From contig CAVXJH010000006.1 in the NCBI GenBank assembly GCA_963762115.1, forward strand, positions 1 to 64,000: a DNA stretch of 64,000 nucleotides. The letters are read 5' to 3'. A model generated the notes under the pieces. That model was not told where the DNA came from. It saw only the letters and a list, made by a program, of their open reading frames with translations, and did not search any database. Each line of letters starts with the position of its first letter. Within the stretch, counting starts at the first letter, position 1. Positions 1 through 64,000 of this stretch are shown piece by piece. Position numbers and translations under genes: made by a program. The DNA comes from Candidatus Babeliales bacterium (lineage in GTDB: Bacteria > Babelota > Babeliae > Babelales > JANWKD01).

Positions 1-106
1 CATTTTTGGGTATATTTAAAAATATTTTTTTGCTTCATAAAAAACCCTTTATTATAAAAATATTACACATAGTAATACAAGTATAATAAAATGAGTTTCA
101 AAAAAT

Positions 107-1518
107 CTATACTTTATTATTTTTTATAATGCCAGGCGGATTCCACGTACCATTGAGAACAGATTTTTCTGGCCAATATAAACGCATAGTCACATTAAAA
201 ATATCATTTGGCACCGGCAACCAATTACTTTCTTTATCTTTACCAGGACTTTTATATTGAAAATAGATATCTAATGAACCATCTTTATGAAAGGTAAGTA
301 CATCACGATCACCAAGCGCATATCGATGTAAAGTATTGGGAACAAGAAAACTTTTATCATTGTATAAAGTAACTGACCAAAAAGCCCTTGCCGGAGGCAA
401 TTGATCAGCATTAAAATGAAGTACATAATTATTATGCCCATCAAGTTGATTTCCATCTCGATCAAGAAACGCCGTTGGATAAACGGCATCTTCTGGTAAA
501 TTGGCACCGAACCCTATAAAAGCAACAACTGCACGTTTTAAATAATCAGCACCATATGACCCAATATCATACACAAGATTCCAGCCATCCTTAATTGTTC
601 CTAATTTTTTTGATGCTTGCACAATTTCTTTTTGTGCCTCTTTTAAACTATACTGCAAACATGCCTTAGTCTTTTCAGGCAAGGCATTATAATCAAAATC
701 TTTGCCAGGCATAATACCAATATTTGTTAATTTTTTTACCATTTGCTCATCATGAGGGAATGGTAAATTTTTTTTAAAGCTTCTGCAAAAGTTGAATAAA
801 AAGTTTTAGCATCCATTGCAGCAACTTGGTCAACGGGAGGTGTTGTTATATCAATTATTGAATCAAACAATGTTGTATGCCGCTGAATCGACTTTTTTTG
901 CCATTGACTCAAAAGGGTAAGTTGATACTTATTTTGAATTTTCTGAGCTTGTGCATAGTCAGTCTTTCCATTAGTAAGCGTTCTACCCAAGATCCAAACA
1001 ATATTGGTTGGCGCTACTATCTTGTGCATACCTTGAGGAATATCACCCTTCCATGAAGGACCAACTATGATAAAATGTTGTTTTTTTGTTCCTGTTGTAC
1101 GTTTGCCCACTGATGAAAAAACATTTGTCCAAGCATCCATTATCTCTAGCACATAATATCGCCCGCAGGTATCTGGTACCGTAAGAATAATTGGTTCTTT
1201 TTCCAGATCAAGCCAAGCAGAAGAATATAATGTGTCAATATTAGGACGCACAATATAATTAAAGGTCGCTTCACGTAAAAAAGGCACATGAGCAAATTGA
1301 TTTATTGGTGCTTGGGGTTTCATGACATTATGATTTTTTTGCGAATAACTATTTGTTGTTACTCTTTTTGTAATATCACCAAGCACTAAAGGATATGCAT
1401 AAATATAGACTTGTTTGCCCATTTCAATCAGTTCTGGCGAACAATCAGATAGACACAAAGAAAATTTTGATGAGAAAATTAATACACAACACAATTTTAT
1501 TAATTGTTGTTTTTTCAT
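107..1518 (-). pseudogene. DUF1254/DUF1214 family secreted protein, split by a frameshift
   Basis: ORF 736-1518 has a signal peptide and DUF1254 motifs (YIYAYPLV, RPNIDTLYSSAWLDL). ORF 107-742 has DUF1214 motifs (GANLPEDAVYP, FWSVTLY, MRLYWP). One extra A in the A8 run (T8 at 768-775 on +) fuses them as ...EALKKNLPFPHDEQMVKKL... Confidence 0.85.
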
Positions 1519-1626
1519 ATCAAAAATCCTATAAAAAAATTAATTATTTATGTTACATAATACTATACCTACTTTATACAATAATTATTTTATGAAGCAA
1601 TCATCCATTTTATATAGGGAAAAATA

Positions 1627-2646
1627 ATGAATAAATGGCTTGAAAAACTCTCAGATGATTTAAAGAAAAAATTAAAGAAAAAAACTATGCCCTCATTTGA
1701 AAAACCAATGCTTGCAACACTTACAAAAAATTATTTTTCTGATAAAAATTGGATTTTTGAAAGAAAATTCGATGGAGAACGTTGCTTTATTTATAAAGAT
1801 CATGACACGGTGTTTTTAAAATCAAGAAACAATAAAAAATTAGATGCAAGCTACCCTGAACTCATTGATAGCGCAAAAAAATTTAAGGTAAATCAGATAA
1901 TTCTCGATGGAGAAGTTGTTACTTTTGAAGGAAAATTAACAAGCTTTGCAAAATTACAACCAAGATTAGGTCTTAAAAACCCAGAACAAGCATTAGAAAC
2001 TGGTGTTACAATTTATATGTATGTGTTTGATATCTTATATCTTGATGGCTATGAACTCTTAGATTTACCCCTAGAAAATCGAAAATCAATTTTAAAAAAT
2101 TGTATTAAATTTGAAGGCCCCATCCGCTATACCACTCATAAAAATACTTATGGACTAGAATATTTCAAACAAGTTTGTCCTTTAGGATGGGAAGGCATTA
2201 TGGCCAAAAAAAGGGATAGTAACTATGTTCATATACGATCTCCCAACTGGCTAAAATTTAAGTGCATTCAAGATCAAGAATTAGTTATTGGTGGCTACAC
2301 TGAACCTAAACAATCTCGAATTGGGTTTGGATCATTATTGCTTGGCTATTACAAAGAAGGAAAATTAATATATGCAGGAAAAGTGGGAACAGGTTTTTCA
2401 GATGATTTTTTAAAAAAGTTTAGTAAAGAATTAAAAAAAATAGAAATAACTAAAAATTGTTTTTCATCAAAGTCTATGGAAGGTGATGATGTACATTTTG
2501 TAAAACCAAAATATGTCGCCGCCATAGGATTTGAAAATTGGACCAAAGACAATAAACTCAGACAACCACGCTTTCAAGGATTACGCTATGATAAAAATGC
2601 AAAAGATGTTGTAAAAGAAGTACCCAAAAAAGTCAGGAAGGCTTAA
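1627..2646 (+). CDS. ATP-dependent DNA ligase (LigD/LigC-type ligase domain only)
   Basis: Nucleotidyltransferase motifs ERKFDGER, LDGEVV, YVFDIL, EGIMAK, WLKFK, and OB domain GKVGTGF ... LRQPRFQGLRYDK. No polymerase or phosphoesterase domain. Confidence 0.92.
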   Translation: MNKWLEKLSDDLKKKLKKKTMPSFEKPMLATLTKNYFSDKNWIFERKFDGERCFIYKDHDTVFLKSRNNKKLDASYPELIDSAKKFKVNQIILDGEVVTFEGKLTSFAKLQPRLGLKNPEQALETGVTIYMYVFDILYLDGYELLDLPLENRKSILKNCIKFEGPIRYTTHKNTYGLEYFKQVCPLGWEGIMAKKRDSNYVHIRSPNWLKFKCIQDQELVIGGYTEPKQSRIGFGSLLLGYYKEGKLIYAGKVGTGFSDDFLKKFSKELKKIEITKNCFSSKSMEGDDVHFVKPKYVAAIGFENWTKDNKLRQPRFQGLRYDKNAKDVVKEVPKKVRKA

Positions 2647-2657
2647 TAAAAATACCA

Positions 2658-3437
2658 TTAAACATCATTAGACTTAACCAGTTTTTTATTTTTTACAGCA
2701 TTAGAAATTATGTCATCTTCAAGTACATCTAATACTGATAATGTTTTAAATGTATTCCAACTTGTACGAATAATTGGTGGAGGATTATAGCGATGTTGCC
2801 AAACAAATTGACGAGTTTTAGGATCAGCAGGACTTCCACTACCAAAATCGCCATATTTTTTTTTATATTTCTTATATTGTGCGTCTGATGATGTTTTTGC
2901 CACTATTGATGCTGCTCCAACAATGACATGATTTTCATCAGCATAATGCTCAGGAATTAATTGTATAGATTCAATTTTTTTCTTATTAACGTTAAAACCT
3001 TTTTTTAAAAGCAATTCTTTGAATGATTTATCAGTAAGAACGATCAATCTTTCTCTAAATCGTTTTTCACTAACTTCCCAATTATCAATATAAACTTTAT
3101 TAAATACAATTTTTCTTTGTAATTTTTTGATAATAGATAAAACGGTCAGCATTTCCCAATCATTTAAATTTAAACTTTTATCATCAATCATTGATGGTGT
3201 AATTTCCATTATTACAATACCTAAGGCAGTTTCTTTGATAATTTTTGCCAAAGCTTCTCTTTTTTTGGGCGCAATAAGCTTACTATCTTTAACCCCTAAA
3301 ATTTTCCAATTATCAATTATGCTTTGATTGGCCGCAACACCAACAATAAAAATACTGCCTATACAGGGACACTTGGTTGTATCATCAATGCCTGCTATTG
3401 TTTCTTCTTTATATTCTAACATCAAAAGATCCCCCAC
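2658..3437 (-). CDS. divergent archaeal/eukaryotic-type ribonuclease HII-like protein
   Basis: GIDD..., GVKDSKL, VYID, EHYAD..HVIVGAASIVAK, YGDFGSGSPADPKT, IIRTSW match the archaeal RNase HII layout. Confidence 0.85.
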   Translation of the reverse strand: MGDLLMLEYKEETIAGIDDTTKCPCIGSIFIVGVAANQSIIDNWKILGVKDSKLIAPKKREALAKIIKETALGIVIMEITPSMIDDKSLNLNDWEMLTVLSIIKKLQRKIVFNKVYIDNWEVSEKRFRERLIVLTDKSFKELLLKKGFNVNKKKIESIQLIPEHYADENHVIVGAASIVAKTSSDAQYKKYKKKYGDFGSGSPADPKTRQFVWQHRYNPPPIIRTSWNTFKTLSVLDVLEDDIISNAVKNKKLVKSNDV

Positions 3438-3508
3438 TTACCTAGTTTAATAATTCAATTATAAATCTTTTTGAAAAAAAGTAAATCTATTTCTGGGCTA
3501 AATTGTTT

Positions 3509-4342
3509 CTATTTTTGATCCTTTGGACAATAATAGGTAGATCGTCCTGCTATGGTTACTTTTTTTAGCTGATGCTTACTATTTTTTGGGCATACCATAT
3601 CAATATGTCTATGAGCCTGCAAGTAAGAAGATTTAAAGGTTGCTTTATCATTCTTGGATAAAAAATTTTGGTTTGGAAATTTTTTTATATCATTAATGCG
3701 TAATTTTATGGCATATTTTAATATTTTTTGCATTTGTGAATATATGGTTGTAACTTCATTTTCTGAAAGTTCTTTAAGAGAATGATGGGGATCTATCCCT
3801 GCTTGAAATAAAATTTCATCAGAGTATTCATTCCCAAGCCCTGCAATAATAAATTGATCCATTAAAAAAGATTTAATATTTTTTTTCTTATATTTTTCTG
3901 TAAGTGCAAAAAAGTTTTTTTTTGAAATAGTTAATGCATCAAAGCCAAGAACATTTAATTCTTTTATTTCATTAATATTTTTTAATAACCAAATCTTTCC
4001 AAATTTTCTCAAACTAATCCAATGTAAAATCGAATTATCTTTAAAAATAAAATTCACCAATGAATGATTAACTTTTTCATTACTATCATTTGAATACACT
4101 AAAAATCCTGTTAAACCAAAATGCATAACTAAAATAGTTGTTTCAGAAATAGTAATTATAAGAAACTTTCCTTTCCTTTCAACAGAGGTGAAGGCATCAT
4201 GTATAAGTTTTTTTTTAAATTGTATAAAGGTGATACCTTTTATTACTTTTGTATCAGAAGCCTCTATATCACCTATTTTTTTATGAATACAATGAGATTG
4301 TACCAAATATTTAAATGCTTCAAGCTCTGGAATTTCTGGCAT
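3509..4342 (-). CDS. mutM: Fpg/Nei family DNA glycosylase/AP lyase
   Basis: N-terminal MPEIPE, RKGKFL, HFGLTG, H2TH motif LMDQFIIAGLGNEYSDEILF, C-terminal GRSTYYCPKDQ. Confidence 0.9.
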   Translation of the reverse strand: MPEIPELEAFKYLVQSHCIHKKIGDIEASDTKVIKGITFIQFKKKLIHDAFTSVERKGKFLIITISETTILVMHFGLTGFLVYSNDSNEKVNHSLVNFIFKDNSILHWISLRKFGKIWLLKNINEIKELNVLGFDALTISKKNFFALTEKYKKKNIKSFLMDQFIIAGLGNEYSDEILFQAGIDPHHSLKELSENEVTTIYSQMQKILKYAIKLRINDIKKFPNQNFLSKNDKATFKSSYLQAHRHIDMVCPKNSKHQLKKVTIAGRSTYYCPKDQK

Positions 4343-4452
4343 CTATTTATTCCTTTTTTTATATTTCTATTTCTAACCCATCATAGCCAACTATAACCCC
4401 CTATGCCCCTTTAAAAAACGATTATCCTTAATCAAGGTCCAATAAAAAAAAA

Positions 4453-5103
4453 TTATTTCATCATAAAAAATTGTATAAACCATTCTAATGCAATTTTAGA
4501 AACTTCTTCTAAACTACCTTTTTCTTCAAAAAGATGTGTTGCATGTGGAATTATAACTAACTTCTTTGTACATACTAAATTCGCATAAGCTAATTCATTA
4601 AGTTTAATAACTTCATAATCTAATTGACCAACTAATAATAATGTTGCTGCTTGTACTTTTTTTAAATACTCACCAGCTAAATCAGGCCTCCCTCCACGAG
4701 AAACAACTGCTTCAATGCATTGAGGCAGTTTTGCTGCAGCAATTAATGCCGCTGCAGCACCCGTACTGGCACCAAAATAACCTAACTTTAACATCTTAGT
4801 ATCTTGATGTGATTTTAACCATTCTGTAACCACCATGAGTCGATCTGATAGTAATGGAATATCAAACCTAAATTGTCTAGTAATCTGATCAACTACTTCC
4901 TCTTCTTGAGTAAGTAAATCAAATAAAAGAGTTGATATACCGCCAAGATTCAAAAAGTCAGCAACAAAAATATTCCTTTTGCTCAACCTGCTGCTCCCAC
5001 TCCCATGAGCAAAAACTACAAGGCCTTTTGCATTATCAACTAACCTCAATGTTCCATGAATCGATGAATCAGTAATAGGAATTGAAACTTCTAAATTTCT
5101 CAT
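4453..5103 (-). CDS. dienelactone hydrolase family alpha/beta hydrolase
   Basis: FAHGSGSSRLS, GYFGASTGAAAAL, VSRGGRPDLA, HLFEE. Start placed at ATG 5103 after an AGAGGAG RBS. Confidence 0.88.
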   Translation of the reverse strand: MRNLEVSIPITDSSIHGTLRLVDNAKGLVVFAHGSGSSRLSKRNIFVADFLNLGGISTLLFDLLTQEEEVVDQITRQFRFDIPLLSDRLMVVTEWLKSHQDTKMLKLGYFGASTGAAAALIAAAKLPQCIEAVVSRGGRPDLAGEYLKKVQAATLLLVGQLDYEVIKLNELAYANLVCTKKLVIIPHATHLFEEKGSLEEVSKIALEWFIQFFMMK

Positions 5104-5196
5104 AAAAAAACTCCTCTTAATATATTGCATTTAATGAACAAACAACTTTATAGTTTTATTATGTATAAAAACAATACCTTAAAAAAAGAGTTTTTT

Positions 5197-6504
5197 ATGA
5201 CGTATGAACCACAAGTAATTACTAAAATTCAACGAGCAGCTCTCTACTTAGATGAAACTGCAATTACTACTCTTTTGGATAACATTGGCGATGCTAACAT
5301 TGTCCTTTTAGGCGAAGCAACACATGGAACTCATGAATTTTATGAACTACGTTCTGAAATTAGCAAAAGACTCATTCTTGAGAAAAACTTCACCACAATC
5401 ACCATTGAAGGCGACTGGCCAGATGCTTATGCTGTTAATGCATACATACAAAATAATGCCTATAATAATGCACAAGAAGCTCTACAATCATTTGATCGAT
5501 TTCCAACATGGATGTGGCAAAATATTCCTATGCTAGAACTTGTTGAATGGCTTAAAAAATATAACCAGCAAAAAAATAATTCTATTTATTTTTATGGTCT
5601 CGATTTATATAGTCTTTATAAATCAATTGATGCCATCATTACTACCCTTACAAAAATTAATCCTGAAGTAGCAAAAAAAGTAAAAACAAATTATTCATGT
5701 TTAGAATTATTTCGTGACAATCCACAAGCATATGGTTATTATCTTTTTTCTCAATTAACAAAATCATGTCAAAAAGAAGTTATTGAAGCATTAAAAAATA
5801 TTGAAACAATAGAATGGGAAAAATTAAAAAATAAAATCTCATCAAAAGATGAATTTTTTATTATGCAAAATGAACGCGTTGTAAAAAATTCTGAAAATTA
5901 TTATCGATCACTCTTTATCAATGAGATTAATAATTGGAACTTGCGTGATACTCACATGATGGAAACAATAAAAGAAATTATTAAGCATCATAAAAAAAAT
6001 GGCATTAAAAATCCAAAAATTATTATTTGGGCTCATAATTCTCATATTGGTAATTCTGCTGCAACACAAATGAGTGCTCAAGGAGAATTCAATATCGGAC
6101 ATTTAATAAAAGAAAAATTTGGAAAACAGGCATATAGCGTAGGTTTTACCACCTATCAAGGAACTGTTTCTGCAGCTCCTGAATGGCATATGCCAGTCGA
6201 ACGAAAAAATATTAGGACTGCGTTAGTTAACAGCTATGAAGATCTGTTTCATACCGTGGGCATCTCAAAATTTTTATTATCATTAGAAGATAAAGATATC
6301 GTGCCAAAACAGTTACTTGAACGTGCTATCGGCGTTATTTATGCACCCCTTACAGAAAGACAAAGTCATTATTTTTATGCATCACTCGCCTATCAATTTG
6401 ATGCTGTAATTCACTTTGATACCACTTCAGCATTAGAACCGCTTGAAAAAACTACTCAATGGATCGAAGGAGAAGTCCCTGAAACATACCCTTCTGGATT
6501 ATAA
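5197..6504 (+). CDS. erythromycin esterase family protein
   Basis: LLGEATHGTHEFY, IEGDWPDA, FPTWMW, GLDLYS, WNLRDTHM, WAHNSHIG, C-terminal PETYPSGL. Confidence 0.9.
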   Translation: MTYEPQVITKIQRAALYLDETAITTLLDNIGDANIVLLGEATHGTHEFYELRSEISKRLILEKNFTTITIEGDWPDAYAVNAYIQNNAYNNAQEALQSFDRFPTWMWQNIPMLELVEWLKKYNQQKNNSIYFYGLDLYSLYKSIDAIITTLTKINPEVAKKVKTNYSCLELFRDNPQAYGYYLFSQLTKSCQKEVIEALKNIETIEWEKLKNKISSKDEFFIMQNERVVKNSENYYRSLFINEINNWNLRDTHMMETIKEIIKHHKKNGIKNPKIIIWAHNSHIGNSAATQMSAQGEFNIGHLIKEKFGKQAYSVGFTTYQGTVSAAPEWHMPVERKNIRTALVNSYEDLFHTVGISKFLLSLEDKDIVPKQLLERAIGVIYAPLTERQSHYFYASLAYQFDAVIHFDTTSALEPLEKTTQWIEGEVPETYPSGL

Positions 6505-6511
6505 AATGTAT

Positions 6512-7363
6512 TTATGAGGTAACTAATAAGGTCTCAATAAACTTACTTATATCATACACTTCAATCTTACCCCTTGAGCATTGATCAAGGGTATTAGTAA
6601 CATAAATTTTTGTTAAAGGACTTTCTTGTAATTTTTCACAGGCACCTGCAGTAAATATGCCATGGGTTGCTGCTGCAGCAACCTCTGTTGCACCTAATTG
6701 CTTTAATGCTTTGCATGCTTCAATAATAGTATTACCCGTAGAAATAATGTCATCTATTAAAATAACTTTTTTTCCTGACACAGTTCCATCAATAGATTCT
6801 ATTCTCACTTTTTCATGTTCTGGTCTTACTTTATGCAAAAAAACTATTTCTTTATTACATGCTTGAGCGACCTGCTGGGCAAATTCAAATGCCCCTTTAT
6901 CTGGAGCAGCAATAACATCATAATTTTTTGCAGCTGAACAAAAAAAATCTAAATCAATACAATTTTTAAAGTTCAGCAATGAATGTAAAGTAAGTGCTGC
7001 ATGTGCATGTATAATATAAAAAGTATTAATCGAAAAAGTATTTAAGATATGACAAATAAATTGTGCACTACCAGCTTCTCCTGATAATGGCATGATTTGT
7101 CTTGCATAACCAAAATAAGTAATAAAAAGATTAATTTTTTGAGCACCGGCTCTTCTTAATGCATCTAATAAAAAAAATAATTCAAGCAAATTATCTGCCG
7201 GAGATTGTGTAGATGCAACTACCCAAATTTCCTTTTGCTGCACATCTTGATCAACCTTAATATAAATTTCACCATCACTAAATTTTTTATTACTATATCC
7301 AACATGCGATAGATTAATTTTTTCAGAAAATTGTTCGGCAGAATTGGTATAAAAAATCTTCAT
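6512..7363 (-). CDS. prs: ribose-phosphate pyrophosphokinase
   Basis: FSDGEIYI, YFGYARQ, APDKGA, LIDDIISTGNT, ATHGIF, VTNT. Confidence 0.9.
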   Translation of the reverse strand: MKIFYTNSAEQFSEKINLSHVGYSNKKFSDGEIYIKVDQDVQQKEIWVVASTQSPADNLLELFFLLDALRRAGAQKINLFITYFGYARQIMPLSGEAGSAQFICHILNTFSINTFYIIHAHAALTLHSLLNFKNCIDLDFFCSAAKNYDVIAAPDKGAFEFAQQVAQACNKEIVFLHKVRPEHEKVRIESIDGTVSGKKVILIDDIISTGNTIIEACKALKQLGATEVAAAATHGIFTAGACEKLQESPLTKIYVTNTLDQCSRGKIEVYDISKFIETLLVTS

Positions 7364-8001
7364 GTATTGGCATCTCGCAATAATTTTATAGCTTGAGCAT
7401 CATCAACTTGCTCAAAATTTCTATAAAATTGACTCACACTATAAAAAACATCGGGAACTTCTACACAGACAACTTCATCAGCACATTCTTTAATTTTTTG
7501 TAATGCTTCTTTTGATGCAACGGGTAATGCTACAACAATTTTTTTAGGATTGTACTCTTTTACTAATGCTAAAGTAATTAATAAAGTATTTCCCGTTGCA
7601 ACCCCATCATCAACAATAATGACAATCTTATCTTGCAAAGAAAATGGCGGCATATTTTTTCGATACGTTTCATTACGCTCTTTAATTATCTTGCGTATTG
7701 TAGCAACCTCATGAGCTATATATTCTTGAAGTTCTGGCCTATTTTTAAAATTACTATCCAAAAAAATATGCTTCTCACTGGCTGCTCCAATTGCATATTC
7801 AGGATTTGATGGAAAACCAATTTTTTTAGTAAAAATCACATCTAAGGGAAGACACAATTTTTTTGCAAGCACATACCCAAGCTCAAGTCCACCTCTCGGT
7901 ATTGCAACTATGATTGCATCAGGATTATTTTTGTACTTTTCTAAAAGTGGTAGCAATTGATCTGCTGCATCATAACGTGTTTGAAACATATGAATACCCA
8001 T
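7360..8001 (-). CDS. phosphoribosyltransferase family protein
   Basis: AIPRGG, NPEYAIGA, PRPP-binding loop IVDDGVATGNT, VSQFYRNFEQV. Overlaps the prs start by 4 bp. Confidence 0.9.
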   Translation of the reverse strand: MGIHMFQTRYDAADQLLPLLEKYKNNPDAIIVAIPRGGLELGYVLAKKLCLPLDVIFTKKIGFPSNPEYAIGAASEKHIFLDSNFKNRPELQEYIAHEVATIRKIIKERNETYRKNMPPFSLQDKIVIIVDDGVATGNTLLITLALVKEYNPKKIVVALPVASKEALQKIKECADEVVCVEVPDVFYSVSQFYRNFEQVDDAQAIKLLRDANT

Positions 8002-8083
8002 CTTAAAAGTATTTTATTTTTTATTGCTTACATCAATGCTATTCTTTTACTTTGATATAAATCAATGTTTTTTAATTACCTGA

Positions 8084-8132
8084 ACAAAATAAATAATAAA
8101 ATACAAAATAAATAATAAAATACAAAATAAAT
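8084..8132. repeat. 19-bp tandem repeat (~2.6 copies) just upstream of msrB
   Basis: ACAAAATAAATAATAAAAT x2 followed by ACAAAATAAAT. Confidence 0.9.
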
Positions 8133-8140
8133 GAGTAATC

Positions 8141-8590
8141 ATGAAATTCAAAAAATTCTCTCAAGAACAATTAAAACAACAATTAACCCCGCTACAATAC
8201 AAAGTCACTCAAGAAAATGCAACTGAACCACCTTTTGCTAATGAATATGTTAACAATAAAAAATCGGGTATTTATGTTGATATTGTTTCTGGAGAACCAC
8301 TTTTTAGTTCGTTGGATAAATATGATTCTGGTTGTGGTTGGCCAAGCTTCACACAACCTCTTGAGGCAATGAATGTGCTTGAAAAAAATGATGCTAGCCT
8401 TGGCATAATGCGTACGGAAATTCGCAGCGCTCACGGCGATTCACACTTAGGGCATGTTTTTCCTGATGGACCCTTACCCAATGGCTTACGATATTGCTTA
8501 AACTCTGCCGCATTACGCTTTATTCCCCTTGAAGATCTTGAAAAAGAAGGATATGAAAAATATATAAAGTTATTTACCACATCAAATTAA
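8141..8590 (+). CDS. msrB: peptide-methionine (R)-S-oxide reductase
   Basis: [41 protein letters not shown]. Confidence 0.96.
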
Positions 8591-8619
8591 AAAGGCAATT
8601 TAGGGAAAAAAGATGCTCT

Positions 8620-9219
8620 TTACTTTTTGCGTTCTAAAACAGCTTTATAATCAGCAGCACGTGGCCAACGTCTTGGATTAAGCGCTTCTAATGCATTGAT
8701 TTTTTGCTCAATAGTCACAATATCACCAGCAGTTAATACACTTTCTGATAATAAAGTATTTAACTCATCACGAGCGTTATTAATTTGCTCCCTATTATCA
8801 CCACCTTTATGATGACCACGTCGCCCTTTACCATGGTGATGACCACGACGATGAGGGCCACGGTGACGACCTTGAATTGCTTCCGGTGCTGGGACTGCAA
8901 GACCCGTTTTTATTAAGAGCTGTGCAAAATCTGATTTTACTTTTTGATTATGATGATGACGAACACCATGACCATGCCGATGATGAGCTCCTTTTAATCT
9001 TCCATGCCTTCCCTTACCCCAACGACGCGGACAAATTCCTCCCGGACATTGCCTTTGCACCCCCACACCTTGCGCAGCGGGTTGCAATCTATTTTCTAAA
9101 ACCGTTAAATCTTCTTGTAAATCCACTAAAGCATTTTGTAAATCTGATTGCTGCATTGCATACACAAAACTAAAAGTTCCTAAAAAAAATAAAACGAGAA
9201 TTTTACCTGAATTGTTCAT
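8620..9219 (-). CDS. hypothetical secreted His/Arg/Gly-rich protein
   Basis: Signal peptide ending VYA|MQQ, an AAAAGGAGA RBS, and two H/R/G-rich tracts. Confidence 0.75.
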   Translation of the reverse strand: MNNSGKILVLFFLGTFSFVYAMQQSDLQNALVDLQEDLTVLENRLQPAAQGVGVQRQCPGGICPRRWGKGRHGRLKGAHHRHGHGVRHHHNQKVKSDFAQLLIKTGLAVPAPEAIQGRHRGPHRRGHHHGKGRRGHHKGGDNREQINNARDELNTLLSESVLTAGDIVTIEQKINALEALNPRRWPRAADYKAVLERKK

Positions 9220-9388
9220 TATTGTCTCCTTTTCAACCTTAACGCCTCTACAACTCTAAAGAAAAAAGTAAGGTAAAAGCAATAATAAAAGGACGTTATT
9301 TTAAATTTTAAAATAAATCACTGTGCATCCCGGTTCTGAGTATAGTGACCCCTTTGTCAAGACACGAAACTAAATAAATTCTGAGAAT

Positions 9389-10216
9389 TTATAGCCGTAG
9401 GATATCTGCTATTTCAGGTGGGATAGAAATAAATGCGTCAAGAATTCGTTCGACATCTTCTTGAGAGAAGGGGCCCATAGATGTTTGAGCAGATTGATCT
9501 ATTCTAGGTGATTCATAAGGGCTACGAAATCGCTTTGTGGTATTCGATGTATTTAACACTGAATTTGATTGTGAATGCATTGTATCATCAATTTTTCTTT
9601 TTTTTGATCGATGAACTTTATCGTAATGTGCTTTATATTCTTTTTGGTTTGGAAATGTTCGTATGTGGTTGCATTTCTTGCAATTATGAGGAGTTTGATC
9701 TGATTGATGATCTTTAACTGATCGATGAACTTCATAGTAATGTTGGTTATATTCTTTTTGGTTTGGAAATGTTCGTATGGGGTTGCATTTCCTGCAAGCA
9801 TGAGGAGCTTCTGATCGATGATCTTTAACTAATCGATGATCTTTACCGTAATGTTGGTTATATTCTTTTTGGTTTGGAAATATTTGTATGGGATTGCATT
9901 TCCTGCAAGTATAAGGAGTTTGATCTAATTGATGAACTTCATAGTAATGTTTTTTATATTCTTCTTGACTTGGAAATGTTTGTGCAGGGTTACATTTCCT
10001 ACAACGAGAACGGGATAATTTAGTATTGTTCTGTGGCTCGGGTTGCGCTCTAGCGCAAGCAGTTAATCCAAGATAGACTGACGTTGGGTTGAGATAAGTT
10101 GGTTGCGTGTTGTTCTCATTAAAGAATTCAGCGTGTTGTTCCATTGCAAATAATGAGCTGCATGAGAACGCAAGGAGAAGCGCTGTAATCAATCTCGTTT
10201 GAGATCTAATCTTCAT
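9389..10216 (-). CDS. secreted protein with four C2H2-like zinc fingers and a basic NLS-like motif
   Basis: Signal peptide ...SLFA|MEQ; 4x C-x2-C-x5-F-x5-Y-x2-H-x4-H; then SKKRK. Confidence 0.75.
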   Translation of the reverse strand: MKIRSQTRLITALLLAFSCSSLFAMEQHAEFFNENNTQPTYLNPTSVYLGLTACARAQPEPQNNTKLSRSRCRKCNPAQTFPSQEEYKKHYYEVHQLDQTPYTCRKCNPIQIFPNQKEYNQHYGKDHRLVKDHRSEAPHACRKCNPIRTFPNQKEYNQHYYEVHRSVKDHQSDQTPHNCKKCNHIRTFPNQKEYKAHYDKVHRSKKRKIDDTMHSQSNSVLNTSNTTKRFRSPYESPRIDQSAQTSMGPFSQEDVERILDAFISIPPEIADILRL

Positions 10217-10407
10217 AATGAAGTGCCATATACTATTTAACTTTTTTTTAATAATGAAATTTCTTTCTAAATCTAGCATAAAAAGAGTTCAAGCTTAAAC
10301 AATGAAAAGCTTTTATTTTGATTTTGATTAGGGTTTTTTGTAGGATTATGTCTTGTAATTTTTTTTGCTTATATGATGACACTCAATCATACAAAAAAAT
10401 AATGTTA

Positions 10408-10779
10408 TTATTGCACAGCACATCTTTTTTTATTTGCTACAATAACAGGCCTTGGGCTAATCTGCTCTTTAGGACTAATTTGTTGCACAAAATAGCCAAA
10501 CGGATATTCACTTTTCTCAAAACCTGGACAAAGAAGAATAACATTTTTTTGGAATGGCAAAAAATTTGCTTGAAGTGCCCCATCTTCCAATATCAACACC
10601 TGTTGTTTTTGAGTTTTTATAGCAACTTTTATCGCTTTACTAACCTCATCTTGATGACCATACCATCTTTCCAATAAGGTCTGTGCGTTTTTTTCACCAC
10701 GATTCATACCAAAAAGAATATTAGTGGAAAATAAAGATAGTACAAAACATATACCAATCAAAATTTTTTGAATGTACAT
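10408..10779 (-). CDS. hypothetical secreted protein ending in a CaaX-like motif
   Basis: Signal peptide ...ILFG|MNR, AAGGAG RBS, C-terminus KKRCAVQ*. Confidence 0.7.
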   Translation of the reverse strand: MYIQKILIGICFVLSLFSTNILFGMNRGEKNAQTLLERWYGHQDEVSKAIKVAIKTQKQQVLILEDGALQANFLPFQKNVILLCPGFEKSEYPFGYFVQQISPKEQISPRPVIVANKKRCAVQ

Positions 10780-10897
10780 AAGAACTCCTTAAAAATAAAG
10801 TATATAATTATATACTTGTTAGTATAAACTATTTTAAACTGTATAGGTATTTTTATACTATATTAAAAAATATATTTAAAAAAATAGTGAGATTATC

Positions 10898-12628
10898 ATG
10901 TTAAAATTTTTTTTAATTATTATTACAACATTCTTTTTTCCTATCATCTCTCAAAAACCTCCCTTTCTTGCAAACAACAATCAATGGGCGGAAAAAACGC
11001 TTGCATCATTAACGTTACAACAAAAAATTGGACAACTGTTTGTTGTTGCAGCCGCATCAAATTTTGATCAACCCAATGAACTTCTTGCAAGTAGCATGTT
11101 TGCATCACCCTATAAAATGAATGAAGAATATGTTAATTGGCTCATTAAAAATTATCATGTTGGCGGCGTGATTTTTCTCTATAAAAGTGACCCCAAAAAA
11201 CAAACGGCTTTAACTAAAAAATTTCAACAACTTGCTTCTATTCCTCTTCTCATTGCACAAGATTGTGAATGGGGATTAAGCATGCGCTTAGATGGTGATC
11301 CTGACAAAGTAGTGCGCTATCCTCGCAACATGACCCTAGGAGCCATTGTTAACGAAAGTCTCATATATGATATCGGTTATGAAATAGGACAACAATGCGC
11401 AGCAATTGGTGTTCATATGAATTGTGCGCCCGTTGTTGATGTTAATAACAATCCTGAAAACCCAGTAATTCATGATCGATCTTTTGGCGACGACCCAGAG
11501 CGAATTGCACACTACGGAGCATTATTTGCTCAAGGATTACAAGATGCTGGCGTTATTGCGTGCGCAAAACATTTTCCTGGTCATGGTGATACAACCGTTG
11601 ACTCACATATTGCTCTTCCGGTGATTAAACATACAAAAGAAAGACTTGAAGCTATCGAATTACTTCCCTTTAAAAAGCTCATCGATAATGGTGTTAGCGC
11701 GATCATGACAGCACATCTTGCAATTCCAGCACTTGATGCAACGCCACATCAACCTTCAAGCATGTCATACAAAATTGTTACAGAAAAATTAAAAAATAGT
11801 ATGAATTTTCAAGGGTTAATCATAACTGATGGACTTGGCATGCAAGCAATCACCAACTATTATAAACCGGGAGAACTTGAACTAGCCGCTTTTTTGGCTG
11901 GCAATGATATTTTGTTATGCCCTCTTGATGTTCCCCGTGCAGCAATGCTTATTGAAAAATCCGTGCAATCTGGAAAAATTTCACAAACCGATTTAGATAA
12001 ACGGGTATTGAAAATATTACAAGCAAAGGCATGGGCTTTTGAGCAACAAAAAAATTATAAACAAAAACAAACGCAAGATTTTCTCATCCGTCCAGAAGCA
12101 TACGCATTACAAAAAAAAGCATATCAACAAGCAATCACTCTTGTAAAAAAACCGCATGATCTTGCCTTTGAAGAATCTTTACTAGAACAAAGTTGTGTTC
12201 TGCAAATCGGCACTTTAAAAGACGATGTATTTTTAAAAAAATTAACACAACATACCCAAAATGCACACACCTATTCTACGCATTTGAATAACACAGAATT
12301 ACAAACATGCTTAACGATTACAAAAAATTTTGACACGGTGATTATTGCTTTAAGTGGTATTACTAAAAATTCATCACAGCAATTTGGTATCGCCAATAAT
12401 ACGCGCGCGTTAATAAATATGTTAAAAACAGCGGGCAAAAAAGTTCATGTTATTGTCTTTGGAACACCTTATTGTTTACCCTTGCTTGAAAAAGCCGATA
12501 CACTCATTATGGCCTATGAAGATGCTCCAGCAGCGCAAAAAGCTTCTGCCAAAGTAGTATTAGGTAAAATCAAAGCAAGAGGCAAATTGCCGGTTAAGCC
12601 CTTCGCTCAAAAAAAATCCCCAGAATAA
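10898..12628 (+). CDS. glycoside hydrolase family 3 beta-N-acetylglucosaminidase (NagZ-type, two-domain, secreted)
   Basis: KHFPGHGDTTVDSH signature, APVVDVNNNP.NPVI..RSFG, TDGLGM, plus a GH3 C-terminal domain. Confidence 0.92.
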   Translation: MLKFFLIIITTFFFPIISQKPPFLANNNQWAEKTLASLTLQQKIGQLFVVAAASNFDQPNELLASSMFASPYKMNEEYVNWLIKNYHVGGVIFLYKSDPKKQTALTKKFQQLASIPLLIAQDCEWGLSMRLDGDPDKVVRYPRNMTLGAIVNESLIYDIGYEIGQQCAAIGVHMNCAPVVDVNNNPENPVIHDRSFGDDPERIAHYGALFAQGLQDAGVIACAKHFPGHGDTTVDSHIALPVIKHTKERLEAIELLPFKKLIDNGVSAIMTAHLAIPALDATPHQPSSMSYKIVTEKLKNSMNFQGLIITDGLGMQAITNYYKPGELELAAFLAGNDILLCPLDVPRAAMLIEKSVQSGKISQTDLDKRVLKILQAKAWAFEQQKNYKQKQTQDFLIRPEAYALQKKAYQQAITLVKKPHDLAFEESLLEQSCVLQIGTLKDDVFLKKLTQHTQNAHTYSTHLNNTELQTCLTITKNFDTVIIALSGITKNSSQQFGIANNTRALINMLKTAGKKVHVIVFGTPYCLPLLEKADTLIMAYEDAPAAQKASAKVVLGKIKARGKLPVKPFAQKKSPE

Positions 12629-12641
12629 ACATCTGGGGATT
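12615..12641. terminator. hairpin between convergent genes
   Basis: AATCCCCAGA-N7-TCTGGGGATT. Confidence 0.6.
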
Positions 12642-12668
12642 AAAATAATCATACTATGATTTTTAGTT

Positions 12669-13550
12669 TTATGCTGTTTTAAATTTATTTAAATTTAATG
12701 CTTGAATATCTCTAATGCGATATTTAAGTCGTGGTTGCGAGTAAAATAGATATCCAACGATTCTAAGAGGAGTAAGCAGCCAATTTATAGAACTACTCAC
12801 AAAACGCTTAAAAGCAAATTTTGATTTTGGATCTTCTATATGATCCTTTATATTAGTAAGCACATCGATAAGTCCTTGCTTACTTCCCATACTTTTCACC
12901 GCTTCAATATCCGCCTCAGTCTCACACATCCTTGAATATCTCAATTGGAATAAACCAACAAAAAATGAAAAGAACATAGCTGACGAAACAGAACTCCCTA
13001 GTGCATTAGCATGATCTTCATCAGTTGGAGCAATAGCGCCTTTCATTATGTTCTTATAGATGATTGTGCCCAATAATCCACTGGCTATCAACTTTGCAAT
13101 ACCAAAAGCAAATTGTTTTGGGTAGTGATTAAGCTTCAAGTGCATAAGCTCATGCCGTATTAATCCTTGTCTTTCTGGCTCAGAAAGACTTTCAAGCCAT
13201 TCTTCACTTACATATAAATACGCATGCCCTTTAGGAATCAATGATGGCATAACAAAGGTATTCATGCGACCAAATACTTCTTGTGCCCAATTAGTCATAC
13301 CACGAATTTCAATGCAATGATCATCCATATTCAAATCGATAATAATGTCTCTAATGAATTGTTCATTATCACGTGATAATGCATGAAATCCTAATGATTC
13401 TGTTCCCCAAAAATCACCCCAGTCTCTTATAAAATTACGCACCACTGAAAGTGAATGAGTAGCTTGCGCCTCAGGACGATCAGGATATTTTTTTGCTTGT
13501 AATCCGACAGTGATACCTAATAATACAATAATGTATATAAATTTTTTCAT
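12669..13550 (-). CDS. secreted M48-family zinc metallopeptidase
   Basis: Signal peptide, RHELMH, two hydrophobic helices, SRMCETEAD. Confidence 0.8.
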   Translation of the reverse strand: MKKFIYIIVLLGITVGLQAKKYPDRPEAQATHSLSVVRNFIRDWGDFWGTESLGFHALSRDNEQFIRDIIIDLNMDDHCIEIRGMTNWAQEVFGRMNTFVMPSLIPKGHAYLYVSEEWLESLSEPERQGLIRHELMHLKLNHYPKQFAFGIAKLIASGLLGTIIYKNIMKGAIAPTDEDHANALGSSVSSAMFFSFFVGLFQLRYSRMCETEADIEAVKSMGSKQGLIDVLTNIKDHIEDPKSKFAFKRFVSSSINWLLTPLRIVGYLFYSQPRLKYRIRDIQALNLNKFKTA

Positions 13551-13639
13551 AAAACTCCTGTAAAATTGTTGTAATTTTTGTAACAATTTTAACAGAATTT
13601 TCTTATGAATAATACATAAAAAACAAGATTAGCTGGTCA

Positions 13640-13840
13640 TTATAAACGTGATGCCCACCAAAGCAACAATGCTGTTATCACGGCATTAGCAATAATTGCA
13701 AATACATTGAGCTGTTGAGTCCAATTAATCCACAGAAAATGAAGTGGCAATATACCTAAATAGTTAATAAAGATATGGCTTATGGTATGAGATGCTTCAG
13801 CACCAGCCAAAAAAATAATAATTTCTTTTTTTGAAAACAT
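13640..13840 (-). CDS. small membrane protein
   Basis: Two hydrophobic segments; GGGAG RBS before ATG 13840. Confidence 0.6.
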   Translation of the reverse strand: MFSKKEIIIFLAGAEASHTISHIFINYLGILPLHFLWINWTQQLNVFAIIANAVITALLLWWASRL

Positions 13841-13861
13841 TAAGAGCTCCCCTTTTTTCAA

Positions 13862-13889
13862 AAAGACGGATTTTTTCAAATCCGTCTTT
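13862..13889 (-). terminator. intrinsic terminator downstream of the 67-aa gene
   Basis: AAAGACGGATTT-N4-AAATCCGTCTTT perfect 12-bp stem, followed by a T-run on the minus strand. Confidence 0.7.
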
Positions 13890-13914
13890 AATTTTTAATA
13901 AAAAAAAATAGTTT

Positions 13915-14118
13915 TTATTTTTTCTTTTTAAGCATTGGTAAACCAGTACGCTGATTTTCCATAACTTCATAACCTGCTGGTAACGCATCAAGCGAACCTT
14001 CACCAGCTACACCAGCAAAATAATAAATCTTTTGCAAACGGTCGCCTGCAAGCTTTACTTCTTTTGTATGCAAATAATACATCTTACCGCTTTTTTTAGA
14101 TTTAACACTGTAAGCCAT
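13915..14118 (-). CDS. small basic conserved hypothetical protein (67 aa)
   Basis: AAAGGAG RBS; YYLH...IYYF...LPAGYEV.EN.RTGLPMLKK pattern; has its own terminator. Confidence 0.85.
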   Translation of the reverse strand: MAYSVKSKKSGKMYYLHTKEVKLAGDRLQKIYYFAGVAGEGSLDALPAGYEVMENQRTGLPMLKKKK

Positions 14119-14464
14119 GTTCTTTTAGCTCCTTTGGATAAATAAACTGCTATTTAATTTTTACTCGAGTATACCACAAAATTGAAATTAATAGATTTAT
14201 TCTTAAAAAATCTAGTGATTGCCTAAAATAATACAAGAATATGCTCTCTTACCTCATTTTCCACATATAGTTTCGATGGGTATCACTACCGCAAAACCAT
14301 ACGGTATTTTTTATACAATTTTTTACCCAAAAACAAATTCAAACTATTATTTGCGTTGTATATTTCAATTTAACATTTATATAAAAACTGATAACTTATT
14401 AATAACACATGCATTATTCTCATAGAATTATTAGTAAGATCACTCTATTTTAGGGACAAAAACC

Positions 14465-17023
14465 ATGAAAAACCTCCAAAAAACAGCCTTATTTTCACTT
14501 TTTTTCATTCTCTCTTTACCCTTACTGGGTATGGAAGAACAAAATCAAGCTATTACGTGGTTTAAAACAGCAGATGAGCAGTATGTTTCATCGCAAGAAC
14601 CTATTATTGCTCAATGTGTAACACTACAACATTCCATAGAAGATGCAGGACAACTATCATCACAAGAAGATATTATACGTTTACCAATAACAAAAACAGC
14701 ACTTGATACAGCACAAAGCATGTTAAACCGAGCAGATAATCAACCTCACTTATTGGCAAATTTGATAACAGAATCAAACGAACCATCAATAATGCAACAA
14801 ATACTCTATCTTGATATTCCTCTGTTCTCCTCAGCATTTAAAATACTTGCAGAAGAGAACACAACAACAACATCAAAAAGAAAACGCGCAGAGAACACAA
14901 CAGCACTACAAAAATATTTCAAAAAACAAAAAAATAACTCTGAACAAGACAATCAAGAAGACGTTGTAATCATAGAAACTGGTGATGGTAAACAAATTTT
15001 ATTTCCAAAACAATTAATGAAATATACAACAGTATTTAATAATGTTATCAGTGATACTCAGGAAGATACTAATATCATCCCTACCCCTATAACGGCCGAT
15101 GACATCACTATTCTTAAAGATTTTCTTTCATTCTTTGCAAAAATGGATAGTTCTTATCATTGGCAATTTCAAAAAAAATTATCAACAAGACTTGATCATT
15201 TAAAAACAAAAAAAGAAAAAAAATTAAAGCGGCTTAAAGAAAATAAAACATGTACCACCATGAGCATAGAAATTGACGAACAACATAATAAAAAACAAGA
15301 CAAAGAAAATGCATTAAGCAAACAAATCGCATCTTTAACAGAAGAACAAAAAGAAAACATAAGAAAAGGAATAGAAGCACGCTTCGACCAAAAAACGACC
15401 TCTGCTGAAATTTCTTCTGCAACAGCAAGAAATTCAATAATTCTTGAAAAAGCTATGCACTATTTTAAAGAACACAATGTATCATTTGAAAAAATTATAG
15501 ATTTAGCACAACTTGGTGATTATGCAGGATGCCAAATCTTATTTGATGCTGCAATTAACGTAGCTCACGATCATCTTGTGAGCAATTCTCAAAATCATCC
15601 TGATTTCTTCAGCTCATTGCATGGTTCAGTTGCAGCTGCGCTTAATGAAAAAACACAAGAAATCATTACAGAAAAAAAACATCTCAATAGAACACTATCA
15701 AGAACTATGATACTGCCAAAATTAGACTATTCTACCATACAAACAATACATGATGATGAAATAGTAATCGGGCAAAATGGACACAATATAACGTTACTCA
15801 ATAAAATAACAAACTCCATAATGCCATTAAAAGGAATGCCGCTCCAAATCTCACCTGATGGTTCATTATTTGCTCAACAACTCTATCAAACAGTGTTATC
15901 ATCGGCACAATTGGAAATTATTACCGTAAAAGATAAAACAAAAAAAGCTATTTCTTTAGAAGAACTGTTTTCTGACAATGACGTATATGCCGATTCTATG
16001 ATTCCGGTAAACGAAAAACCAAACATACTATCATATCATTTTGTTGATAATGGTGCAGCACTGGCAATAACAGTACATTATAATGGAGCAATTCATCATT
16101 GCAGATATTCAGTTATTGATGAAACATTAACAATCGTAAAAACGTGTGGATTGCCGCATGATGACACAGAATTTTTATGCCAAGTATCAGATCATCATAA
16201 CGTCTTTATAGAAAGAAAAGGCGTAGTAGACACAGGAAGTTCTTTATTTTTTAATAATAAAAAACAATCAGTACCTCATAATGCCCCTCTTTTACCCTAT
16301 TGCTTTAATCATACTAATGATACCATGATAACGTATAGCGATGTAGAGAAAAAGTTTACCTTATGGAATACAATAACAGGTGAAGTAATCAACGAAATCG
16401 AATATGACAATAAAGTGTATCACCTTATTTATAACGCTCACACGAATACTCTTATAGCACTCACTCAACCAAGTCTTGCTCAAGCTCATATTGCTTGTTT
16501 TGATACAATAACAGGAGCACAAAAATCTGCTCTTGATATAAGCAATAATCTTACTTATGTATCATCGAAAAAGAATTGTTTAAAAAAAATCAAGGATTTT
16601 TCTCTCAGCCCCAATGGTAAACATATTTTGATTAGACAAATAGATCTCATGCGAAACTCTCCAATTACCTCACTATTAGAGCTAGAAACAGGAACAATGC
16701 TTTTGAATTTTGCAGAAGATACTCAAGCAATGTGGTTACCTGATGGATCACTGATGAAGGCTCAAGCAACTGCAATTCCTTATAGTAATAAACCAGTAAC
16801 GCTTACTCTTTCATATGACTTATATGATGCACAAGCAACACAAGAAGCATTACGTAGTTGTTCACTAGAAGAATCATTGTTAATTGAAAGAATAATTAAG
16901 AGCAATGCTTATATATTAAACGATCAAGAAGAAGCGGTCTATAAAGTATTATTGGAAACATTACCGGAAACATTACGAGAAGCATTAAGAAACATTATAG
17001 AATCACCTATTACAAAAAAATAA
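14465..17023 (+). CDS. secreted protein with Skp1/BTB-like segments and a C-terminal beta-propeller-like region
   Basis: Signal peptide ...LLG|MEE; IETGDGKQILFP..MKYTTVFNNVI and IIDLAQLGDYAGCQILFDAA resemble Skp1; ISPDGS, WNTITGE, FSLSPNGK resemble WD40/TolB blades. Confidence 0.6.
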   Translation: MKNLQKTALFSLFFILSLPLLGMEEQNQAITWFKTADEQYVSSQEPIIAQCVTLQHSIEDAGQLSSQEDIIRLPITKTALDTAQSMLNRADNQPHLLANLITESNEPSIMQQILYLDIPLFSSAFKILAEENTTTTSKRKRAENTTALQKYFKKQKNNSEQDNQEDVVIIETGDGKQILFPKQLMKYTTVFNNVISDTQEDTNIIPTPITADDITILKDFLSFFAKMDSSYHWQFQKKLSTRLDHLKTKKEKKLKRLKENKTCTTMSIEIDEQHNKKQDKENALSKQIASLTEEQKENIRKGIEARFDQKTTSAEISSATARNSIILEKAMHYFKEHNVSFEKIIDLAQLGDYAGCQILFDAAINVAHDHLVSNSQNHPDFFSSLHGSVAAALNEKTQEIITEKKHLNRTLSRTMILPKLDYSTIQTIHDDEIVIGQNGHNITLLNKITNSIMPLKGMPLQISPDGSLFAQQLYQTVLSSAQLEIITVKDKTKKAISLEELFSDNDVYADSMIPVNEKPNILSYHFVDNGAALAITVHYNGAIHHCRYSVIDETLTIVKTCGLPHDDTEFLCQVSDHHNVFIERKGVVDTGSSLFFNNKKQSVPHNAPLLPYCFNHTNDTMITYSDVEKKFTLWNTITGEVINEIEYDNKVYHLIYNAHTNTLIALTQPSLAQAHIACFDTITGAQKSALDISNNLTYVSSKKNCLKKIKDFSLSPNGKHILIRQIDLMRNSPITSLLELETGTMLLNFAEDTQAMWLPDGSLMKAQATAIPYSNKPVTLTLSYDLYDAQATQEALRSCSLEESLLIERIIKSNAYILNDQEEAVYKVLLETLPETLREALRNIIESPITKK

Positions 17024-17042
17024 ACTCACGAACATATTCAAA

Positions 17043-17070
17043 GCAGGTTGTGTAGAAATACACAACCTGC
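17043..17070 (+). terminator. hairpin after the 852-aa gene
   Basis: GCAGGTTGTGTA-GAAA-TACACAACCTGC perfect 12-bp stem. Confidence 0.7.
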
Positions 17071-17185
17071 ACTATACTTTTCTCAAATCAATCTAAATCT
17101 AGAGTAATTATTGCATAAATATCTTTAAACGCTCTATACTCAATCAAAAAAATAAAACAAGATTGATGATAAAAGGATAATCACA

Positions 17186-17395
17186 ATGAATAATAATACC
17201 TTAGGTTTAATCTGCATTATTATTGGTATAGTAATCATAGCATCAGGCGCACCCTTTTTATGGCAGATTCTTATTACCTTACTTGCTTTATGGCTTATTA
17301 ATTATGGACTTATTCTGCGTGGATCCCCTGCCCTTATTGTGTGGGTTCAGCGCATGTTTGATGAAATTCGATCTGCTTTCGGTTTAAAAAAATAA
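17186..17395 (+). CDS. small membrane protein
   Basis: AAAGGA RBS; two hydrophobic helices. Confidence 0.7.
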   Translation: MNNNTLGLICIIIGIVIIASGAPFLWQILITLLALWLINYGLILRGSPALIVWVQRMFDEIRSAFGLKK

Positions 17396-17475
17396 AACAT
17401 TGCTATTCATTATATTTTTATCCTACACTCACCGTGTAGATATAAACAAAAAAATAATTCAAAACTAATAAAAAA

Positions 17476-18294
17476 ATGAGAGAATTGATGAATCAGAAAA
17501 AATTTTCCATTGTTGAATCACTCCGATTTGGCTTTTTGACCGCTATCAACAACATTATATTTTTTCTTAGTGTGCAAGGCATTCTTGCCCTCATCCTCAT
17601 TGCGGGGGCATTAGCAATACTTGGTATTCTTTATTTGTTTTGGTCAGCAGAAGTTGTCATGATTTGCAAAGGTGCTGACATTTCATGCTTTCAAAAATAT
17701 GGCTCTCTTCAAGGTATTATTACTTTTTTCAAATCTTTAGCGGCAACCGACCCTGAAACGAATGAAAAAACAATACGCGCCGCTCTCAATAAATCATACT
17801 TCATGATACCAGGTATTATAGTATGTAGTTTGATTATGAGCATTCTCTATCGTTATGTCACACTTGGCATGGTGAGAATCTGTCTTGATTTTTATGATCA
17901 TCACACGAGTAGCTTTAACCGTCTTTTTGGCTCATTCAGCTTAGCGCTCAAAGCATTTGTTGCATCGCTGTTATATAATTTCATGATTGTTTTAGGCACA
18001 TTATTATTCATCATTCCTGGTATTATTGCTGCAATTCGTTTTGGCTTTTATCAACAAGTTCTTGTCGATAAAAATGTTGGGATTATTGATTCGCTAAAAT
18101 TGAGCGCACAAATCACTAAAGGGTCCGCCTTAAGTGTTTTTGCGGTGAATCTCATTTTCGGTCTTATTAATATTTCAGCCTATTTCACCTTTGGCATCAC
18201 GTATATTATTACGTTTCCTGCTTTATATCTTGCGCAAGCATATATGTATCGCAAATTACTTGCTGCGCCAGAAACAAGAGAAGAAAATCATTAA
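17476..18294 (+). CDS. multi-pass membrane protein (DUF975-like)
   Basis: LLFIIPGII ... VDKNVGIIDSLKLSAQITKG ... AYMYRKL pattern. Confidence 0.7.
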   Translation: MRELMNQKKFSIVESLRFGFLTAINNIIFFLSVQGILALILIAGALAILGILYLFWSAEVVMICKGADISCFQKYGSLQGIITFFKSLAATDPETNEKTIRAALNKSYFMIPGIIVCSLIMSILYRYVTLGMVRICLDFYDHHTSSFNRLFGSFSLALKAFVASLLYNFMIVLGTLLFIIPGIIAAIRFGFYQQVLVDKNVGIIDSLKLSAQITKGSALSVFAVNLIFGLINISAYFTFGITYIITFPALYLAQAYMYRKLLAAPETREENH

Positions 18295-20126
18295 TCTTTT
18301 CGTTTAAATTTCTTTTCAATGTCATAAAGAGGTAAGAGCCAACTCGTTGGCCTTCCATGCGGACAACTAAATCTATTTTCAGTAACTTGCAAATCGTTCA
18401 AAAGCTTTTGCACGTGCTCATCACTCAAAACATCCCCTGCTTTCACCGCTGCCTTACAAGCCATTTGCGCTTGTAGAACATGATTAAGCTTGGGAAGCAA
18501 TGCATTGGATGCCGTGCCAATCTCTTCTTGAATAAGCACTATTATTTCTTGCAAAAAAGCACGCCATGCAATATTTTTCAAATGAACTGGTGTTGCTTGC
18601 ACCAACAATTGACGATCACCAAAAGGCTCAAGGACAATACCATTTTGCTCAAAAAGACTTAGATAAGAAACAAGCAATGCATATTCTTCATTGGTAAAGG
18701 TAACCACTTCAGGAAAAAGAAGTTGAATTGAAGCGCATTCCTCAAATCTTTTTGAAAAACGTTCATATAAAATGCGTTCATGAGCTGCATGTTGATCAAC
18801 CATCAAAATACCATCAGCTTGTTTAACCAAGATATACGTCTTATTAAAGATACCAAGAACATTAAATGCAATCTGTTCCACTGCATGTGCTTGAACTTCT
18901 TTCTTAGAACTCTCAATCGATAGTAGTTCTTGCTGGTACTTTTTTTCTTGAACGGAATGAGTAACCATACTTTCAGGTCCAACTGGTTGCATACTCTGAT
19001 AAGCAATTTGTGCTGATGTCGGCAATGAAAATGTTTTTTCAAAAAAAGAATTCTCTTTTGGCGGCTTATTACTAACGAAAGAATTGTTAACAGGAATTGC
19101 CACTGGCACAACTGCTTGTTGCAGTTGCTGAGAAATATTTTTTTCCAAAGCTGTCTTTACCAAATTCTGTAACGCTTTTTCAATACGCAAAGGTTGTATA
19201 AAGGAAACTTCTTCTTTGCGTGGATGAATATTAATATCAACTTCATGCGGATCAACCTCAATATGAATACACGCAGCTGGATAACGTCCTTGTTGCAATG
19301 TTGGCATATATCCTTTGATCAATGCTTGAGAAAGTTGATAGTTTTTTACCCAACGAGAATTCACAAAAAAGAAAATTTGATGGCGATTATAACGCGTTAA
19401 CTGTTGATTGGAAATCAATCCCGTAATCTTAAAATTCGGCAACTCATCATGCTCAACAAGAAAAAGGTTTTTTGCAAAATGAGAATCCCATACCTGCGCA
19501 ACACGATTTGTTAAGTCAATGGCCTTTGGGCAATTCAAAAGAAGAGTATTTTCAGAATGAAGTTGAAAATGAACCCCTGGATACATAAGTGAAAAAGCTT
19601 GTATAAGCATTATAATAGCACGAGATTCTGTTTCATCTTTTTTAAGAAATTTTCGACGCACCGGAACATTAAAAAAAAGATTTATGACGCTAATATCAGT
19701 GCCAATAGCACACGTAGCTGATTCAACATGAAAAGGCTTTTCTGGTTCACCGACAACTTTTGTTCCTTGTAATGTCTGCTCTTGCTTTGTATAGACGACT
19801 ATTGAACTGACCGCAGCAATACTTGCTAATGCTTCTCCACGAAAACCAAAGGTTTTTAGCTGAGATAAATCATCAAAACAAGTAATTTTACTCGTTGCAT
19901 GATGCTCAAAACATTTCAGCGCATCAGCCTCAGACATACCAAATCCATTATCAACAACACGAATTAATGATCGACCTGCATCATGAATAGTTATAGTAAT
20001 CACTGTTGCTCCTGCATCGAGTGCATTTTCAACAAGTTCTTTAACAACATTTGCAGGACGGTCAACAACTTGACCAGCAGCAATTTTTCGTGCTTCTGAA
20101 GGAGGCAAGGTAATAATTTTTTGCAT
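18291..20126 (-). CDS. mutL: DNA mismatch repair endonuclease MutL
   Basis: KELVENALDAGA, GFRGEAL, DQHAAHER, ACKAAVK, CPHGRP. Confidence 0.97.
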   Translation of the reverse strand: MQKIITLPPSEARKIAAGQVVDRPANVVKELVENALDAGATVITITIHDAGRSLIRVVDNGFGMSEADALKCFEHHATSKITCFDDLSQLKTFGFRGEALASIAAVSSIVVYTKQEQTLQGTKVVGEPEKPFHVESATCAIGTDISVINLFFNVPVRRKFLKKDETESRAIIMLIQAFSLMYPGVHFQLHSENTLLLNCPKAIDLTNRVAQVWDSHFAKNLFLVEHDELPNFKITGLISNQQLTRYNRHQIFFFVNSRWVKNYQLSQALIKGYMPTLQQGRYPAACIHIEVDPHEVDINIHPRKEEVSFIQPLRIEKALQNLVKTALEKNISQQLQQAVVPVAIPVNNSFVSNKPPKENSFFEKTFSLPTSAQIAYQSMQPVGPESMVTHSVQEKKYQQELLSIESSKKEVQAHAVEQIAFNVLGIFNKTYILVKQADGILMVDQHAAHERILYERFSKRFEECASIQLLFPEVVTFTNEEYALLVSYLSLFEQNGIVLEPFGDRQLLVQATPVHLKNIAWRAFLQEIIVLIQEEIGTASNALLPKLNHVLQAQMACKAAVKAGDVLSDEHVQKLLNDLQVTENRFSCPHGRPTSWLLPLYDIEKKFKRKD

Positions 20127-20181
20127 ATTTTTATAAAGGTAAAAAATAATAGTAGAAAGATTAGTTTATGTTGTTAGTGTA

Positions 20182-20361
20182 TCAGTTTTGTGTATTGTTG
20201 CTAGAATCATCTTCAACATCATACACCTCTTGCTCCACCTGCAATCTAAAAAAAGAGTGTTTTTTTCGCTTTTTTGACTTATCTTTAGGTGGTCCTGAAC
20301 TTACAAAAGACAGAGTAAATAACGTCAAAACACCGAATATAAGAAATGATATTTTTTTCAT
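20182..20361 (-). CDS. 59-aa secreted peptide with basic NLS-like cluster (below the ORF-track cutoff)
   Basis: Hand translation: MKKISFLIFGVLTLFTLSFVSSGPPKDKSKKRKKHSFFRLQVEQEVYDVEDDSSNNTQN*. AAAAGGA RBS upstream. Confidence 0.6.
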   Translation of the reverse strand: MKKISFLIFGVLTLFTLSFVSSGPPKDKSKKRKKHSFFRLQVEQEVYDVEDDSSNNTQN

Positions 20362-20435
20362 GAGTATGTCCTTTTTTGTATAATTTTAAAATAACAAAAA
20401 AGACAGCTTAATTTCAATAGTTTGCTTTTTGTTTC

Positions 20436-21488
20436 TTATTGCAAATTAAATGTCCAGGCAATATTAGTATTTAAAAAGTAACTTGTTTTATTCTGTATAC
20501 CCGTTAATTTTTGATAAACAGGAACGCCGATACCAATTTGAAAAACAAAATGCTTTGATGAAATCCACAATGAAGGCGCACCAAAAAGAATATGGCTACC
20601 GCTATTAGGATCTGGTTGATTCATAACAATATTTTTTTGCGTACGAATACCAAATAATTCAAAAATCCATGCAAAAATCCATTTTTGAGGCAATGTACCA
20701 ATAATACCTTCAAAACCCAATTGATAAAGAAGGGTATTACCAAATTTACGACCGTTCTTTTTGGTGGTTATTAAGCCGCCAACAGAACCATAAACATACC
20801 AAAACAATGCTTGATAAGTCGTCGTTGTCCCCAAAAAAAATGCTGGCGAACCAAATCCAGTTCTCGGATTTTTTTTTGTTGATCCTGTTGGTAAAACAAT
20901 ATTACCAACAATCGTTGCTTGAAATTCACCCTTCAAAGTTCTTTTATCATAATACGCATATTCAACTTGTAAAATTGTATCTTCCAAGCCTGAAGAGTGG
21001 GCTTCCGTTGTATCATCATTATCATCATCATCATTATCAGAATCCATCATTGCATCGATATCAAAATTATTCATTCTTATTACTTCATGGCCATTTCTAA
21101 GAGGGACAAGGGAGCTTATTGAAGTTACTGTTCCCTTTGCCGTCCGCCTTAAAGCAACAGGCATAGCCAAAAAAATTGAAAGCGTATCAGTAATGCCATA
21201 AAGGGCATACAAATTAAGTTCACTAGCGCTAAAATTATGACCGCGAAGTTTATTAGGTGAACAATATATTTGTAAATCTCTTTTATTAATAATATTTTGA
21301 CCAAAACCAAAAAGAGGTCCTGGTTCTTGTGTTGTTGGCAACAAAAAATTACCAACAGCAAGCGGTTCTACACCTTTTTGACCTTGCTCTCCGGGCTCAT
21401 CAATGCCAACAGCTCTGGAAACAAGCTGCATCGGCGACAACAAAAAAATTGAAATACAGACTATAAAGACCACAATACGATGATACAC
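20436..21488 (-). CDS. putative outer-membrane beta-barrel transporter-family protein with an Asp-rich insert
   Basis: Signal peptide, GLEDTILQVEY, VLPTGS...GFGS, amphipathic strands, aromatic C-terminus (IAWTF). Confidence 0.55.
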   Translation of the reverse strand: MYHRIVVFIVCISIFLLSPMQLVSRAVGIDEPGEQGQKGVEPLAVGNFLLPTTQEPGPLFGFGQNIINKRDLQIYCSPNKLRGHNFSASELNLYALYGITDTLSIFLAMPVALRRTAKGTVTSISSLVPLRNGHEVIRMNNFDIDAMMDSDNDDDDNDDTTEAHSSGLEDTILQVEYAYYDKRTLKGEFQATIVGNIVLPTGSTKKNPRTGFGSPAFFLGTTTTYQALFWYVYGSVGGLITTKKNGRKFGNTLLYQLGFEGIIGTLPQKWIFAWIFELFGIRTQKNIVMNQPDPNSGSHILFGAPSLWISSKHFVFQIGIGVPVYQKLTGIQNKTSYFLNTNIAWTFNLQ

Positions 21489-21573
21489 TTTTTATCTCTC
21501 TTTTTTTTATGAAATAGTTTTTCAATCAGTATAACAATCATTGCTGTTTTTTTAAGCCATAAAAAAAATTAAT

Positions 21574-22107
21574 TTAATGCATCATAAAATTGATGTATTC
21601 TTTCTTATCAGAATCGACAAAAGGTTGTAATTTAGTGACCTCTAAAGCAGCAACAGCAGGAATTTGCTGCATTTTTTGCAGAAATTGTGTTATTACACTT
21701 AACGAGCGTCCTTGACCAGAAATCTCAATAAATTTCTCATGAGCATATTCAAAATATGACAAACAAATATCATCAGGAATAACGGAAAGCAATCTTTTAA
21801 AATCTTGATTAAATAAAGACTTTTTTACTACCAATGCCGCTAAAAGTTCTTTATTTTTTTGCAATGAAACAAGTTGTTTCTTGAGCACATCGACGTTACC
21901 ATGTTCTTGCACAGGTACTGGAATAAGTGCCCCCTGCTCTTGTTTTAAGAGCAATAATTGCCAACACTGATAGCCCGTATAACTGCCCATTGCAAGCATC
22001 ATACAAAGTAACAAAAAGCATGAACGATTATACCATGTTATACAGGCAACATATTCCCGAGGAGCAATAGGATTAATTAAATTGGCGGTATCATTAGGAC
22101 ATTTCAT
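21574..22107 (-). CDS. PilN-like type IV pilus/T2SS alignment protein
   Basis: INPI motif, single TM, coiled coil, VIPDDICL..., EISGQGRS...FLQKM. Confidence 0.65.
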   Translation of the reverse strand: MKCPNDTANLINPIAPREYVACITWYNRSCFLLLCMMLAMGSYTGYQCWQLLLLKQEQGALIPVPVQEHGNVDVLKKQLVSLQKNKELLAALVVKKSLFNQDFKRLLSVIPDDICLSYFEYAHEKFIEISGQGRSLSVITQFLQKMQQIPAVAALEVTKLQPFVDSDKKEYINFMMH

Positions 22108-22729
22108 TGATTACCTGCTTTCCTAATAAAAAAAGACCTTGATGAAAGGCCTTGCTTTGATTTTCAAGAGTATTGATTTTTCGTTGCTTCAATTCTTCTA
22201 AACTCATATATGCAGTAGAGTCCGCCGATTGTGTCACTTCTAATAAGGCACGCAAAGTAGAACTTATTAAACAACAGTTAAATGGTGTTGATAATGCTAA
22301 CAATTGATATTGCATAATAATTTCTCGTGCAATACTAAAAAAATATACTTGTTGTTGGTCCTGTAATTGTCGTGGCAAAAAATAAAAATTCCATACTTTT
22401 GATGGCGCAATTTTTTTTGCCACATCAATTGGTGCGTCACCATCTTTTTCAAAAGAAATAAGTTGTTCTTGCAACGCTCCCCCTTGCAAGCCAAGCGCAA
22501 CAAAAGCGTTTTGCACTTTGTTTTCTTGCAAAAAAGTTCTAAATAATGTTTTTAAAGCAGTGTGATTAAAAATAACACCTTCATAAATTTCAGATTTCAT
22601 AAGCGGAATTTTTTGAAAAGTTCCTTGCATGGCTGAACTTTTCAAATCAAAAGCAGTAAAGCTCAAACAATCAGGTTCGATAACTGCTGTTACCAATGTT
22701 TTTTTAGGAGCGCATGAAAGGTCCCACAC
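22094..22729 (-). CDS. divergent PilM-like protein
   Basis: Directly upstream of and overlapping the PilN-like gene; IYEGVIFNHTALKTLF resembles the PilM N-terminus. Confidence 0.45.
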   Translation of the reverse strand: MWDLSCAPKKTLVTAVIEPDCLSFTAFDLKSSAMQGTFQKIPLMKSEIYEGVIFNHTALKTLFRTFLQENKVQNAFVALGLQGGALQEQLISFEKDGDAPIDVAKKIAPSKVWNFYFLPRQLQDQQQVYFFSIAREIIMQYQLLALSTPFNCCLISSTLRALLEVTQSADSTAYMSLEELKQRKINTLENQSKAFHQGLFLLGKQVINEMS

Positions 22730-22811
22730 AAAAATTTCCTTTTGCCATTGGGTAAAATCTATACTGTTTCTATAAAAACACTATAGATTTTTTACATCAC
22801 CTTATGCAAGA

Positions 22812-23291
22812 TTATTTTTTCAAGAAAGTGTGATAATAAGCAACCGCACTTCCTATTCCAAGACAAACTCCGCCAAAAAAACCTAGACACAACAAGAACT
22901 TCTCATTGTGTTCTAAAAATGTTTCTTTTCTTACCCCATCATTATTTTTCTGAGTCCAAACTTCTTTTTTTGATTTCTTCCAAGCTTTTCTTTCAACTTG
23001 CCAAGCCGCTTTTTGAGCCCTTCCCCAAGCATCAAATACTGGCGCCAAATCAGCATCATTAAAAAAAAGAGTTCCATTCTTACATCGATTACGAGCAGTA
23101 AGCTGCACACTATACTGATTCGTGGGCAAATGTGCACTAAAAATAGTAACGCTAACTTCTTGCTTAACCTCTCTATTTTCTTGTTGCACCTGAGATTCAG
23201 GAAGTTTCCCTTCTTCCTTACTTTCCATAGCAAAAGATAAAGATGCACCACATAAAAAGCTCAAAAACATAAAAAAATAACCTATTTTCAT
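22812..23291 (-). CDS. secreted protein with C-terminal TM tail (family member 1)
   Basis: SFA|MES; tail FLEHNEKFLLCLGFFGGVCLGIGSAVAYYHTFLKK. Confidence 0.75.
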   Translation of the reverse strand: MKIGYFFMFLSFLCGASLSFAMESKEEGKLPESQVQQENREVKQEVSVTIFSAHLPTNQYSVQLTARNRCKNGTLFFNDADLAPVFDAWGRAQKAAWQVERKAWKKSKKEVWTQKNNDGVRKETFLEHNEKFLLCLGFFGGVCLGIGSAVAYYHTFLKK

Positions 23292-23363
23292 AGATATACC
23301 TAAAATAAAGATGATTAATTAATTAATATGAAACACGAACTCGATGTTCAAAATAAGCAAAAT

Positions 23364-23498
23364 AATCAGAATTGTCATTGCGAGCGTAGCGTGGCAACCC
23401 AGATAATAAAATTAGTTCATTAAAAAAGAAATTTACCAAAATTCTGGGTTGCCACACCTTGCCTATCGAAGGCAAGGTTCGCAATGACAATTCTGATT
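23364..23498. repeat. TGTC-tagged REP-like palindromic doublet
   Basis: AATCAGAATTGTCATTGCGAG-..-GTGGCAACCCAG ... CTGGGTTGCCAC-[hairpin]-TCGCAATGACAATTCTGATT. Confidence 0.88.
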
Positions 23499-23560
23499 TT
23501 AATATTTTTTACCTTAGGCTAAGTTTATGTTCTTTATTCGTCAAGTTCGCGTTATGAAGA

Positions 23561-24124
23561 TTATTTTAAATGATAAAGCCACAAACTACTAACAAAAGTA
23601 ACACCTGCGGCAAAAGATAAAAAACCTATTTGAACAACATTTTTCTCAGCCCATGTTCTTGTATCATAAAGTTGTGCCGTAGAACCAACATTTAAATACC
23701 CAATTTGCTTTTGTAATGACTCAATTTTTTCATCTTTTTTTTGCATCTCTTCAGGTGAAAAAAAATTTTCTCGTGTTTTTATACATTGAGTAAGTGAATC
23801 CAAATCATCATGACTAAGCACCAAAACATGCGATACTTCATGTTTATTATTTTTAACGCTTTTTCTCTTTTTGTTTAACGGCACTTCTTTAAAATGTTGA
23901 TCATTTAAGGGAATTATATGCACACTTTCTTCGGATTCTGTATCATCAAATCGAAAAATAAGCGATGTTATGCTAATCTTCGGAACCTCATGAGAGACAG
24001 CGGGAAATGGCTTACGAGGGGAATTAACTGGTTGTTTTCTTACATTCATTGCATTAGATGAAAATATCATACACTGCATTACTATAAAAAAAATTAATAT
24101 TTGTTTCATTACTATGCCCCGCAC
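23561..24124 (-). CDS. secreted protein with C-terminal TM tail (family member 2)
   Basis: SNA|MNV; tail WAEKNVVQIGFLSFAAGVTFVSSLWLYHLK. Confidence 0.75.
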   Translation of the reverse strand: MRGIVMKQILIFFIVMQCMIFSSNAMNVRKQPVNSPRKPFPAVSHEVPKISITSLIFRFDDTESEESVHIIPLNDQHFKEVPLNKKRKSVKNNKHEVSHVLVLSHDDLDSLTQCIKTRENFFSPEEMQKKDEKIESLQKQIGYLNVGSTAQLYDTRTWAEKNVVQIGFLSFAAGVTFVSSLWLYHLK

Positions 24125-24200
24125 CCTACTCTTTTTTTCTTACTACTCATGCACCTAATTCACTGATTATTTTACAAAAATTAACAGAAAGAAAGCAATA

Positions 24201-25094
24201 TTACTCGCAATAATAACCAACAGCAACACGATCATGCCCAGCAAGATCTTTGAGTATTGTTATCTGACTATAACCATGATCAACTAATAAATCATATACG
24301 GCAGGCCCTTGCAAATGGCCAATTTCAACATACAGATTACCTAACCCATATTCACGTAATTCATCATTATGGCGTAACCATGTGGGAGCTTCTTTAATAA
24401 TCGATGTAATAAGCGCCAAACCATTTTCCTGCGCAACTAATGCTTTTTCATCTTCCCACTCTTTAACCATCGGATCAAGATCATTATATTCTTTCTGACT
24501 AATATAAGGTGGATTCGTAACAATAAGATCAAATGATATATCTTTTGGTAATTGAGAAAAAAGATCTGATTGTATAAAGGTAACCGTCGAAATATCGTTA
24601 AAATCAGCATTTCTTTGCGCTAACTTTAATGCTGTCACCTCACTATCAACAGCATATATCGTTGCCTGCGGCAAAGCCTTTGCCAAACTCAACGCAATCA
24701 CCCCTGAGCCCGTACACATATCAAGAATCGTCAATTTTTTATTAGGCAGCTTTTGTAACTGAGCTACTAAATTCATAACCCATTCTTCTGTTTCCGAGCG
24801 CGGAATAAGCGTTGGTGGTTCAACAATACTATCAAGATCGCCAAAAGGCACTGAACCGAGAATATATTGTAATGGTTTATGATGTTGCACATGTTCAGTT
24901 ATAAAAATTAATAATTGCTTTTCTTGCTCATCAGTAAGTATATCTTGTTGTTCACTTACCAATGCTAGCAATGATTTTCCGGTCACTTTTTGCAATAATA
25001 ACTGGGCAATCTGCTGTTGTTCTTCTTTGGTTGCATAAAGCGAAGCGAGTTGTTGTGAAAGAGAATGAATATAAAATAAAAAAGATTTGTTCAT
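24201..25094 (-). CDS. prmC: release factor glutamine methyltransferase
   Basis: PLQYILG, LIPRSETEE, LDMCTGSG, TNPPYI, EIG..QG, KDLAG.DR. Confidence 0.95.
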   Translation of the reverse strand: MNKSFLFYIHSLSQQLASLYATKEEQQQIAQLLLQKVTGKSLLALVSEQQDILTDEQEKQLLIFITEHVQHHKPLQYILGSVPFGDLDSIVEPPTLIPRSETEEWVMNLVAQLQKLPNKKLTILDMCTGSGVIALSLAKALPQATIYAVDSEVTALKLAQRNADFNDISTVTFIQSDLFSQLPKDISFDLIVTNPPYISQKEYNDLDPMVKEWEDEKALVAQENGLALITSIIKEAPTWLRHNDELREYGLGNLYVEIGHLQGPAVYDLLVDHGYSQITILKDLAGHDRVAVGYYCE

Positions 25095-25109
25095 AGTAGT
25101 AACTCTAGC

Positions 25110-25147
25110 AAAAAAGCTCGCTGTTTTGAACAACGAGCTTTTTTTTT
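25110..25147. terminator. bidirectional intrinsic terminator
   Basis: AAAAAAGCTCG...CGAGCTTTTTTTTT. Confidence 0.7.
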
Positions 25148-25168
25148 ATACGTAAAATAATTAATCTT

Positions 25169-25653
25169 TTATTTAAAAAACATACTTGCAGCAGCAGTTA
25201 AGGTAACACTCGCAGCACCTACAAGAAGTGCAAACTTTCCTGGATTTCTTTGATATGTTTTCTTTTTATTTTCATGATCTTCAATTGCTGCTTGAGCTAC
25301 TAACCTATTCTCATCCGTATCAAAAAAGCTTAAAATAGCTTTTGAATAAAGTTTCTGACCTGTTACAAAATCATCTTTTGTAAATCCAAGATTCATTTCA
25401 CCCTCTTTATCAGATGTTACATAATGTTTCTTAGGATCAACATCAATGGTAATGACTCGTTCAAATTTTTCTATATCGCCATCTTTAACTTTTTTTCCAA
25501 GCAAAACTTTTCCTATATTAAGTTTAACCGCTTGTCTATCTTCATCACCTTTTTTTCTTTTTCACCCATATCACCTGCATATGATGATTGCACAAAAGCA
25601 CCTACCATACACGCTGCCATGAAAGAAAAAAATAACTTATGAGTACTATTCAT
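25169..25653 (-). pseudogene. secreted protein with C-terminal TM tail (family member 3), split by a -1 frameshift
   Basis: The signal-peptide ORF (MNSTHKLFF...SSYA|GDM) joins ORF 25169-25504 through GAA AAA AAG at 25549-25557. Tail YQRNPGKFALLVGAASVTLTAAASMFFK. Confidence 0.7.
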
Positions 25654-25740
25654 AAAAAATCCCCTTGCTTGAAAAAATAACACACCTCTTTCAAAAAAAG
25701 TGTATGCTATTGCAGCAAAAGAATTCAATATTTTAAATTG

Positions 25741-26460
25741 TTAAACGATCTTTTCTTTTTCTTTACCATTTTCAGAATCAGAATTAAAAGAATCTCGAGG
25801 GGTTCCTTTTCCTTTATAGGACTTATCAAATGGTGATAAAGATTGATTTTTTGTATTTTTTCTCTTCTTATAAATTAAAGACTTCTCTTTTTTTTTATCT
25901 TTTTTATCTTTAACTTCGAACGATCGTGGGGAACGATCACCCCATGAAAATCGTTTTTTTCGAGGAGAAATATCGGCATTTTCTAAAATTATTTCTATTT
26001 TATCTTCTATGCCTGACAAAGATTGTTTTAAATCTTTTCGTTTTCTTATTTTTGCAAGATCAATAACTCTTTTTTGACGGGCAAAATCCTTCAATTCAAT
26101 TACATCTTTCTTCAATACTAAAAGATCATTATAAATGGTATCTACTGAAACATTATGAGGATTTAAACCTTGCAACTGAACAATTGCTACATTTGCAGCC
26201 TGCAATTGTTGATTAAGAGCGCTAACTTCACCCTGCGTTGCCGCTTTTGCACCAAAAAATTTTGAAGCAAGAGCATCATAGGATTTATTCAAAGCAAATA
26301 CACCAACAATCAACGCTGGGCCCTTAACCCACCATGAATATTCATCAAATTGCTTTGATGTTTCTTGCATAAAATGAGTTACATATTCCATACTAAAATT
26401 AGTGTGCACTGAAATAAAAAAAATAAACGTAAGAAGTAGTCTCAAGATAGGTGTTTTCAT
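25741..26460 (-). CDS. hypothetical secreted protein with TM, coiled coil and Lys/Arg-rich C-terminus
   Basis: NFS|MEY; ISPRKKR and YKKRK clusters. Confidence 0.7.
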   Translation of the reverse strand: MKTPILRLLLTFIFFISVHTNFSMEYVTHFMQETSKQFDEYSWWVKGPALIVGVFALNKSYDALASKFFGAKAATQGEVSALNQQLQAANVAIVQLQGLNPHNVSVDTIYNDLLVLKKDVIELKDFARQKRVIDLAKIRKRKDLKQSLSGIEDKIEIILENADISPRKKRFSWGDRSPRSFEVKDKKDKKKEKSLIYKKRKNTKNQSLSPFDKSYKGKGTPRDSFNSDSENGKEKEKIV

Positions 26461-26546
26461 AAAAATCCTCATTAAAAAAATAACTTTTTTTGTTATCCAT
26501 GTTTTAACAAGGCTACTCAAAAAAGGCAAATTTTATCAATGGATTC

Positions 26547-27446
26547 TTATGATTCAAGCAACTGTTTAACATAATTTTGAGCATCAAAAACATCAAACTG
26601 CTCAACCCCTTCTCCATGAGAAATATAAGCAATGGGAATATGCAATTCTTGTGCGATAGCAAAAACAATGCCACCTTTTGCCGTGCCATCCATTTTGGTC
26701 AAAATAATGCCATCTAAAGAAGTGCTTTCATTAAATAGTTTTGCTTGTTCAAATGAATTTTGACCAAGCATAGAATCAATAGTAAGCAACGTGGTAACCT
26801 TTTTTTCAGGTAGTTGCTGCGAAAGAATGCGTCTAATTTTTTCTAACTCTTTCATCAAATTAGTTTTTGTCTGCAAACGACCTGCCGTATCAATAATAAG
26901 CACATCATACCCATTATTTTTAAACTGCTGACAAGCAGTAAAAATGACCGAAGCAGGATCTTGATTTTCTTTGCCGATAATAATATCAGCATGAATGCGG
27001 GTTGCCCATTCTTTCAATTGCGCTGTCGCAGCCGCACGAAAGGTATCACCGGCAACCAGTAAAACCTTTTTACCTTGTTTCACAAACTGATTAGCCAACT
27101 TTCCAACAAATGTTGTTTTCCCACTACCATTGATACCAACAAGCAGGAAAACCTGATTTTCAGAAGTGAATTTCTGAGCTTCTAAATGCTCAATCAGCAA
27201 TTTTTCTAATGCTTTTTTTAAATCTTGCCCATGCTCAATGCTGCCCTCTTGCACACTTTTACGCAATCGCGTTAATACAGCACGAGTTGTTGTGACGCCA
27301 GCATCAGCGCTTAAAAGCAGTTGCTCAAGTTCTTTCAACGTTTCTTCATCAATTGTTGTTCGAGAAAACAGCGTGGAAACTTTTGCCGTGAATGATGAAT
27401 AAATGGTTGAGAGTTTATTTTTTATGAAATTAAACATTTTTTCCAT
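26547..27446 (-). CDS. ftsY: signal recognition particle receptor FtsY
   Basis: GINGSGKTT, DTFRAAA, DTAGRLQ, TKMDGTAKGG. Confidence 0.97.
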   Translation of the reverse strand: MEKMFNFIKNKLSTIYSSFTAKVSTLFSRTTIDEETLKELEQLLLSADAGVTTTRAVLTRLRKSVQEGSIEHGQDLKKALEKLLIEHLEAQKFTSENQVFLLVGINGSGKTTFVGKLANQFVKQGKKVLLVAGDTFRAAATAQLKEWATRIHADIIIGKENQDPASVIFTACQQFKNNGYDVLIIDTAGRLQTKTNLMKELEKIRRILSQQLPEKKVTTLLTIDSMLGQNSFEQAKLFNESTSLDGIILTKMDGTAKGGIVFAIAQELHIPIAYISHGEGVEQFDVFDAQNYVKQLLES

Positions 27447-27566
27447 TCAGATATAAGTATGGATTTTTTATTAATTATATACTTTTTTGTAAGAATTAAT
27501 ATTGGGTTTTGTTTGTAGTAATTATTATCTATTTCTTATATTGTTTTGCTTTTTTTAATATCATTC

Positions 27567-27806
27567 GGCCCTATGCGGGCAGCACAAATGTATTGCGTGC
27601 CCAATACATTTGATACAAAGGCCCCAACGTTTCGTTGGATCTAATCTCTCGCTCGAATGCGGACCACTCCATTATTCATGCTTTCAGCATCAAAATTCCG
27701 GGTACCCGTCTCGCTACCGGAATAATATTTATAAATTTCTCTCAATACAAATAACATCCAAAAAAGAAATGTCATCCTGAGGCGATAGCCGTGAGGATCC
27801 AGTCTA
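27567..27806. repeat. ~240-bp structured noncoding element, copy A
   Basis: Near-identical reverse complement at 31942-32184; contains several hairpins and a terminal TGTCATCCTGAG...GAGGATCCAG REP-like unit. Confidence 0.92.
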
Positions 27807-27830
27807 AAAATTTTTCCAAAATAATAAAAA

Positions 27831-28376
27831 TTAATGTTTATTGTTCATCAACTCACGCAAAAACCAACCCGCAGCACCACAAGAAATGCCCGTCGACAGC
27901 ATACCTAACCCGGCACAATAATAAGGATGCCGCTCAAATACATTCTTTTGTTTTTTAATCCTTGTTTCAGTATTAGATACATGTATTAATGGTAAAATTC
28001 TTTTTTCCATTGGTCGAATATCCCATATAACCGTTGAATTATTGTTTCTTTGCCCATTATTTTTAAGTAATAAAGCGGGAAAACAACGATCAACATCTTT
28101 TTGAGTAAGGGGAAAATTACTGACTATTTTAATTGATACTCGACCTCTATTAAGATTCTCAAAAAATAAACTATCATTATCCATTCCATCGGGATAATGA
28201 TTTTTTTCCGTTTGTGCAAAAAGATATTCCGAAATAAAACTATAAAATCTGGTGGGCTTATCAACAAGAAGAGTATGCTTCATCACATTCTTCTTTCTTT
28301 TCTTCTTTATGCCTAATAATCCTGTTGATGAAAAAAATAATAAAAAAACAAAAATACTCATTGCCCAGGTTCTCAT
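27831..28376 (-). CDS. secreted protein with C-terminal TM tail (family member 4)
   Basis: Signal peptide followed by KKKRKK; tail VFERHPYYCAGLGMLSTGISCGAAGWFLRELMNNKH. Confidence 0.72.
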   Translation of the reverse strand: MRTWAMSIFVFLLFFSSTGLLGIKKKRKKNVMKHTLLVDKPTRFYSFISEYLFAQTEKNHYPDGMDNDSLFFENLNRGRVSIKIVSNFPLTQKDVDRCFPALLLKNNGQRNNNSTVIWDIRPMEKRILPLIHVSNTETRIKKQKNVFERHPYYCAGLGMLSTGISCGAAGWFLRELMNNKH

Positions 28377-28467
28377 AACTCTTTTTCTCACTCTATTTTT
28401 ATAATAATTGATAAAATACTGAAAAATTAGCCTTATAAACAACCAAAAGAATAGGTTGTTATTAAAA

Positions 28468-28511
28468 AAAAACAGGGCTTGCTTGAAAATAGCCAAGCAG
28501 GCCCTGTTTTT
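28468..28511. terminator. intrinsic terminator
   Basis: AAAAACAGGGCTTGCTTG...CAAGCAGGCCCTGTTTTT. Confidence 0.7.
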
Positions 28512-28538
28512 GAATAATTTTTAACGATCACTCTTTAT

Positions 28539-29009
28539 TTATTTTTTACTTCCCCACCAATAACCTACCGCTCCTCCCACAGCAACAGATAAACCACACA
28601 CCCCTAACATGACGTTCATTGGATTCCTTTGAAAATAAGATTCTTTTCTTTTAATATCATCATGAACGGTACGAACAAAATTAGTATCTGAAGGTGATGC
28701 TATATGCTTTTTATGACTTTTGTCAGATTTTACCTGCAAGTGAGAAAGTGATGGAGTAAGAGAAATAACATGCAAAACATTCTCAAAAAAGTGAGGAAGC
28801 GCAATCGCTATATAGCGTTTTTTTTCTTCGTCAAACACAACCTTAAACTCTTGACTGGTACCACAAAAAAATGATGGCCCATAAGTTATACTTCCCAATC
28901 TTAGCTCAACATTAGGACCTTCTTGCTTAACTTCTGTCTCCATGCCGAATGTAAAAAAAGAGCTATTCAACAACATCCCTAACGCGAAGAAAAAAAATAT
29001 TTTTTTCAT
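28539..29009 (-). CDS. secreted protein with C-terminal TM tail (family member 5)
   Basis: TFG|MET; tail YFQRNPMNVMLGVCGLSVAVGGAVGYWWGSKK. Confidence 0.75.
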   Translation of the reverse strand: MKKIFFFFALGMLLNSSFFTFGMETEVKQEGPNVELRLGSITYGPSFFCGTSQEFKVVFDEEKKRYIAIALPHFFENVLHVISLTPSLSHLQVKSDKSHKKHIASPSDTNFVRTVHDDIKRKESYFQRNPMNVMLGVCGLSVAVGGAVGYWWGSKK

Positions 29010-29048
29010 AAAAAACCTTACTGATTTAAAAATAATACATACACTTAA

Positions 29049-29645
29049 TTAATTAAAAAGATGCTGTGCCCGCTGCAAAAAAAGCTTTAATCTTCGATAA
29101 TCATTCCCCGTTAATAATGAAAATGCCTCTAAAAACAATTCAATATGTTTTGGATGTAAACAATCCATATCACGCATCGTTTTCAAAAGGGCCAACAAAA
29201 GCTCATCTAAATTATGCACCTGGCCAGCAAGACCAAATAAAACATGCAAATAATGCTCACGAGCAAAAAATTCTTTACTCAATGTTGGACAAGCTGTTGC
29301 AACAAAAGTATGAATTTTGGGAGGCTCTGGCGCGCACTGATAAAAAATTTTCCCTTTTTCTTTATAGCCAATAACTAAACAAGAAAAAGTAGTCTTTAAA
29401 AATTCAAAAATTTGTGGTTGCTCTCGCAAAAGCTCTTCTTCTGTTTTTTGATAGGGAAATGGATAACGAACAGGATCCATAGAGCCAGTTTGAATCTGAT
29501 GCACAATACCAAAAAGAGTGTACTTTTTGCTTTCGATCGTCACCAATGAACCAAAAGTTGGAAAAGTATGCCATTCCCAGCTCTGCGCTAACCAACTAAC
29601 GAGTGAACTTTCTATAACTTCGGCAAAAGGTTTTTTTGAATTCAT
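29049..29645 (-). CDS. HAS-barrel-like domain protein
   Basis: AEVIESS, PTFGSLV, EEELLREQPQIFEFLKT, PEPPKIH, DYRRL resemble the stand-alone HAS-barrel family. Confidence 0.7.
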   Translation of the reverse strand: MNSKKPFAEVIESSLVSWLAQSWEWHTFPTFGSLVTIESKKYTLFGIVHQIQTGSMDPVRYPFPYQKTEEELLREQPQIFEFLKTTFSCLVIGYKEKGKIFYQCAPEPPKIHTFVATACPTLSKEFFAREHYLHVLFGLAGQVHNLDELLLALLKTMRDMDCLHPKHIELFLEAFSLLTGNDYRRLKLFLQRAQHLFN

Positions 29646-29744
29646 TTTAAAAAAAACAGTATGTTATATTTTTTTATACACAAGAACAATATACAAAAAC
29701 TATAACAGTTTTTTAAAAAAACTCATAAATAAGTAAATAACTAC

Positions 29745-30389
29745 TTATTTATTACGCCAATTATCCCACAAAGTCTTTAAACTCCAACCAGCACCCAAAC
29801 TAGCTACTGAAGTTAATCCACAACAAACAAAGGCTTGAGAACGAAAAAATGAAGGCTTGGGTTTAGCTATTTCTGCATCTATTTTTTCATTACTCTGTTT
29901 TTTTACTTCCGCCACTTCACCTACTAGTTCATAATTCAACTGTATTAGATTGCTTATTACTAAATTCTTTCGCTTTTTTATTGCCTTCACTGCAGGTTTT
30001 TGTATGCCACGAACATCTAAAGCAATACAACCTGCACCTGGAATCGAACTATCTGAATATACTATTTGAGGTATATAATTATCTATATTGTCTAAATCAA
30101 GTGGTACAACAGAAAGAACTTCTACGTCTGGCCGCTCTTCTTCTTCACCCGTAGTAAATTTATTCTTTAATCCCTGAACAAACTCTTCATCTTTTTTATA
30201 TTCATGACGAGCTATCGATACAAAAGCTAGCCGACGCATACTCACAGCTCCTTCAGAGGTTATCTCTTCTCTTGCTGTATAAGGCCTAACTGCACTATTA
30301 GTTTTACGAGACATTCGTACTGCATTAAGATCTAAACTTGCCATAAGCATTAACATGCCGAAACTTAAAAAAAATATTTTTTTCATCAT
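29745..30389 (-). CDS. secreted protein with C-terminal TM tail (family member 6)
   Basis: MKKIFF signal peptide; tail SFFRSQAFVCCGLTSVASLGAGWSLKTLWDNWRNK. Confidence 0.72.
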   Translation of the reverse strand: MMKKIFFLSFGMLMLMASLDLNAVRMSRKTNSAVRPYTAREEITSEGAVSMRRLAFVSIARHEYKKDEEFVQGLKNKFTTGEEEERPDVEVLSVVPLDLDNIDNYIPQIVYSDSSIPGAGCIALDVRGIQKPAVKAIKKRKNLVISNLIQLNYELVGEVAEVKKQSNEKIDAEIAKPKPSFFRSQAFVCCGLTSVASLGAGWSLKTLWDNWRNK

Positions 30390-30515
30390 AAAAAACCTTT
30401 ATATTTAAAATTAATATATTCATTTCATTAATTAAACAATACTGAAAAGAGCCACAGAAATCAAACAAAAATTAAATTTATATTCTGTTTTATTTTTTAT
30501 TTGAAATAAGATTCA

Positions 30516-31208
30516 TCAGAAAATTTCTTGTTGCTCATTAAAATCATCTTCTTGCTCACCGATTAGCCAAGCACCTTGTAAAAAGTTAATACGATGAATA
30601 ACCGAATGCCCTAAATCTTGCACCAAAGCACGATGCTTGGGTGTAGCATACCCTTTATGAGCAGCAAGCAAATAGCCGGGAATAGCGTTATCAAAATGAA
30701 TCATAAGACGATCGCGTGTTACTTTTGCAACAATGGAAGCAGCGGCAATTGAACTAGATTTTTTTTCACCAAAAGGGAAATAAAGAACATCAATATTGGA
30801 AAAAGGCGAGTTATCAAGCCTTAAAGGCATAGCATCAATCACCGTTTTTGATGGTAAAGGGCAACCTTGAGACATAAGCTGCATGAAAGCTCGTTTCATT
30901 GCCTTAAGCGTTGCTTGATAAATGTTATGCGTATCAATTGCACGATGATGCAAAGATGCTGTTGCATGCCAGCTATTTTTGAGAATCCAAGAATATGCCT
31001 TATCACGTTCCTCTTTGGTCATTATTTTTGAATCCTTAAGCAAACGATGGTTTTTACCCGGATGCAATATGACAGCAGCAACCACAACCGGTCCTGCCAA
31101 ACACCCACGACCAACTTCATCAATACCACAAATGAGCTTATTTTCTGCCCATGCAGTATGCTCAAAATGATTTTTATTAAAACGTTCTTTGTAGCGAATG
31201 GTTGTCAT
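30516..31208 (-). CDS. rnhB: ribonuclease HII (canonical bacterial type)
   Basis: GIDEVGRGCLAGPV, KDSK, IAAASIVAKVTRD, HKGYAT..H. Confidence 0.95.
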   Translation of the reverse strand: MTTIRYKERFNKNHFEHTAWAENKLICGIDEVGRGCLAGPVVVAAVILHPGKNHRLLKDSKIMTKEERDKAYSWILKNSWHATASLHHRAIDTHNIYQATLKAMKRAFMQLMSQGCPLPSKTVIDAMPLRLDNSPFSNIDVLYFPFGEKKSSSIAAASIVAKVTRDRLMIHFDNAIPGYLLAAHKGYATPKHRALVQDLGHSVIHRINFLQGAWLIGEQEDDFNEQQEIF

Positions 31209-31557
31209 GAAATATACAGTTCAAAAAAATAACTGATTTAAACAATAGCGAACAGCATAAAACAGTATACGATTATTTAACACAAAGTAAAAATTAATTC
31301 TGAATCTATTTCCATTAGTGCAACATATTTTACCAAGTGTTAAGTGCACTTAACAAATAGTTATACTAAACGCTAAATGACTTAACATTTGGTATTGAAT
31401 TCGAGAGGGAAAGGGTCTATTTTTAAGGAAAGTTGTCTTGCCAAACCTGCAAACAGGTTTTTTATACCCAAAGGATAGGCCTGATGACAAAAAAAATATT
31501 TTTATGTATAATAGTAATGTTATAAATAAAAATGGCATTTACGGAGGTTTTACTATT

Positions 31558-31914
31558 ATGAATTATCTTAAAAAAACACTTATTCTTTTTTTACTTCTGG
31601 GAAGCTCTTTGCCTTTTAATAGCATGAAAGCAAAATCCATTGAAGAAACAAAAAAAAGCCCTTTTACAAGACAATGCATACATAACAATCTAATACTGCC
31701 CAAAATAAAACGAATAGCACCCGAAATAACTTCAAGATTCGAAAGACAATATTACCTCCAAAAAATCACACCTTCCTCTACTAGAATTTTGCAGATTTTT
31801 TTCGAACAAAAACAATTAAAAAATCTTGATTTTAAATATATTTCGTCATATTTCAAAAATTTTAAATCACCAACAAAAGTCGCCTATTCGCAACAAACAC
31901 AACATAAATCATAA
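31558..31914 (+). CDS. hypothetical secreted basic protein
   Basis: GGAGG RBS; MNYLKKTLILFLLLGSS signal peptide. Confidence 0.6.
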   Translation: MNYLKKTLILFLLLGSSLPFNSMKAKSIEETKKSPFTRQCIHNNLILPKIKRIAPEITSRFERQYYLQKITPSSTRILQIFFEQKQLKNLDFKYISSYFKNFKSPTKVAYSQQTQHKS

Positions 31915-31941
31915 ATTGGCCCGCTATCGGACTTGTATTTA

Positions 31942-32184
31942 TAGACTGGATCCTCAACGGCTATCGCCTCAGGATGGCATTTCTTTTTTGGATGTTATTT
32001 GTGTTGAGAGAAATTTATAAATATTATTCCGGTAGCGAGACGGGTACCCGGAATTTTGATGCTGAAGGCATCAATAATGGAGTGGTCCGCATTCGAGCGA
32101 GAGGTTAGATCCAACGGAACGTTGGGGCCCTTGTATCAAATGTATTGGGCAAACAATACATTTGTGTCTGGCCGACATGAGGCC
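31942..32184. repeat. ~240-bp structured noncoding element, copy B (inverted relative to copy A)
   Basis: Reverse complement aligns with 27567-27806 with scattered substitutions. Confidence 0.92.
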
Positions 32185-32234
32185 TTAGTAATAAAAATCA
32201 TAAAAAAGTGAAACAATTTTCTTGTTTAAACGAG

Positions 32235-33245
32235 CTATTTTATAAAATCCTTTTCTTTGATCGCCAAAGGATCTTCAAATGCCCTTGGATCACCCTTTGC
32301 TTTCAGCAGCTTTATTCGTTCCTTAAGTCGCTTAATACGAACAGTTGGATGAGGATGAGAATGCGCTCGAGAATCCTTGTCATAAAATTTTGTATGTAAA
32401 AGATAGTGATCTTTTAAACGATTTTTAAATGCTTTTAAAAGATGAATGTTATCCGCTATGGCAGAATCTGCCCTTGATTCTCTATATTGTGAATACCGAA
32501 ATGCTCCTTCTCGAGCAACAGACTCAGGCCCTACGATCGTTGTAAAAAAAATAAAAATTGGCCAAGAAACTTTTTTGCATTTCAATAATAAAGCGAATGG
32601 GCTCAACATAACCCCAACTGCTAATCCATAGTATAATTCTTTTTCATATATAAAATTTCCGTTATCATACCATAAATGATAACGATCACCATTAAGAATA
32701 TGTCCTCCCTCATGATGTACTACCGCTGCAGCCTGTTTTAAATACTCATCAGTTGATTTTTTAATTGACTGCTCCTGTTCGTCACCATAGAAAAATGTCT
32801 TTATTTTTGAAAAAAACGACGGAACATATTTTTGACGCACAAGACATTCTTTAAGGCGATCATGTTCTGCCACTGATATAATTTTTTTTCCTTCTTGAGC
32901 TGAACCACCCCAACGCCGTGCCTTTATAATGTGTAAAGATTCCTGATCTTTAAGGCCACATGCAGCTAATTGTTGCCGAATAAATTGTTCAACAAGAGGG
33001 TCAACTTCTATAACAGAATCTAAAACTGGTTTTTGCTCAAAAAGATCTTCCTTATTAGATAAAAATCCCGCTAAGGCAATGCCTGTACCCACGCCTGCCA
33101 CGATTCGCCCCCAGGATTGAATTCGGGCCATCTTTGACCCTACAACAATCTGCTTTAAGTGATTAGTGCTATGCTGCATCCCTAGAATGGAGCCTGATAG
33201 GTGAAATATACTATAAATCGTTATTATAAAATAATGTTTAAACAT
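32235..33245 (-). CDS. secreted M48-family metallopeptidase (paralog of 34776-35816)
   Basis: HHEGGH, ESRAD, HSHP; shares VDP.VEQF.R.QL and AFEDPLA.KE with the paralog. Confidence 0.8.
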   Translation of the reverse strand: MFKHYFIITIYSIFHLSGSILGMQHSTNHLKQIVVGSKMARIQSWGRIVAGVGTGIALAGFLSNKEDLFEQKPVLDSVIEVDPLVEQFIRQQLAACGLKDQESLHIIKARRWGGSAQEGKKIISVAEHDRLKECLVRQKYVPSFFSKIKTFFYGDEQEQSIKKSTDEYLKQAAAVVHHEGGHILNGDRYHLWYDNGNFIYEKELYYGLAVGVMLSPFALLLKCKKVSWPIFIFFTTIVGPESVAREGAFRYSQYRESRADSAIADNIHLLKAFKNRLKDHYLLHTKFYDKDSRAHSHPHPTVRIKRLKERIKLLKAKGDPRAFEDPLAIKEKDFIK

Positions 33246-33399
33246 AATGCATCTTGTATGAGTTTAAATAAAAATCGCTAACACTCTATTGTTTTGTGAA
33301 AAAATAGTATTGTCAAATTGCAACTTCATCAAGATTCCAGACTCATAGCGCGCTACCAAAATATTTTATAACTATTTTTATTTTTGTTGATCAAAAAAC

Positions 33400-33464
33400 T
33401 TGCAAATATATAGTCAAATATCCTATATTAAGTCCAAAGGTAAGACAAATCCTTACCTTTGGAC
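33400..33464 (+). promoter_or_regulatory. abiE promoter with inverted-repeat operator
   Basis: TTGCAA-N18-TATATT followed by a perfect 13-bp IR GTCCAAAGGTAAG-N7-CTTACCTTTGGAC. Confidence 0.65.
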
Positions 33465-33485
33465 CATATAATGAATAGAAGGCTC

Positions 33486-34094
33486 ATGGAAAAAAAGATT
33501 GTAAAAGGTTTTATAAAAGATTTATTCAAATCATCAAAGACTGTTTTTTCGTTTAAAGATCTTTGTCTTTTATGGGGAAATGCTGATCCTAAAACCATAA
33601 AATCACGCATAAATTACTATGTAAAACATGGGGATCTCTATCATATTCGTCGTGGTTATTATGCCAAGGATAAAAATTATGATCGCCTTGAATTCGCTAC
33701 CAAAATTTTCACTCCTGCCTATATAAGCTTTGAAACAGTTCTTGCACAAGCAGGTATTATTTTTCAATATTACCATGAAATTTTTGTGGCTTCATATAAG
33801 TCAAAAAGTATCATCTGCGATAACCAAATCTATACTTTTAAATCTATTAAATCAGTGATTCTCACCAATTCTGCCGGCATTGAAATTAAAGAACATTATT
33901 CTATTGCCTCCCCGGAAAGAGCTTTTTTAGACATTATTTATTTGAACACTAGTTATCATTTCGATAACCTTTCTCCCTTGAATTGGCACAAAGTATATGA
34001 AATTTTGCCTATTTATGAGAATAATAAACGAATGAAAAAAATGGTCGAAATGTATCATAATTTCTATAAATCTGAATTAGGAGAAAAAGTATGA
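33486..34094 (+). CDS. type IV toxin-antitoxin antitoxin, AbiEi family
   Basis: wHTH (HIRRGYY), PAYISFETVL, ASPERAFLD; 4-bp overlap with the downstream toxin gene. Confidence 0.88.
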   Translation: MEKKIVKGFIKDLFKSSKTVFSFKDLCLLWGNADPKTIKSRINYYVKHGDLYHIRRGYYAKDKNYDRLEFATKIFTPAYISFETVLAQAGIIFQYYHEIFVASYKSKSIICDNQIYTFKSIKSVILTNSAGIEIKEHYSIASPERAFLDIIYLNTSYHFDNLSPLNWHKVYEILPIYENNKRMKKMVEMYHNFYKSELGEKV

Positions 34095-34783
34095 CTATTG
34101 ATAATGCTCAACATAAAAATATCCTTATCAGAATACTCAAAGATATTTTCACCAATCCTAGCTTGGGTCCAACATTAGGCTTCAAAGGTGGAACAGCTGC
34201 CATGTTATTTTATGGTTTAAATCGCTTTTCTGTTGATTTAGATTTTGATCTTTTGGACATAACCAAAGAAGATCATATCATTAATGAACTTAAAAAAATC
34301 TTAGAAAAATATGGCACAATAAAAGAAGCCAACAAAAAAAGATATACCATTTTTTTCTTACTTTCTTATGATCAAAAAGTAAAAAATGGCCAGAATATTA
34401 AAGTTGAAATCAATAAAAGAAATTTTGGATCAAAATATGACATCAAAGAATATCTTGGGATATCGATGAAAATAATGACACGCGAAGATATGGCCGCCCA
34501 TAAACTTGTTGCCATGCATGAAAGAATTGGAAAAACAAATCGCGATATTTTTGATGTTTATTACTTTTTAAGCAATAATTGGCCAATCAATAAACTCATC
34601 GTTGAACAAAGAACTAGCATGAAATATCAAGATTTTTTGCAAATTTGTATTTATGAACTAGAGGAAATGAGCAATCAAAATATTCTTTCAGGTATTGGTG
34701 AACTTTTAGATGAAAAGCAAAAGGCATGGGCAAAAACAAACCTTAAAAAAGAAACTATTTTTTTGCTTAAACTAGCTATTTAA
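34091..34783 (+). CDS. type IV toxin-antitoxin nucleotidyltransferase toxin, AbiEii family
   Basis: FKGGTA, RFSVDLDF, KVEIN, AHKL...RDIFD. Confidence 0.92.
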   Translation: MTIDNAQHKNILIRILKDIFTNPSLGPTLGFKGGTAAMLFYGLNRFSVDLDFDLLDITKEDHIINELKKILEKYGTIKEANKKRYTIFFLLSYDQKVKNGQNIKVEINKRNFGSKYDIKEYLGISMKIMTREDMAAHKLVAMHERIGKTNRDIFDVYYFLSNNWPINKLIVEQRTSMKYQDFLQICIYELEEMSNQNILSGIGELLDEKQKAWAKTNLKKETIFLLKLAI

Positions 34784-35816
34784 TCTGCCCATCTTCTTTA
34801 GCCGCCAAAGGATCTTCAAATGCTTTTGGATTACTCTTTTCTTTAAGCGCTTTTATGCGTTTTTTAACACGTTTAATTTCTACTTTATGGTGAGGATGAG
34901 TATCGAAAGCACGATGCAATAATTTTTCATAACCAACATCATGCACTTGATTTACGATCAACGTTGTTTTGAAATATCTTTTTGCAGCACTTAAAATTTC
35001 AATGTTGTCTTGTATATTGTCATCTGCCTGTTGTTCAATAAATCGGGAATAGGCAGAAAATCCTAATCCATTCAGACAGCCTTTGAATAGTCCATCCGGA
35101 ATTTTAATAGCTTGTTTAATCCAATAATTATTAAATCTAAGAAACTTTTTTTTAAAACCAAAACTCAAAAGCTCAGTTGCCAAAAGAGTGGCTAATCCTG
35201 CCATTGTCCGTCTATTTCTATCGTGATTAATAATATGCCCAGCTTCATGATGCAATATACCAGCGACTTCATTAAGATATTCTTCACAATCCATTGTTAC
35301 ATTACATTTTTTAAAGTTTAGCGTTATAGTACTCTTCAAAAAATCCTCTAAATTTGAAGACTTAATTTCCAATACATGCTTAAGATCATCTTGCTGAGAC
35401 ACAAAAATCCATTGATAATTATTGGTTGTTATTGCAGCCCACCTATTGGTGAACTTTCCGGCCCAATTTCCGGTTTGTTTAATTTTTAATGAATCTTGAT
35501 TAGTAAGCCCAGCCAATTTTAATTGTTCCCGTGCAAATTGCTCTACAATTGGATCAACATCAGGCGCCTTCTCAAATTCCGATTCACTTGTGGCTAAAAC
35601 CTTAATCCCCTCAGAAAATGGATATAAAGCAAACCCATAATTCGCCAAGGTACATCCCCCGGCAAAGCCAGTGGCGACTGCCGTCTTCCAACCAAAATTT
35701 TGTTTGCATTGTTGATAGCGTTTTTTAAAGGCACCCATAGCATGTACTTTTTCAGGCATGCATAATAATGCCACCATGCTCAACACAAAAAACATACTAA
35801 ATTTTTTTCTTACCAT
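34776..35816 (-). CDS. secreted M48-family metallopeptidase
   Basis: VHA|MGA; HHEAGH, EQQAD, DTHP. Confidence 0.8.
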   Translation of the reverse strand: MVRKKFSMFFVLSMVALLCMPEKVHAMGAFKKRYQQCKQNFGWKTAVATGFAGGCTLANYGFALYPFSEGIKVLATSESEFEKAPDVDPIVEQFAREQLKLAGLTNQDSLKIKQTGNWAGKFTNRWAAITTNNYQWIFVSQQDDLKHVLEIKSSNLEDFLKSTITLNFKKCNVTMDCEEYLNEVAGILHHEAGHIINHDRNRRTMAGLATLLATELLSFGFKKKFLRFNNYWIKQAIKIPDGLFKGCLNGLGFSAYSRFIEQQADDNIQDNIEILSAAKRYFKTTLIVNQVHDVGYEKLLHRAFDTHPHHKVEIKRVKKRIKALKEKSNPKAFEDPLAAKEDGQIK

Positions 35817-36014
35817 AATTCCCCTAATTGTTTCTATTTTGCTTAATTTTATCATAAGATTAGTATTTCATAAATCAATTAAATTGTCAAAATGAAAATA
35901 AACAGAGGTGGCAAGGCCAATTTTTTGTACTCTTTAGCCTGTTTTTAATGCGACAGGGCCCTAAACGAGCGGATTAGATGAAATTTATTGAATTTACCGG
36001 CGAAATGTTTCCAT

Positions 36015-36042
36015 TTGACAAGAATAAAAAACCCAGTACAAT
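36015..36042 (+). promoter_or_regulatory. sigma70-like promoter
   Basis: TTGACA-N16-TACAAT upstream of the XRE regulator. Confidence 0.55.
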
Positions 36043-36110
36043 TAGAAATAATACAGTGTTATAACCATACTATCACATTTCTATCTAACATTACAAAGGA
36101 GTTTGAAACC

Positions 36111-36785
36111 ATGTCATCAATGACAGAATTAAGAGTTAAAGAGCTTTTACGAGAAAAAGGCTGGACAACAAAGATTTTAGCTGAAAAAACAGGTATGTCC
36201 GAGAGTTATTTGACTCACATAAAAAATGGTACCCGTCGTTGGAATGAAGATTCCTTACGTAAATTAGCAAATGCCTTTGAAATTAGCCCTATTGATTTAT
36301 TTGCGCAACGCCGTAAACGTACTGATAACATTGATAGCAATGTAAGCATGCCAGAAAAATCAGAAGTTGATTTGAAAGTACAAATTATCCCCGTTGTTGG
36401 CGAAATTCCTTCAAACCCATCACCATACAACAACCAATTAATGCAAATTACCAGCGGTCACAAAGATGAATTTATTCCTGTGTTGAATACAACCGATGCA
36501 GCTATGTTCGCTTTGGGAATTGACAATAACTTAATGTCACCAACCTTTATTAAAGGTGATATCGTTATTATTTCTCCTGAAGTATGGACCCGCTCTGGTG
36601 ATATTGCTGCTGTTGAATATGGCAATGATGCTCCGGTAAAAGCAATTATGCAAATAACCTACACAGAAGATTTTATTGTTTTAGAAGCAGTAAATCACAA
36701 AAGTCCGCCAATCGCTTTGGTTCGCGGTAAAGATCATTTCAGAATTATTGGTCGCGTTATTCAACGCCATCAACGTTTTGTATAA
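36111..36785 (+). CDS. XRE-family HTH plus S24/LexA-like C-terminal domain transcriptional regulator
   Basis: LAEKTGMSESYLTHIKNG HTH; IPVVGEI, MSPTFIKGDIVII, IIGRVI. AAAGGAG RBS. Confidence 0.88.
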   Translation: MSSMTELRVKELLREKGWTTKILAEKTGMSESYLTHIKNGTRRWNEDSLRKLANAFEISPIDLFAQRRKRTDNIDSNVSMPEKSEVDLKVQIIPVVGEIPSNPSPYNNQLMQITSGHKDEFIPVLNTTDAAMFALGIDNNLMSPTFIKGDIVIISPEVWTRSGDIAAVEYGNDAPVKAIMQITYTEDFIVLEAVNHKSPPIALVRGKDHFRIIGRVIQRHQRFV

Positions 36786-36811
36786 TCTGTATCATTTGAA
36801 TTAAATTTAAA

Positions 36812-36857
36812 AAATGTACCAGAAAAGCTATTCTTTTTTAGCTTTTCTGGTACATTT
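36812..36857. terminator. 19-bp perfect inverted repeat after the regulator gene
   Basis: AAATGTACCAGAAAAGCTA-N8-TAGCTTTTCTGGTACATTT. Confidence 0.65.
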
Positions 36858-36971
36858 GATATTGTCGACGTTAGTGCTCGCTTGTACTAAATAAAACACG
36901 TTATTGTCATTGTTTTATAGTGTTTTTTTAAACACTTCCAGTTAGTAGTTCTTATAAAGGGCATAAGTATT

Positions 36972-37454
36972 ATGGTACGTTACGAAACGTTAATGCTAGC
37001 TATTCCTGAGATTACCAAAGATGAAATGTCATCATTGGAAACTCAAGTTAGCCAAGTTATCAAAAAATCAAAGGGATCATTAATCTCTTTTGAACGATGG
37101 GGAAAATACCGTTTGGCATATCCTATCAGAAAAAATGATTATGGTGTTTACTTCTTGACTCGCTTTGAAGTTAACAGTGCTGAAGCAAAAGCATTAGTTA
37201 AAGACATCGACGAGCTTTTTGCTTTTAAAAAAGCTGATGTTATTATGCGCAGCATGACCACTCATTTAGAGCCAAACCAATCATTGGCATACCAAAAACC
37301 TGAATCATTAGAAGATAGTCCTTCACGCGATGTTGATTCATTCTTACGTGAAAATAAGATGGAAGGTTTGTTGTCGAGGGAACATGGTTCATCAGCCCAA
37401 GCTTCAAACGATGAAGAAGATATGGATCATCATGATACGCAAGATCAAGATTAA
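36972..37454 (+). CDS. rpsF: 30S ribosomal protein S6
   Basis: YETL, WGKYRLAYPI.K...G.Y; acidic tail. Confidence 0.95.
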   Translation: MVRYETLMLAIPEITKDEMSSLETQVSQVIKKSKGSLISFERWGKYRLAYPIRKNDYGVYFLTRFEVNSAEAKALVKDIDELFAFKKADVIMRSMTTHLEPNQSLAYQKPESLEDSPSRDVDSFLRENKMEGLLSREHGSSAQASNDEEDMDHHDTQDQD

Positions 37455-37468
37455 GTTAGGATTTAGGT

Positions 37469-37762
37469 ATGTCTAAAAAAGTTGCAAAATTAAGAATCAG
37501 TTCACGTTTACTGAAAAAAAAGAGTCGCCGCAGAAGTTCTTTAAGCGCCCCTAAACAATGCCGTTTTTGTGGTAGCAAAGATCAATTAAGCGCTCTTGAT
37601 TATAAAAACGTTTCAATGTTAAAAAGCTTCTTGACTGAACGAGGAAAAATTCTTCCTTCTCGCATCTCAGGTACCTGCAATCGTCATCAACGAATTGTTT
37701 CTCATATGATTAAAAAATCAAGAGTTATGGCGTTGATTCCGTATTGCTCACCAAGCATGTAA
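37469..37762 (+). CDS. rpsR: 30S ribosomal protein S18 (zinc-binding type)
   Basis: CRFC, DYKN, ERGKILPSRISGTC..HQR. Confidence 0.96.
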   Translation: MSKKVAKLRISSRLLKKKSRRRSSLSAPKQCRFCGSKDQLSALDYKNVSMLKSFLTERGKILPSRISGTCNRHQRIVSHMIKKSRVMALIPYCSPSM

Positions 37763-37883
37763 CAAGTAACCAAAATAGTTTTAAGATGAATACTTATATA
37801 GGTTAAATCATAGTAAGTTTCGTCTTAAAACTATTTTTTGATAGAACTAAATTGGGTATAAAAAAGTGGCTTTTTACAAAGAA

Positions 37884-38085
37884 AATGTCATTGCGAGGCA
37901 CATTGTGCCGTGGCAACCCAGATTATAATGTTCTAATAAATGAATTTCTAACGAAAACGACCTGCTTCTTTATCTTATAATCAGTAACTGCCAGATTGTA
38001 GGTTTTTAATATGCTTATAGAATGAAAACAAAATTAAATTTTATATACTGGGTTGCCACGGCACAATGTGCCTCGCAATGACATT
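37884..38085. repeat. TGTC-tagged REP-like doublet with perfect 38-bp inverted repeats
   Basis: 37884-37921 AATGTCATTGCGAGGCACATTGTGCCGTGGCAACCCAG and its exact reverse complement at 38048-38085. Confidence 0.92.
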
Positions 38086-38273
38086 CTCAGGTCACTATCT
38101 CAGTAGTATGATAAAAAAAGTAGTTAGCACTCTTGGAAATTCACCATAGACAGTATTTTTTAGCTATTTTTACTGGACTTTTTTTCAAAATAGTTTACAA
38201 TAAGAAATAAACAGGGTCTTGCTTACGGTCGTAATCAGACTCATTTAATAACAAATTTAACTGTGTGTGCGGA

Positions 38274-40071
38274 ATGACTATGAATAGAAGATCAAATCTA
38301 CGAAACATTGCTATCATCGCTCACGTTGACCATGGCAAAACAACCTTAGTTGATAAACTATTGCGTCAATCGGGAACGGTAACTGATGTCTCGGATCGCC
38401 TTATGGACTCAAATGCCTTGGAAAAAGAACGTGGTATCACCATTTTGGCAAAAAATACTGGTATAACCTATGGCGACTACACTATTAATATTGTAGATAC
38501 TCCTGGTCACAGTGACTTTGGTGGTGAAGTTGAACGAACCTTGCAAATGGTTGAAGGCTTTTTACTCTTGGTTGATGCCGCTGAAGGCGTTTTACCAGGA
38601 ACACGATTCGTATTGCGAAAAGCCCTTGAACTTAACTTAAAACCCTTAGTGCTCATCAATAAAATTGATCGTAAAGATGCTGATATTGCAGGCACTGAAA
38701 GATTAATTCAAGATTTATTCCTTGATTTAGCACAAGATGAATCTCAACTTGAATTCCCTATTTTATACGGATCATCAAGAATGGGATTTGCTAATTTTGA
38801 TTCAACACTCATGTCGGGTGATATGAAACCTTTATTTGAAGCAATTATCAAAACGGTTCCTGCTCCTGTTGCAAAAAATGATCACTTGCAAATTTTAGTA
38901 ACCAGCTTAGATCACTCTGATTTCTTAGGGCCTATTGCTATTGGTCGTGTTTTTAGTGGTTCACTTGAACTTGGCCAACAATTCATCTGTTGCAAAGAAG
39001 ATTTTGTCAGCAAGACTATGAAAGTAACCAAATTATATACCTTCCAAGGGTTACATCGCATAGAAACACAAAAAGTTGAATTTGGCGATATCATTGCTAT
39101 GACAGGATTCACTGAACCTGTTACCATTGGTACCACCATCTGTGAAGTTGGTCATCCTCTACCTTATCCTTATGTTATGATTGATGAACCAACACTCTCT
39201 ATGTATTTTTCCGTAAACGATTCGCCCTTTACTGGTCGTGATGGAAAATTATTAACCTCACGTCAAATTAAAGATCGCTTAGAAAAAGAATTAAAAACAA
39301 ACGTTGCTTTACGTGTTGATCCAACCGAATCAGCTGAAAAGTTTAAAGTTTCTGGTCGCGGACAATTGCATCTTGGTATTTTAGTTGAAAATATGCGTCG
39401 CGAAGGCTTTGAATTACAACTTTCTGCACCTGAAGTTATTTATAAAACCATTGATGGTGTCAAATGTGAACCAATCGAATACTTAGTAATCGATATTATG
39501 GAAGAGCATCAAGGCATTGTTATGGAAAGATTGGGTAAGAAAAAAGCTGAAATGAAAAACATTCACCATTATGAAAATGGCAGAATGCGCCTTGAATTTG
39601 AAATTCCTTCACGTGGATTACTTGGTTTCAGAAGTCAATTCTTAACCGATACACGCGGAACAGGTTTAGCAAACTTCAACTTTCAAGGATATCAACCTTA
39701 TAAAGGCGATATTCCAACCAGAACAAAAGGTGCCTTAGTTTCAATGGAAACAGGACGCTTCAACCGGTTTTGCCTTAGACAATTTACAAGCTCGTGGCAC
39801 GCTCTTTATCAAACCTGGCGAAAACTTGTATGAAGGTATGATCATTGGTGAAAATAGCCGTGAAGGTGATATGGATGTGAATCCATGCAAGCAAAAGAAG
39901 CTTACCAACATGCGTGCATCAGGAACTGATGAAATGATTAAGCTAACACCACCTCGTCCTATGGAACTGGAAACGTGTATGGAATGGATTATGCCCGATG
40001 AATTGATTGAGGTTACTCCCCATGACATTCGTCTTCGCAAAAAAATTCTTAAGGCGAACCTTAGAAAATAA
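38274..40071 (+). CDS. typA: translational GTPase TypA/BipA (frameshift near 39755)
   Basis: [30 protein letters not shown]. One extra base at ~39755-39756; removing it restores ...[18 protein letters not shown]...YEGMIIGE...[10 protein letters not shown]. Confidence 0.93.
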
Positions 40072-40074
40072 CAC

Positions 40075-40812
40075 GTGAAAACGTATAAAATTATTATTGC
40101 CTATCAAGGCACTCAGTATGCAGGTTGGCAAATACAACAACATGAATATGCAATAGCCAACCTGTTACAAGATCGCTTCTTTACCGTTTTTAACAAAAAA
40201 ATTCACCTAAGCGCTGCTTCACGCACTGATGCTGGTGTTCATGCACACGGTCAAGTTGCCACTTTTAACGTTGATCTTGCTATTCCTGCAGAAAAATTAC
40301 GTTTTGCATGGAATAATGTTTTACCAAAAGATGTTATCATTCGATCACTTGAAGAAGTTTCTTCTTCATTTAATCCCCGTTATGATGTTGCACAGAAAAC
40401 ATATTGGTATCATTTTTTTCTTGAACAACCGCTGCCCCCCTTTAATCAATATGGTTATTATATAAAACAACCGCTTGATCTGATTCTCCTTGATCAAGCA
40501 TTATCTCTTTTTGTTGGTGAACATGATTTTCGTGCGTTTGCCTCAGATGTCACGGGCAAAAACACCCTGCGCAAAATTGATAGTATCACCCGAGATTTCA
40601 ATGAACAGCTGCAAGCACACCGCATTATTGTAAAAGGCAAAAGTTTTTTACATTGCATGATTCGGCGCATTGTTGGCGCAAGCCTTAAGGTGGCACAAGG
40701 CAAAACGGATTGCGCTCAGGTACAACGCATTTTAGAAGCAAAAAATCCTAATCATGCATTGCCAAATGCCCCTGCTCATGGCCTCACACTAAAAGAAATT
40801 ATCTATAAATAA
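40075..40812 (+). CDS. truA: tRNA pseudouridine(38-40) synthase
   Basis: YAGWQIQ, SRTDAGVHA.GQ, GEHDF, FLHCMIRRIVG, APAHGL. Confidence 0.96.
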   Translation: MKTYKIIIAYQGTQYAGWQIQQHEYAIANLLQDRFFTVFNKKIHLSAASRTDAGVHAHGQVATFNVDLAIPAEKLRFAWNNVLPKDVIIRSLEEVSSSFNPRYDVAQKTYWYHFFLEQPLPPFNQYGYYIKQPLDLILLDQALSLFVGEHDFRAFASDVTGKNTLRKIDSITRDFNEQLQAHRIIVKGKSFLHCMIRRIVGASLKVAQGKTDCAQVQRILEAKNPNHALPNAPAHGLTLKEIIYK

Positions 40813-40870
40813 AAAAATAGATTTTTTTCTTATATGCCTTATAATCATTTAATCTTTTATATACTTTTTA

Positions 40871-40901
40871 CTGGATCCCCACGCTTCGCTCGGGAAGACA
40901 G
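40871..40901 (-). repeat. single REP-like unit (TGTC-tagged variant)
   Basis: Minus strand reads CTGTCTTCCCGAGCGAAGCGTGGGGATCCAG, the same architecture as the other TGTC units. Confidence 0.6.
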
Positions 40902-40920
40902 TCGAAAAAACAAGGACAAC

Positions 40921-42003
40921 ATGAAATATAAAAATATAATCCAAAATCACCTCCTAGCAGCACTTCTCATCATCAACATAAATTCATGTTTGAGCATGGA
41001 CTATATCAAAGAATGTGCACATGAACTCAAAGATAATGCTCGTGAATTTTCTCATACTACTCAAGACTTTTGGAAAAATGCCAATCTCCTAACAAAAACT
41101 GCTGTTGTTTTAGGTGTAAGTGGAGCTAGTGGCTATATTCTTTTGAATGAATGGAGAAATCGTTGGAACAAAGCACGCATTAAAGAATTAGAAGAAACAG
41201 AACTTGTTGTCGGAGCAATAGCATATGGCGGATTTAATAGTTCTCGTGATAAAATATTAGAAAAAATTCACGAAGATAAGCAAACAAATAAAAACAATAC
41301 GAGAGAAATGCTTTTTGAAGGCAATCTAGGAGTAGGTGATCATCATCCAAAAACTCGCACTTTCTTGACGAAACAAATAAACGAAAAGTTTTTTGGTTAT
41401 GGAGAAGCACCTGGATATTTGTTACAAGAAAAAAGTAATGAACTTGAAAAACATATGGCAATACTGTTAATTGCTTTATGCGATATTCATCCAAATGATT
41501 CGATATTAACAAGTTTGAAATATGCAAGGTACCCCGAAAAATTTTCAAGAGATGAAATAAAAAATACAAATAATACAGTACCAACAATCATACGTATATT
41601 AAAAGAAAAGTTTAGCAGAACAGTCTTTGAAAAAGAAAATCTCTCAGATGACGAGCAAAACAACACCAATAACAATTCTGAAGAAGAAGAAGAAGAAGAA
41701 GACGATAATAAAAACTATGGAGGTCCATGGGATACAACAATACAAAACAGCGAAGACGAAGAAACCGAACAAGAAATTGCCATGGATCCATTCAGGGCTC
41801 TTGAAGATAGAGTTGCCCATGACGCCTCAGACTATGAAACAAATGAATATTACGAAGAATTGCGAACACAGGCTTGGAATAGCATAGCATGGAATAAACA
41901 TAGTTATACAGTCGAAATAGCAACTAGAGTTTGCAATAAACTAATAGCAGAAGCAGAAAACAAAGCGGCCTTACGAAAACGAGAAAAACATCTTTTAGCG
42001 TAA
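40921..42003 (+). CDS. hypothetical secreted protein with TM segment and acidic tract
   Basis: AAGGA RBS; CLS|MDY; poly-E/N region. Confidence 0.75.
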   Translation: MKYKNIIQNHLLAALLIININSCLSMDYIKECAHELKDNAREFSHTTQDFWKNANLLTKTAVVLGVSGASGYILLNEWRNRWNKARIKELEETELVVGAIAYGGFNSSRDKILEKIHEDKQTNKNNTREMLFEGNLGVGDHHPKTRTFLTKQINEKFFGYGEAPGYLLQEKSNELEKHMAILLIALCDIHPNDSILTSLKYARYPEKFSRDEIKNTNNTVPTIIRILKEKFSRTVFEKENLSDDEQNNTNNNSEEEEEEEDDNKNYGGPWDTTIQNSEDEETEQEIAMDPFRALEDRVAHDASDYETNEYYEELRTQAWNSIAWNKHSYTVEIATRVCNKLIAEAENKAALRKREKHLLA

Positions 42004-42016
42004 ATATACATAACAT

Positions 42017-42049
42017 AAAAAGTGGGGGGTCATGTGACCTCCGCTTTTT
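42017..42049 (+). terminator. intrinsic terminator
   Basis: AAAAAGTGGGGGGTCA-TG-TGACCTCCGCTTTTT. Confidence 0.65.
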
Positions 42050-42186
42050 GGTTTTTAATTATCGCGTCGCTCTTAGAAAGAACCTATTGTGCCCAGGCAC
42101 AAGACAAAAATCCCTAATTATGCAGTGCCCAATGCCCCTGCCGATCGCCTCATCCTTAATGAAATTAAATATAAATAATCAAACAC

Positions 42187-42222
42187 ATAGAAGGAGATCA
42201 AAATATTTTGATCTCCTTCTAT
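42187..42222. terminator. perfect 36-bp palindrome downstream of the ankyrin gene
   Basis: ATAGAAGGAGATCAAAAT|ATTTTGATCTCCTTCTAT. Confidence 0.6.
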
Positions 42223-42246
42223 AACGATATATTTAAAATAAAACAA

Positions 42247-44721
42247 TTAACTAATTATACAGCGTTCTTTTTCTTCTAATAATATGCAGTGTTTTTCTTC
42301 TTCGCCTTTTTTTTCTTCTAATAAACGGATTGCTCTTTTATTGTGCTTAGCCTCTGCCCATTTAAGAATTTGAATTTTATCAATGGTCGAATTATGAGAA
42401 AGAATACATTTAAGAATTCCAGTTAAATTACTATGCTCAGCTACATGTTGCAATATTGTTATTGCGCTATTAATTTTGCATGGAACATTTACATCTGCTC
42501 CGGCCTTAATTAACCATCTTGCTATAGTTGATTTTGCTAAGGTGTTACCTTTTAGAGCCCACATAAATAGAGGAATTCCCTTATTATTAACTCGATTAAC
42601 ATCAATACCAGGCATTTTAAGAAATAATTGAACAATTTTATAATCACTATCATCCCGTAACCACCATCCCGTGGCCGCTGCTACTAATGGAATAGTTCCC
42701 TCATTATCTGCTTTATTAATATCGATACCAGGTGCTTCAAGTAATAATCGAATAATTTTAAACTCTTTATCATCCCTTGAAAAAAATAACCCGTCCTCCT
42801 CCCATCCTATGGCCGCTAACAATGGAGTAATTCCCTCATTATTAGTTTTATTAACATCAATACTAGGTGCTTCAAGTAATAATTGAACAATTTCTGATTT
42901 TCCATACCTTATGGCAAGTATCAATGGAGTAATTCCCTCATTATCTGCTTTATTAGTATCGATACCAGGTGCTTCAAGTAATAATTGAACAATTTCTGAT
43001 TTTCCATGTCTTATAGCAAATATCAATGGAGTAGTTCCCCACTTATTAGTAGCTTTATTAATATCAATACCAGGTGCTTCAAGTAATAATTGAATAATTT
43101 GATAATCTTCTTTTAATATAGCCATTATCAATGGTGTTTCCCCATTCATATTTTCTGTATTAACATCAGCACCAAATTGAATTAACCATTTTGCAATTTC
43201 AAGTTTTTGTTCCTTCATTGCATAGGTAAGTAAATTATATCCATACATACGAAAATTAATATCAACACCTTTTGCAATTTCTTCTTGAACTGCATCAAGA
43301 TCATTATTATTTATTGCATTTACTAGCTTAGCTCGTATCATTCCACTTAAACAAAAATCTAACATTGATTGTTCAAGTTGGGATATTTTTGATTCCTTCT
43401 CTGCTTTCTCGCCAAAATTTTCCTGAAGCACATCTTGTTTGCTATTATTTTCTTCGACTATTTTTCTCAAAAACTCTACTATTTCTTGATTAATCTCATG
43501 AACTGGGTTTAGAGGGCTAGTTTCCATAAATTCATCTTCAATAATTGCACCAAGATTGACTAATTTTTTAACCAAATCAAAGTTATTTCCTTTGGCTGCA
43601 TACAATAATGCACTTTTACTCCATTTATTTTGAGCATTCACATTCAATGCTCCAACGTCAACAGAAGTGAGTAATTTAACAATTTTGGAAGTGCCATAAA
43701 GCATAGCTTTTATTAAAGGCGTTGAGCCATCATCAGCAATTGCATCAATATTTGCACCCATAACTAATAAAAATTGTACAATTTTATAATGCTGGTTTGA
43801 AATGGCAATCATTAATGGCGTAATGCCATTTTGAATAGGCAAATCAATAATAATATCTTTATGATTAGCTAAAGCTTTTACAATGTTAAAATTACCTTCT
43901 CTTGCAGCTTCCGCTAAAACAGTCCATCCCGTATGATCTTTAACATTCACATTTATCATTGAGTCACTAAGTAATGTTATTACAGCTTCAAGATCATTAT
44001 TTTTAACTGCCGTTATCAACGGTGAGTATGTATTATTAATTTGCGCTCGCCTTTTAATATTTTTAAGATAATTACTTAATGCTCTTTTTTGATAATCAGC
44101 ATTTTTTTGATGAAGATAATGAAGAGAAGCATCATAACCAGCTTTTAAACCTGATTCAATAACTCTTATTGGTTTTTTAATCATAGTTGCTAAAATTTGC
44201 TTTTTTGTCTTTTTAGCTTTTTTATTTTCTTGTAATTCTTGAGAGTCTTTCTCTTTTCCTTTTTCAGTCTGCTTTATATCAGGTTGTTTTTCTGTTTTTT
44301 CTGAATCATCATTTATAAATGGTTCTGTTGCATTTTGTAGTATTGGTCTATTTTCCTGAGGTGATAAACGATTTACCACTTGATCAAAACCATATTCAAA
44401 TGCAAGATCAAAAGCAGTTCTTTCTTTGCCATCTTTAATATCACCTCGAGCGTTATTATCTATCAAATAATTAACAATTGTGAAGTCTCCACTTTCTTGG
44501 CACATTAGAATTGCTTCCAAAAGAGCAGTTGAAGAATCTAAATCTTGTTCATCAATATCAATATCACCGAATTTAACAATTGCTTGAATAAGATCAAAAT
44601 CATTCTGCCGAACAGCAGAAATTAATGGTGTTGTATCGCCACTATTCACTTCCATGGCCAAAATGGGCGAAAGGTTAGCGATGGCGAAAAAAATAGTTAA
44701 GAAAATAATATATTTATTCAC
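42247..44721 (-). CDS. secreted ankyrin-repeat protein with C-terminal CaaX motif
   Basis: ILA|MEV; many G.TPL..A repeats including near-identical LLEAPGID.NK units; ends CIIS*. Confidence 0.9.
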   Translation of the reverse strand: MNKYIIFLTIFFAIANLSPILAMEVNSGDTTPLISAVRQNDFDLIQAIVKFGDIDIDEQDLDSSTALLEAILMCQESGDFTIVNYLIDNNARGDIKDGKERTAFDLAFEYGFDQVVNRLSPQENRPILQNATEPFINDDSEKTEKQPDIKQTEKGKEKDSQELQENKKAKKTKKQILATMIKKPIRVIESGLKAGYDASLHYLHQKNADYQKRALSNYLKNIKRRAQINNTYSPLITAVKNNDLEAVITLLSDSMINVNVKDHTGWTVLAEAAREGNFNIVKALANHKDIIIDLPIQNGITPLMIAISNQHYKIVQFLLVMGANIDAIADDGSTPLIKAMLYGTSKIVKLLTSVDVGALNVNAQNKWSKSALLYAAKGNNFDLVKKLVNLGAIIEDEFMETSPLNPVHEINQEIVEFLRKIVEENNSKQDVLQENFGEKAEKESKISQLEQSMLDFCLSGMIRAKLVNAINNNDLDAVQEEIAKGVDINFRMYGYNLLTYAMKEQKLEIAKWLIQFGADVNTENMNGETPLIMAILKEDYQIIQLLLEAPGIDINKATNKWGTTPLIFAIRHGKSEIVQLLLEAPGIDTNKADNEGITPLILAIRYGKSEIVQLLLEAPSIDVNKTNNEGITPLLAAIGWEEDGLFFSRDDKEFKIIRLLLEAPGIDINKADNEGTIPLVAAATGWWLRDDSDYKIVQLFLKMPGIDVNRVNNKGIPLFMWALKGNTLAKSTIARWLIKAGADVNVPCKINSAITILQHVAEHSNLTGILKCILSHNSTIDKIQILKWAEAKHNKRAIRLLEEKKGEEEKHCILLEEKERCIIS

Positions 44722-44919
44722 AGGGGTTCTCCTTTATTTTGAACCTATAAAATAATAAAAATATCAATTTGAGTATAATTTAATAGTAGCATATATAAAA
44801 CAATTAACAAGTGGCTAATTTTCTAACTGGATATATTTATCTGAATACTTATACAACTCTTTTGCAAAAATTTATGCCAATTAATTGGGCTAGACCTTTA
44901 GCAACAAATATTAAACTGA

Positions 44920-47076
44920 TTATTTCTTTCTATATTTTTTAACAAGATCTGCATAATGAGTACACATACCAGCAGGGCCTTCAAAATAATCTAAACAGTC
45001 TTTGCCCATTCCATCAAGAAGATCAGGATTAGCGCCCTTACTTAATAATTCTTCAGCAAAATCTATTAATTGATACTGAAAACAAAGCATTAACGGCGTT
45101 CTTCCTTGAGCGTCTTGAGCATTAACATCCGCATCAGCATCCATAAGATATTTTGCTAATACTTTATTTGATGTTTCAAAAGCAATGTGCAAAGGCGTTT
45201 TGCCTTGTTGATCGGCAATATCAAGACGAGCATTTTTTTTAACTAAAGCATAAAAAACTTGCGGACAATAACGCACAACATCTTGCGAGCAATAGCGTGC
45301 AACATAATGCAAAACAGACTGTCCTTGATTGTCAACAGCATTGACATCCGCACCAGCATTAATCAACTTTTGAGCTATAGCATGTTGCTCTGTCTCAAGC
45401 GCAACCAACAAAGAAGTTTTTCCTTCGTTATTACGCACATCAATCAAGGGATGATAATTTAATAACAAATCAACAGATTGAGGACATTTTTCTACCGCAA
45501 CATGCAATGCAGTATCACCTTGATTATCGCGAATGGTAAGATCTGGATTATGCGCAAGAAGAGCTCTTACTGTTTTCTCTTTAGATCTTTCAAAAGCAAA
45601 ATGCAAAGGAGTTTGGCCTTTATTGTTTTGGTGATTTAAATTAGCACCATTTTTTATCAAATACTCAAGAATTTTTACTTTATCTTTCAAAGCATAAAAT
45701 ATAATTGTATTACCTTGATTATCAACTTGTTCAATATTTTCTGGATCAAACATTTTTTTGAATGTTTTTTTATGATTTTTGCCGACCAAGTACATCGCCA
45801 AGGTCATACCTCTATCATTAAAAGTAGTATAATTTTTATCACCCAATAAAGAGCTTACAACATCGTCATAACCACTTTTTAAGGCACAATAAAGAATTTC
45901 CATTCTTACCAAATTATCTATCGTTACAACAATATCGGGTGCAAAAAGAAGAGGAACTAGCTCAGGAGTATAACATTGTGGTTGCAAAAATAATAACCAC
46001 GGATTCAATTTCACTTTATTCAATTTAAAGTGGCTAATAACTTTGGCGCCTCTCTCTAATAACATTGCTATTAATACATCATGCTTTGCTAACAATGCAT
46101 AACATAAAGGAGTCATACCTTTATTATCACGCGCATCAAAATTAATCATCTGAGAACATTGCAACAAAGCGCAAGCAGCATTAAAATTTCCCGTTTTAAT
46201 CATAGTGTGCAAAGGATTTTGTCCTTCTTTTGAAGTTTTATTAAAATCTGCTCCAATAGCAACGAGCAACTGCACTTGCTCAGGATTGGTAATTCTATGC
46301 ATAAAAGTTAAACAGGTATAAAGATCTTCACGAGCAGCTTCTTTGGCCAACGCAGCATGCGAAATATTTTTGGGCAATTTCTGCAAAAAGCTGGCACCTA
46401 TTAAAATGGATTCTTGCTGCACATACTGCTTAAACAAATCTTTTACAAGATCTTCTTGAGCATTATTTTTAGCAACAAAAAAATTTTTCAGACTAACGGC
46501 AGAACGCCCTAAAATGCTTTCAGATGGTACCGGTTGTTTTTTCTCTTGCACATGACCAAGCAATCTATTTGCCAACTCTGTATCACCAAATAAACGTGCA
46601 ACACCTAATGCTGTCTTACCATACATATCTTTTTGATCAGTACCCTTGCCGTTTTTTGTTAAATAATCGATCATGGTGAATGCTTGCATTCGCTTACCAT
46701 CTCTTATAAAAGTCATCAATGGCGTTTCACCATCAACGGTAGTTACTAAGGGGTCAATCGAAAAACCTTGTATTAATTGATATATTTCTCCCGTTGTTGA
46801 TGCATCATGCAAAAGCGTACGCCCCAAAGGGCGCTTTATTATACGATATTGAACATACTCTTTCACTTCTTCTGGCAAACGTCCAACTTGCTGTTGAGTG
46901 CTGTTAAAATCCTCAGACTTGAGAGCATTTTCTATAAAATTATCAGCGGTTATTTCTTTTAAAGAAGGCATAATAAGCTTTTTTTCTTCCCGGAAATCGC
47001 CTTCCATAGCATAAACACCAAAAAAATTAGCCGCTGCTAATATAGATAATACAAAAAAAATAAAACCTTTTTTCAT
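44920..47076 (-). CDS. secreted ankyrin-repeat protein with N-terminal SOCS/BC-box-like segment
   Basis: VYA|MEG; PSLKEITADNFI...LPEEVKEYV; more than 10 G.TPLH.A repeats. Confidence 0.88.
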   Translation of the reverse strand: MKKGFIFFVLSILAAANFFGVYAMEGDFREEKKLIMPSLKEITADNFIENALKSEDFNSTQQQVGRLPEEVKEYVQYRIIKRPLGRTLLHDASTTGEIYQLIQGFSIDPLVTTVDGETPLMTFIRDGKRMQAFTMIDYLTKNGKGTDQKDMYGKTALGVARLFGDTELANRLLGHVQEKKQPVPSESILGRSAVSLKNFFVAKNNAQEDLVKDLFKQYVQQESILIGASFLQKLPKNISHAALAKEAAREDLYTCLTFMHRITNPEQVQLLVAIGADFNKTSKEGQNPLHTMIKTGNFNAACALLQCSQMINFDARDNKGMTPLCYALLAKHDVLIAMLLERGAKVISHFKLNKVKLNPWLLFLQPQCYTPELVPLLFAPDIVVTIDNLVRMEILYCALKSGYDDVVSSLLGDKNYTTFNDRGMTLAMYLVGKNHKKTFKKMFDPENIEQVDNQGNTIIFYALKDKVKILEYLIKNGANLNHQNNKGQTPLHFAFERSKEKTVRALLAHNPDLTIRDNQGDTALHVAVEKCPQSVDLLLNYHPLIDVRNNEGKTSLLVALETEQHAIAQKLINAGADVNAVDNQGQSVLHYVARYCSQDVVRYCPQVFYALVKKNARLDIADQQGKTPLHIAFETSNKVLAKYLMDADADVNAQDAQGRTPLMLCFQYQLIDFAEELLSKGANPDLLDGMGKDCLDYFEGPAGMCTHYADLVKKYRKK

Positions 47077-47312
47077 TAGAATCCCCTAAATATTAATAAC
47101 AAATTGTAATTATAATTAATATAACCTCAAATAATCAATATGTCTAATTATTAATTAAATATTTTCAGGATGAAATAATTATGCGGAAAAATGGCCGCCA
47201 ACTGGATTCAAATAGAAACTTTCTTTCTGCTTTTCTAGTTTTTTTCAGTTCAAATCCTTATTCTTAAAGAAAAGAAAGATATACATAACTCTTATAAACA
47301 ATAGGTAAAACA

Positions 47313-47894
47313 ATGAATTTTCGAATGGAACATAAGCTTAGTAAAATAATAGCAGCGGTAGTTGCGCTTTCACTTGCTCTCTCAGGATTAGGATATTTTT
47401 ATTTTTCTTCGCAACAGCAACTACAAATCTATGAATTTGAAAATCAACGCGATACGCCATTTATTAAAGAATTATTCAAAAATGATTGGTATTGGCTTGT
47501 TGCTGGCATCTCAGATTCTTATGATTCAGTTGCTGAGAATTATGTAGAGAATATGCTCGCGACGCGCTTATCTTCAACGCATAAACGGCCGCTAACATTA
47601 AAAGTTGTGTATGAAAACAATAAACCTGTTGGTTTTCTTGCCTATTTTATTAAAAAATTTTATTTAGGAAAAATTCTTTTTGTTGATGTTCTACCTGAGT
47701 ACCGATCAAAAGGGTGGGGAGCGAAATTAATGAAATATGCCATGGATGATTTGATCAAACGAGGTGTCTCTCAAATTGAATTAGTTACGCGTACTAATAA
47801 TGATGCCGCGCAGAAATTATATACACGCTTAGGATTTCATGAAACAGAACGTGATGATGAGTTTGTCAGCTTTGCCTATCAAGTTCCTCAATAA
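47313..47894 (+). CDS. GNAT family N-acetyltransferase with N-terminal anchor
   Basis: VLPEYRSKGWGAKLM, N.AAQKLY..LGF. Confidence 0.9.
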   Translation: MNFRMEHKLSKIIAAVVALSLALSGLGYFYFSSQQQLQIYEFENQRDTPFIKELFKNDWYWLVAGISDSYDSVAENYVENMLATRLSSTHKRPLTLKVVYENNKPVGFLAYFIKKFYLGKILFVDVLPEYRSKGWGAKLMKYAMDDLIKRGVSQIELVTRTNNDAAQKLYTRLGFHETERDDEFVSFAYQVPQ

Positions 47895-47906
47895 ATTCAG
47901 CAATCA

Positions 47907-49622
47907 TCACTGAAGATTAGCAGGATTTCTCAGATGATAATCTTGTGGATTTTTTTCACTCACAAAATCAGGTTTATACAATATTTTATCATCAGTAAAA
48001 TATTCTGGACGAGCTATTTTGTCATCTCCATTACCCTGGGCATAATAAATCAGATCTGTTATTTTTTCATTAAAGCGAGGAGTTAAATCAAGTCCTTTAA
48101 TATCTTTAAAGAGATTATAAACTGCATCAAGGACAAGTTGCGCATTTTCTTTACCCAGACTGGGGGCAATTACCATTATTGGTGGTACTTCATTGCCATA
48201 TTCTTTTGTTAATTTTTCTTTAAGTATTTGTGGATTTTCTTCAAAATCAAAATCACTTCTCACTTTAAGAGTATTTACCGCTTTTTGTAATGCAGGGTTT
48301 GTCCCAAGAGCTTTCAAAAATTGTTCTAAGATTATCATAAAATCGTTAGCATCTTTTGGCATCAAATGAATTTTATATAAACCAACCAAATCTTCTTTGA
48401 TTTTTTTCAACCGCTCTTCTGGTGTCCCTGCGGGTGCATTGTAATAAGATTTTAACACAAGCTCGCTGTCATCTCCAGGACTAGTCCTAACTCCTTTAAT
48501 TAATAGAGGAGAACCAAGAAAGATATAACCTCCAAAAAAAAGCTCTTCTATTTTACTTGAACCATCTATTTGTTCAACAAAATTATCTACCCAATCACCT
48601 TTGCTATCATAGGGTACTGTCGTTATACGAAAAAATGGCAATTTTTTTTGCTCTTCTAATTTTCTTCTTTCAAGCTCTTGTTGTTCTCTTTCTTGTTGTA
48701 ATCTCAACTTTTCTTGTCGCTTCACTTCCACTTCACGTTCTCTTTGCTTTTGAATTAAACGCCTTCGCTCTTCTTCACGCTCACGTTTTTCACGCTCAAT
48801 GCGCTGCTCTTCTAATCTTCTTTTTTCAAGAGCTAGTCGTTCTCGTTCTTGTTGTAATCTCAACTCTTCTTGTCGTTTTGCTTCTGCTTCACGTTCCCTT
48901 TGCTTTTGAGCTAAGCGCCTTTGTTCTTCTTCTTTCTTACGTTTTTCACGCTCAATGCGCTGCTCTTCTAATCTTCTCTTTTCAGCCGCTTGCCGTTCCC
49001 GTTCTTGTTGTTCTCTTTCTTGTTGCAATCTCAGCTCTTCTTGTCGCTTCGCTTCCGCTTCACGTTCTCTTTCTAGCTGAAGCTGAATTAAGCGCCTTTG
49101 CTCTTCTTCATATTTGCGTCTTTCACGCTCAATACGTTGCTCTTCTTCTAATCGACTTGTCTCAAGAGCCTGCTGCAACTCCCTTTCTTCTTGTAATCTC
49201 AACTCTTCTTGTCGTTTTGCTTCCGCTTCACGCTCCCGTTGCTCCTGAGCTAAGCGCCTTCGCTCTTCTTCACGCTCACGTTTTTCACGCTCAATACGTT
49301 GCTCTTCTAGTCTTCTTCTTTCATGTCGCTCTCGTTCTTGTTGCGCTCTTACTTGTTGCAATCTTAACTCTTCCCGAACTCGATTACGCTCTTCTAGCTC
49401 TCGTTCAAGAGCCGCTTGTTTTCTTTGCGCCTCAATAATTTGTTGATTTTTTTGTGCTTCACGATACAAGGTTTCTTCTAATACTTTTAAATGATCAGTA
49501 AGTTGAACAAGATTATTTTTTAATGCGTATAATGTTGCATGAACAGGAGAAAAAATGAAAAGAACAAACAAAGATATTATTATTTTTTTCATTTTCACGC
49601 TCATTAACAACCCTCCAGGCAT
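47907..49622 (-). CDS. secreted protein with long E/R/Q coiled-coil repeats and a globular C-terminal domain
   Basis: Signal peptide; repeated REAEAKRQEELRLQQE and RLEEQRIEREKR units; C-terminal domain with YKIHLMP. Confidence 0.8.
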   Translation of the reverse strand: MPGGLLMSVKMKKIIISLFVLFIFSPVHATLYALKNNLVQLTDHLKVLEETLYREAQKNQQIIEAQRKQAALERELEERNRVREELRLQQVRAQQERERHERRRLEEQRIEREKREREEERRRLAQEQREREAEAKRQEELRLQEERELQQALETSRLEEEQRIERERRKYEEEQRRLIQLQLEREREAEAKRQEELRLQQEREQQERERQAAEKRRLEEQRIEREKRKKEEEQRRLAQKQREREAEAKRQEELRLQQERERLALEKRRLEEQRIEREKREREEERRRLIQKQREREVEVKRQEKLRLQQEREQQELERRKLEEQKKLPFFRITTVPYDSKGDWVDNFVEQIDGSSKIEELFFGGYIFLGSPLLIKGVRTSPGDDSELVLKSYYNAPAGTPEERLKKIKEDLVGLYKIHLMPKDANDFMIILEQFLKALGTNPALQKAVNTLKVRSDFDFEENPQILKEKLTKEYGNEVPPIMVIAPSLGKENAQLVLDAVYNLFKDIKGLDLTPRFNEKITDLIYYAQGNGDDKIARPEYFTDDKILYKPDFVSEKNPQDYHLRNPANLQ

Positions 49623-49639
49623 TAAAAATATAAAAAATA

Positions 49640-50050
49640 TTATTCGGGTTTATTTTTTGCAACAAAAACAGCAAGTTGCGCTAACACAAAATTAGCAACT
49701 GCATGGCCTGCATTGCTCAAACACAGCATATAATAGCCTGGCATGCTCAAAAGATTGAGAATTATAATAATATACCAAGCCATAAACAGATAAGCACCAC
49801 ATTTGGCATATTTTGAAAAAATCAAAATCGCAATGGCAATTTCAAAAATACCTACAAGATATAAGATGTACGTTGCTGATAAAGGTATAAGCGAAGTGAC
49901 ATAAGGACTCACGAAACTTTCGCTGCTTGCATTGAAAAAATGAAAAAATTTATCCAACCCCGCCACCAAGGCAATGGTCCCATAGATAATTTTCAATAAA
50001 TAATATGATAAGTGCATACGAGCTGATAATAATTTTGATAGTTCAAACAT
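49640..50050 (-). CDS. DoxX-like membrane protein
   Basis: YG...VAGLDKFF, VGIFEI, four TM segments. Confidence 0.7.
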   Translation of the reverse strand: MFELSKLLSARMHLSYYLLKIIYGTIALVAGLDKFFHFFNASSESFVSPYVTSLIPLSATYILYLVGIFEIAIAILIFSKYAKCGAYLFMAWYIIIILNLLSMPGYYMLCLSNAGHAVANFVLAQLAVFVAKNKPE

Positions 50051-50138
50051 TAGTTACTCCTTAACAATAAACCATTATTATTATTATTTTAGAATACATA
50101 ATGCATTATGGAAAAAACTAGTATTTAGAATAAAAAAA

Positions 50139-51668
50139 TTATTTTTTTTGCATTTCAGATGGAATAGGCAACTTCATATTTTTCAAAATGCATGGCGCAA
50201 TATCAGATAATCCTTGCATATTTGAACAAGGTAATAATGCATTCTCCAAACCTTGTTGCACCATCAAAAAAATAACCGGATTTGTTGTATGAGATGTTTT
50301 AATTTGTTTGGTCTTCTCATCAAACATTTCTTCAGCTTTACCATGATCAGCAGTAATATAAAGAGTACCTTTCATTTTTTTAACTACCGTTTCGTATAAA
50401 ACACCCAATTGCTTATCAAGACATTCAACTGCCTTAATAGTCGCTGCTAAGTTTCCTGAATGGCCTACCATGTCAGCATTGGCATAATTAATAAGATAAA
50501 AATCTTTCGGTTCATGCTCAAGTGATTCAATAACTGCTTGCGTAATTTTATCTGCAGACATTTCAGGAAAATGAATATAATTTTTGGCAACAATTGAAGG
50601 AATTAACACGCGTGTTTCGTCAGTATGCACCTTTTCATTGCCCGCATTAAAAAAATACGTAACATGGGCATATTTTTCCGTTTCAGCAATAGCAAACATA
50701 CTTTTTTGAGCAGCTTCCAAAACATCCATGAGCGTATTTTTGATTGGCTTTTTTTCATATAAAACGGTTGTTTTTAGCGTATCGTGATCATAAGCAACCG
50801 GCGTCATAAAAAAAGAGGTGATAACTTTTTTATGTTCAAATTTATCAAAGGCTTGACCAACAAAAGCTTGCGTTAATTGACGAGCACGATCAGGTCGATA
50901 ATTAAAAAAAACAACCGCATCACCATCCGCAATTATTGAATCAGCATGCAATGGCGTTGGCGGTATAAATTCATCAAATAGTTCATCGTTATAATAAAAA
51001 TCGAGAGCATGCTGCCATGTTTCAAAATGCATTTCTTGTTTTTCGGTTAACACGCGATAACTTGCCGCTGTACGTTCCCAATTTTTATCACGATCCATAG
51101 CATAAAATCTGCCATGCAATGAGCCCAAAATGCCGTAGTTATTTTTTTGCATTTCATTTTCAAGATTCTGCAAATAGTATGATGCTGATTGCGGTGCAAC
51201 GTCACGCCCATCAAGAATTGCATGAACAAAAGTATCTTTTATCCCCGCTTGCTGTGCTGCTTTCAAAAAAGCATAAGCATGCGATTGCTGACTATGAACA
51301 CCGCCATCAGACAGAAGACCAATAATATGTAAGCGACCATTGCGTGCCGCCAACCTTTCAAAGCTTTTAGTCAAAATAGGATTAGCAAAGAAATCACCAT
51401 TTTTTATAGCATTATCAATAATGACTGCATCTTGTTGAACAATCCGCCCACTGCCAATAGTAAAATGCCCAACTTCTGAATTACCCATAACGCCATCATT
51501 GAGCCCAACGGCACAACCAGACGCTTGCAACAGCACATGAGGATACGTTTTTAAAAGATAATCAAGATTTGGGGTCTGTGCTAGGGCAATTGCATTCGAT
51601 GTGCGATCTTGTCTATAGCCAAACCCGTCAAGAATAACCAACACTGTTGGCGGTAAAAAATATACCAT
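50139..51668 (-). CDS. gpmI: 2,3-bisphosphoglycerate-independent phosphoglycerate mutase
   Basis: ILDGFG, MGNSEVGH, GRFYAMDRD, AETEKYAHVT, NADMVGH, TADHG. Confidence 0.97.
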   Translation of the reverse strand: MVYFLPPTVLVILDGFGYRQDRTSNAIALAQTPNLDYLLKTYPHVLLQASGCAVGLNDGVMGNSEVGHFTIGSGRIVQQDAVIIDNAIKNGDFFANPILTKSFERLAARNGRLHIIGLLSDGGVHSQQSHAYAFLKAAQQAGIKDTFVHAILDGRDVAPQSASYYLQNLENEMQKNNYGILGSLHGRFYAMDRDKNWERTAASYRVLTEKQEMHFETWQHALDFYYNDELFDEFIPPTPLHADSIIADGDAVVFFNYRPDRARQLTQAFVGQAFDKFEHKKVITSFFMTPVAYDHDTLKTTVLYEKKPIKNTLMDVLEAAQKSMFAIAETEKYAHVTYFFNAGNEKVHTDETRVLIPSIVAKNYIHFPEMSADKITQAVIESLEHEPKDFYLINYANADMVGHSGNLAATIKAVECLDKQLGVLYETVVKKMKGTLYITADHGKAEEMFDEKTKQIKTSHTTNPVIFLMVQQGLENALLPCSNMQGLSDIAPCILKNMKLPIPSEMQKK

Positions 51669-51762
51669 TTGTGTATATCCTCAGGATAGTTACCTATGTT
51701 TCTATGAAAAAATAGTGTATATTAGTATTCTTCCATTTTAGTAATCTTGTAAAGGAAATCAT

Positions 51763-52071
51763 ATGAACAATAAATTAGTATTATATATTCTTTTCGTATC
51801 AGCAAGCTTACAACCCCTTGCCATAAAAGCTTTTGAAACAGAAACAACTGAAACAATTACAACAAACAATACTGCTGAACCTATCGGTTATGATGAACTT
51901 GATGCTATTTATCAAGAACAAGGTGGTAATAGTGAAGAAATGGTATCATCTACGCAAATGCCAGAATGGGTAGTCTCTCTAGGTCTTGCCGTGATCTTAA
52001 AGTATCTTGCTCTTAAAGATTTTATGAACAGCTCCTGGGATCGCATCAAACAAACAATCGGTCGTAAATAA
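51763..52071 (+). CDS. hypothetical secreted/membrane protein
   Basis: Signal peptide plus C-terminal hydrophobic helix; AAAGGA RBS. Confidence 0.65.
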   Translation: MNNKLVLYILFVSASLQPLAIKAFETETTETITTNNTAEPIGYDELDAIYQEQGGNSEEMVSSTQMPEWVVSLGLAVILKYLALKDFMNSSWDRIKQTIGRK

Positions 52072-52079
52072 TTACTCCT

Positions 52080-52847
52080 ATGCATACCACAAAACATGAA
52101 TTTGCTCTTTTTTGGCAAGGCAAAAAACCATTAAAAGAACAAAGCGCGCATGGCACTTGCTTAATTGATGATCCTATCCTTTATCATCGTATAATCACCG
52201 TGTTACGCTTAAAAAAAGATGAAGAAATTACCCTTTTTGATCGTTTTATTCATTGTCGAGTAAAAATTATTGCTCTTGAAAAAAAACACATTGTAGCAAC
52301 CGTTCTTCATTCTGCTCAGAATAGTATCATTCAACCATCGCTCACTTTTTTATTACCACTTCTCAAGCGTGAAGCACTTCATGAAGCTATATATTCACTA
52401 ACCGAAATTGGTTGCACCACCATTCAACTCATAACAACAAAAAAAATACATGGTTCTTTGAGTGGTGAAAAAGAATTTGAAAAGATGCAAAAAATTGTCA
52501 TTGCAGCTGCAGAACAATCAAAAAATTTTAACTTTCTTGAAATACTCAAACCAATTTCACTTGAACATGCCTTAGCGCAAAGTGATCTGCAAACTAATGC
52601 AAAAAAAATATTCTTTGATCCGCAAGGCATTTCTTGTAACCAATTTTTAACAACTCTAGAAAGAGATGCTCTTAATACTACACACTATTTCTTATTAATT
52701 GGCCCTGAAGGTGATTTAACGCAACAAGAAAAAGAAATTGTTCACGCCGCACATTTTTCATCGATAAAACTTACACAAACTATTTTACGAGCACAACAAG
52801 CAGCACTCCTTGGAGCAGGGATTATACGATCATATATGAGAGAATAA
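52080..52847 (+). CDS. rsmE: 16S rRNA m3U1498 methyltransferase
   Basis: VLRL, TEIG, AAEQS, IGPEGDL, ILRA. Confidence 0.92.
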   Translation: MHTTKHEFALFWQGKKPLKEQSAHGTCLIDDPILYHRIITVLRLKKDEEITLFDRFIHCRVKIIALEKKHIVATVLHSAQNSIIQPSLTFLLPLLKREALHEAIYSLTEIGCTTIQLITTKKIHGSLSGEKEFEKMQKIVIAAAEQSKNFNFLEILKPISLEHALAQSDLQTNAKKIFFDPQGISCNQFLTTLERDALNTTHYFLLIGPEGDLTQQEKEIVHAAHFSSIKLTQTILRAQQAALLGAGIIRSYMRE

Positions 52848-52871
52848 TTACTTTTTTTCAAGAAAGGATAG

Positions 52872-53273
52872 ATGAAAATGATTAAAAAATTAACCCACCT
52901 CACGTTATTTGTGCACAACCAAGAGGATTCCCTCAATTTTTATACCCATAAGCTTGGTTTTAAGGTACATACTGATATGATCGATAACAATGGCGCCCGT
53001 TGGCTCACCGTTTGCCTCCCTGAAAACCCTGATTTTGAACTTATATTAATGCCTGCCATAAATGAATTTGAGACCTCATTAGTTGGCCAACAGGGAAATA
53101 CTATGCCTTTGGCTTGTTTTTCAACCGATAATTGCCAAAAAACCTATGAAGAACTAAAGGCTAAGGGAGTTGAATTCACTCAAAACCCCCTTAAACAGCC
53201 TTGGAGAATTAATGCCATCTTTAAAGATCTTTATGGTACCCTTTTTAACCTGGTCGAACCACTAAAAGAATAG
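52872..53273 (+). CDS. VOC/glyoxalase family protein
   Basis: FYTHKLGF, RWLTV, YEELKAKGVEF, FKDLYG. Confidence 0.9.
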   Translation: MKMIKKLTHLTLFVHNQEDSLNFYTHKLGFKVHTDMIDNNGARWLTVCLPENPDFELILMPAINEFETSLVGQQGNTMPLACFSTDNCQKTYEELKAKGVEFTQNPLKQPWRINAIFKDLYGTLFNLVEPLKE

Positions 53274-53377
53274 AATTTTATCAATTTTTCTTTTAATATA
53301 TTTCTAATTGACATTTATATAGAATGCTATAAACTGATAGTAACAGTAATTTTTAACCTATTCTTAAAGGAGAATAT

Positions 53378-54463
53378 ATGTCAAAATTCAATAAAATAGC
53401 CTTATTATTGGTGGCAACAGCAACTTTCGCTGTTAATGCCATGGAAAAAAAAGCAACTTCATTAGTTAGCCTAACCCATGAAGACCGCGTAAGCAGAATT
53501 ACCCCTCAAACCATTATTGGTATGTTGGCACCGTTATCATCTGAACAAGATAGAATTGTTCGTTCTTGGACTCATGAAAACGCTTGGATCCTCGCTCAAT
53601 TAGTGGAGATATCATCATTTAATGATTTCCCAGCAATATATAAAGCAAATACTGAACAATTAGAAGCAATTGGTGTTAAAAATCTTGGAACATCAAATTA
53701 TGATTTTCAAATTCCTGGATCAGCAGTAATTGCTAAAGTATCTGGTATGGCAACACGCAGACAAAACATTATTGCAGGACAAGATCAAATGACAGAAAGC
53801 AATAATTTGATCAATGCTTATTCTACATCTCTTGAAGGCGCTGCAAGAGAAGCAGCCTTTGAAAATATTAAAAGATTCAGAACACAACGTTTTGCAGAAT
53901 ATCAACGAAACCCTGTTAAAACATATCAAGGAATTTCGCGAGCAGCTTATTATATTTTATTAAAAGAAACTCAAGAACAAGAAAATCTTAATGATATCTA
54001 TGTTCCTCAAACAAATATTGTTGCCTTTACTGGCAAAGAAGATGAATCACATGTTTCTGATGAATCTCACTTTGTTGTTGAAGAATATCTTGAAGATTTA
54101 CAAAAAATGACTCCTGAAGTTTTACGTGATTTATCACCTAAAACTATCGTACAAATTTTGAAGGCTATAAACGGGGCATCTTTATGGTCAATTGGTGGCA
54201 ATCTTGGTGTAAGAGCTGATGAAAAAACAGTCGTCTTACATGATCTTGAACAACCTGATTGCATGAGTCCTCAAAATTTTGTATTAAAAAATAAAGAACG
54301 TGCTCAAATTGATGCTGCAATTGGTATACGTGAAGTATTAGACTTAATACATAATAATGAAAACCAACTAGATGCAGCAAGGGAATTCATAACTAATGAT
54401 GAAGAAATTATTCTATATTCTTGGTATGAAAACCACATACTGCCTGGTTTAAAATTGCAATAA
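53378..54463 (+). CDS. secreted protein with possible kinase-like fold
   Basis: VNA|MEK; VIAK, YVPQT, FVVEEYL, GNL...VVLHDLE spaced as in protein kinase-like families. Confidence 0.55.
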   Translation: MSKFNKIALLLVATATFAVNAMEKKATSLVSLTHEDRVSRITPQTIIGMLAPLSSEQDRIVRSWTHENAWILAQLVEISSFNDFPAIYKANTEQLEAIGVKNLGTSNYDFQIPGSAVIAKVSGMATRRQNIIAGQDQMTESNNLINAYSTSLEGAAREAAFENIKRFRTQRFAEYQRNPVKTYQGISRAAYYILLKETQEQENLNDIYVPQTNIVAFTGKEDESHVSDESHFVVEEYLEDLQKMTPEVLRDLSPKTIVQILKAINGASLWSIGGNLGVRADEKTVVLHDLEQPDCMSPQNFVLKNKERAQIDAAIGIREVLDLIHNNENQLDAAREFITNDEEIILYSWYENHILPGLKLQ

Positions 54464-54489
54464 CAATTTTTACTACATAAAAAAACTAG

Positions 54490-54523
54490 AGAGCGGAGAT
54501 GCAAAAATCTCCGCTCTTTTTTT
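54490..54523 (+). terminator. intrinsic terminator
   Basis: AGAGCGGAGAT-N6-ATCTCCGCTCT followed by a T-run. Confidence 0.8.
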
Positions 54524-54617
54524 GTATTTAAATACAAAACTATTGCTTTTATAATCAACCCTTTTGTAGAATCTCCTTAAGGAGAATACGATTTTCAATT
54601 AAAGGGAGGAAATCACC

Positions 54618-55091
54618 ATGAAATGGTTATTATTTTTTAGTATAGTATTTATTGGCATCACTGCTAACGCAATGGAAAAAAAAGCTCTTCTTGGCAAAAA
54701 TAAAAAAGACAATAAACAACTTGCTATAATCAAAGAACGCACTGCCTATGCAAACGAATTTATTGGCAATATTGATAAAGTCTTGCAGAAGAATGGTTTT
54801 ACTGAAAAAAATCAAAAAGCAATCTTAAAACAAATTAGCGCCGACCTCAAAGCAACTGATGTTTCCTCTGAGAAAGGCCTTGAAGGTTTTTTTGAATACG
54901 CTCAATATGCAACAGTGGTCTTAAAAAAACTTGACGCTGAAACAGATACTTATTTTGAACAAGTTTTTTGTTTAGGCCAACTATGTGTAATGACAGCTCA
55001 ATGCAATACCAAAAAAGCAGACAAACTAATGAAGCAGCAATTTGCATTAGAACAACAAAAGTTGCAAAAACTTGAAGATTCAGTTGAATAA
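54618..55091 (+). CDS. hypothetical secreted protein
   Basis: GGGAGG RBS; ANA|MEK. Confidence 0.75.
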   Translation: MKWLLFFSIVFIGITANAMEKKALLGKNKKDNKQLAIIKERTAYANEFIGNIDKVLQKNGFTEKNQKAILKQISADLKATDVSSEKGLEGFFEYAQYATVVLKKLDAETDTYFEQVFCLGQLCVMTAQCNTKKADKLMKQQFALEQQKLQKLEDSVE

Positions 55092-55098
55092 ATAGTAT

Positions 55099-55722
55099 TT
55101 ACACATGCAACAAAACAGCACGAGCAGGAGCAGCATCAATGCCAACCAACAATAACGGCAAGCAGATCAAAATATAACTTCCCGCTTGCACATGTTCAAG
55201 ACGCAATCCCTCAATAAGAGAAATACTATTCCCCAGAAGAATTTTGTGTGTTTCATGATCTGGTTGATTGCGCTCGATACCCAAATAATCAATACCGACT
55301 GTTTTTATGCCACATGCAACAAGATGTTCAGCACCCGTTTTATCAAGATACACAAAATCATGCTTAAACGGTGCATCGACAGATAATGCACTATTTTTCG
55401 TTTTAAACAGAATAATTTCTTCTGCATTAAATTCATATGATGCCAAATCTTGCGCACTAATGCTTGACTCAATAAAAGTAACATCAAGAACTCTACAAGG
55501 CCCCATAAAATGCGCTAAGGGAATTTCATCAATACTGCTGCCATTTTTAATGAAATGTAATGGCGCATCAATATGCGTTCCGGTATGCGAGTGCAATGAG
55601 ATCATATGCTCAACAGCATCGCTTGAAGGCTTTGATAAAGCATGTATAGCAACATGTTTGGCATCTTTATACTGCGTCATTATTGCGCTAATTGGCCAAC
55701 TAATATCAATTATGTGCATCAT
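55099..55722 (-). CDS. cyclase-family metal-dependent hydrolase (kynurenine formamidase-like)
   Basis: HSHTGTHIDAPLHF, VGIDYLG, IEGL, DAAPARAVL. Confidence 0.9.
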   Translation of the reverse strand: MMHIIDISWPISAIMTQYKDAKHVAIHALSKPSSDAVEHMISLHSHTGTHIDAPLHFIKNGSSIDEIPLAHFMGPCRVLDVTFIESSISAQDLASYEFNAEEIILFKTKNSALSVDAPFKHDFVYLDKTGAEHLVACGIKTVGIDYLGIERNQPDHETHKILLGNSISLIEGLRLEHVQAGSYILICLPLLLVGIDAAPARAVLLHV

Positions 55723-56633
55723 TATTCTTTCAAACTTTTTTTAATGCTATGACCACCAAACTGATTGCGCAAGAGAGCAACAATCTTTGTTGCATAATTA
55801 CCACCAGATTTTTGTGACCAATCGCGAATTTTAACGGCATCTTCAATCATGGGAACAGGAACATTTTTTTCATGTGCTTCTTGCACAGTCCAACGCCCTG
55901 TACCATTATCAGCAACTTCTCCAGAAATACTTTTAAATTCCTGATCATGTTCAAACACCGTTTGCGTTAATTCTAAAATCCATGATCGAATTACAGAACC
56001 GTGATTCCAAACGCGCGTAATAGCAGCAAGATCAAAATGTTGATATGAACCATTTTTTAATACTGATAACCCTTCAGCATATGATTCAAGTAATGCATAC
56101 TCAATACCATTATGCACCATTTTTACATAATGCCCTGCCCCAGCAGGACCTAAATAAGCATAACCATCAGGCGCTGCCAAAACTTTGAAAATATCCTCAA
56201 TCTGTAAAAAGGCATGATGATCACCACCAATCATCAAAGAAAAACCTCGTTCTTTTCCGTGAATGCCGCCTGAAGTTCCACAGTCCAAAAATGCTATCTG
56301 CAAGAGAGAAAGTTCTTTTGCACGACGCACTGAATCGGTAAAATGACTATTGCCACCATCAACGATAATCGAACCCGCTTTTAAATAAGAACGAAATTGT
56401 TCTAATACCGTATCAAGCAAAGGCCCTGCAGGAAGCATGCACCAGATGATATGTGTTTGTTGTGCAATAAGATCAATGCGATCGACAAGCTCACCGCCGA
56501 GCGCTAACAAATGTTGCCGTGCTTGGTGATTAGGATCAAAACCAAGAACACGATACCCGGCCTTAATTAAGCGGAACGCAACAGCATTGCCCATCTTGCC
56601 AAGACCAACAACCCCAATTTTCATGATTGCCAC
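55722..56633 (-). CDS. gnd: 6-phosphogluconate dehydrogenase (short type)
   Basis: GLGKMG, DGGNS, GTSGG, GAGHYVKMVHNGIEY, RNQFGGH. Confidence 0.95.
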   Translation of the reverse strand: MAIMKIGVVGLGKMGNAVAFRLIKAGYRVLGFDPNHQARQHLLALGGELVDRIDLIAQQTHIIWCMLPAGPLLDTVLEQFRSYLKAGSIIVDGGNSHFTDSVRRAKELSLLQIAFLDCGTSGGIHGKERGFSLMIGGDHHAFLQIEDIFKVLAAPDGYAYLGPAGAGHYVKMVHNGIEYALLESYAEGLSVLKNGSYQHFDLAAITRVWNHGSVIRSWILELTQTVFEHDQEFKSISGEVADNGTGRWTVQEAHEKNVPVPMIEDAVKIRDWSQKSGGNYATKIVALLRNQFGGHSIKKSLKE

Positions 56634-58030
56634 CTCATACCATTTTTGTGCGCAAAATCTTTTAACTCTTCAGGACCATTCGTACCTTTTTCATACTGAT
56701 AAAGCGGTAAATGTAAGGCTTTGATTTTTTCAATAACATCCCATGCATATTCAATTTCATCAAAACGCACTGAAATTGATTGTTCTCCCGCCATAACTTC
56801 TTGCAACACCAATTCATAGGTATTACCTTTTACAGAACCAAATCGACATTCATAACAAAAGTCCATCGATACCGGCATAACTTCAACCAGCATGCCCGGT
56901 TTTTTTACATTAAGTTCCAATGAAAATCCCGGCTCTGGTAAAACACGAATGGTCAACTTATTTGCTTCACTGGGACAGCTTGAAGAGAGCAAGCATACAA
57001 CGGGTTTAAATTGAATCGTTATAACCGTTTCTTTTTTAGTCAAACACTTTCCGGTGGAAACATAAAAAGGCACATTCTCCCAACGTGGCGTATCAATCAG
57101 CAACTTCACTGCAGCAAAAGTTTCAGTCGTGGAATTTGGCTTGATACCTTTATCATGGTGATAGCCTTCATATTGCGCCAATATACCGTCAACAGGACGA
57201 ATTTTTTGCAAAATGCACGTTGTTTGATCACGAATAGAATCACCGCTCAGCGAACACGGTGCTTCCATTGCCAATAATGCTACAATTTGCATCAAATGAT
57301 TTTGGACAACATCTTTCAAAGCACCATATTTATCATAATAAGCACCACGACCATCAACGCAAACTGTTTCACGCAAAGCAATTTCAACCCATTCAATATT
57401 TTCACTATTCCATAAAGGCTCAAAAACACGATTGGTAAATCTAACCAAGGCAAGTGTGCCCACAATATCTTTTGCCAAATAGTGATCAACACGAAAAATT
57501 TGTGATTCATCAAGATAGTTTGAAATCAACACATTCATCTCATGTGCTGATGCACGATCTTGACCAAATGGTTTTTCGTATACAACGCGACACCAAGGAT
57601 TTTGTGCGTCATTTTTATCAATCCGTTTGATAATGCCATTATTGGCAAATGCTTGCGTAACGGGAACAAAAAATTGTGGGGGAATTGCCATATATATAAT
57701 TCGATTGCCCACTTGATTAAACTTTTTTTGTTCAAGATCAGTTATTAATGCAGCAAGTTCTTCAACATTTTTTTGCACAGAAAAATCTGTTTTTTTATAC
57801 CAAAAATGATCAATAAACTTCTGCCATGTTTGTTCATCAAATTCTTCGACAAACTCTCGAGCGCCAGCAAGAATTTCTGATGGTTCTTTTGTTTCAAGCG
57901 CTACGCCCATAATGAACCATTGCTGCGGCATTTTGCCATGTTTCAATAATGAATATAAAGCAGGTAATAAGCGACGTCTTGCTAAATCTCCTGTTGCTCC
58001 CACTACTACAAACGTTATACATTCAGTCAT
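56621..58030 (-). CDS. zwf: glucose-6-phosphate 1-dehydrogenase
   Basis: GATGDLA, EKPFG, RVDHYLAK, DVVQNH, TETF. Confidence 0.95.
   Translation of the reverse strand: MTECITFVVVGATGDLARRRLLPALYSLLKHGKMPQQWFIMGVALETKEPSEILAGAREFVEEFDEQTWQKFIDHFWYKKTDFSVQKNVEELAALITDLEQKKFNQVGNRIIYMAIPPQFFVPVTQAFANNGIIKRIDKNDAQNPWCRVVYEKPFGQDRASAHEMNVLISNYLDESQIFRVDHYLAKDIVGTLALVRFTNRVFEPLWNSENIEWVEIALRETVCVDGRGAYYDKYGALKDVVQNHLMQIVALLAMEAPCSLSGDSIRDQTTCILQKIRPVDGILAQYEGYHHDKGIKPNSTTETFAAVKLLIDTPRWENVPFYVSTGKCLTKKETVITIQFKPVVCLLSSSCPSEANKLTIRVLPEPGFSLELNVKKPGMLVEVMPVSMDFCYECRFGSVKGNTYELVLQEVMAGEQSISVRFDEIEYAWDVIEKIKALHLPLYQYEKGTNGPEELKDFAHKNGMRWQS

Positions 58031-64000: not shown

Follow-up and report, generated by a model that had tools for sequence, protein, structure and literature searches.

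Gene content of the locus and assignment of the RNase HII variant

The 64,000-nucleotide stretch of a Candidatus Babeliales genome analyzed here (hereinafter the window) encodes two RNase HII homologs, one of which sits between the genes for a DNA ligase and a DNA glycosylase. The genes concerned are:

1627..2646, plus strand: stand-alone LigD-type ATP-dependent DNA ligase (TIGR02779, 279.8 bits against a cut-off of 227.75)
2658..3437, minus strand: archaeal-type RNase HII variant, open frame of 259 amino acids from a GTG
3509..4342, minus strand: Fpg/Nei-family glycosylase-lyase (PF01149 and PF06831; under the fpg equivalog cut-offs)
30516..31208, minus strand: canonical bacterial rnhB (NF000595, 175.7 bits against a cut-off of 167; aligns to Thermotoga maritima RNase H2)

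The fpg gene lies upstream of the variant RNase gene on the same strand, and the ligase gene converges on it from the opposite strand; hence, in the window only the former can share a transcript with it. A promoter scan returned 24 sites against 23.2 in shuffled sequences, and a terminator was not found. The glycosylase has a variant finger of the form C-x5-H-x14-C-x2-D. An ATG at 3422 (254 amino acids), with GGGGGA seven bases upstream, is the likelier start of the variant, and residues are numbered throughout in the 259-residue frame that starts at the GTG.

The variant matches the RNase HII domain (PF01351) with 97 bits and exceeds the cut-off of the archaeal RNase HII model TIGR00729 (143.8 bits against 123.3), while remaining below the cut-offs of the bacterial rnhB models, which the rnhB of the window passes or approaches. 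Its predicted structure (pLDDT 94.4) has the Pyrococcus horikoshii RNase HII as its top fold match (Foldseek E-value 2.9e-18 against 1UAX), and the nearest solved structures by both sequence and fold are archaeal RNases HII. An archaeal layout beside a canonical rnhB, as proposed in an earlier sequence-only reading of this DNA, is thus borne out by profile, closest sequences and predicted structure, and the second gene indeed carries DEVGRG (31104-31121) and HKGY (30648-30659), along with AKVTRD. Classification of the variant as an RNase HIII is ruled out by its score against the rnhC profile TIGR00716 (44.1 against a cut-off of 161.2), by the first strand of the model, which begins at residue 8 and leaves no N-terminal TBP-like domain, and by the sequence T-K-C-P in place of the first sensor motif. 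The genome itself (95% complete) encodes a canonical rnhB, RNase HI, Ku, two Nfo matches and two 5'-3' exonuclease domains, with no XthA family member found in it. As both rnhB and RNase HI are present, the variant is not a stand-in for either in this genome.

Comparison of the variant with six homologs gave dN/dS values of 0.09-0.23 in all six pairs, with dS near saturation. These values and the family-wide conservation of the motif described below rule out decay or a change peculiar to this genome, one of two outcomes that the sequence-only reading had named as overturning it; the sequence comparisons show the open frame to be intact, of the archaeal RNase HII type and subject to purifying selection.

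Active site and junction-sensing residues

We mapped the functional residues of the variant through alignments to archaeal RNases HII and T. maritima RNase H2. All lie on the minus strand:

3366..3386: DDTTKCP, two catalytic acids (D18-D19 at 3381-3386) and TKC replacing GRG; T21-K22-C23-P24 (3366-3377) stand where GRGP is expected
3279..3287: DSK, kept (119 of the 120 listed homologs; one lacks coverage)
3075..3086: DNWE, family signature with the third acid D118 (YIDNWE; D at 3084-3086)
2937..2948: HYAD, with the fourth acid D167 (2937-2939; Asp in 120 of the 120 listed homologs)
2886..2897: KTSS, phosphate-binding Lys181 kept, Ser184 replacing the GRG-supporting Arg
2823..2843: GSGSPAD (of GSGSPADP), S202 (2832-2834) replacing the junction-sensing Tyr

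In T. maritima terms T21-K22-C23 correspond to G21-R22-G23, S184 to R141 and S202 to the junction tyrosine, whereas K47, K138 and R182 are kept as K53, K181 and R224. Of the arginine pair supporting the GRG motif (T. maritima R141 and R182) the first is therefore lost to Ser184 and the second is kept as Arg224. The functions of the GRG, Tyr, Lys and Arg residues were assigned in earlier structural work (PMC3025331, PMC3060507; here and below we draw on the available portions of the papers cited), and the Tyr and GRG have been called absolutely conserved or invariant in RNase H2 (PMC13492167, PMC3060507).

A homolog search at an E-value of 0.001 recovered 291 proteins, and residues were counted in the 120 that were listed, 119 of which share 56-76% identity with the variant and one of which is a fragment at 98%. 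The sensor motif reads DDATKCP in 106 of these, DDTTKCP in 12 and DEATKCP in one, with one sequence not covering the site; hence D[DE][AT]TKCP occurs in 119 of the 120, and TKC in all 119 that cover it. At the tyrosine site there is Ser in 102, Asn in 18 and Tyr in none. The position of Ser184 is Ser in 120 of 120, as against Arg in 121 of 121 canonical representatives, and the family signature is DNWE in 118 and DNWD in two. D18, D118, D167 and the DSK are invariant wherever covered in the 120 core homologs listed. Such invariance at 56-76% identity is what a working active site would show; the variant is predicted to be catalytically active and has probably lost incision at single ribonucleotides. 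The substitution of Asp for Glu at the second acid was rejected as a marker of specificity since 14 of the 121 canonical GRG/Tyr representatives also carry Asp.

Every motif named in the sequence-only reading, both the kept GIDD, YID, AD and DSK and the altered DDTTKCP and GSGSPADP, was located as named. Its central claim, that both junction sensors are replaced (GRG by TKC and Tyr by Ser), stands for the two elements that it named, though it missed the third change at the equivalent of R141. Its suggestion of an undescribed conserved subfamily agrees with the motif in 119 of 120 listed homologs and with the open-access literature that we searched. The changed specificity that it proposed, with lesions, flaps or hybrids as candidate substrates, is plausible from mutants of other RNases H2 and from gene context.

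Phylogenetic extent and viral relatives of the family

Members of the family are labeled plain "ribonuclease HII" in the naming sources. Besides the replaced sensors, the core family is marked by about 20 inserted residues and by a motif conserved at the C-terminus. We ran a profile search over 1.84 billion representatives, the best 150 matches of which were listed; setting aside the top match and 11 core-like entries left 138 representatives outside the core. The three sensor elements (G-x-G, Arg and Tyr) are all present in 121 of these, all absent from 17 and mixed in none. In a tree built after removal of the motif columns, by a quick search that included 57 of the 121 canonical rows, the 11 core rows group together (SH-aLRT 99) inside a clade that also holds the 17 sensor-less representatives (SH-aLRT 91); a second sequence set gives the two clades supports of 97 and 99. 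With this sampling and search the deeper branch is moderately supported. As the 17 sensor-less representatives form one clade, the joint loss of the sensor elements probably traces to about one event. Across this wider clade the replacement residues differ, and the third or the fourth Asp is changed in three of the 17 outer-clade representatives each. An archaeal RNase HII (L041:4952-5608) with DETGKGP and GSGNPND keeps the glycines and is devoid of the Tyr and the supporting Arg; it falls outside the sensor-less clade and apparently represents a separate loss of these two residues.

The wider clade includes viral proteins, and Tyr-less members were found on three IMG/VR contigs of prokaryotic viruses. 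On two of these Ku lies within 5 kb, on L095 (682-2509) together with an ATP-dependent ligase and on L096 (2860-3642) by itself, suggesting a possible viral end-joining kit; the third has a PriX-like gene near the Tyr-less member. A LigD polymerase was not found among the flank genes scanned around these viral relatives. Annotated phages and plasmids gave weak matches only (27-37% identity; 4 and 8 records), which, where annotated, are ordinary ribonuclease HII. The viral structure library held no close match and the ESM Atlas only generic archaeal RNase HII clusters. Longer or fused forms (539-2000 amino acids) were not found at an E-value of 1e-20, which is weak evidence. A metagenome scan for the outer clade gave 496 loci, and the 80 of them that were kept encode canonical enzymes for the most part. 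Frameshifted, truncated and remnant copies (L035, L039, L042, L043, L076 and L084) suggest that the variant is frequently lost; one genome (G010) has two intact copies.

Gene neighborhoods and co-occurrence with LigD components

Neighborhoods were compared across 43 loci (of the 43 found, an archaeal one was dropped and the window added). A ligase, polymerase, phosphoesterase or Fpg-like gene lies within 6 kb of the RNase gene at 16 of them (ligase at 13, Fpg-like at 8, polymerase at 7 and phosphoesterase at 5), against a rough chance expectation, estimated from genome size, of one or two loci. There is no such neighbor at 27 of the 43, many of which are cut by contig ends. At three loci outside the phylum (L007, L016 and L025) the RNase gene is the first gene of a tight same-strand LigD row: L016 has, on one strand, the RNase, phosphoesterase, ligase, polymerase and Fpg genes with gaps of less than 40 bases, and L007 and L025 share the first four. 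Other neighbors include an Ere-like esterase, phosphoribosyltransferases, a ferritin-like protein and DUF3175.

A protein of 230 amino acids with the metallo-beta-lactamase fold and an intact HxHxDH motif, whose nearest folds are YhfI, PhnP and RNase Z, is encoded at nine of the 43 loci after removal of two false cluster members. Members of this family include:

L012:7571-8263
L015:6726-7418
L025:9246-9953
L028:4698-5354
L030:1691-2401

Its close type is found in 24 of 261 genomes of the phylum, every one of them polymerase-positive, and its distant type often lies about 3 kb or less from the primase-polymerase or phosphoesterase gene. This uncharacterized protein is likely to be a further part of the module. 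It was not found in the genome of the window, which encodes the whole split LigD set, with the ligase in the window and the phosphoesterase and primase-polymerase adjoining on another contig (C3:215975-217613).

Among the 261 genomes of the same phylum 26 gave matches, of which 25 were counted as carriers (one frameshifted) and one, with a 29-residue remnant, as a non-carrier. A further RNase HII (PF01351) is encoded in 22 of these 25 carriers (of the other three, two gave one match each and the last is ambiguous), and four of the five carriers tried outside the phylum have a second PF01351 gene. The variant is an accessory second copy beside the canonical RNase HII. In a set of 41 carrier genomes (one duplicate and the archaeon excluded; four of the 41 copies are broken) the LigD primase-polymerase is present in 41, the phosphoesterase in 40, Ku in 21 and the Ere-like esterase, taken as control, in 10. 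Ku was found in only two of the 18 carriers outside the phylum, although draft genomes may be incomplete; as just 21 of the 41 carriers have it, strict dependence on Ku was rejected.

Within the phylum, with tests stratified by family, the primase-polymerase is present in 25 of 25 carriers and 135 of 236 non-carriers (p 0.059), Ku in 20 and 49 respectively (p 0.0016), Fpg-like proteins in 15 and 18 (p 5e-5) and the close-type metallo-hydrolase in 13 and 11 (p 4e-11). Since the stratified p is 0.059, the link to the polymerase is not significant within the phylum, where it is common (160 of 261 genomes); Fpg-like matches occur in just 33 of the 261. In a second class, that of G282, the polymerase is rarer (12 of 121 genomes), and the five full copies and one remnant of the variant all fall among these 12 (p 4e-5 without the center), with none in the 109 polymerase-negative genomes. 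The five carriers were already in the locus set, so that only the denominators are new. All these p values overstate the associations because related genomes are not independent. Conversely, 135 of the 160 polymerase-positive genomes of the phylum have no full copy, which makes the variant dispensable. The dependence is one-way: the variant occurs with the polymerase, and the polymerase mostly without the variant. The tie to the neighboring ligase and glycosylase proposed from the window thus recurs in other genomes, though the glycosylase accompanies only 15 of the 25 same-phylum carriers; the constant partners are instead the split LigD primase-polymerase (41 of 41) and phosphoesterase (40 of 41), and in the window the ligase gene converges from the opposite strand.

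Functional implications

LigD-type polymerases insert ribonucleotides, which the phosphoesterase resects along with removing 3'-phosphates, and the ligase of this system prefers a 3' ribonucleotide (PMC4797286). In mycobacteria LigC/Prim-PolC fill gaps of 1-3 nucleotides after Fpg, with replacement of the patch by PolA merely surmised by the authors (PMC5663958). The 1-3 ribonucleotides left by LigD/LigC polymerases resist RNase H1, and their removal is likewise surmised (PMC5663958, PMC5224475). RNase H1 requires about four ribonucleotides, and Escherichia coli RNase H2 restricts its cut to the position before the last one (PMC5224475). Ordinary RNase HII has also been proposed for clean-up of LigD patches (PMC7072297). 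In yeast, the Y219S mutant of RNase H2 is inactive on RNA-DNA junctions, with RNA-RNA cleavage above that of Y219A (PMC3597693). From these data we infer a role in short-patch processing, and tentatively favor, at somewhat less than an even chance, the reading that the variant is an accessory two-metal nuclease that has dispensed with the GRG/Tyr junction sensor and acts on the short RNA patches laid by the LigD primase-polymerase. Fpg or a break would give rise to a gap, the phosphoesterase would clear its 3' end, the polymerase would fill it with rNTPs and the ligase would seal it, these steps being established in other organisms and presumed here. The variant would then cut inside the RNA run or at its start, cuts at which the canonical RNase HII and RNase HI would be poor, whereupon PolA could swap the patch for DNA.

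In favor of this are the residues themselves, since the replacements strike both glycines, the Arg at position 184 and the Tyr at 202 but spare the DSK, Lys181, Arg224 and the catalytic acids, and the all-or-none pattern of the sensor elements in the 138 representatives outside the core. Further points in its favor are the Y219S data, the second RNase HII gene in most carriers, the presence of the primase-polymerase in 41 and the phosphoesterase in 40 of 41 carriers against 10 for the control esterase, the confinement of the second-class copies to polymerase-positive genomes, the partner genes at 16 of 43 loci and the resistance of LigD/LigC patches to RNase H1. Against it stand the within-phylum p of 0.059 among kin that are not independent, the polymerase-positive non-carriers, the 27 of 43 loci with no partner, the four broken copies in 41 and the viral flanks, in which no LigD polymerase was seen among the genes scanned. 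Moreover, loss of the Tyr alone nearly abolishes activity of the yeast, human and T. maritima enzymes (PMC3597693, PMC3025331, PMC3060507), and RNase H3, a hybrid cutter with no Tyr, keeps both glycines and an acid at the next position (PMC4132731). As these glycines and the acid are missing, the variant family may not read the ribose at all.

The same absence favors a nuclease that is blind to the sugar and specific for structure, trimming DNA ends, 5' flaps raised by strand displacement, blocked nicks or damaged sugars prior to ligation. Such an enzyme, the main rival reading and in our view a real if unlikely possibility, would account for the loss of both glycines, which neither RNase H2 nor RNase H3 shows, for the enrichment of Ku in same-phylum carriers and for Ku, in one case with an ATP-dependent ligase, within 5 kb of the Tyr-less viral relatives on two of three contigs; the LigD-type polymerase is also known to displace strands (PMC4797286). 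However, Ku is present in just two of 18 carriers outside the phylum, the genome of the window is already equipped with Nfo matches and 5'-3' exonuclease domains, two of each, and the constant partners of the variant are ribonucleotide-using enzymes.

Ordinary ribonucleotide excision by a dedicated enzyme appears improbable. It would have the Thr, Cys and Ser/Asn rebuild the contact with the 2'-OH, the variant cutting at a single rNMP after LigD sealing, and it gains from the invariance of the replacement residues in the core family, from the contacts of the GRG being made through backbone amides, with T. maritima G21S retaining some junction cleavage (PMC3025331), and from the likelihood that Fpg, phosphoesterase, polymerase and ligase together would leave a single rNMP. 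The aromatic ring is nevertheless required for junction selection, Y219S being inactive on junctions (PMC3597693), most carriers (22 of 25) still have a canonical rnhB, and the replacement residues vary in the wider clade. Quite improbable, too, is a nucleic-acid-binding subunit, catalytically weak or dead, whose task would be to hold or shield nicks and RNA patches on behalf of the LigD components: single sensor mutations do abolish activity in three characterized enzymes (PMC3597693, PMC3025331, PMC3060507), the core family has gained its insertion and C-terminal motif, and the third or fourth Asp is altered in three of 17 outer-clade representatives each, but D18, D118, D167 and the DSK are invariant where covered in the 120 core homologs listed. 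A passenger of a stress island or a virus-derived hybrid nuclease traveling with dormancy genes, with no tie to LigD, is very improbable, as the esterase accompanies 10 of 41 carriers against 41 of 41 for the polymerase, the RNase heads the LigD rows at three loci and none of 109 polymerase-negative genomes of the second class carries it, even though its neighbors include the Ere-like esterase, phosphoribosyltransferases, ferritin-like protein and DUF3175 and the within-phylum polymerase link is weak once stratified.

Relationship to known enzymes

The variant shares with the archaeal RNases HII (TIGR00729; 1UAX of P. horikoshii, 1IO2 of Thermococcus kodakarensis and 1I39 of Archaeoglobus fulgidus) the fold (TM-score 0.73 by query and 0.87 by target), about 30% identity, the four acids, the DSK, the GSG-x-P-x-D loop and a single chain. 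Unlike them it has TKC for GRG, Ser/Asn for Tyr and Ser for the supporting Arg, together with the DNWE, the insertion of about 20 residues and the C-terminal motif, and it is a bacterial second copy tied to a split LigD. RNase HIII (rnhC) and the engineered yeast P45D-Y219A are, like the variant, Tyr-less type 2 RNases H, and do not cut single ribonucleotides (PMC3597693, PMC4132731); a 2026 review names RNase HIII as the type 2 enzyme with no Tyr (PMC13492167). RNase HIII, however, keeps GxG followed by Asp, Glu or Ser (rule from PMC4132731) where the variant has Pro24, and possesses the N-terminal TBP-like domain that the variant lacks. By fold and profile the variant belongs with the archaeal-type RNases HII, yet it lacks the sensor features that define canonical RNase HII and those that define RNase HIII.

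At the level of the module, the split LigD of Methanocella (ligase, polymerase and phosphoesterase) and mycobacterial LigC/Prim-PolC with Fpg share with the variant-bearing genomes separate genes, Fpg and repair by ribonucleotide insertion. In the available portions of the papers on these systems an RNase HII paralog is not described as a part, patch removal being ascribed to the phosphoesterase or PolA (PMC4797286, PMC5663958). Mycobacterial RnhD likewise adds a further RNase H2-like protein to a bacterium that has LigD; unlike the variant, it is fused to a (p)ppGpp synthetase in Mycobacterium smegmatis (PMC5224475). In the open-access literature searched (titles and abstract openings) neither the subfamily nor an RNase HII gene in a LigD row is described.

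It is conceivable, though we would rate it as possible rather than probable, that the family constitutes a fourth RNase H specificity class, a lineage of prokaryotic viruses and bacteria that dropped the whole ribose-junction sensor and came to serve a LigD module, itself largely independent of Ku, as its dedicated nuclease for clean-up or end processing, with a substrate beyond those of RNases H1, H2 and H3. The module would then comprise the RNase, phosphoesterase, ligase, primase-polymerase, Fpg-like glycosylase and the uncharacterized metallo-beta-lactamase-fold hydrolase. RNase H3, the natural exception in papers on RNase H2, keeps the glycines that this family has lost as well. The family is widespread and under purifying selection, but the plain name "ribonuclease HII" conceals it. 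It offers a candidate for one step in LigD/LigC repair, namely the removal of 1-3 nucleotide RNA patches, provides a natural parallel to the excision-defective RNase H2 made by engineering, and may have a new nuclease specificity.

Other features of the window

Beyond the glycosylase gene lies a cluster (4453-8001), also seen at L001, for an alpha/beta hydrolase, a PRPP synthetase, a phosphoribosyltransferase and a protein that resembles erythromycin esterases but scores far below the Ere cut-offs. At 107-1518 two frames that overlap encode DUF1254 and DUF1214, usually parts of one protein; a long run of T lies near 767-776, and the two frames are perhaps one frameshifted gene. An ORF at 9389-10279 contains repeated C-x2-C...Y-x2-H-x3-H units, which we take to be zinc-finger-like.

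Follow-up and report, generated by a model that had tools for sequence, protein, structure and literature searches.

Host-directed regulators and the phylum background

Bacterial proteins that serve as transcription factors in a host are, to our knowledge, few, with the TAL effectors (TALEs) as the model case, and multi-finger C2H2 arrays are, as far as we know, regarded as eukaryotic. Ros/MucR proteins (PF05443), which like the protein described here are bacterial and use Cys/His zinc ligands, are cytoplasmic single-finger regulators of the bacterium's own genes. Among secreted regulators, passages of PMC12886408 describe TALEs of Xanthomonas, Ralstonia and Mycetohabitans as combining a secretion signal, tandem repeats, a nuclear localisation signal (NLS) and an activation domain, and, according to sections of PMC8112483, intracellular Ehrlichia secretes the repeat proteins TRP32, TRP47 and TRP120, which bind DNA of the host. 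In the rice blast fungus, MoHTR2 pairs a signal peptide with a C2H2 finger; nuclear entry in the host and suppression of its genes are described for the MoHTRs, with MoHTR1 entering via an RxKK NLS (excerpts of PMC12488382). Host-associated Kistimonas (Endozoicomonadaceae), a member of a different phylum, has many zinc-finger genes for which a role in host interaction has been suggested; the excerpted text of the review (PMC12491435) leaves finger type, signal peptide and NLS unstated.

The organism studied here, a Candidatus Babeliales bacterium, belongs to the phylum Babelota (Dependentiae, TM6), all cultured isolates of which infect protists (excerpts of PMC12172432). Type II secretion is given as the sole secretion system found in Babela (parts of PMC4378268), and, according to parts of PMC6561590, Chromulinavorax replicates in the cytoplasm of its host, shows budding vesicles and has signal peptides on 44% of its CDS. 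A literature search, with most subscription papers outside its scope, turned up no publication that deals with secreted C2H2 arrays from Babelota. The word 'zinc' is missing from the main texts of PMC4776705 and PMC12644861 and is used for transport only in that of PMC6561590; the main text of PMC4378268 has a single 'finger', a RING protein, and its supplements hold no C2H2. In a supplementary table of PMC4776705, TM6 genes bear automatically assigned labels, 'Zinc finger, C2H2 type' among them, and C2H2 occurs there at least nine times, so that C2H2 domains have been annotated already and are undiscussed in the main text. Here we describe P0001, a four-finger protein with a predicted export signal, which we propose, with a probability of roughly 0.5, to be a secreted host-nuclear effector acting like a transcription regulator.

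The P0001 gene, its product and its homologues

The gene lies in a window of 64,000 nucleotides (the whole stretch of DNA that was analysed: assembly GCA_963762115.1, contig CAVXJH010000006.1, positions 1-64,000) from a genome of 1.53 Mb in 7 contigs, with ~34% GC and 95% completeness. It occupies window positions 9389..10216 on the minus strand as an intact frame of 275 aa without internal stop, a call based on translation and on the homologues P0004 and P0005; a start at an in-frame ATG at 10279 would lengthen the product by 21 residues. The gene is intronless, agrees with the genome in local GC and, on its 586-kb contig, is flanked by msrB and a GH3 gene. In a genome of the same genus, msrB, a 123-aa ORF and the GH3 gene stand in conserved order and the slot lacks the P0001 gene; it is an accessory gene, with the turnover expected of an effector. 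No Rfam family matches within the window, promoter-like sites are at chance level (7 vs 8.7), no terminator was found, and the one low-depth DNA read run gave coverage of flanking pieces only.

Several other features of the locus and the assembly deserve mention. The neighbouring gene on the minus strand (8620-9219) encodes a secreted protein of 199 aa with a high content of His, Arg and Gly and no Pfam or NCBIfam family; it is likewise missing from the syntenic slot of the same-genus genome, and a similar ORF, also Arg/Gly-rich, lies at C5:165492-166088. On the plus strand, 14465-17023 encodes an 852-aa secreted protein with weak Skp1/POZ and WD40 matches, which is likely one of several ubiquitin-pathway effectors, and RING-like Cys/His patterns in secreted proteins at C6:328336-329400 and C6:476844-477428 (G000) mark these two as candidate host E3-ligase mimics. 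Frame breaks interrupt the genes for EF-Tu, EF-G and ribosomal protein L3 (L003, G000 C7:64000-78000); these breaks are most likely assembly indels, and gene counts for this genome may therefore be affected.

An earlier note on this DNA had described a secreted array of four recently duplicated fingers, followed by an NLS and an acidic end, and this description is confirmed, with qualifications. A basic stretch at the very N-terminus leads into a hydrophobic core, with Ala-Met at residues 24-25, giving a predicted Sec signal peptide of residues 1-24 (10145..10216, minus strand; sequence and heuristic scans) and a predicted mature chain from Met25. Signal peptides were called not with SignalP but with a simple pattern, in which a hydrophobic core and a small residue precede Met, and by this heuristic the claimed signal peptide is confirmed. 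The array itself consists of four exact copies of C-x2-C-x5-F-x5-Y-x2-H-x4-H, with first residues 72, 104, 141 and 179, a pattern of which 0 of 20,000 protein shuffles yielded even one copy. All on the minus strand and called from the pattern and both structure models, finger 1 (C-x2-C-x14-H-x4-H), the most diverged copy, lies at 9932..10003, finger 2 at 9836..9907 after a linker of 8 residues, finger 3 at 9725..9796 after 13 residues, and finger 4 at 9611..9682 after 14 residues. The duplication is indeed visible in the DNA as one family of four 111-nt copies, spaced 114/111/96 nt and 72-89% identical to the reference copy, with which TRF concurs. Finger cores are 78-90% identical in pairwise comparison, all 16 zinc ligands and the F/Y core are intact, and the array carries a net charge of +15. 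Between fingers 2-4, pN is 0.10-0.15 and pS 0-0.09, so that amino-acid-changing differences are not rarer than silent ones, at very few sites.

The fingers depart from Krueppel arrays in the features by which such arrays read DNA. Fourteen residues, not 12, separate Cys from His, and Tyr, not Leu, stands at helix position 4; this departure from Krueppel spacing and Leu extends to 4/4 fingers, whereas relatives in the phylum conform (Leu in 158/166). Helix residues across the four recently duplicated fingers are S/N at -1, E/K at 2, E at 3 and K/Q/Q/A at 6, with no Arg at -1 or 6, and linkers of 8, 13 and 14 residues differ from the seven-residue TGEKP-like type. Fingers that wrap DNA in register normally require short fixed linkers. 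Given the atypical spacing, the Tyr, the near-fixed base-contact positions and the variable linkers, sequence-specific DNA binding is less certain than in relatives, and the long variable linkers suggest that the array may bind as separate modules. We count these non-canonical features against a transcription-factor-like reading.

One residue past the last His stands SKKRK, a predicted classical monopartite NLS (9593..9607, minus strand; sequence and homologue alignment), where the earlier note had placed it. It is followed on the same strand by a Ser/Thr/Asn/Gln-rich spacer of low model confidence that is likely disordered (9470..9592; alignment and both models) and contains a second basic patch, KRF, common to P0004. 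The C-terminal segment (9389..9469, minus strand; alignment, both models and composition) is acidic and amphipathic with two short predicted helices. The acidic and hydrophobic end of the earlier note is thus present from 9469, but it is only mildly acidic, with a net charge of -4 across the last 39 residues. As for an activation-like domain, the tail fails a strict composition rule for activation-domain tiles, yet the end motif I-x-I-P-x-[ED]-I-x-x-hydrophobic-hydrophobic is kept in 3/3 family members and is unique among the ORF ends of its genome. We regard it as a candidate cofactor-binding motif, and propose a docking function because the tail is conserved, not because of its composition. 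The tail resembles KIX-binding and cullin-box motifs, a resemblance for which a PDB sequence search gave no support: the tail drew one hit at E 1.6, which is chance level, and no solved-structure relative. Its last 11 residues alone resemble a cullin-box or F-box start. An F-box/SOCS-box ubiquitin-ligase adaptor was considered and rejected, as P0001 has no such Pfam match up to E 1 and no BC-box ahead of these last 11 residues.

Structure prediction agrees with a zinc-finger fold. AlphaFold2 was run once on the sequence alone and once with a three-row alignment, and both models predict four strand-strand-helix units, that is, a beta-beta-alpha fold, with finger blocks mostly at pLDDT 60-88, disordered flanks, a tail below pLDDT 50 in the second model and low global confidence (pTM 0.23 and 0.19). 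With the first model, C2H2 arrays account for all Foldseek matches listed (best E 8e-3, none at 0.001) and for the top 26 of the 50 rows listed by a VIA structure search (best match Z 4.6, rmsd 4.0 A over 59 residues). We count the C2H2 identity of these matches for a transcription-factor-like reading and their weak scores against it. All four repeats (4/4) carry the classical C2H2 ligands and an aromatic/hydrophobic core. In Pfam nothing reaches the curated cut-off, the best matches being C2H2_ASCIZ (E 5e-4) and zf-C2H2 (E 0.013), and the PF00096 score of 16.3 bits stays below the gathering threshold of 25.2. NCBIfam has no family for P0001, and a PDB sequence search with the family alignment gave 13 hits at chance level (best E 0.24). 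Identity with Ros/MucR was ruled out, as the 95% complete genome has no PF05443 match.

An exhaustive HMMER search with the finger region returned nine proteins, namely P0001, P0004, P0005, P0003 and five that we treat as generic repeat matches. The true homologues are the metagenomic P0004 (35% identity) and P0005 (38%), related across the alignment, each with a hydrophobic leader and three fingers of the P0001 type. Both carry a basic motif right behind the last His (SKKRK in P0004, SKRK in P0005), and finger linkers in the homologues span 3-24 residues. Preservation of this layout (leader, fingers, basic motif, tail motif) at 35-38% identity is counted for an effector; the absence of the first tail helix from P0005 is counted against it. 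P0003, also metagenomic, has seven tandem long-loop fingers similar to the P0001 type, one canonical finger and no clear leader. Word-index searches recovered no relatives with P0003 and, with P0001, either P0001 only or P0001 and P0004. The protein has no match in 40 related genomes, the family alignment drew only three weak generic matches from 260 other genomes of the phylum, a metagenome scan gave one generic eukaryote-like C2H2 ORF, and a viral scan gave 0/154 candidates. The exact finger spacing of P0001 occurs in 3/261 genomes: its own, one with a real finger (L034/L058), which belongs to a cluster of secreted C2H2 genes in a different member of the phylum, and a third whose match, antisense to a membrane-protein gene, was discarded as chance.

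C2H2 repertoires of the genome and of Ca. Babelota

P0001 is an atypical member of a repertoire that extends through the phylum, and the larger result is this phylum-wide arsenal. The paralogue search proposed earlier was productive already within the genome, where a C2H2 pattern scan found 30 ORFs; eight of these were discarded as chance matches in unrelated proteins and 22 were retained as C2H2 proteins. The signal-peptide pattern is present in 21 of the 22, and the remaining one has a hydrophobic leader upstream of its first Met. Fifteen of the genes, all predicted to encode secreted proteins, stand head to tail in one tandem cluster at C6:348531-361607 (G000; locus L004:1544-14608), in which many stop and start codons of adjacent genes overlap. 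Twelve of the 15 are close paralogues (54-70% identity to the first) with three fingers and an invariant KRT motif, and their helix positions are most variable in fingers 1 and 3, which makes the cluster a better test case for diversifying selection than the P0001 gene. The HTGEKP[YF] linker was not found in this genome by a DNA pattern scan.

P0001 shares the Met-type signal-peptide pattern of its own genome. In 225-241 ORFs this pattern ends directly before Met, often Met-Glu or Met-Gln, in a scan that required Met, so that the count does not represent a share of all secreted proteins; mature proteins with such leaders would start like eukaryotic cytosolic proteins. NLS enrichment among the genome's C2H2 proteins is modest with paralogues collapsed (3/11 vs 8/131, p 0.04) and was obtained with a pattern tuned after the data had been seen. 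Activation-domain tiles are not enriched in them (6/22 vs 27/131).

Across the phylum, PF00096 at E 0.01 matches 59/151 genomes, 35 of them above the curated cut-off and with a maximum of at least 52 matches in one genome, compared with 1/14 control genomes. The HTGEKP[YF] DNA pattern occurs in 32/261 phylum genomes from 8 families, and its reversed control in none. Arrays occur in relatives deep inside large contigs. A finger census of the best 20 loci by score, a set biased towards canonical fingers, comprises 32 proteins with at least two fingers, and a hydrophobic leader precedes the array in 25 of the 26 that are 5'-complete. These loci contain 166 fingers, of which 129 retain the Phe and 158 the Leu at helix position 4. 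Variation is greatest at positions -1 (Q, T, R, S, D) and 6 (R, T, K). Of the 134 linkers, 109 have a length of seven residues, and 30 read exactly TGEKP. One Krueppel-type protein of the phylum falls nearest to animal Krueppel-type clusters in Atlas, with a score of 0.95 that is below the recognition threshold and serves as a lead.

A wider set draws on 35 loci and numbers 46 complete array proteins, among them one antisense shadow frame; 28 of the 46 pass a stricter signal pattern. Class-1 NLS motifs outside the fingers occur in 14/46 of these proteins and in 3/144 other secreted proteins of the present genome (shuffles: mean 0.24, maximum 4), whereas a loose K[KR]x[KR] pattern shows no per-protein difference (26/46 vs 69/144). 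Activation-domain tiles are weakly enriched in the relatives (18/46 vs 30/144, p 0.02), and p-values here overstate the case, since paralogues and kin do not count as independent samples and a single genome supplied the control.

Individual loci illustrate the range of these proteins. In related genomes, the predicted secreted products of L018, L030, L031, L015, L019, L010 and L033 carry 4-10 canonical Krueppel fingers joined by TGEKP-type linkers, together with basic motifs (KRKR, for instance); their genes often form tandem arrays in which near-identical repeats differ at helix positions. At L057:8294-13284, in a genome of the same family (G003), secreted multi-finger proteins have acidic stretches and then LLxLL-like helices at their ends, which presumably resemble eukaryotic cofactor-binding motifs.

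Considering the parts together (signal peptide and NLS, TGEKP-linked Krueppel arrays, acidic tails and, often, tandem clusters), the balance leans towards a phylum-wide, fast-evolving arsenal of secreted C2H2 transcription factors in Ca. Babelota that would bind host promoters and reprogram protist transcription, with P0001 as a diverged member.

Proposed role and comparison with known systems

We propose a model in which P0001 would be exported by the Sec route and cleaved before Met25, released into the host cytosol via type II secretion or membrane vesicles, loaded with zinc and then taken into the nucleus through SKKRK in an importin-alpha-dependent manner. There the basic finger array (+15) would engage DNA or chromatin, probably less sequence-selectively than a Krueppel array, while the conserved amphipathic tail may recruit a host co-activator or co-repressor. 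The heuristic signal peptide, the two secretin genes of the genome and its place in a phylum of protist parasites are consistent with host-associated secretion; passage of the Cys-rich fingers through the periplasm on the Sec route counts against the delivery step. TLC ATP/ADP translocase matches occur at three loci of the genome. The earlier note had gone on to infer a nucleomodulin, and of this the parts that concern export, zinc-finger fold and NLS-like motif stand. The DNA-reading and activation steps are weaker for P0001: canonical spacing and TGEKP linkers are absent, base-contact positions are nearly fixed among its four recently duplicated fingers, and the tail fails the strict tile rule although its motif is conserved. 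Homologue conservation and the secreted Krueppel-type arsenal of the phylum strengthen the export, fold and NLS parts.

As the main rival reading, P0001 might be a secreted nuclear adaptor or decoy whose fingers are independent modules for host protein or RNA, with the array adding avidity and the tail docking a second partner, a possibility that we regard as tentative and less probable than a regulator-like effector. It would fit the fixed N-cap-like residue at -1, the Glu at 3, the aromatics along the helix and the near-identical repeats, as well as the linkers of 3-24 residues across homologues; fingers of the H-x4/5-H type with long linkers are often RNA- or protein-binding, and a sub-threshold zf-met match and zf-C2H2_jaz clusters in Atlas (scores 0.81-0.82) provide leads in the same direction. 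Such an adaptor would, however, sit less easily with a strongly basic array, with the mostly DNA-bound arrays among the fold matches listed, with the exact-spacing finger in a secreted C2H2 cluster of another phylum member (L034) and with relatives whose repertoire is plainly DNA-binding in type. Combining the readings that take P0001 to the nucleus, a host-nuclear role appears quite probable. It is unlikely, by comparison, that the protein is exported but stays outside the nucleus, in the periplasm, on the bacterial surface, in the vacuole or in the cytosol, for example as a metal-binding or structural repeat with SKKRK as a basic helix cap. A Sec signal by itself reaches the periplasm only, and Lys/Arg patches are common in an AT-rich genome, with K[KR]x[KR] in 69/144 control proteins; yet the strict class-1 motif is frequent in secreted array proteins (14/46) and rare in controls (3/144), the position of the basic motif is conserved in P0004 and P0005, and we know of no use of TGEKP-linked arrays besides nucleic-acid binding.

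Two further explanations question the gene itself. If the gene were a decaying or neutral leftover of an effector family that duplicates rapidly, without current function, this would account for a protein unmatched in 40 related genomes, a family alignment with only three weak generic matches in 260 others of the phylum, and fingers 2-4 in which, at very few sites, amino-acid-changing differences are not rarer than silent ones. We consider this reading very unlikely, given that the frame is intact, the 16 zinc ligands and the F/Y core are retained, and two distant homologues carry the same motifs. Eukaryotic DNA mis-binned or mis-assembled into a bacterial genome might be suspected from the eukaryotic character of C2H2 arrays and the frame breaks in conserved genes of this assembly, but this is already largely refuted and highly improbable: the gene's neighbours on its 586-kb contig, msrB and a GH3 gene, show synteny with the same-genus genome, the gene itself lacks introns, matches the genome in GC and uses the genome's own signal-peptide pattern, its paralogues are packed with overlapping stop and start codons, and arrays are found in relatives deep within large contigs.

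A regulator-like nuclear effector invites comparison with the described systems. Krueppel/TFIIIA arrays (PF00096; PRDM9, ZFAT and CTCF structures), which give the top fold matches listed, consist of the same tandem beta-beta-alpha fingers and share with P0001 the order C-x2-C...F-x5-hydrophobic-x2-H-x4-H. Relatives in the phylum match this family fully, TGEKP linkers included, whereas P0001 is bacterial, intronless and provided with an export signal, has a beta-loop two residues longer, Tyr at position 4 and long, variable linkers, and scores below the Pfam cut-off. If our reading of the phylum is true, the arrays that some two fifths of the sampled genomes encode, provided with export signals and NLS motifs, represent an unrecognised form of protist-host control and a natural library of zinc fingers evolved outside eukaryotes. 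With the C2H2 recognition code, binding motifs of the canonical relatives can be predicted, and some isolates of the phylum infect amoebae. Such arrays would join TALEs as a second class of bacterial transcription-factor effectors that are modular and code-readable. TALEs rely on type III secretion, a 33-35-aa repeat and a one-repeat-one-base code, whereas P0001 has a Sec-type leader and a eukaryotic zinc-finger fold. MoHTR2, in the excerpts of PMC12488382, is a fungal protein of 110 aa with one finger region and a plant host, whereas P0001 is a bacterial multi-finger array with a presumed protist host. In layout P0001 resembles the TAL effectors, and in fold and route the MoHTR effectors; it belongs to neither group.

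Follow-up and report, generated by a model that had tools for sequence, protein, structure and literature searches.

A run of six neighboring genes for small secreted proteins in Candidatus Babeliales bacterium (contig CAVXJH010000006.1) raises the question of what their similar C-terminal tails, each with a short motif, a hydrophobic helix, and a basic end, are for: sorting, anchoring in the bacterium's own membranes, or insertion into membranes of the host. The window, i.e. the whole stretch of 64,000 nucleotides analyzed here, is assigned to the Babeliales (TM6/Dependentiae) because the closest relatives of its FtsY are Babeliales/Dependentiae. These bacteria are intracellular parasites in protists, and the Babelota to which they belong are widespread protist parasites in which secreted proteins make up about half of the proteome and are mostly unexplained. 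In the source genome, a signal peptide is predicted for 707 of 1435 genes, and a type II secretion locus is encoded (two secretins, GspC, and a PilM/GspL-like gene), so that the setting is an intracellular parasite with an export route.

All six tail-bearing genes (T1–T6) were confirmed at their stated places on the minus strand, with the following neighbors:

21574..22729, minus strand: pilM-like and pilN-like genes, downstream backbone supported by synteny; PilN E = 0.0026, below cut-off; pilM labeled by position and by eye
22812..23291, minus strand: T1, 159 aa; signal peptide, core weakly resembling the shared small one, basic-ended C-terminal helix, marginal motif
23561..24109, minus strand: T2, 182 aa; shared four-strand-plus-helix core between a signal peptide and a C-terminal helix, marginal motif
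24201..25094, minus strand: prmC, TIGR03534 above cut-off; backbone gene outside the family
25169..25653, minus strand: T3; strong tail module behind a signal peptide and a core of its own; two frames, split near 25550
25741..26460, minus strand: secreted orphan, 239 aa; N-proximal hydrophobic stretch, C-terminal half basic and lacking a terminal helix; homologue in synteny in L002
26547..27446, minus strand: ftsY, TIGR00064 above cut-off; backbone gene
27831..28376, minus strand: T4, 181 aa; signal-peptide-like start, core in common with T6, strong tail module
28539..29009, minus strand: T5, 156 aa; signal peptide, core unlinked to the shared profile, strongest tail module
29049..29645, minus strand: HAS-barrel-like backbone gene; PF09378 E = 0.0017, below cut-off; adjoins rnhB across Babeliales (synteny)
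29745..30389, minus strand: T6, 214 aa; signal peptide, core in common with T4, C-terminal helix, marginal motif
30516..31208, minus strand: rnhB, flanking backbone gene (Pfam/NCBIfam)

Neither Pfam nor NCBIfam gives any of the six a match above cut-off, in line with their original description as orphans; as intact genes only T3 departs from it, being read here in two frames. Specifically, the piece of T3 that carries the signal peptide ends with a stop at 25513, and the tail lies in a different frame. An intact 161-aa form is present in the protein database (P0004) and the contig of a relative reads openly through the A-run of T3, so the break is likely an assembly slip, judging from these two sequences. 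The proposed interleaving with backbone genes stands for prmC and ftsY, but rnhB only flanks the array, and the HAS-barrel-like gene and the 239-aa secreted orphan also lie inside it. Pfam and NCBIfam searches found no protease gene in the cluster, the five intact T proteins showed no lipobox, Rfam gave 0 matches over 20000–34000, and promoter and terminator scans returned no more than chance.

A signal peptide together with a single C-terminal helix occurs in 23 of 1435 called genes, and 5 of these fall within 10 consecutive genes, a degree of clustering reached in 2 of 20,000 permutations. The clustering of tail-bearing secreted genes is therefore real and far above chance. In L002, six tail-bearing genes occupy the same intervals, while the same intervals in other Babeliales hold unrelated orphans; the array was found in just one other genome.

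The tails share a module that consists of a basic stretch, an aromatic pair, an [RK][HNY]P-like turn, ~19 small-residue-rich hydrophobic residues, and an aromatic/basic end. Small residues account for 0.53 of the helix vs 0.26 in control helices. No column is invariant in 12 or 38 sequences: the best columns reach 22/38, and a Cys precedes the helix in 1/38. The motif-helix-basic layout that was originally noticed is present in all six proteins, with a basic end of 1–2 net charges and no Arg cluster. A model trained on 38 matches outside this genome ranks T3, T4, and T5 above all 106 other C-terminal hydrophobic tails of the genome, whereas T1, T2, and T6 are outscored by 13, 10, and 14 of these control tails. 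In a leave-one-out comparison among the six, the controls scoring at least as high as T1 to T6 number 4, 23, 6, 5, 0, and 2 of 106, respectively. The tail motif thus stands firmly for T3, T4, and T5, while the fit of T1, T2, and T6 is marginal. The original prediction was to fall if the tails were no better than random C-terminal helices, or if the proteins were full-length paralogues of a known inner-membrane family; this holds by half, since the tails of T1, T2, and T6 do no better than the top 10–13% of the genome's remaining C-terminal helices, and some of the proteins are paralogues of each other, though of no known family.

The cores had been described as divergent, and T3 and T5 fit this, in that neither matched the core profile. 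By contrast, the T4 and T6 cores match each other at a level equalled by 0/200 shuffles, and a core profile built without T1 and T2 finds T2 at a proteome-wide E = 0.001 and T1 weakly (1/300 shuffles). Because cores are common to T1/T2 and to T4/T6, the array is partly paralogous; a single core common to all six is unsupported for T3 and T5, or for T4/T6 vs the T1/T2 core. On sequence grounds, the six genes form an array of signal-peptide proteins that is confined to the lineage and in part paralogous. The 5′ regions of T5 and T6 are also alike (rank 1 of 695, 0.71 vs 0.69 for the next). Orthologues were identified for several members (e.g. P0008 for T1), and the tail is conserved better than the core in 5/5 orthologue pairs tested; for T2 and its orthologue P0021, identity is 54% in the tail and 36% in the core.

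The T1/T2-type core is a small four-strand-plus-helix domain that is likely a protein-binding or oligomerizing module, since it occurs two or three times in some relatives. For a core-only structure model (pLDDT 88, pTM 0.63), Foldseek retrieves nothing from PDB or BFVD at E ≤ 0.001, and none of 48,161 chains matches at Z ≥ 2, blanks that do not make the fold new; a sequence search of PDB reaches a best E = 0.27. The PC4/Whirly/Pur-like four-strand-plus-helix fold, a possible lead for this core, is not among the structural matches listed for the model. The full-length model of another family member, P0015, has a pTM of 0.37 and matches structures through its long helix only, and the ESM Atlas gave no usable match for T2 and T6.

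The module extends well beyond the array. It is found in 84/214 Babelota genomes vs 6/151 control genomes, which are larger, and in 58/188 Babelota genomes outside the training genomes, although these figures overstate independence because the genomes are kin. For a held-out set we took the best 40 of 125 matches outside training, leaving aside rows from the source genome and two sequences paralogous to training members; removal of one training sequence (L150) left 39, and a mis-called start (L169) brought the charge, Pfam, and held-out-model sets down to 38. A second model left out seven loci (two own-genome, one signal-peptide match, one YfgM-like, one without a start, and two polytopic). 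Among the 39 from these best 40, 32 carry a signal peptide, vs 707/1435 own genes by the same rule, and the module is C-terminal in 12, N-proximal in 11, and internal in 16. Most carriers have no known domain (21/31 in one set, 32/38 in the held-out best-40 set). Where domains lie between signal peptide and module, they include GNAT (four proteins), DnaJ, HDAC, WD40, and ankyrin. One carrier has an NCA2 domain, which occurs in 16/41 Babelota genomes vs 0/14 controls and is described as a mitochondrial family (PMC7050145, PMC10069894). In the open literature, apart from the expanded-family tables that supplement the Babela work, we found no description of this module in Dependentiae.

Charge and hydrophobicity bear on membrane orientation. 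In the six proteins of the array, charge is symmetric around the helix (median +1.5 on each side). In the held-out matches (from the best 40 of 125), net charge is higher before the helix in 29/38 and the reverse in 4, an asymmetry that is partly circular, because the model by which the matches were chosen already favors it to some extent; a higher charge before the helix is the wrong orientation for an N-out inner-membrane protein. On a simple summed hydrophobicity scale, the six have a median of 2.4, vs −1.6 (range −4.4 to +3.3) for eight hand-picked inner-membrane anchors, most of which are thus the more hydrophobic. The six did not differ from an automatically picked control set (n = 24, P = 0.35), a noisy set that contained soluble proteins and was uninformative. 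The T1 helix is about as hydrophobic as that of a YfgM-like anchor, and such a housekeeping anchor ranks fourth on the module model in the proteome of the source genome, so the junction pattern is generic.

How, then, are the tails to be read? Their layout at the C-terminus of all six proteins, their presence on different cores, their better conservation than the cores, and the one CPBP-domain protein in the source genome all suit the original idea of an undescribed CTERM-type sorting signal, here pictured as cut by a dedicated intramembrane protease ahead of type II export. Such a signal is nonetheless very unlikely, because the module occurs at any position, has no invariant residue, and lacks a fitting known protease. 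None of 12 tails matches any curated NCBIfam CTERM model, and the profiling for a cognate peptidase that had been suggested turned up none of a known class: rhomboid is found in 0/61 Babelota genomes, sortase and exosortase were not found in the source genome, the T cluster itself offers no candidate, and CPBP, present in 143/214 Babelota genomes, is unrelated to the module in its distribution (52/32/91/39, odds ratio 0.70, P = 0.24). Mere coincidence, with fast-evolving secreted orphans gathering in an insertion hot spot and several ending in a hydrophobic helix by chance, would fit the unrelated orphans in the same intervals of other Babeliales and the weak tails of T2 and T6. It is largely refuted already by the permutation test, by the scores of T3–T5 above every control tail, and by the matching array in L002, and we consider it extremely improbable.

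A stronger competitor is that these are ordinary type I single-pass inner-membrane proteins, with a cleaved signal, periplasmic core, stop-transfer helix, and cytoplasmic Lys/Arg, whose tails resemble each other through duplication and generic helix-capping rules. This is the textbook default for a signal peptide followed by a C-terminal helix and a basic end, and it gains from the partly paralogous cores, the similar 5′ regions of T5 and T6, and the YfgM-like anchor with its good model score and a hydrophobicity comparable to that of the T1 helix. We hold it possible but unlikely: it places basic residues mainly on the would-be periplasmic side (a partly circular point), leaves few residues outside past the cleavable signal in the N-proximal copies, and does not account for enrichment in an intracellular lineage. 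In other carriers it would also make the GNAT and DnaJ domains periplasmic, which suits them poorly because acetyl-CoA and Hsp70/ATP are absent from that compartment. Export followed by retention is another option, in which the uncleaved helix would sit in the parasite's own outer membrane or vesicles, with the core exposed toward the lumen of the vacuole or the cytosol of the host. The encoded type II machinery is compatible with it, as are the vesicle release and replication in the host cytoplasm reported for Chromulinavorax (PMC6561590), where surface display would also reach host cofactors; still, outer membranes rarely hold single helical anchors (textbook) and the intact proteins lack a lipobox, which leaves retention quite unlikely.

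The reading that we favor, and regard as roughly an even proposition, is that the module is a portable ElaB/YqjD-like anchor on Sec/type II-exported effectors that inserts into host membranes. This branch of the original prediction proved the best supported, by argument from host identity, the type II system, the excess of signal peptides, cargo domains that depend on the cytosol, and the resemblance to ElaB/YqjD tails. Sec would carry the protein over the inner membrane and signal peptidase I would cleave it, with a helix perhaps too weakly hydrophobic for reliable stop-transfer, although that weakness is not firm. Export would follow through the type II system or outer-membrane vesicles, and the uncleaved helix might then insert into the vacuole membrane or an organelle surface, its folded domain toward the host cytosol, on the model of ElaB/YqjD tails in yeast mitochondria. 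The mitochondrial outer membrane is plausibly the single most likely target.

A broader version of this reading is more speculative, and we think it rather unlikely. Here, the Babelota would possess a large effector set exported by Sec and type II secretion, with one self-inserting portable anchor coating the host mitochondrial outer membrane; mature ends of Met-Glu/Gln/Asp/Asn would resemble those of native cytosolic proteins, and the T cluster would represent such anchored adaptors, expanded within one genus and built on a small fold of no assigned class. A literature search on Met at +1 and NatB in protist parasites found nothing. If true, this broader version would offer a molecular path to the wrapping by mitochondria that Chromulinavorax shows. 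The recurring module provides a sequence handle for the membrane-bound secreted subset and predicts topology, and it bears on the standing question of how host membranes are reshaped and mitochondria drawn in by a bacterium whose secretion is limited to Sec and the type II system. Should these be just inner-membrane anchors, the result is a modest family description.

Among known systems, tripartite sorting signals (LPXTG, PEP-CTERM, GlyGly-CTERM, and MYXO/JDVT/Synerg/CGP-CTERM) have the same order of motif, hydrophobic helix, and basic end on unrelated cores of signal-peptide proteins, and GlyGly-CTERM is reported to operate with type II secretion as well. The module differs in having no invariant motif residue, confinement to the C-terminus, Arg cluster, or cognate protease found or co-distributed. 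The YfgM-type N-terminal inner-membrane anchor (TPR_21) has an amphipathic-turn-helix junction identical in kind and scores on the model, but there, unlike in the T proteins, the anchor stays uncleaved and N-in on a housekeeping protein, and no signal peptide precedes it.

ElaB and YqjD are small cytoplasmic proteins without a signal peptide. The DUF883/ElaB/YqjD tail (DUF883_C, PF19029) resembles the module in its aromatic-x-basic-[HN]P turn, in a helix rich in glycine and alanine, and in its basic end, and the module profile retrieves DUF883_C-like tails (P0025, E = 0.034, and L140, E = 0.013, to PF19029); PF19029 itself matches nothing in the source genome and 1/38 module copies (E = 0.011, below cut-off). 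ElaB/YqjD tails are reported to insert into the yeast mitochondrial outer membrane (PMC5525287), but module proteins differ from this family in their cleavable signal peptide, varied cargo, and placement of the module at any position. The type III-secreted Inc proteins of Chlamydia are likewise made by intracellular parasites and enter host membranes through helices of moderate hydrophobicity, a property that the T helices may share. Type IV effectors of Legionella, Coxiella, and Brucella are described as entering host membranes in this way (PMC12981334). Those effectors cross both bacterial membranes by injection, whereas the module proteins carry Sec signal peptides, belong to a lineage with reportedly only type II secretion, and have one portable anchor in common.

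Six clustered genes on the minus strand (T1-T6, window 22812..30389) had been predicted to encode secreted proteins with a shared C-terminal tail, and this is partly confirmed: all six lie on the minus strand with the tails described and T3-T5 carry the motif, but the motif is uneven, with T1, T2 and T6 weaker. None has a family match above the cut-off. Using a simple gene caller and hydrophobicity rules for gene calls, signal peptides and helices, a signal peptide plus one C-terminal helix is found in 23 of the 1435 genes of the source genome (G000; 1.53 Mb, 34% GC), which contains the window, and 5 of these fall within 10 consecutive genes, a clustering equalled by 2 of 20,000 permutations. 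The controls for tail scoring were the 106 remaining hydrophobic C-termini of this genome. With a model built from six tails of L002, a relative's locus syntenic with the cluster, 7, 12, 1, 0, 0, and 59 controls score at or above T1-T6, respectively; with a model trained on 38 matches from other genomes, themselves retrieved with a model containing five of the T1-T6 tails, these numbers are 13, 10, 0, 0, 0, and 14. We conclude that the module shared by T3-T5 is real and that T1, T2 and T6 have weaker forms of it; coincidence as the source of the tail resemblance is barely credible. In this assembly, T3 lies in two different frames. An intact 161-aa form exists (P0004), and the A-run concerned is read through in a relative's contig, so the split is likely an assembly error. 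A typA/bipA-like GTPase gene (named by eye; window 38274-40071) also appears as two ORFs, possibly another assembly frameshift.

FtsY has its nearest relatives in Babeliales/Dependentiae (~50-67% identity). Across 48 Babelota ftsY loci, the rnhB-HAS-ftsY-prmC-pilM-pilN backbone is widely retained, with gaps filled by variable orphans; homologues of the cluster genes occur only at L002, where six are tail-bearing; at L006 and L008 the corresponding gap holds signal-plus-tail proteins unrelated to these. A profile of the full-length proteins, run over 41 genomes, detects the array in the source genome and the same-genus G001 alone, with weak matches in 2 more. Among 1.84 billion representatives searched, 22 proteins matched (E<=0.001), mostly family members, along with one large repeat protein and one DUF883-like protein matched through its tail. 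A core profile made without the window genes and their orthologues has T2 as its top match in the source proteome (E=0.001), finds T1 weakly (1 of 300 shuffles), and does not match T3-T6. The T4 and T6 cores are similar to one another and to a single L002 protein (0 of 200 shuffles), and the T1/T2 core, confidently predicted as four strands plus one helix (pLDDT 88), occurs in two or three copies in some relatives. Judged by these core classes, duplication accounts for part of the array, in which a single tail type is joined to three or more kinds of core. Palindromic, REP/MITE-like intergenic repeats lie at window 23360-23500 and 27550-27800, with ~25-28 BLAST matches in the genome. Other features of the window are as follows:

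Window 32235-33245 and 34776-35855: two secreted proteins resembling M48 peptidases, each with a Gly/Ala-rich helix near the N-terminus.
Window 33486-34783: a two-gene unit resembling, by eye, an AbiE-type toxin-antitoxin pair, between the two M48-peptidase-like genes.

The module is phylum-wide and not C-terminal. A 12-tail profile matches 52 of 214 genomes of the order (E<=0.02), and a 38-sequence profile matches 84 of 214 (E<=0.001), including 58 of 188 outside training, compared with 6 of 151 in a control phylum with larger genomes. Signal peptides precede 32 of 39 held-out matches, under a rule that flags 707 of 1435 source genes, and the module is C-terminal in 12 of the 39, directly after the signal peptide in 11, and internal in 16. 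An orphan tail-only remnant of a family member (L081, G000:C3:515316-515432; full-length relative P0022) adjoins a transposase-like gene, IS110 type by eye. Small-residue-rich C-terminal helices without the junction motif are found on signal-peptide proteins at G000:C6:68329, C6:523236, C5:61037, C5:134360, and C6:71835.

Haft (bioRxiv 10.1101/2023.06.07.544157) describes tripartite sorting signals as domains at the C-terminus that bear a signature motif and have a protease of their own. The original prediction offered an undescribed signal of this CTERM type as one of two readings, the other being effectors of host-organelle or vacuole membranes. The module alignment has no invariant column and no NCBIfam model matches any of the tails. 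Rhomboid protease is found in 0 of 61 Babelota genomes (14 of 14 controls), neither sortase nor exosortase turned up in the source genome, and CPBP proteases, which 143 of 214 genomes possess, show no significant association with the module (odds ratio 0.70, P = 0.24). The CTERM reading is therefore not supported by position, signature motif, or a cognate protease of known class, and a new cleaved sorting signal is very improbable. Also encoded in the source genome is a polytopic protein of ~1130 aa whose central part is a CPBP domain (L133, G000:C7:138571-141957), and matches of similar size recur in many Babelota genomes.

Our leading reading, given roughly an even chance, is that the module serves exported Babelota effectors as a portable anchor, stays uncleaved, and inserts into membranes of the host; such proteins would be exported and would then enter the host membrane. 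Published isolates of Babeliales/Dependentiae live inside protists (Chromulinavorax, PMC6561590; Babela, PMC4378268). In Chromulinavorax, 44% of proteins have signal peptides and the host mitochondrion wraps the bacterium (PMC6561590), while Babela grows inside a vacuole and has type II as the sole secretion system detected (PMC4378268). Two gspD copies are a described core trait of the lineage (PMC4776705), and the source genome has two secretins, GspC, and one PilM/GspL-like gene, plus two GspE-like genes and pilin-like genes assigned by motif. Moderately hydrophobic helices are reported as typical of injected membrane effectors (PMC12981334). On a simple summed scale, the T1-T6 helices score as less hydrophobic than most of eight hand-picked inner-membrane anchors (medians 2.4 and -1.6; anchor range -4.4 to +3.3), but do not differ from 24 automatically chosen controls, a set that included soluble proteins (P = 0.35).

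Known domains are found on 10 of 31 carriers in one set and 6 of 38 in another, and include GNAT, DnaJ, HDAC, WD40, and ankyrin, located ahead of the helix. Ordinary inner-membrane anchoring, which we consider unlikely, would leave these domains facing a periplasm without acetyl-CoA or Hsp70. In 29 of the 38 held-out copies, net charge on the N-terminal side of the helix exceeds that on the C-terminal side, which fits a cytosol-facing N side; this comparison is partly circular, and T1-T6 show no such excess. Display of the carriers on the parasite's own surface is improbable. Four Babelota genomes encode a signal peptide, a GNAT acetyltransferase, and a C-terminal anchor module in one protein (L117, L163, L168, and L171).

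One module carrier has an NCA2 domain. NCA2 is located in the outer membrane of mitochondria. This domain was found in 16 of the 41 Babelota genomes searched, the source genome included, and in none of 14 control genomes, and is described as a mitochondrial family (PMC7050145, PMC10069894). Two NCA2-family proteins, L186 (G000:C3:162989-164479) and L156, have a signal-peptide-like start, making this type a candidate mitochondria-directed effector. In the whole source genome, [AGSC]-Met at residues 16-30 is found in 198 of 480 signal-peptide-like soluble proteins (e.g. gene starts at window 23291, 24109, and 29009); the corresponding counts are 23 of 455 for non-signal proteins and 25 of 480 for a control window. 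E/Q/D/N follows the Met in 144 of the 198. NatB acetylates eukaryotic proteins with Met-E/Q/D/N N-termini; mature starts would thus resemble such proteins, which suggests mimicry of host cytosolic N-termini. We found no literature on this pattern in protist parasites.

No description of the module was found in the openly accessible papers searched. Its junction and helix resemble ElaB/YqjD (DUF883_C) tails, and off-target matches of its profile include proteins of this type, while the DUF883_C Pfam model has no match in the source genome. According to PMC5525287, the ElaB and YqjD tails are glycine-rich helices that end in basic residues and become inserted in the outer membrane of yeast mitochondria; another E. 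coli tail is described as targeting peroxisomes (bioRxiv 10.1101/437855). The module would work like a tail anchor, but belongs neither to DUF883 nor to a CTERM family.

Follow-up and report, generated by a model that had tools for sequence, protein, structure and literature searches.

A dispersed repeat arm in Babeliales with a conserved pseudoknot and a predicted parallel triple helix

Several described families of dispersed intergenic repeats resemble the element considered here. The extension of the TwoAYGGAY motif is largely confined to Pseudomonadota, and the available part of its description (bioRxiv 10.64898/2026.09.22.753630) does not state a triplex or a DNA fold. For REPs, published work covers a CGTC-type family (PMC3733652), targeting by insertion sequences (PMC1525189) and GIY-YIG nucleases associated with Ssn-related motifs (PMC11893778). 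A candidate for comparison, repeat R200 of P. fluorescens SBW25, is given as 47 copies (PMC2718517). TM-ECO/PIT/BoxC, likewise a dispersed intergenic repeat, has been read as a single-strand DNA triplex, and the same partial text states that pyrimidine-motif triplexes form in RNA as well (PMC4666352). Here we describe a repeat from a Candidatus Babeliales genome, analysed within a contig segment of 64,000 nucleotides (the window). A literature search for a printed account of its core found only the related systems cited in this paper.

Two composite copies of a dispersed core

The initial annotation had reported near-identical inverted copies of a ~240-bp element, and BLAST bears this out: positions 27567-27811 (copy A) match 31937-32184 (copy B) in inverted orientation with 93.5% identity over 248 bp. 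The copies are also GC-richer than their surroundings, as had been stated (0.44 and 0.45 for A and B; the whole window has 0.34 and the sequence flanking copy A 0.10-0.17); within them, GC content is 0.51 in the core and 0.19 in the linker. Folding of copy B gave z-scores of -3.4 and -4.0 on the two strands (0/200 shuffles). Each copy joins a core of ~158-160 nt, through an AT-rich linker, to a CGTC-type REP. In copy A, the core occupies 27566-27721 and the linker 27722-27768, both on the minus strand, followed by the CGTC/TGTC-type REP hairpin at 27769-27806 on the plus strand. In copy B, the REP hairpin lies at 31942-31980 on the minus strand, with the linker (31981-32027) and core (32028-32185) on the plus strand. 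The cores score 145.4 and 149.8 bits, respectively, against the covariance model. The REP-like unit noted earlier at one end is this CGTC-type hairpin, which belongs to a separate repeat family with 43 regex matches genome-wide. The linker is common to A and B only, and nowhere else are REP, linker and core combined. Read by eye, the copy A linker has weak promoter-like spacing. The ~240-bp element is thus a real repeat, but it is composite and no unique pair, the core alone being found genome-wide. The near-identity of A and B, which extends to the REP and the linker, is likely the outcome of recent local copying or gene conversion. They form two single arms 4.3 kb apart with native genes between them, and no target duplication is visible in the sequence at the ends of either.

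Profile searches with the core returned 26 matches in this genome at E<1e-9, which correspond to about 20-21 elements since split elements give two matches each. Its spread is patchy: of 151 genomes from the order, 24 gave matches, and copy number among related genomes runs from none found to at least 19. All 27 neighbouring pairs of cores lying <1 kb apart are divergent, with a median gap of 108 bp, and the arms usually occur in twos, back to back, with their knotted ends outward, like REP doublets. Wider back-to-back pairs bracket 0.8-2.2 kb of genes at six metagenome loci, and this genome contains one further wide pair besides A/B. A strict pseudoknot finder, left out of the copy counts, recovered 10 genomic copies and 0 in three shuffles; viral contigs gave 0 matches to the pseudoknot pattern. 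As the annotation had anticipated, Rfam scans of the window and 18 family loci produced nothing at gathering score except a tRNA, and by E-value only chance-level matches. The core is a multi-copy non-coding repeat and likely a non-autonomous mobile element.

Conserved fold and predicted triple helix

The family fold has two hairpins, one long and interrupted and one short, and two pseudoknots, one of H-type and a small one at the end of the core, all maintained by compensatory changes. In the family alignment, 91.8% of cells are paired and 17 of 33 pairs show double changes, counts that overstate independence as the sequences are interrelated; none of 500 shuffles was as good, and slid controls reached 28-50%. 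The main pseudoknot is 99.3% paired (n = 38 sequences) and is the only helix chosen by RNAalifold, while the long-range base of the first hairpin is 83-86% paired with many double changes. Collecting genomic copies, as the annotation had advised, revealed real covariation.

In copy B (all on the plus strand), the long interrupted hairpin spans 32035-32098 and is supported by covariation. Its base consists of G-C and C-G pairs adjoining a nearly invariant A, and its 3' arm is the family-wide target site of a Tn5-like IS. The short hairpin, with a GAA triloop, lies at 32111-32125. It is followed by the H-type pseudoknot at 32127-32164 (covariation, RNAalifold), in which GCCC at 32127-32130 pairs with GGGC at 32147-32150 and loop 1 (32131-32136) is the predicted third strand on the stem 32137-32146/32155-32164. 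This pairing of the GGGCAAA loop with the upstream GCCC had been missed. The small terminal pseudoknot, of GGCC type, occupies 32165-32184. The copy A core contains the same four parts, likewise with covariation, on the minus strand: the main pseudoknot with its predicted third strand maps to 27585-27622 (family covariation), loop 1 to 27613-27618, and a terminal pseudoknot of GCCC/GGGC type to 27567-27584 (sequence, helices 5 and 6, genome census). The terminal type thus differs between A and B, and each type recurs elsewhere in the genome; what had been called a terminal hairpin is instead a small pseudoknot. All the stems named in the annotation are present in the sequence, but ATTCCGG..CCGGAAT was rejected as part of the conserved fold, with only 69.6% of cells paired and covariation no better than that of a one-column slide.

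Loop 1 of the main pseudoknot follows the purine strand of the stem by the parallel-triplex code. At its position 3, the first position free of the search pattern, T.A, C.G or G.T is found in 37/37 distinct variants (shuffle mean 18.5; 0/5000 shuffles reach the observed value), and position 4 obeys the code in 35/37. Among 109 Babeliales-type copies, a parse that includes a few false ones, 75 have G.T and 19 have T.A at position 3, and G stands opposite C in 5, where the DNA code would prefer T. According to the accessible part of the source, the triad that naturally accommodates a T:A interruption in the parallel motif is G.T:A (PMC10609763). The predicted arrangement is that of a class IV pyrimidine-motif triplex, with the third strand parallel to the purine strand and T.A-T and C.G-C triads. 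Owing to mirror symmetry, a class II purine-motif reading would be allowed on the opposite strand; we favour class IV from the G.T-A triads, GNA loops and G.T pairs. Judged from sequence, the pseudoknot would carry a parallel triple helix. Three-way covariation by the textbook triplex code, including its G.T-A exception, is rare comparative evidence, and points to selection on a nucleic-acid triple helix in bacterial genomes. The family offers a direct test of the in vivo role of intrastrand DNA triplexes, and its core, being short, can be tested cheaply in oligonucleotide form.

Mobility and the nature of the folded strand

Long near-identical inverted repeats can support homologous inversion, and the annotation had proposed that the pair inverts or mobilises the 4.1-kb block between them (27807-31941). 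As 245-bp inverted repeats at 93.5% identity, A and B could act as the ends of such a composite element, and the other gene-bracketing pairs (the six metagenome loci and the second pair in this genome) fit the idea. The block, which adjoins ftsY, holds a HAS-barrel gene (29049-29645; Pfam score below cut-off), rnhB (30516-31208; Pfam) and four ORFs without a Pfam match, and no recombinase was found within it. Order and relative strand of rnhB, HAS-barrel and ftsY are kept in all four relatives examined (G001, G003, G004 and G032); in the last three, these genes face away from an S24-rpsF-rpsR-typA run, as here, and do so without a bracketing repeat pair. At other loci, housekeeping genes (exonuclease, NIF3) are among the bracketed content. 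No strand-changing joint appears in the contigs of four DNA runs, and since none of these contigs spans the block they have no bearing on inversion. Because order and orientation match the relatives, inversion or mobilisation of the block is unsupported; it represents native gene order rather than cargo, with nothing foreign, duplicated or reoriented about it, and we regard this reading as very improbable. The association with insertion sequences bears on the composite MITE that had also been suggested. All four genomic copies of the Tn5-like IS4 element and 3/5 IS110 copies are located within the repeat or next to it, and an IS4-derived MITE was prompted by four split copies. However, the IS4 ends are unrelated to the core: the element has its own 19-bp terminal repeats, sits within the hairpin with an 8-10-bp target duplication, and occurs there in both orientations. 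The IS110 junctions fall in a different REP-type palindrome, and 2/5 copies are away from the repeat. For these reasons the repeat is best seen as a target of both. The shared terminal repeats and target duplication of a DDE-transposon MITE were not found, and we regard the derivation of the core from either IS, as a MITE or an end remnant, as exceedingly improbable.

The nature of the folded strand is more evenly contested. Triloops on the folded strand are GNA in 61/88 cases, compared with 3/88 on the opposite strand, and only 3/44 tetraloops are GNRA or UNCG; in other phyla, GNA triloops number 15/39 versus 3/39 on the opposite strand (controls, 1 and 2 of 18). According to the excerpted source (PMC13037366), DNA mini-hairpins of the GNA type have an extraordinary stability, which their RNA counterparts show to a much lesser degree. 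Because of the GNA triloops and the G.T-A triad we lean to single-stranded DNA, in which form the core most likely folds, with RNA a close rival. In the RNA alternative, the arms would encode small RNAs, with transcription running outward from the AT-rich spacer, and would spread as passengers of a mobile repeat, and the terminal triple-helix pseudoknot would protect the 3' end or bind protein. The back-to-back layout suits divergent transcription, and a conserved TATAAA-like stretch 7-12 nt before many type-1 arms is compatible with transcription. Same-strand G.T cells exceed A.C (23 versus 11, and 8 versus 5 in the best-aligned helices, a weak strand signal). U.A-U triplex pseudoknots are common in RNA, as in telomerase and SAM-II. 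The related TwoAYGGAY family is catalogued as RNA in the part of its description available. The near absence of GNRA/UNCG loops beside dominant GNA triloops argues against RNA genes, as do a promoter scan of copy B that found none and the copy-number range among related genomes; we consider the RNA alternative possible but doubtful. Of the structured ncRNA first proposed, a structured, multi-copy, covarying non-coding element stands, whereas ncRNA is unproven and the loops lean to single-stranded DNA. Compared by eye, pistol, HDV-like and twister ribozymes, group II intron domains, OMEGA RNAs and riboswitches did not fit.

Hints of movement come from a core copy upstream of ftsY in one of the four relatives and from one contig of a related strain, which resembles copy B's site without the insertion and whose left side matches over 9 letters. 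Searches in cis, near the copies, recovered no mobilising gene. Y1 transposases occur in 12/24 carrier genomes and 42/127 non-carriers, and two small GIY-YIG types in 10 and 16 of 24 carriers and 30 and 74 of 127 non-carriers; co-occurrence is weak, and none of the three is tied to carriers. A reverse transcriptase is absent from this genome (95% complete). A Pfam scan of 48 of the 144 neighbouring ORFs at multi-phylum loci showed no recurring family, ORF clusters near all Babeliales-type loci contained only IS4, IS110, IS200 and ordinary genes, and the seven ORFs inside wide pairs included no nuclease or recombinase of mobile type. The arm may be a recognition end whose folded form would be read by a trans-acting enzyme that spreads the repeat. 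On balance we think it somewhat probable that the core is a mobile repeat arm with a pseudoknot and parallel triplex, most likely formed as single-stranded DNA and likely spread in trans.

Relation to known systems

Like REP/BIME/REPIN elements, the core shows doublet geometry, GNA-capped hairpins and a place in intergenic palindrome mosaics, and both are targeted by IS4 and IS110. On their inner side, A and B themselves end in a 39-bp REP of the CGTC type; small GIY-YIG genes in this genome are flanked by such REPs, and by its letters the inner unit can be classed as CGTC-type/Ssn-related. The core differs in length, 4-5 times that of a REP, and in having two pseudoknots. It was not found flanking any RAYT or Ssn gene, nor was there a cognate Y1 gene of the REPIN/RAYT kind; the five Y1 genes in this genome have their own IS200-type ends, and 12 of the 24 carriers have no Y1 match. 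TM-ECO/PIT is a class II triplex of the purine motif, its third strand lying 3'-terminally, whereas the core is read as having class IV order (third strand, pyrimidine strand, purine strand), is pseudoknot-locked, tolerates G.T-A and forms part of a larger multi-hairpin arm. The ncRNA of the UG27 reverse transcriptase resembles the core in its ~150-nt units, variable long hairpin, basal hairpin and pseudoknot. In the portion of the source available (bioRxiv 10.64898/2026.09.22.753630), its units form tandem arrays beside the RT in phages, in contrast to dispersed doublets in a genome without an RT.

The closest likeness is to extended TwoAYGGAY (RF01731; bioRxiv 10.64898/2026.09.22.753630). 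As far as its accessible description goes, both are intergenic, multi-copy and strain-variable, with a 3' pseudoknot, REP neighbours and no known mobiliser; 68% of its doublets are divergent with a median of 249 bp, compared with all 27 and 108 bp for the core. The core's pseudoknot pattern lies just 3' of RF01731 matches at 3/20 loci scanned (L094, L105, L141), a position from which we infer that it is the pseudoknot of the extended model. The two-hairpin loops are missing from the core (one AYGGAY motif in 3/92 copies, two in 0/92), Rfam scans gave no RF01731 match to it, and it is shorter, with an extra terminal pseudoknot. No GMTBT short repeat array was obvious upstream of the arms, by inspection rather than formal count. 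The element had been termed undescribed, which holds for Rfam but not for its pseudoknot end and back-to-back pairing, both printed for extended TwoAYGGAY in the text available. We tentatively suggest that the core could represent, in Babeliales, an ancient class of mobile DNA spanning several phyla. An enzyme would recognise its end, a pseudoknot of single-stranded DNA in which a triple helix is under natural selection, and the TwoAYGGAY 'RNAs' would be a decorated lineage of this class misfiled as RNA. The question about TwoAYGGAY also shifts: what the phyla have in common is the knotted end together with the back-to-back layout, rather than the Csr-type loops. What is new here is a variant of the known TwoAYGGAY-type pseudoknot end without AYGGAY loops.

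The inverted pair and the genes that it brackets

The window lies at the start of contig C6 (CAVXJH010000006.1) of a 1.53-Mb Babeliales genome. Copies A (27567-27806) and B (31942-32184) are inverted, share 93.5% identity over 248 bp (BLAST) and exceed the window in GC content, which confirms the initial annotation's description of two near-identical, GC-richer copies. Both fold far better than shuffled sequences and, as can be seen from the Rfam scan proposed there, neither matches an Rfam family. Read as copy B, the unit comprises a 39-bp CGTC-type REP, a 47-bp AT-rich linker and a 158-nt core. The REP, seen in each copy, bears out the REP-like unit reported at one end and matches the CGTC REP family (PMC3733652) and Ssn-related motifs (PMC11893778) as these sources describe them. 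Further CGTC-type REP doublets occur in the window at 23373-23498, 37881-38088, 59477-59530 and 63040-63078. REP, linker and core occur together in copies A and B only, which are single arms in divergent geometry, 4.3 kb apart. Since REP and linker are common to both while their terminal types differ, the likeness of A and B fits recent copying or conversion. In a contig from X2, a DNA sequencing run with a related strain, the sequence left of 32190 runs on with 30 letters, the start of which matches 31929-31937; it reads as an empty site for copy B would, in a single contig whose further left flank is unaligned.

The enclosed block (27807-31941) contains rnhB, a HAS-barrel gene and four ORFs with no Pfam match. 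In three related genomes (G003, G004 and G032), as in the window, rnhB, the HAS-barrel gene and ftsY run in one direction and S24, rpsF, rpsR and typA in the opposite one; in a fourth, G001, rnhB-HAS-ftsY-prmC is kept in line. The HAS-barrel/ftsY slot carries lineage-specific ORFs in three of these four relatives. The proposal that the inverted pair could invert or mobilise the block is not supported, since gene order and direction are kept in relatives, and by this comparison we regard the block as native and its orientation as the ancestral one. Ordinary genes are enclosed by wide pairs at other loci too.

A core copy lies immediately upstream of ftsY in G003 (L054:13574-13731), oriented as copy A; G001, G004 and G032 carry none there. 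The 214-aa ORF between rnhB and the HAS-barrel gene (29714-30514) is absent from the X2 strain, as judged from one joining contig. The stretch 32235-35855 has two paralogous M48 peptidase genes flanking an AbiEii gene and a probable AbiEi partner, which has no Pfam match; the insert between them is missing from G004 and G032, and G003 has a single M48 gene. typA is split across two frames near its 3' end (39833 / 39826-40071), either by a frameshift or by an assembly error. Coding-type tandem repeats at 9585-10016, 42557-43174 and 48648-49405 (units of 111, 102 and 156 nt) probably encode repeat proteins.

Fold, spread and insertion sequences of the core repeat

Across 26 distinct copies, the proposed structure is paired in 91.8% of cells and both partners vary in 17 of the 33 pairs, figures that overstate the covariation because the sequences are related and the structure was derived from them; no shuffle reached the same level and slid controls paired at 28–50%. 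The pseudoknot between an upstream GCCC and the third-hairpin loop is paired in 99.3% of cells of a 38-copy alignment, with double changes in three of its four pairs, and is the sole helix that RNAalifold picked unaided. Further variants of it occur in more distant copies, and a second, small pseudoknot ends most copies and is absent from some. Pairing and the suggested covariation check, run on this sample of related copies, thus support the claimed structured noncoding element as a structured repeat, but the first stem named for it is conserved in one subtype only.

A profile search of the genome gave 26 core matches at E<1e-9, corresponding to ∼21 elements because five interrupted elements count twice, and a terminal-motif census gave 22 places. 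BLAST recovered the core from 4 of the 61 related genomes compared. When a covariance model trained on 26 copies was run on 151 genomes of the order, 24 gave matches, the candidates scored in any one genome numbering at most ∼19. The order-wide matches total 229, and the arrangement was read from 148 of these (150 listed, less two partial ones): every one of the 27 neighbour pairs closer than 1 kb is divergent, with a median gap of 108 bp. In the window's own genome, the partner arm is sometimes shrunk to the terminal pseudoknot alone.

Two insertion sequences use the core-repeat region as a target. A Tn5/IS50-like IS4 element (462-aa transposase, 19-bp terminal repeats) is present on contigs C3, C5 and C6 at C3:422775-424236, C5:111119-112580, C6:301940-303401 and C6:394337-395798; all four copies, some in one orientation and some in the other, occupy one site in the core's long hairpin and show an 8–10-bp duplication, and from its insertion sites we consider it a site-specific Tn5-like element. 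Of five IS110 copies (313 aa; C3:514097, C5:38191, C6:169496, C6:254955 and C6:304511), four lie within a second REP-type palindrome, itself nested in or beside the core repeat. Searches of Y1, GIY-YIG, RT and neighbouring genes identified no mobilising enzyme: the genome's five Y1 genes have IS200-type ends of their own, Y1 and two small GIY-YIG families showed no tie to carrier genomes, the genome gave no RT match, and no gene recurred among core-repeat neighbours. Small GIY-YIG (Ssn-like) genes lie between inverted CGTC-type REPs at C3:533000 and C3:558442.

A predicted triple helix and the nature of the folded strand

A gapped 18-letter pseudoknot pattern matched at least 124 stretches in GTDB, spanning Pseudomonadota, Bacteroidota, Desulfobacterota, Nitrospirota, Bacillota and others. 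Of 80 stretches fetched, 61 have a stem of at least eight pairs, two of them forced by the pattern, and 19 were dropped. In all 37 distinct variants, loop-1 position 3 fits the third base of the purine strand of the stem (T.A 24, C.G 10, G.T 3), compared with a shuffle mean of 18.5 and none of 5000 shuffles equal; position 4 fits the code in 35 of 37. Position 3 was also read in 109 parsed copies of Babeliales type, which include a few false parses; it gives G.T 75, T.A 19, G.C 5 and other 10. T.A, C.G and G.T are described as parallel-motif triads, G.T:A being natural for a T:A interruption (PMC10609763). Loop 1 is predicted to form a triple helix with the main pseudoknot stem, in the same strand order as class IV of PMC4666352. 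At some of the loci outside Babeliales (8 of 52 from other phyla; L089, L103, L110, L144 and similar), a further upstream segment could also pair with the pseudoknot's 5' strand, so that two alternative folds may exist. A group II intron adjoins one pattern match (L116:735-969, Salinisphaera contig).

Among 92 model matches, GNA makes up 61 of 88 triloops on the folded strand versus 3 of 88 on the opposite strand; GNRA and UNCG together account for just 3 of 44 tetraloops. In other phyla, GNA occurs upstream of the pseudoknot in 15 of 39 cases versus 3 of 39 on the opposite strand (controls, 1 and 2 of 18). GNA mini-hairpins are described as extraordinarily stable in DNA and their RNA counterparts as much less so (PMC13037366). 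We lean towards single-stranded DNA as the folding molecule. Folding as RNA, to which the dominance of GNA and the scarcity of GNRA and UNCG loops are unfavourable, is a weaker but serious candidate: the five G.C triads are not DNA's preferred choice, pyrimidine triplexes form in RNA too, and a TATAAA-like stretch precedes many arms. A promoter scan of copy B found none.

Relation to TwoAYGGAY repeats

In 3 of the 20 loci scanned, the same pseudoknot is immediately preceded by an Rfam TwoAYGGAY match. Members of the extended TwoAYGGAY family are described as carrying a pseudoknot at the 3' end, occurring as divergent doublets and varying in copy number much as mobile elements do, and as largely confined to Pseudomonadota (10.64898/2026.09.22.753630); the passages of that preprint on these elements name no triplex, though its supplements may bear on the point. 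A literature search found no published account of the present core variant or its triplex. The core copies work like the extended family but, since they lack the AYGGAY loops that define TwoAYGGAY, are not members of it by that feature. We conclude that the core, in an AYGGAY-less form for which we found no printed account, is a variant of an already known, unexplained kind of repeat.
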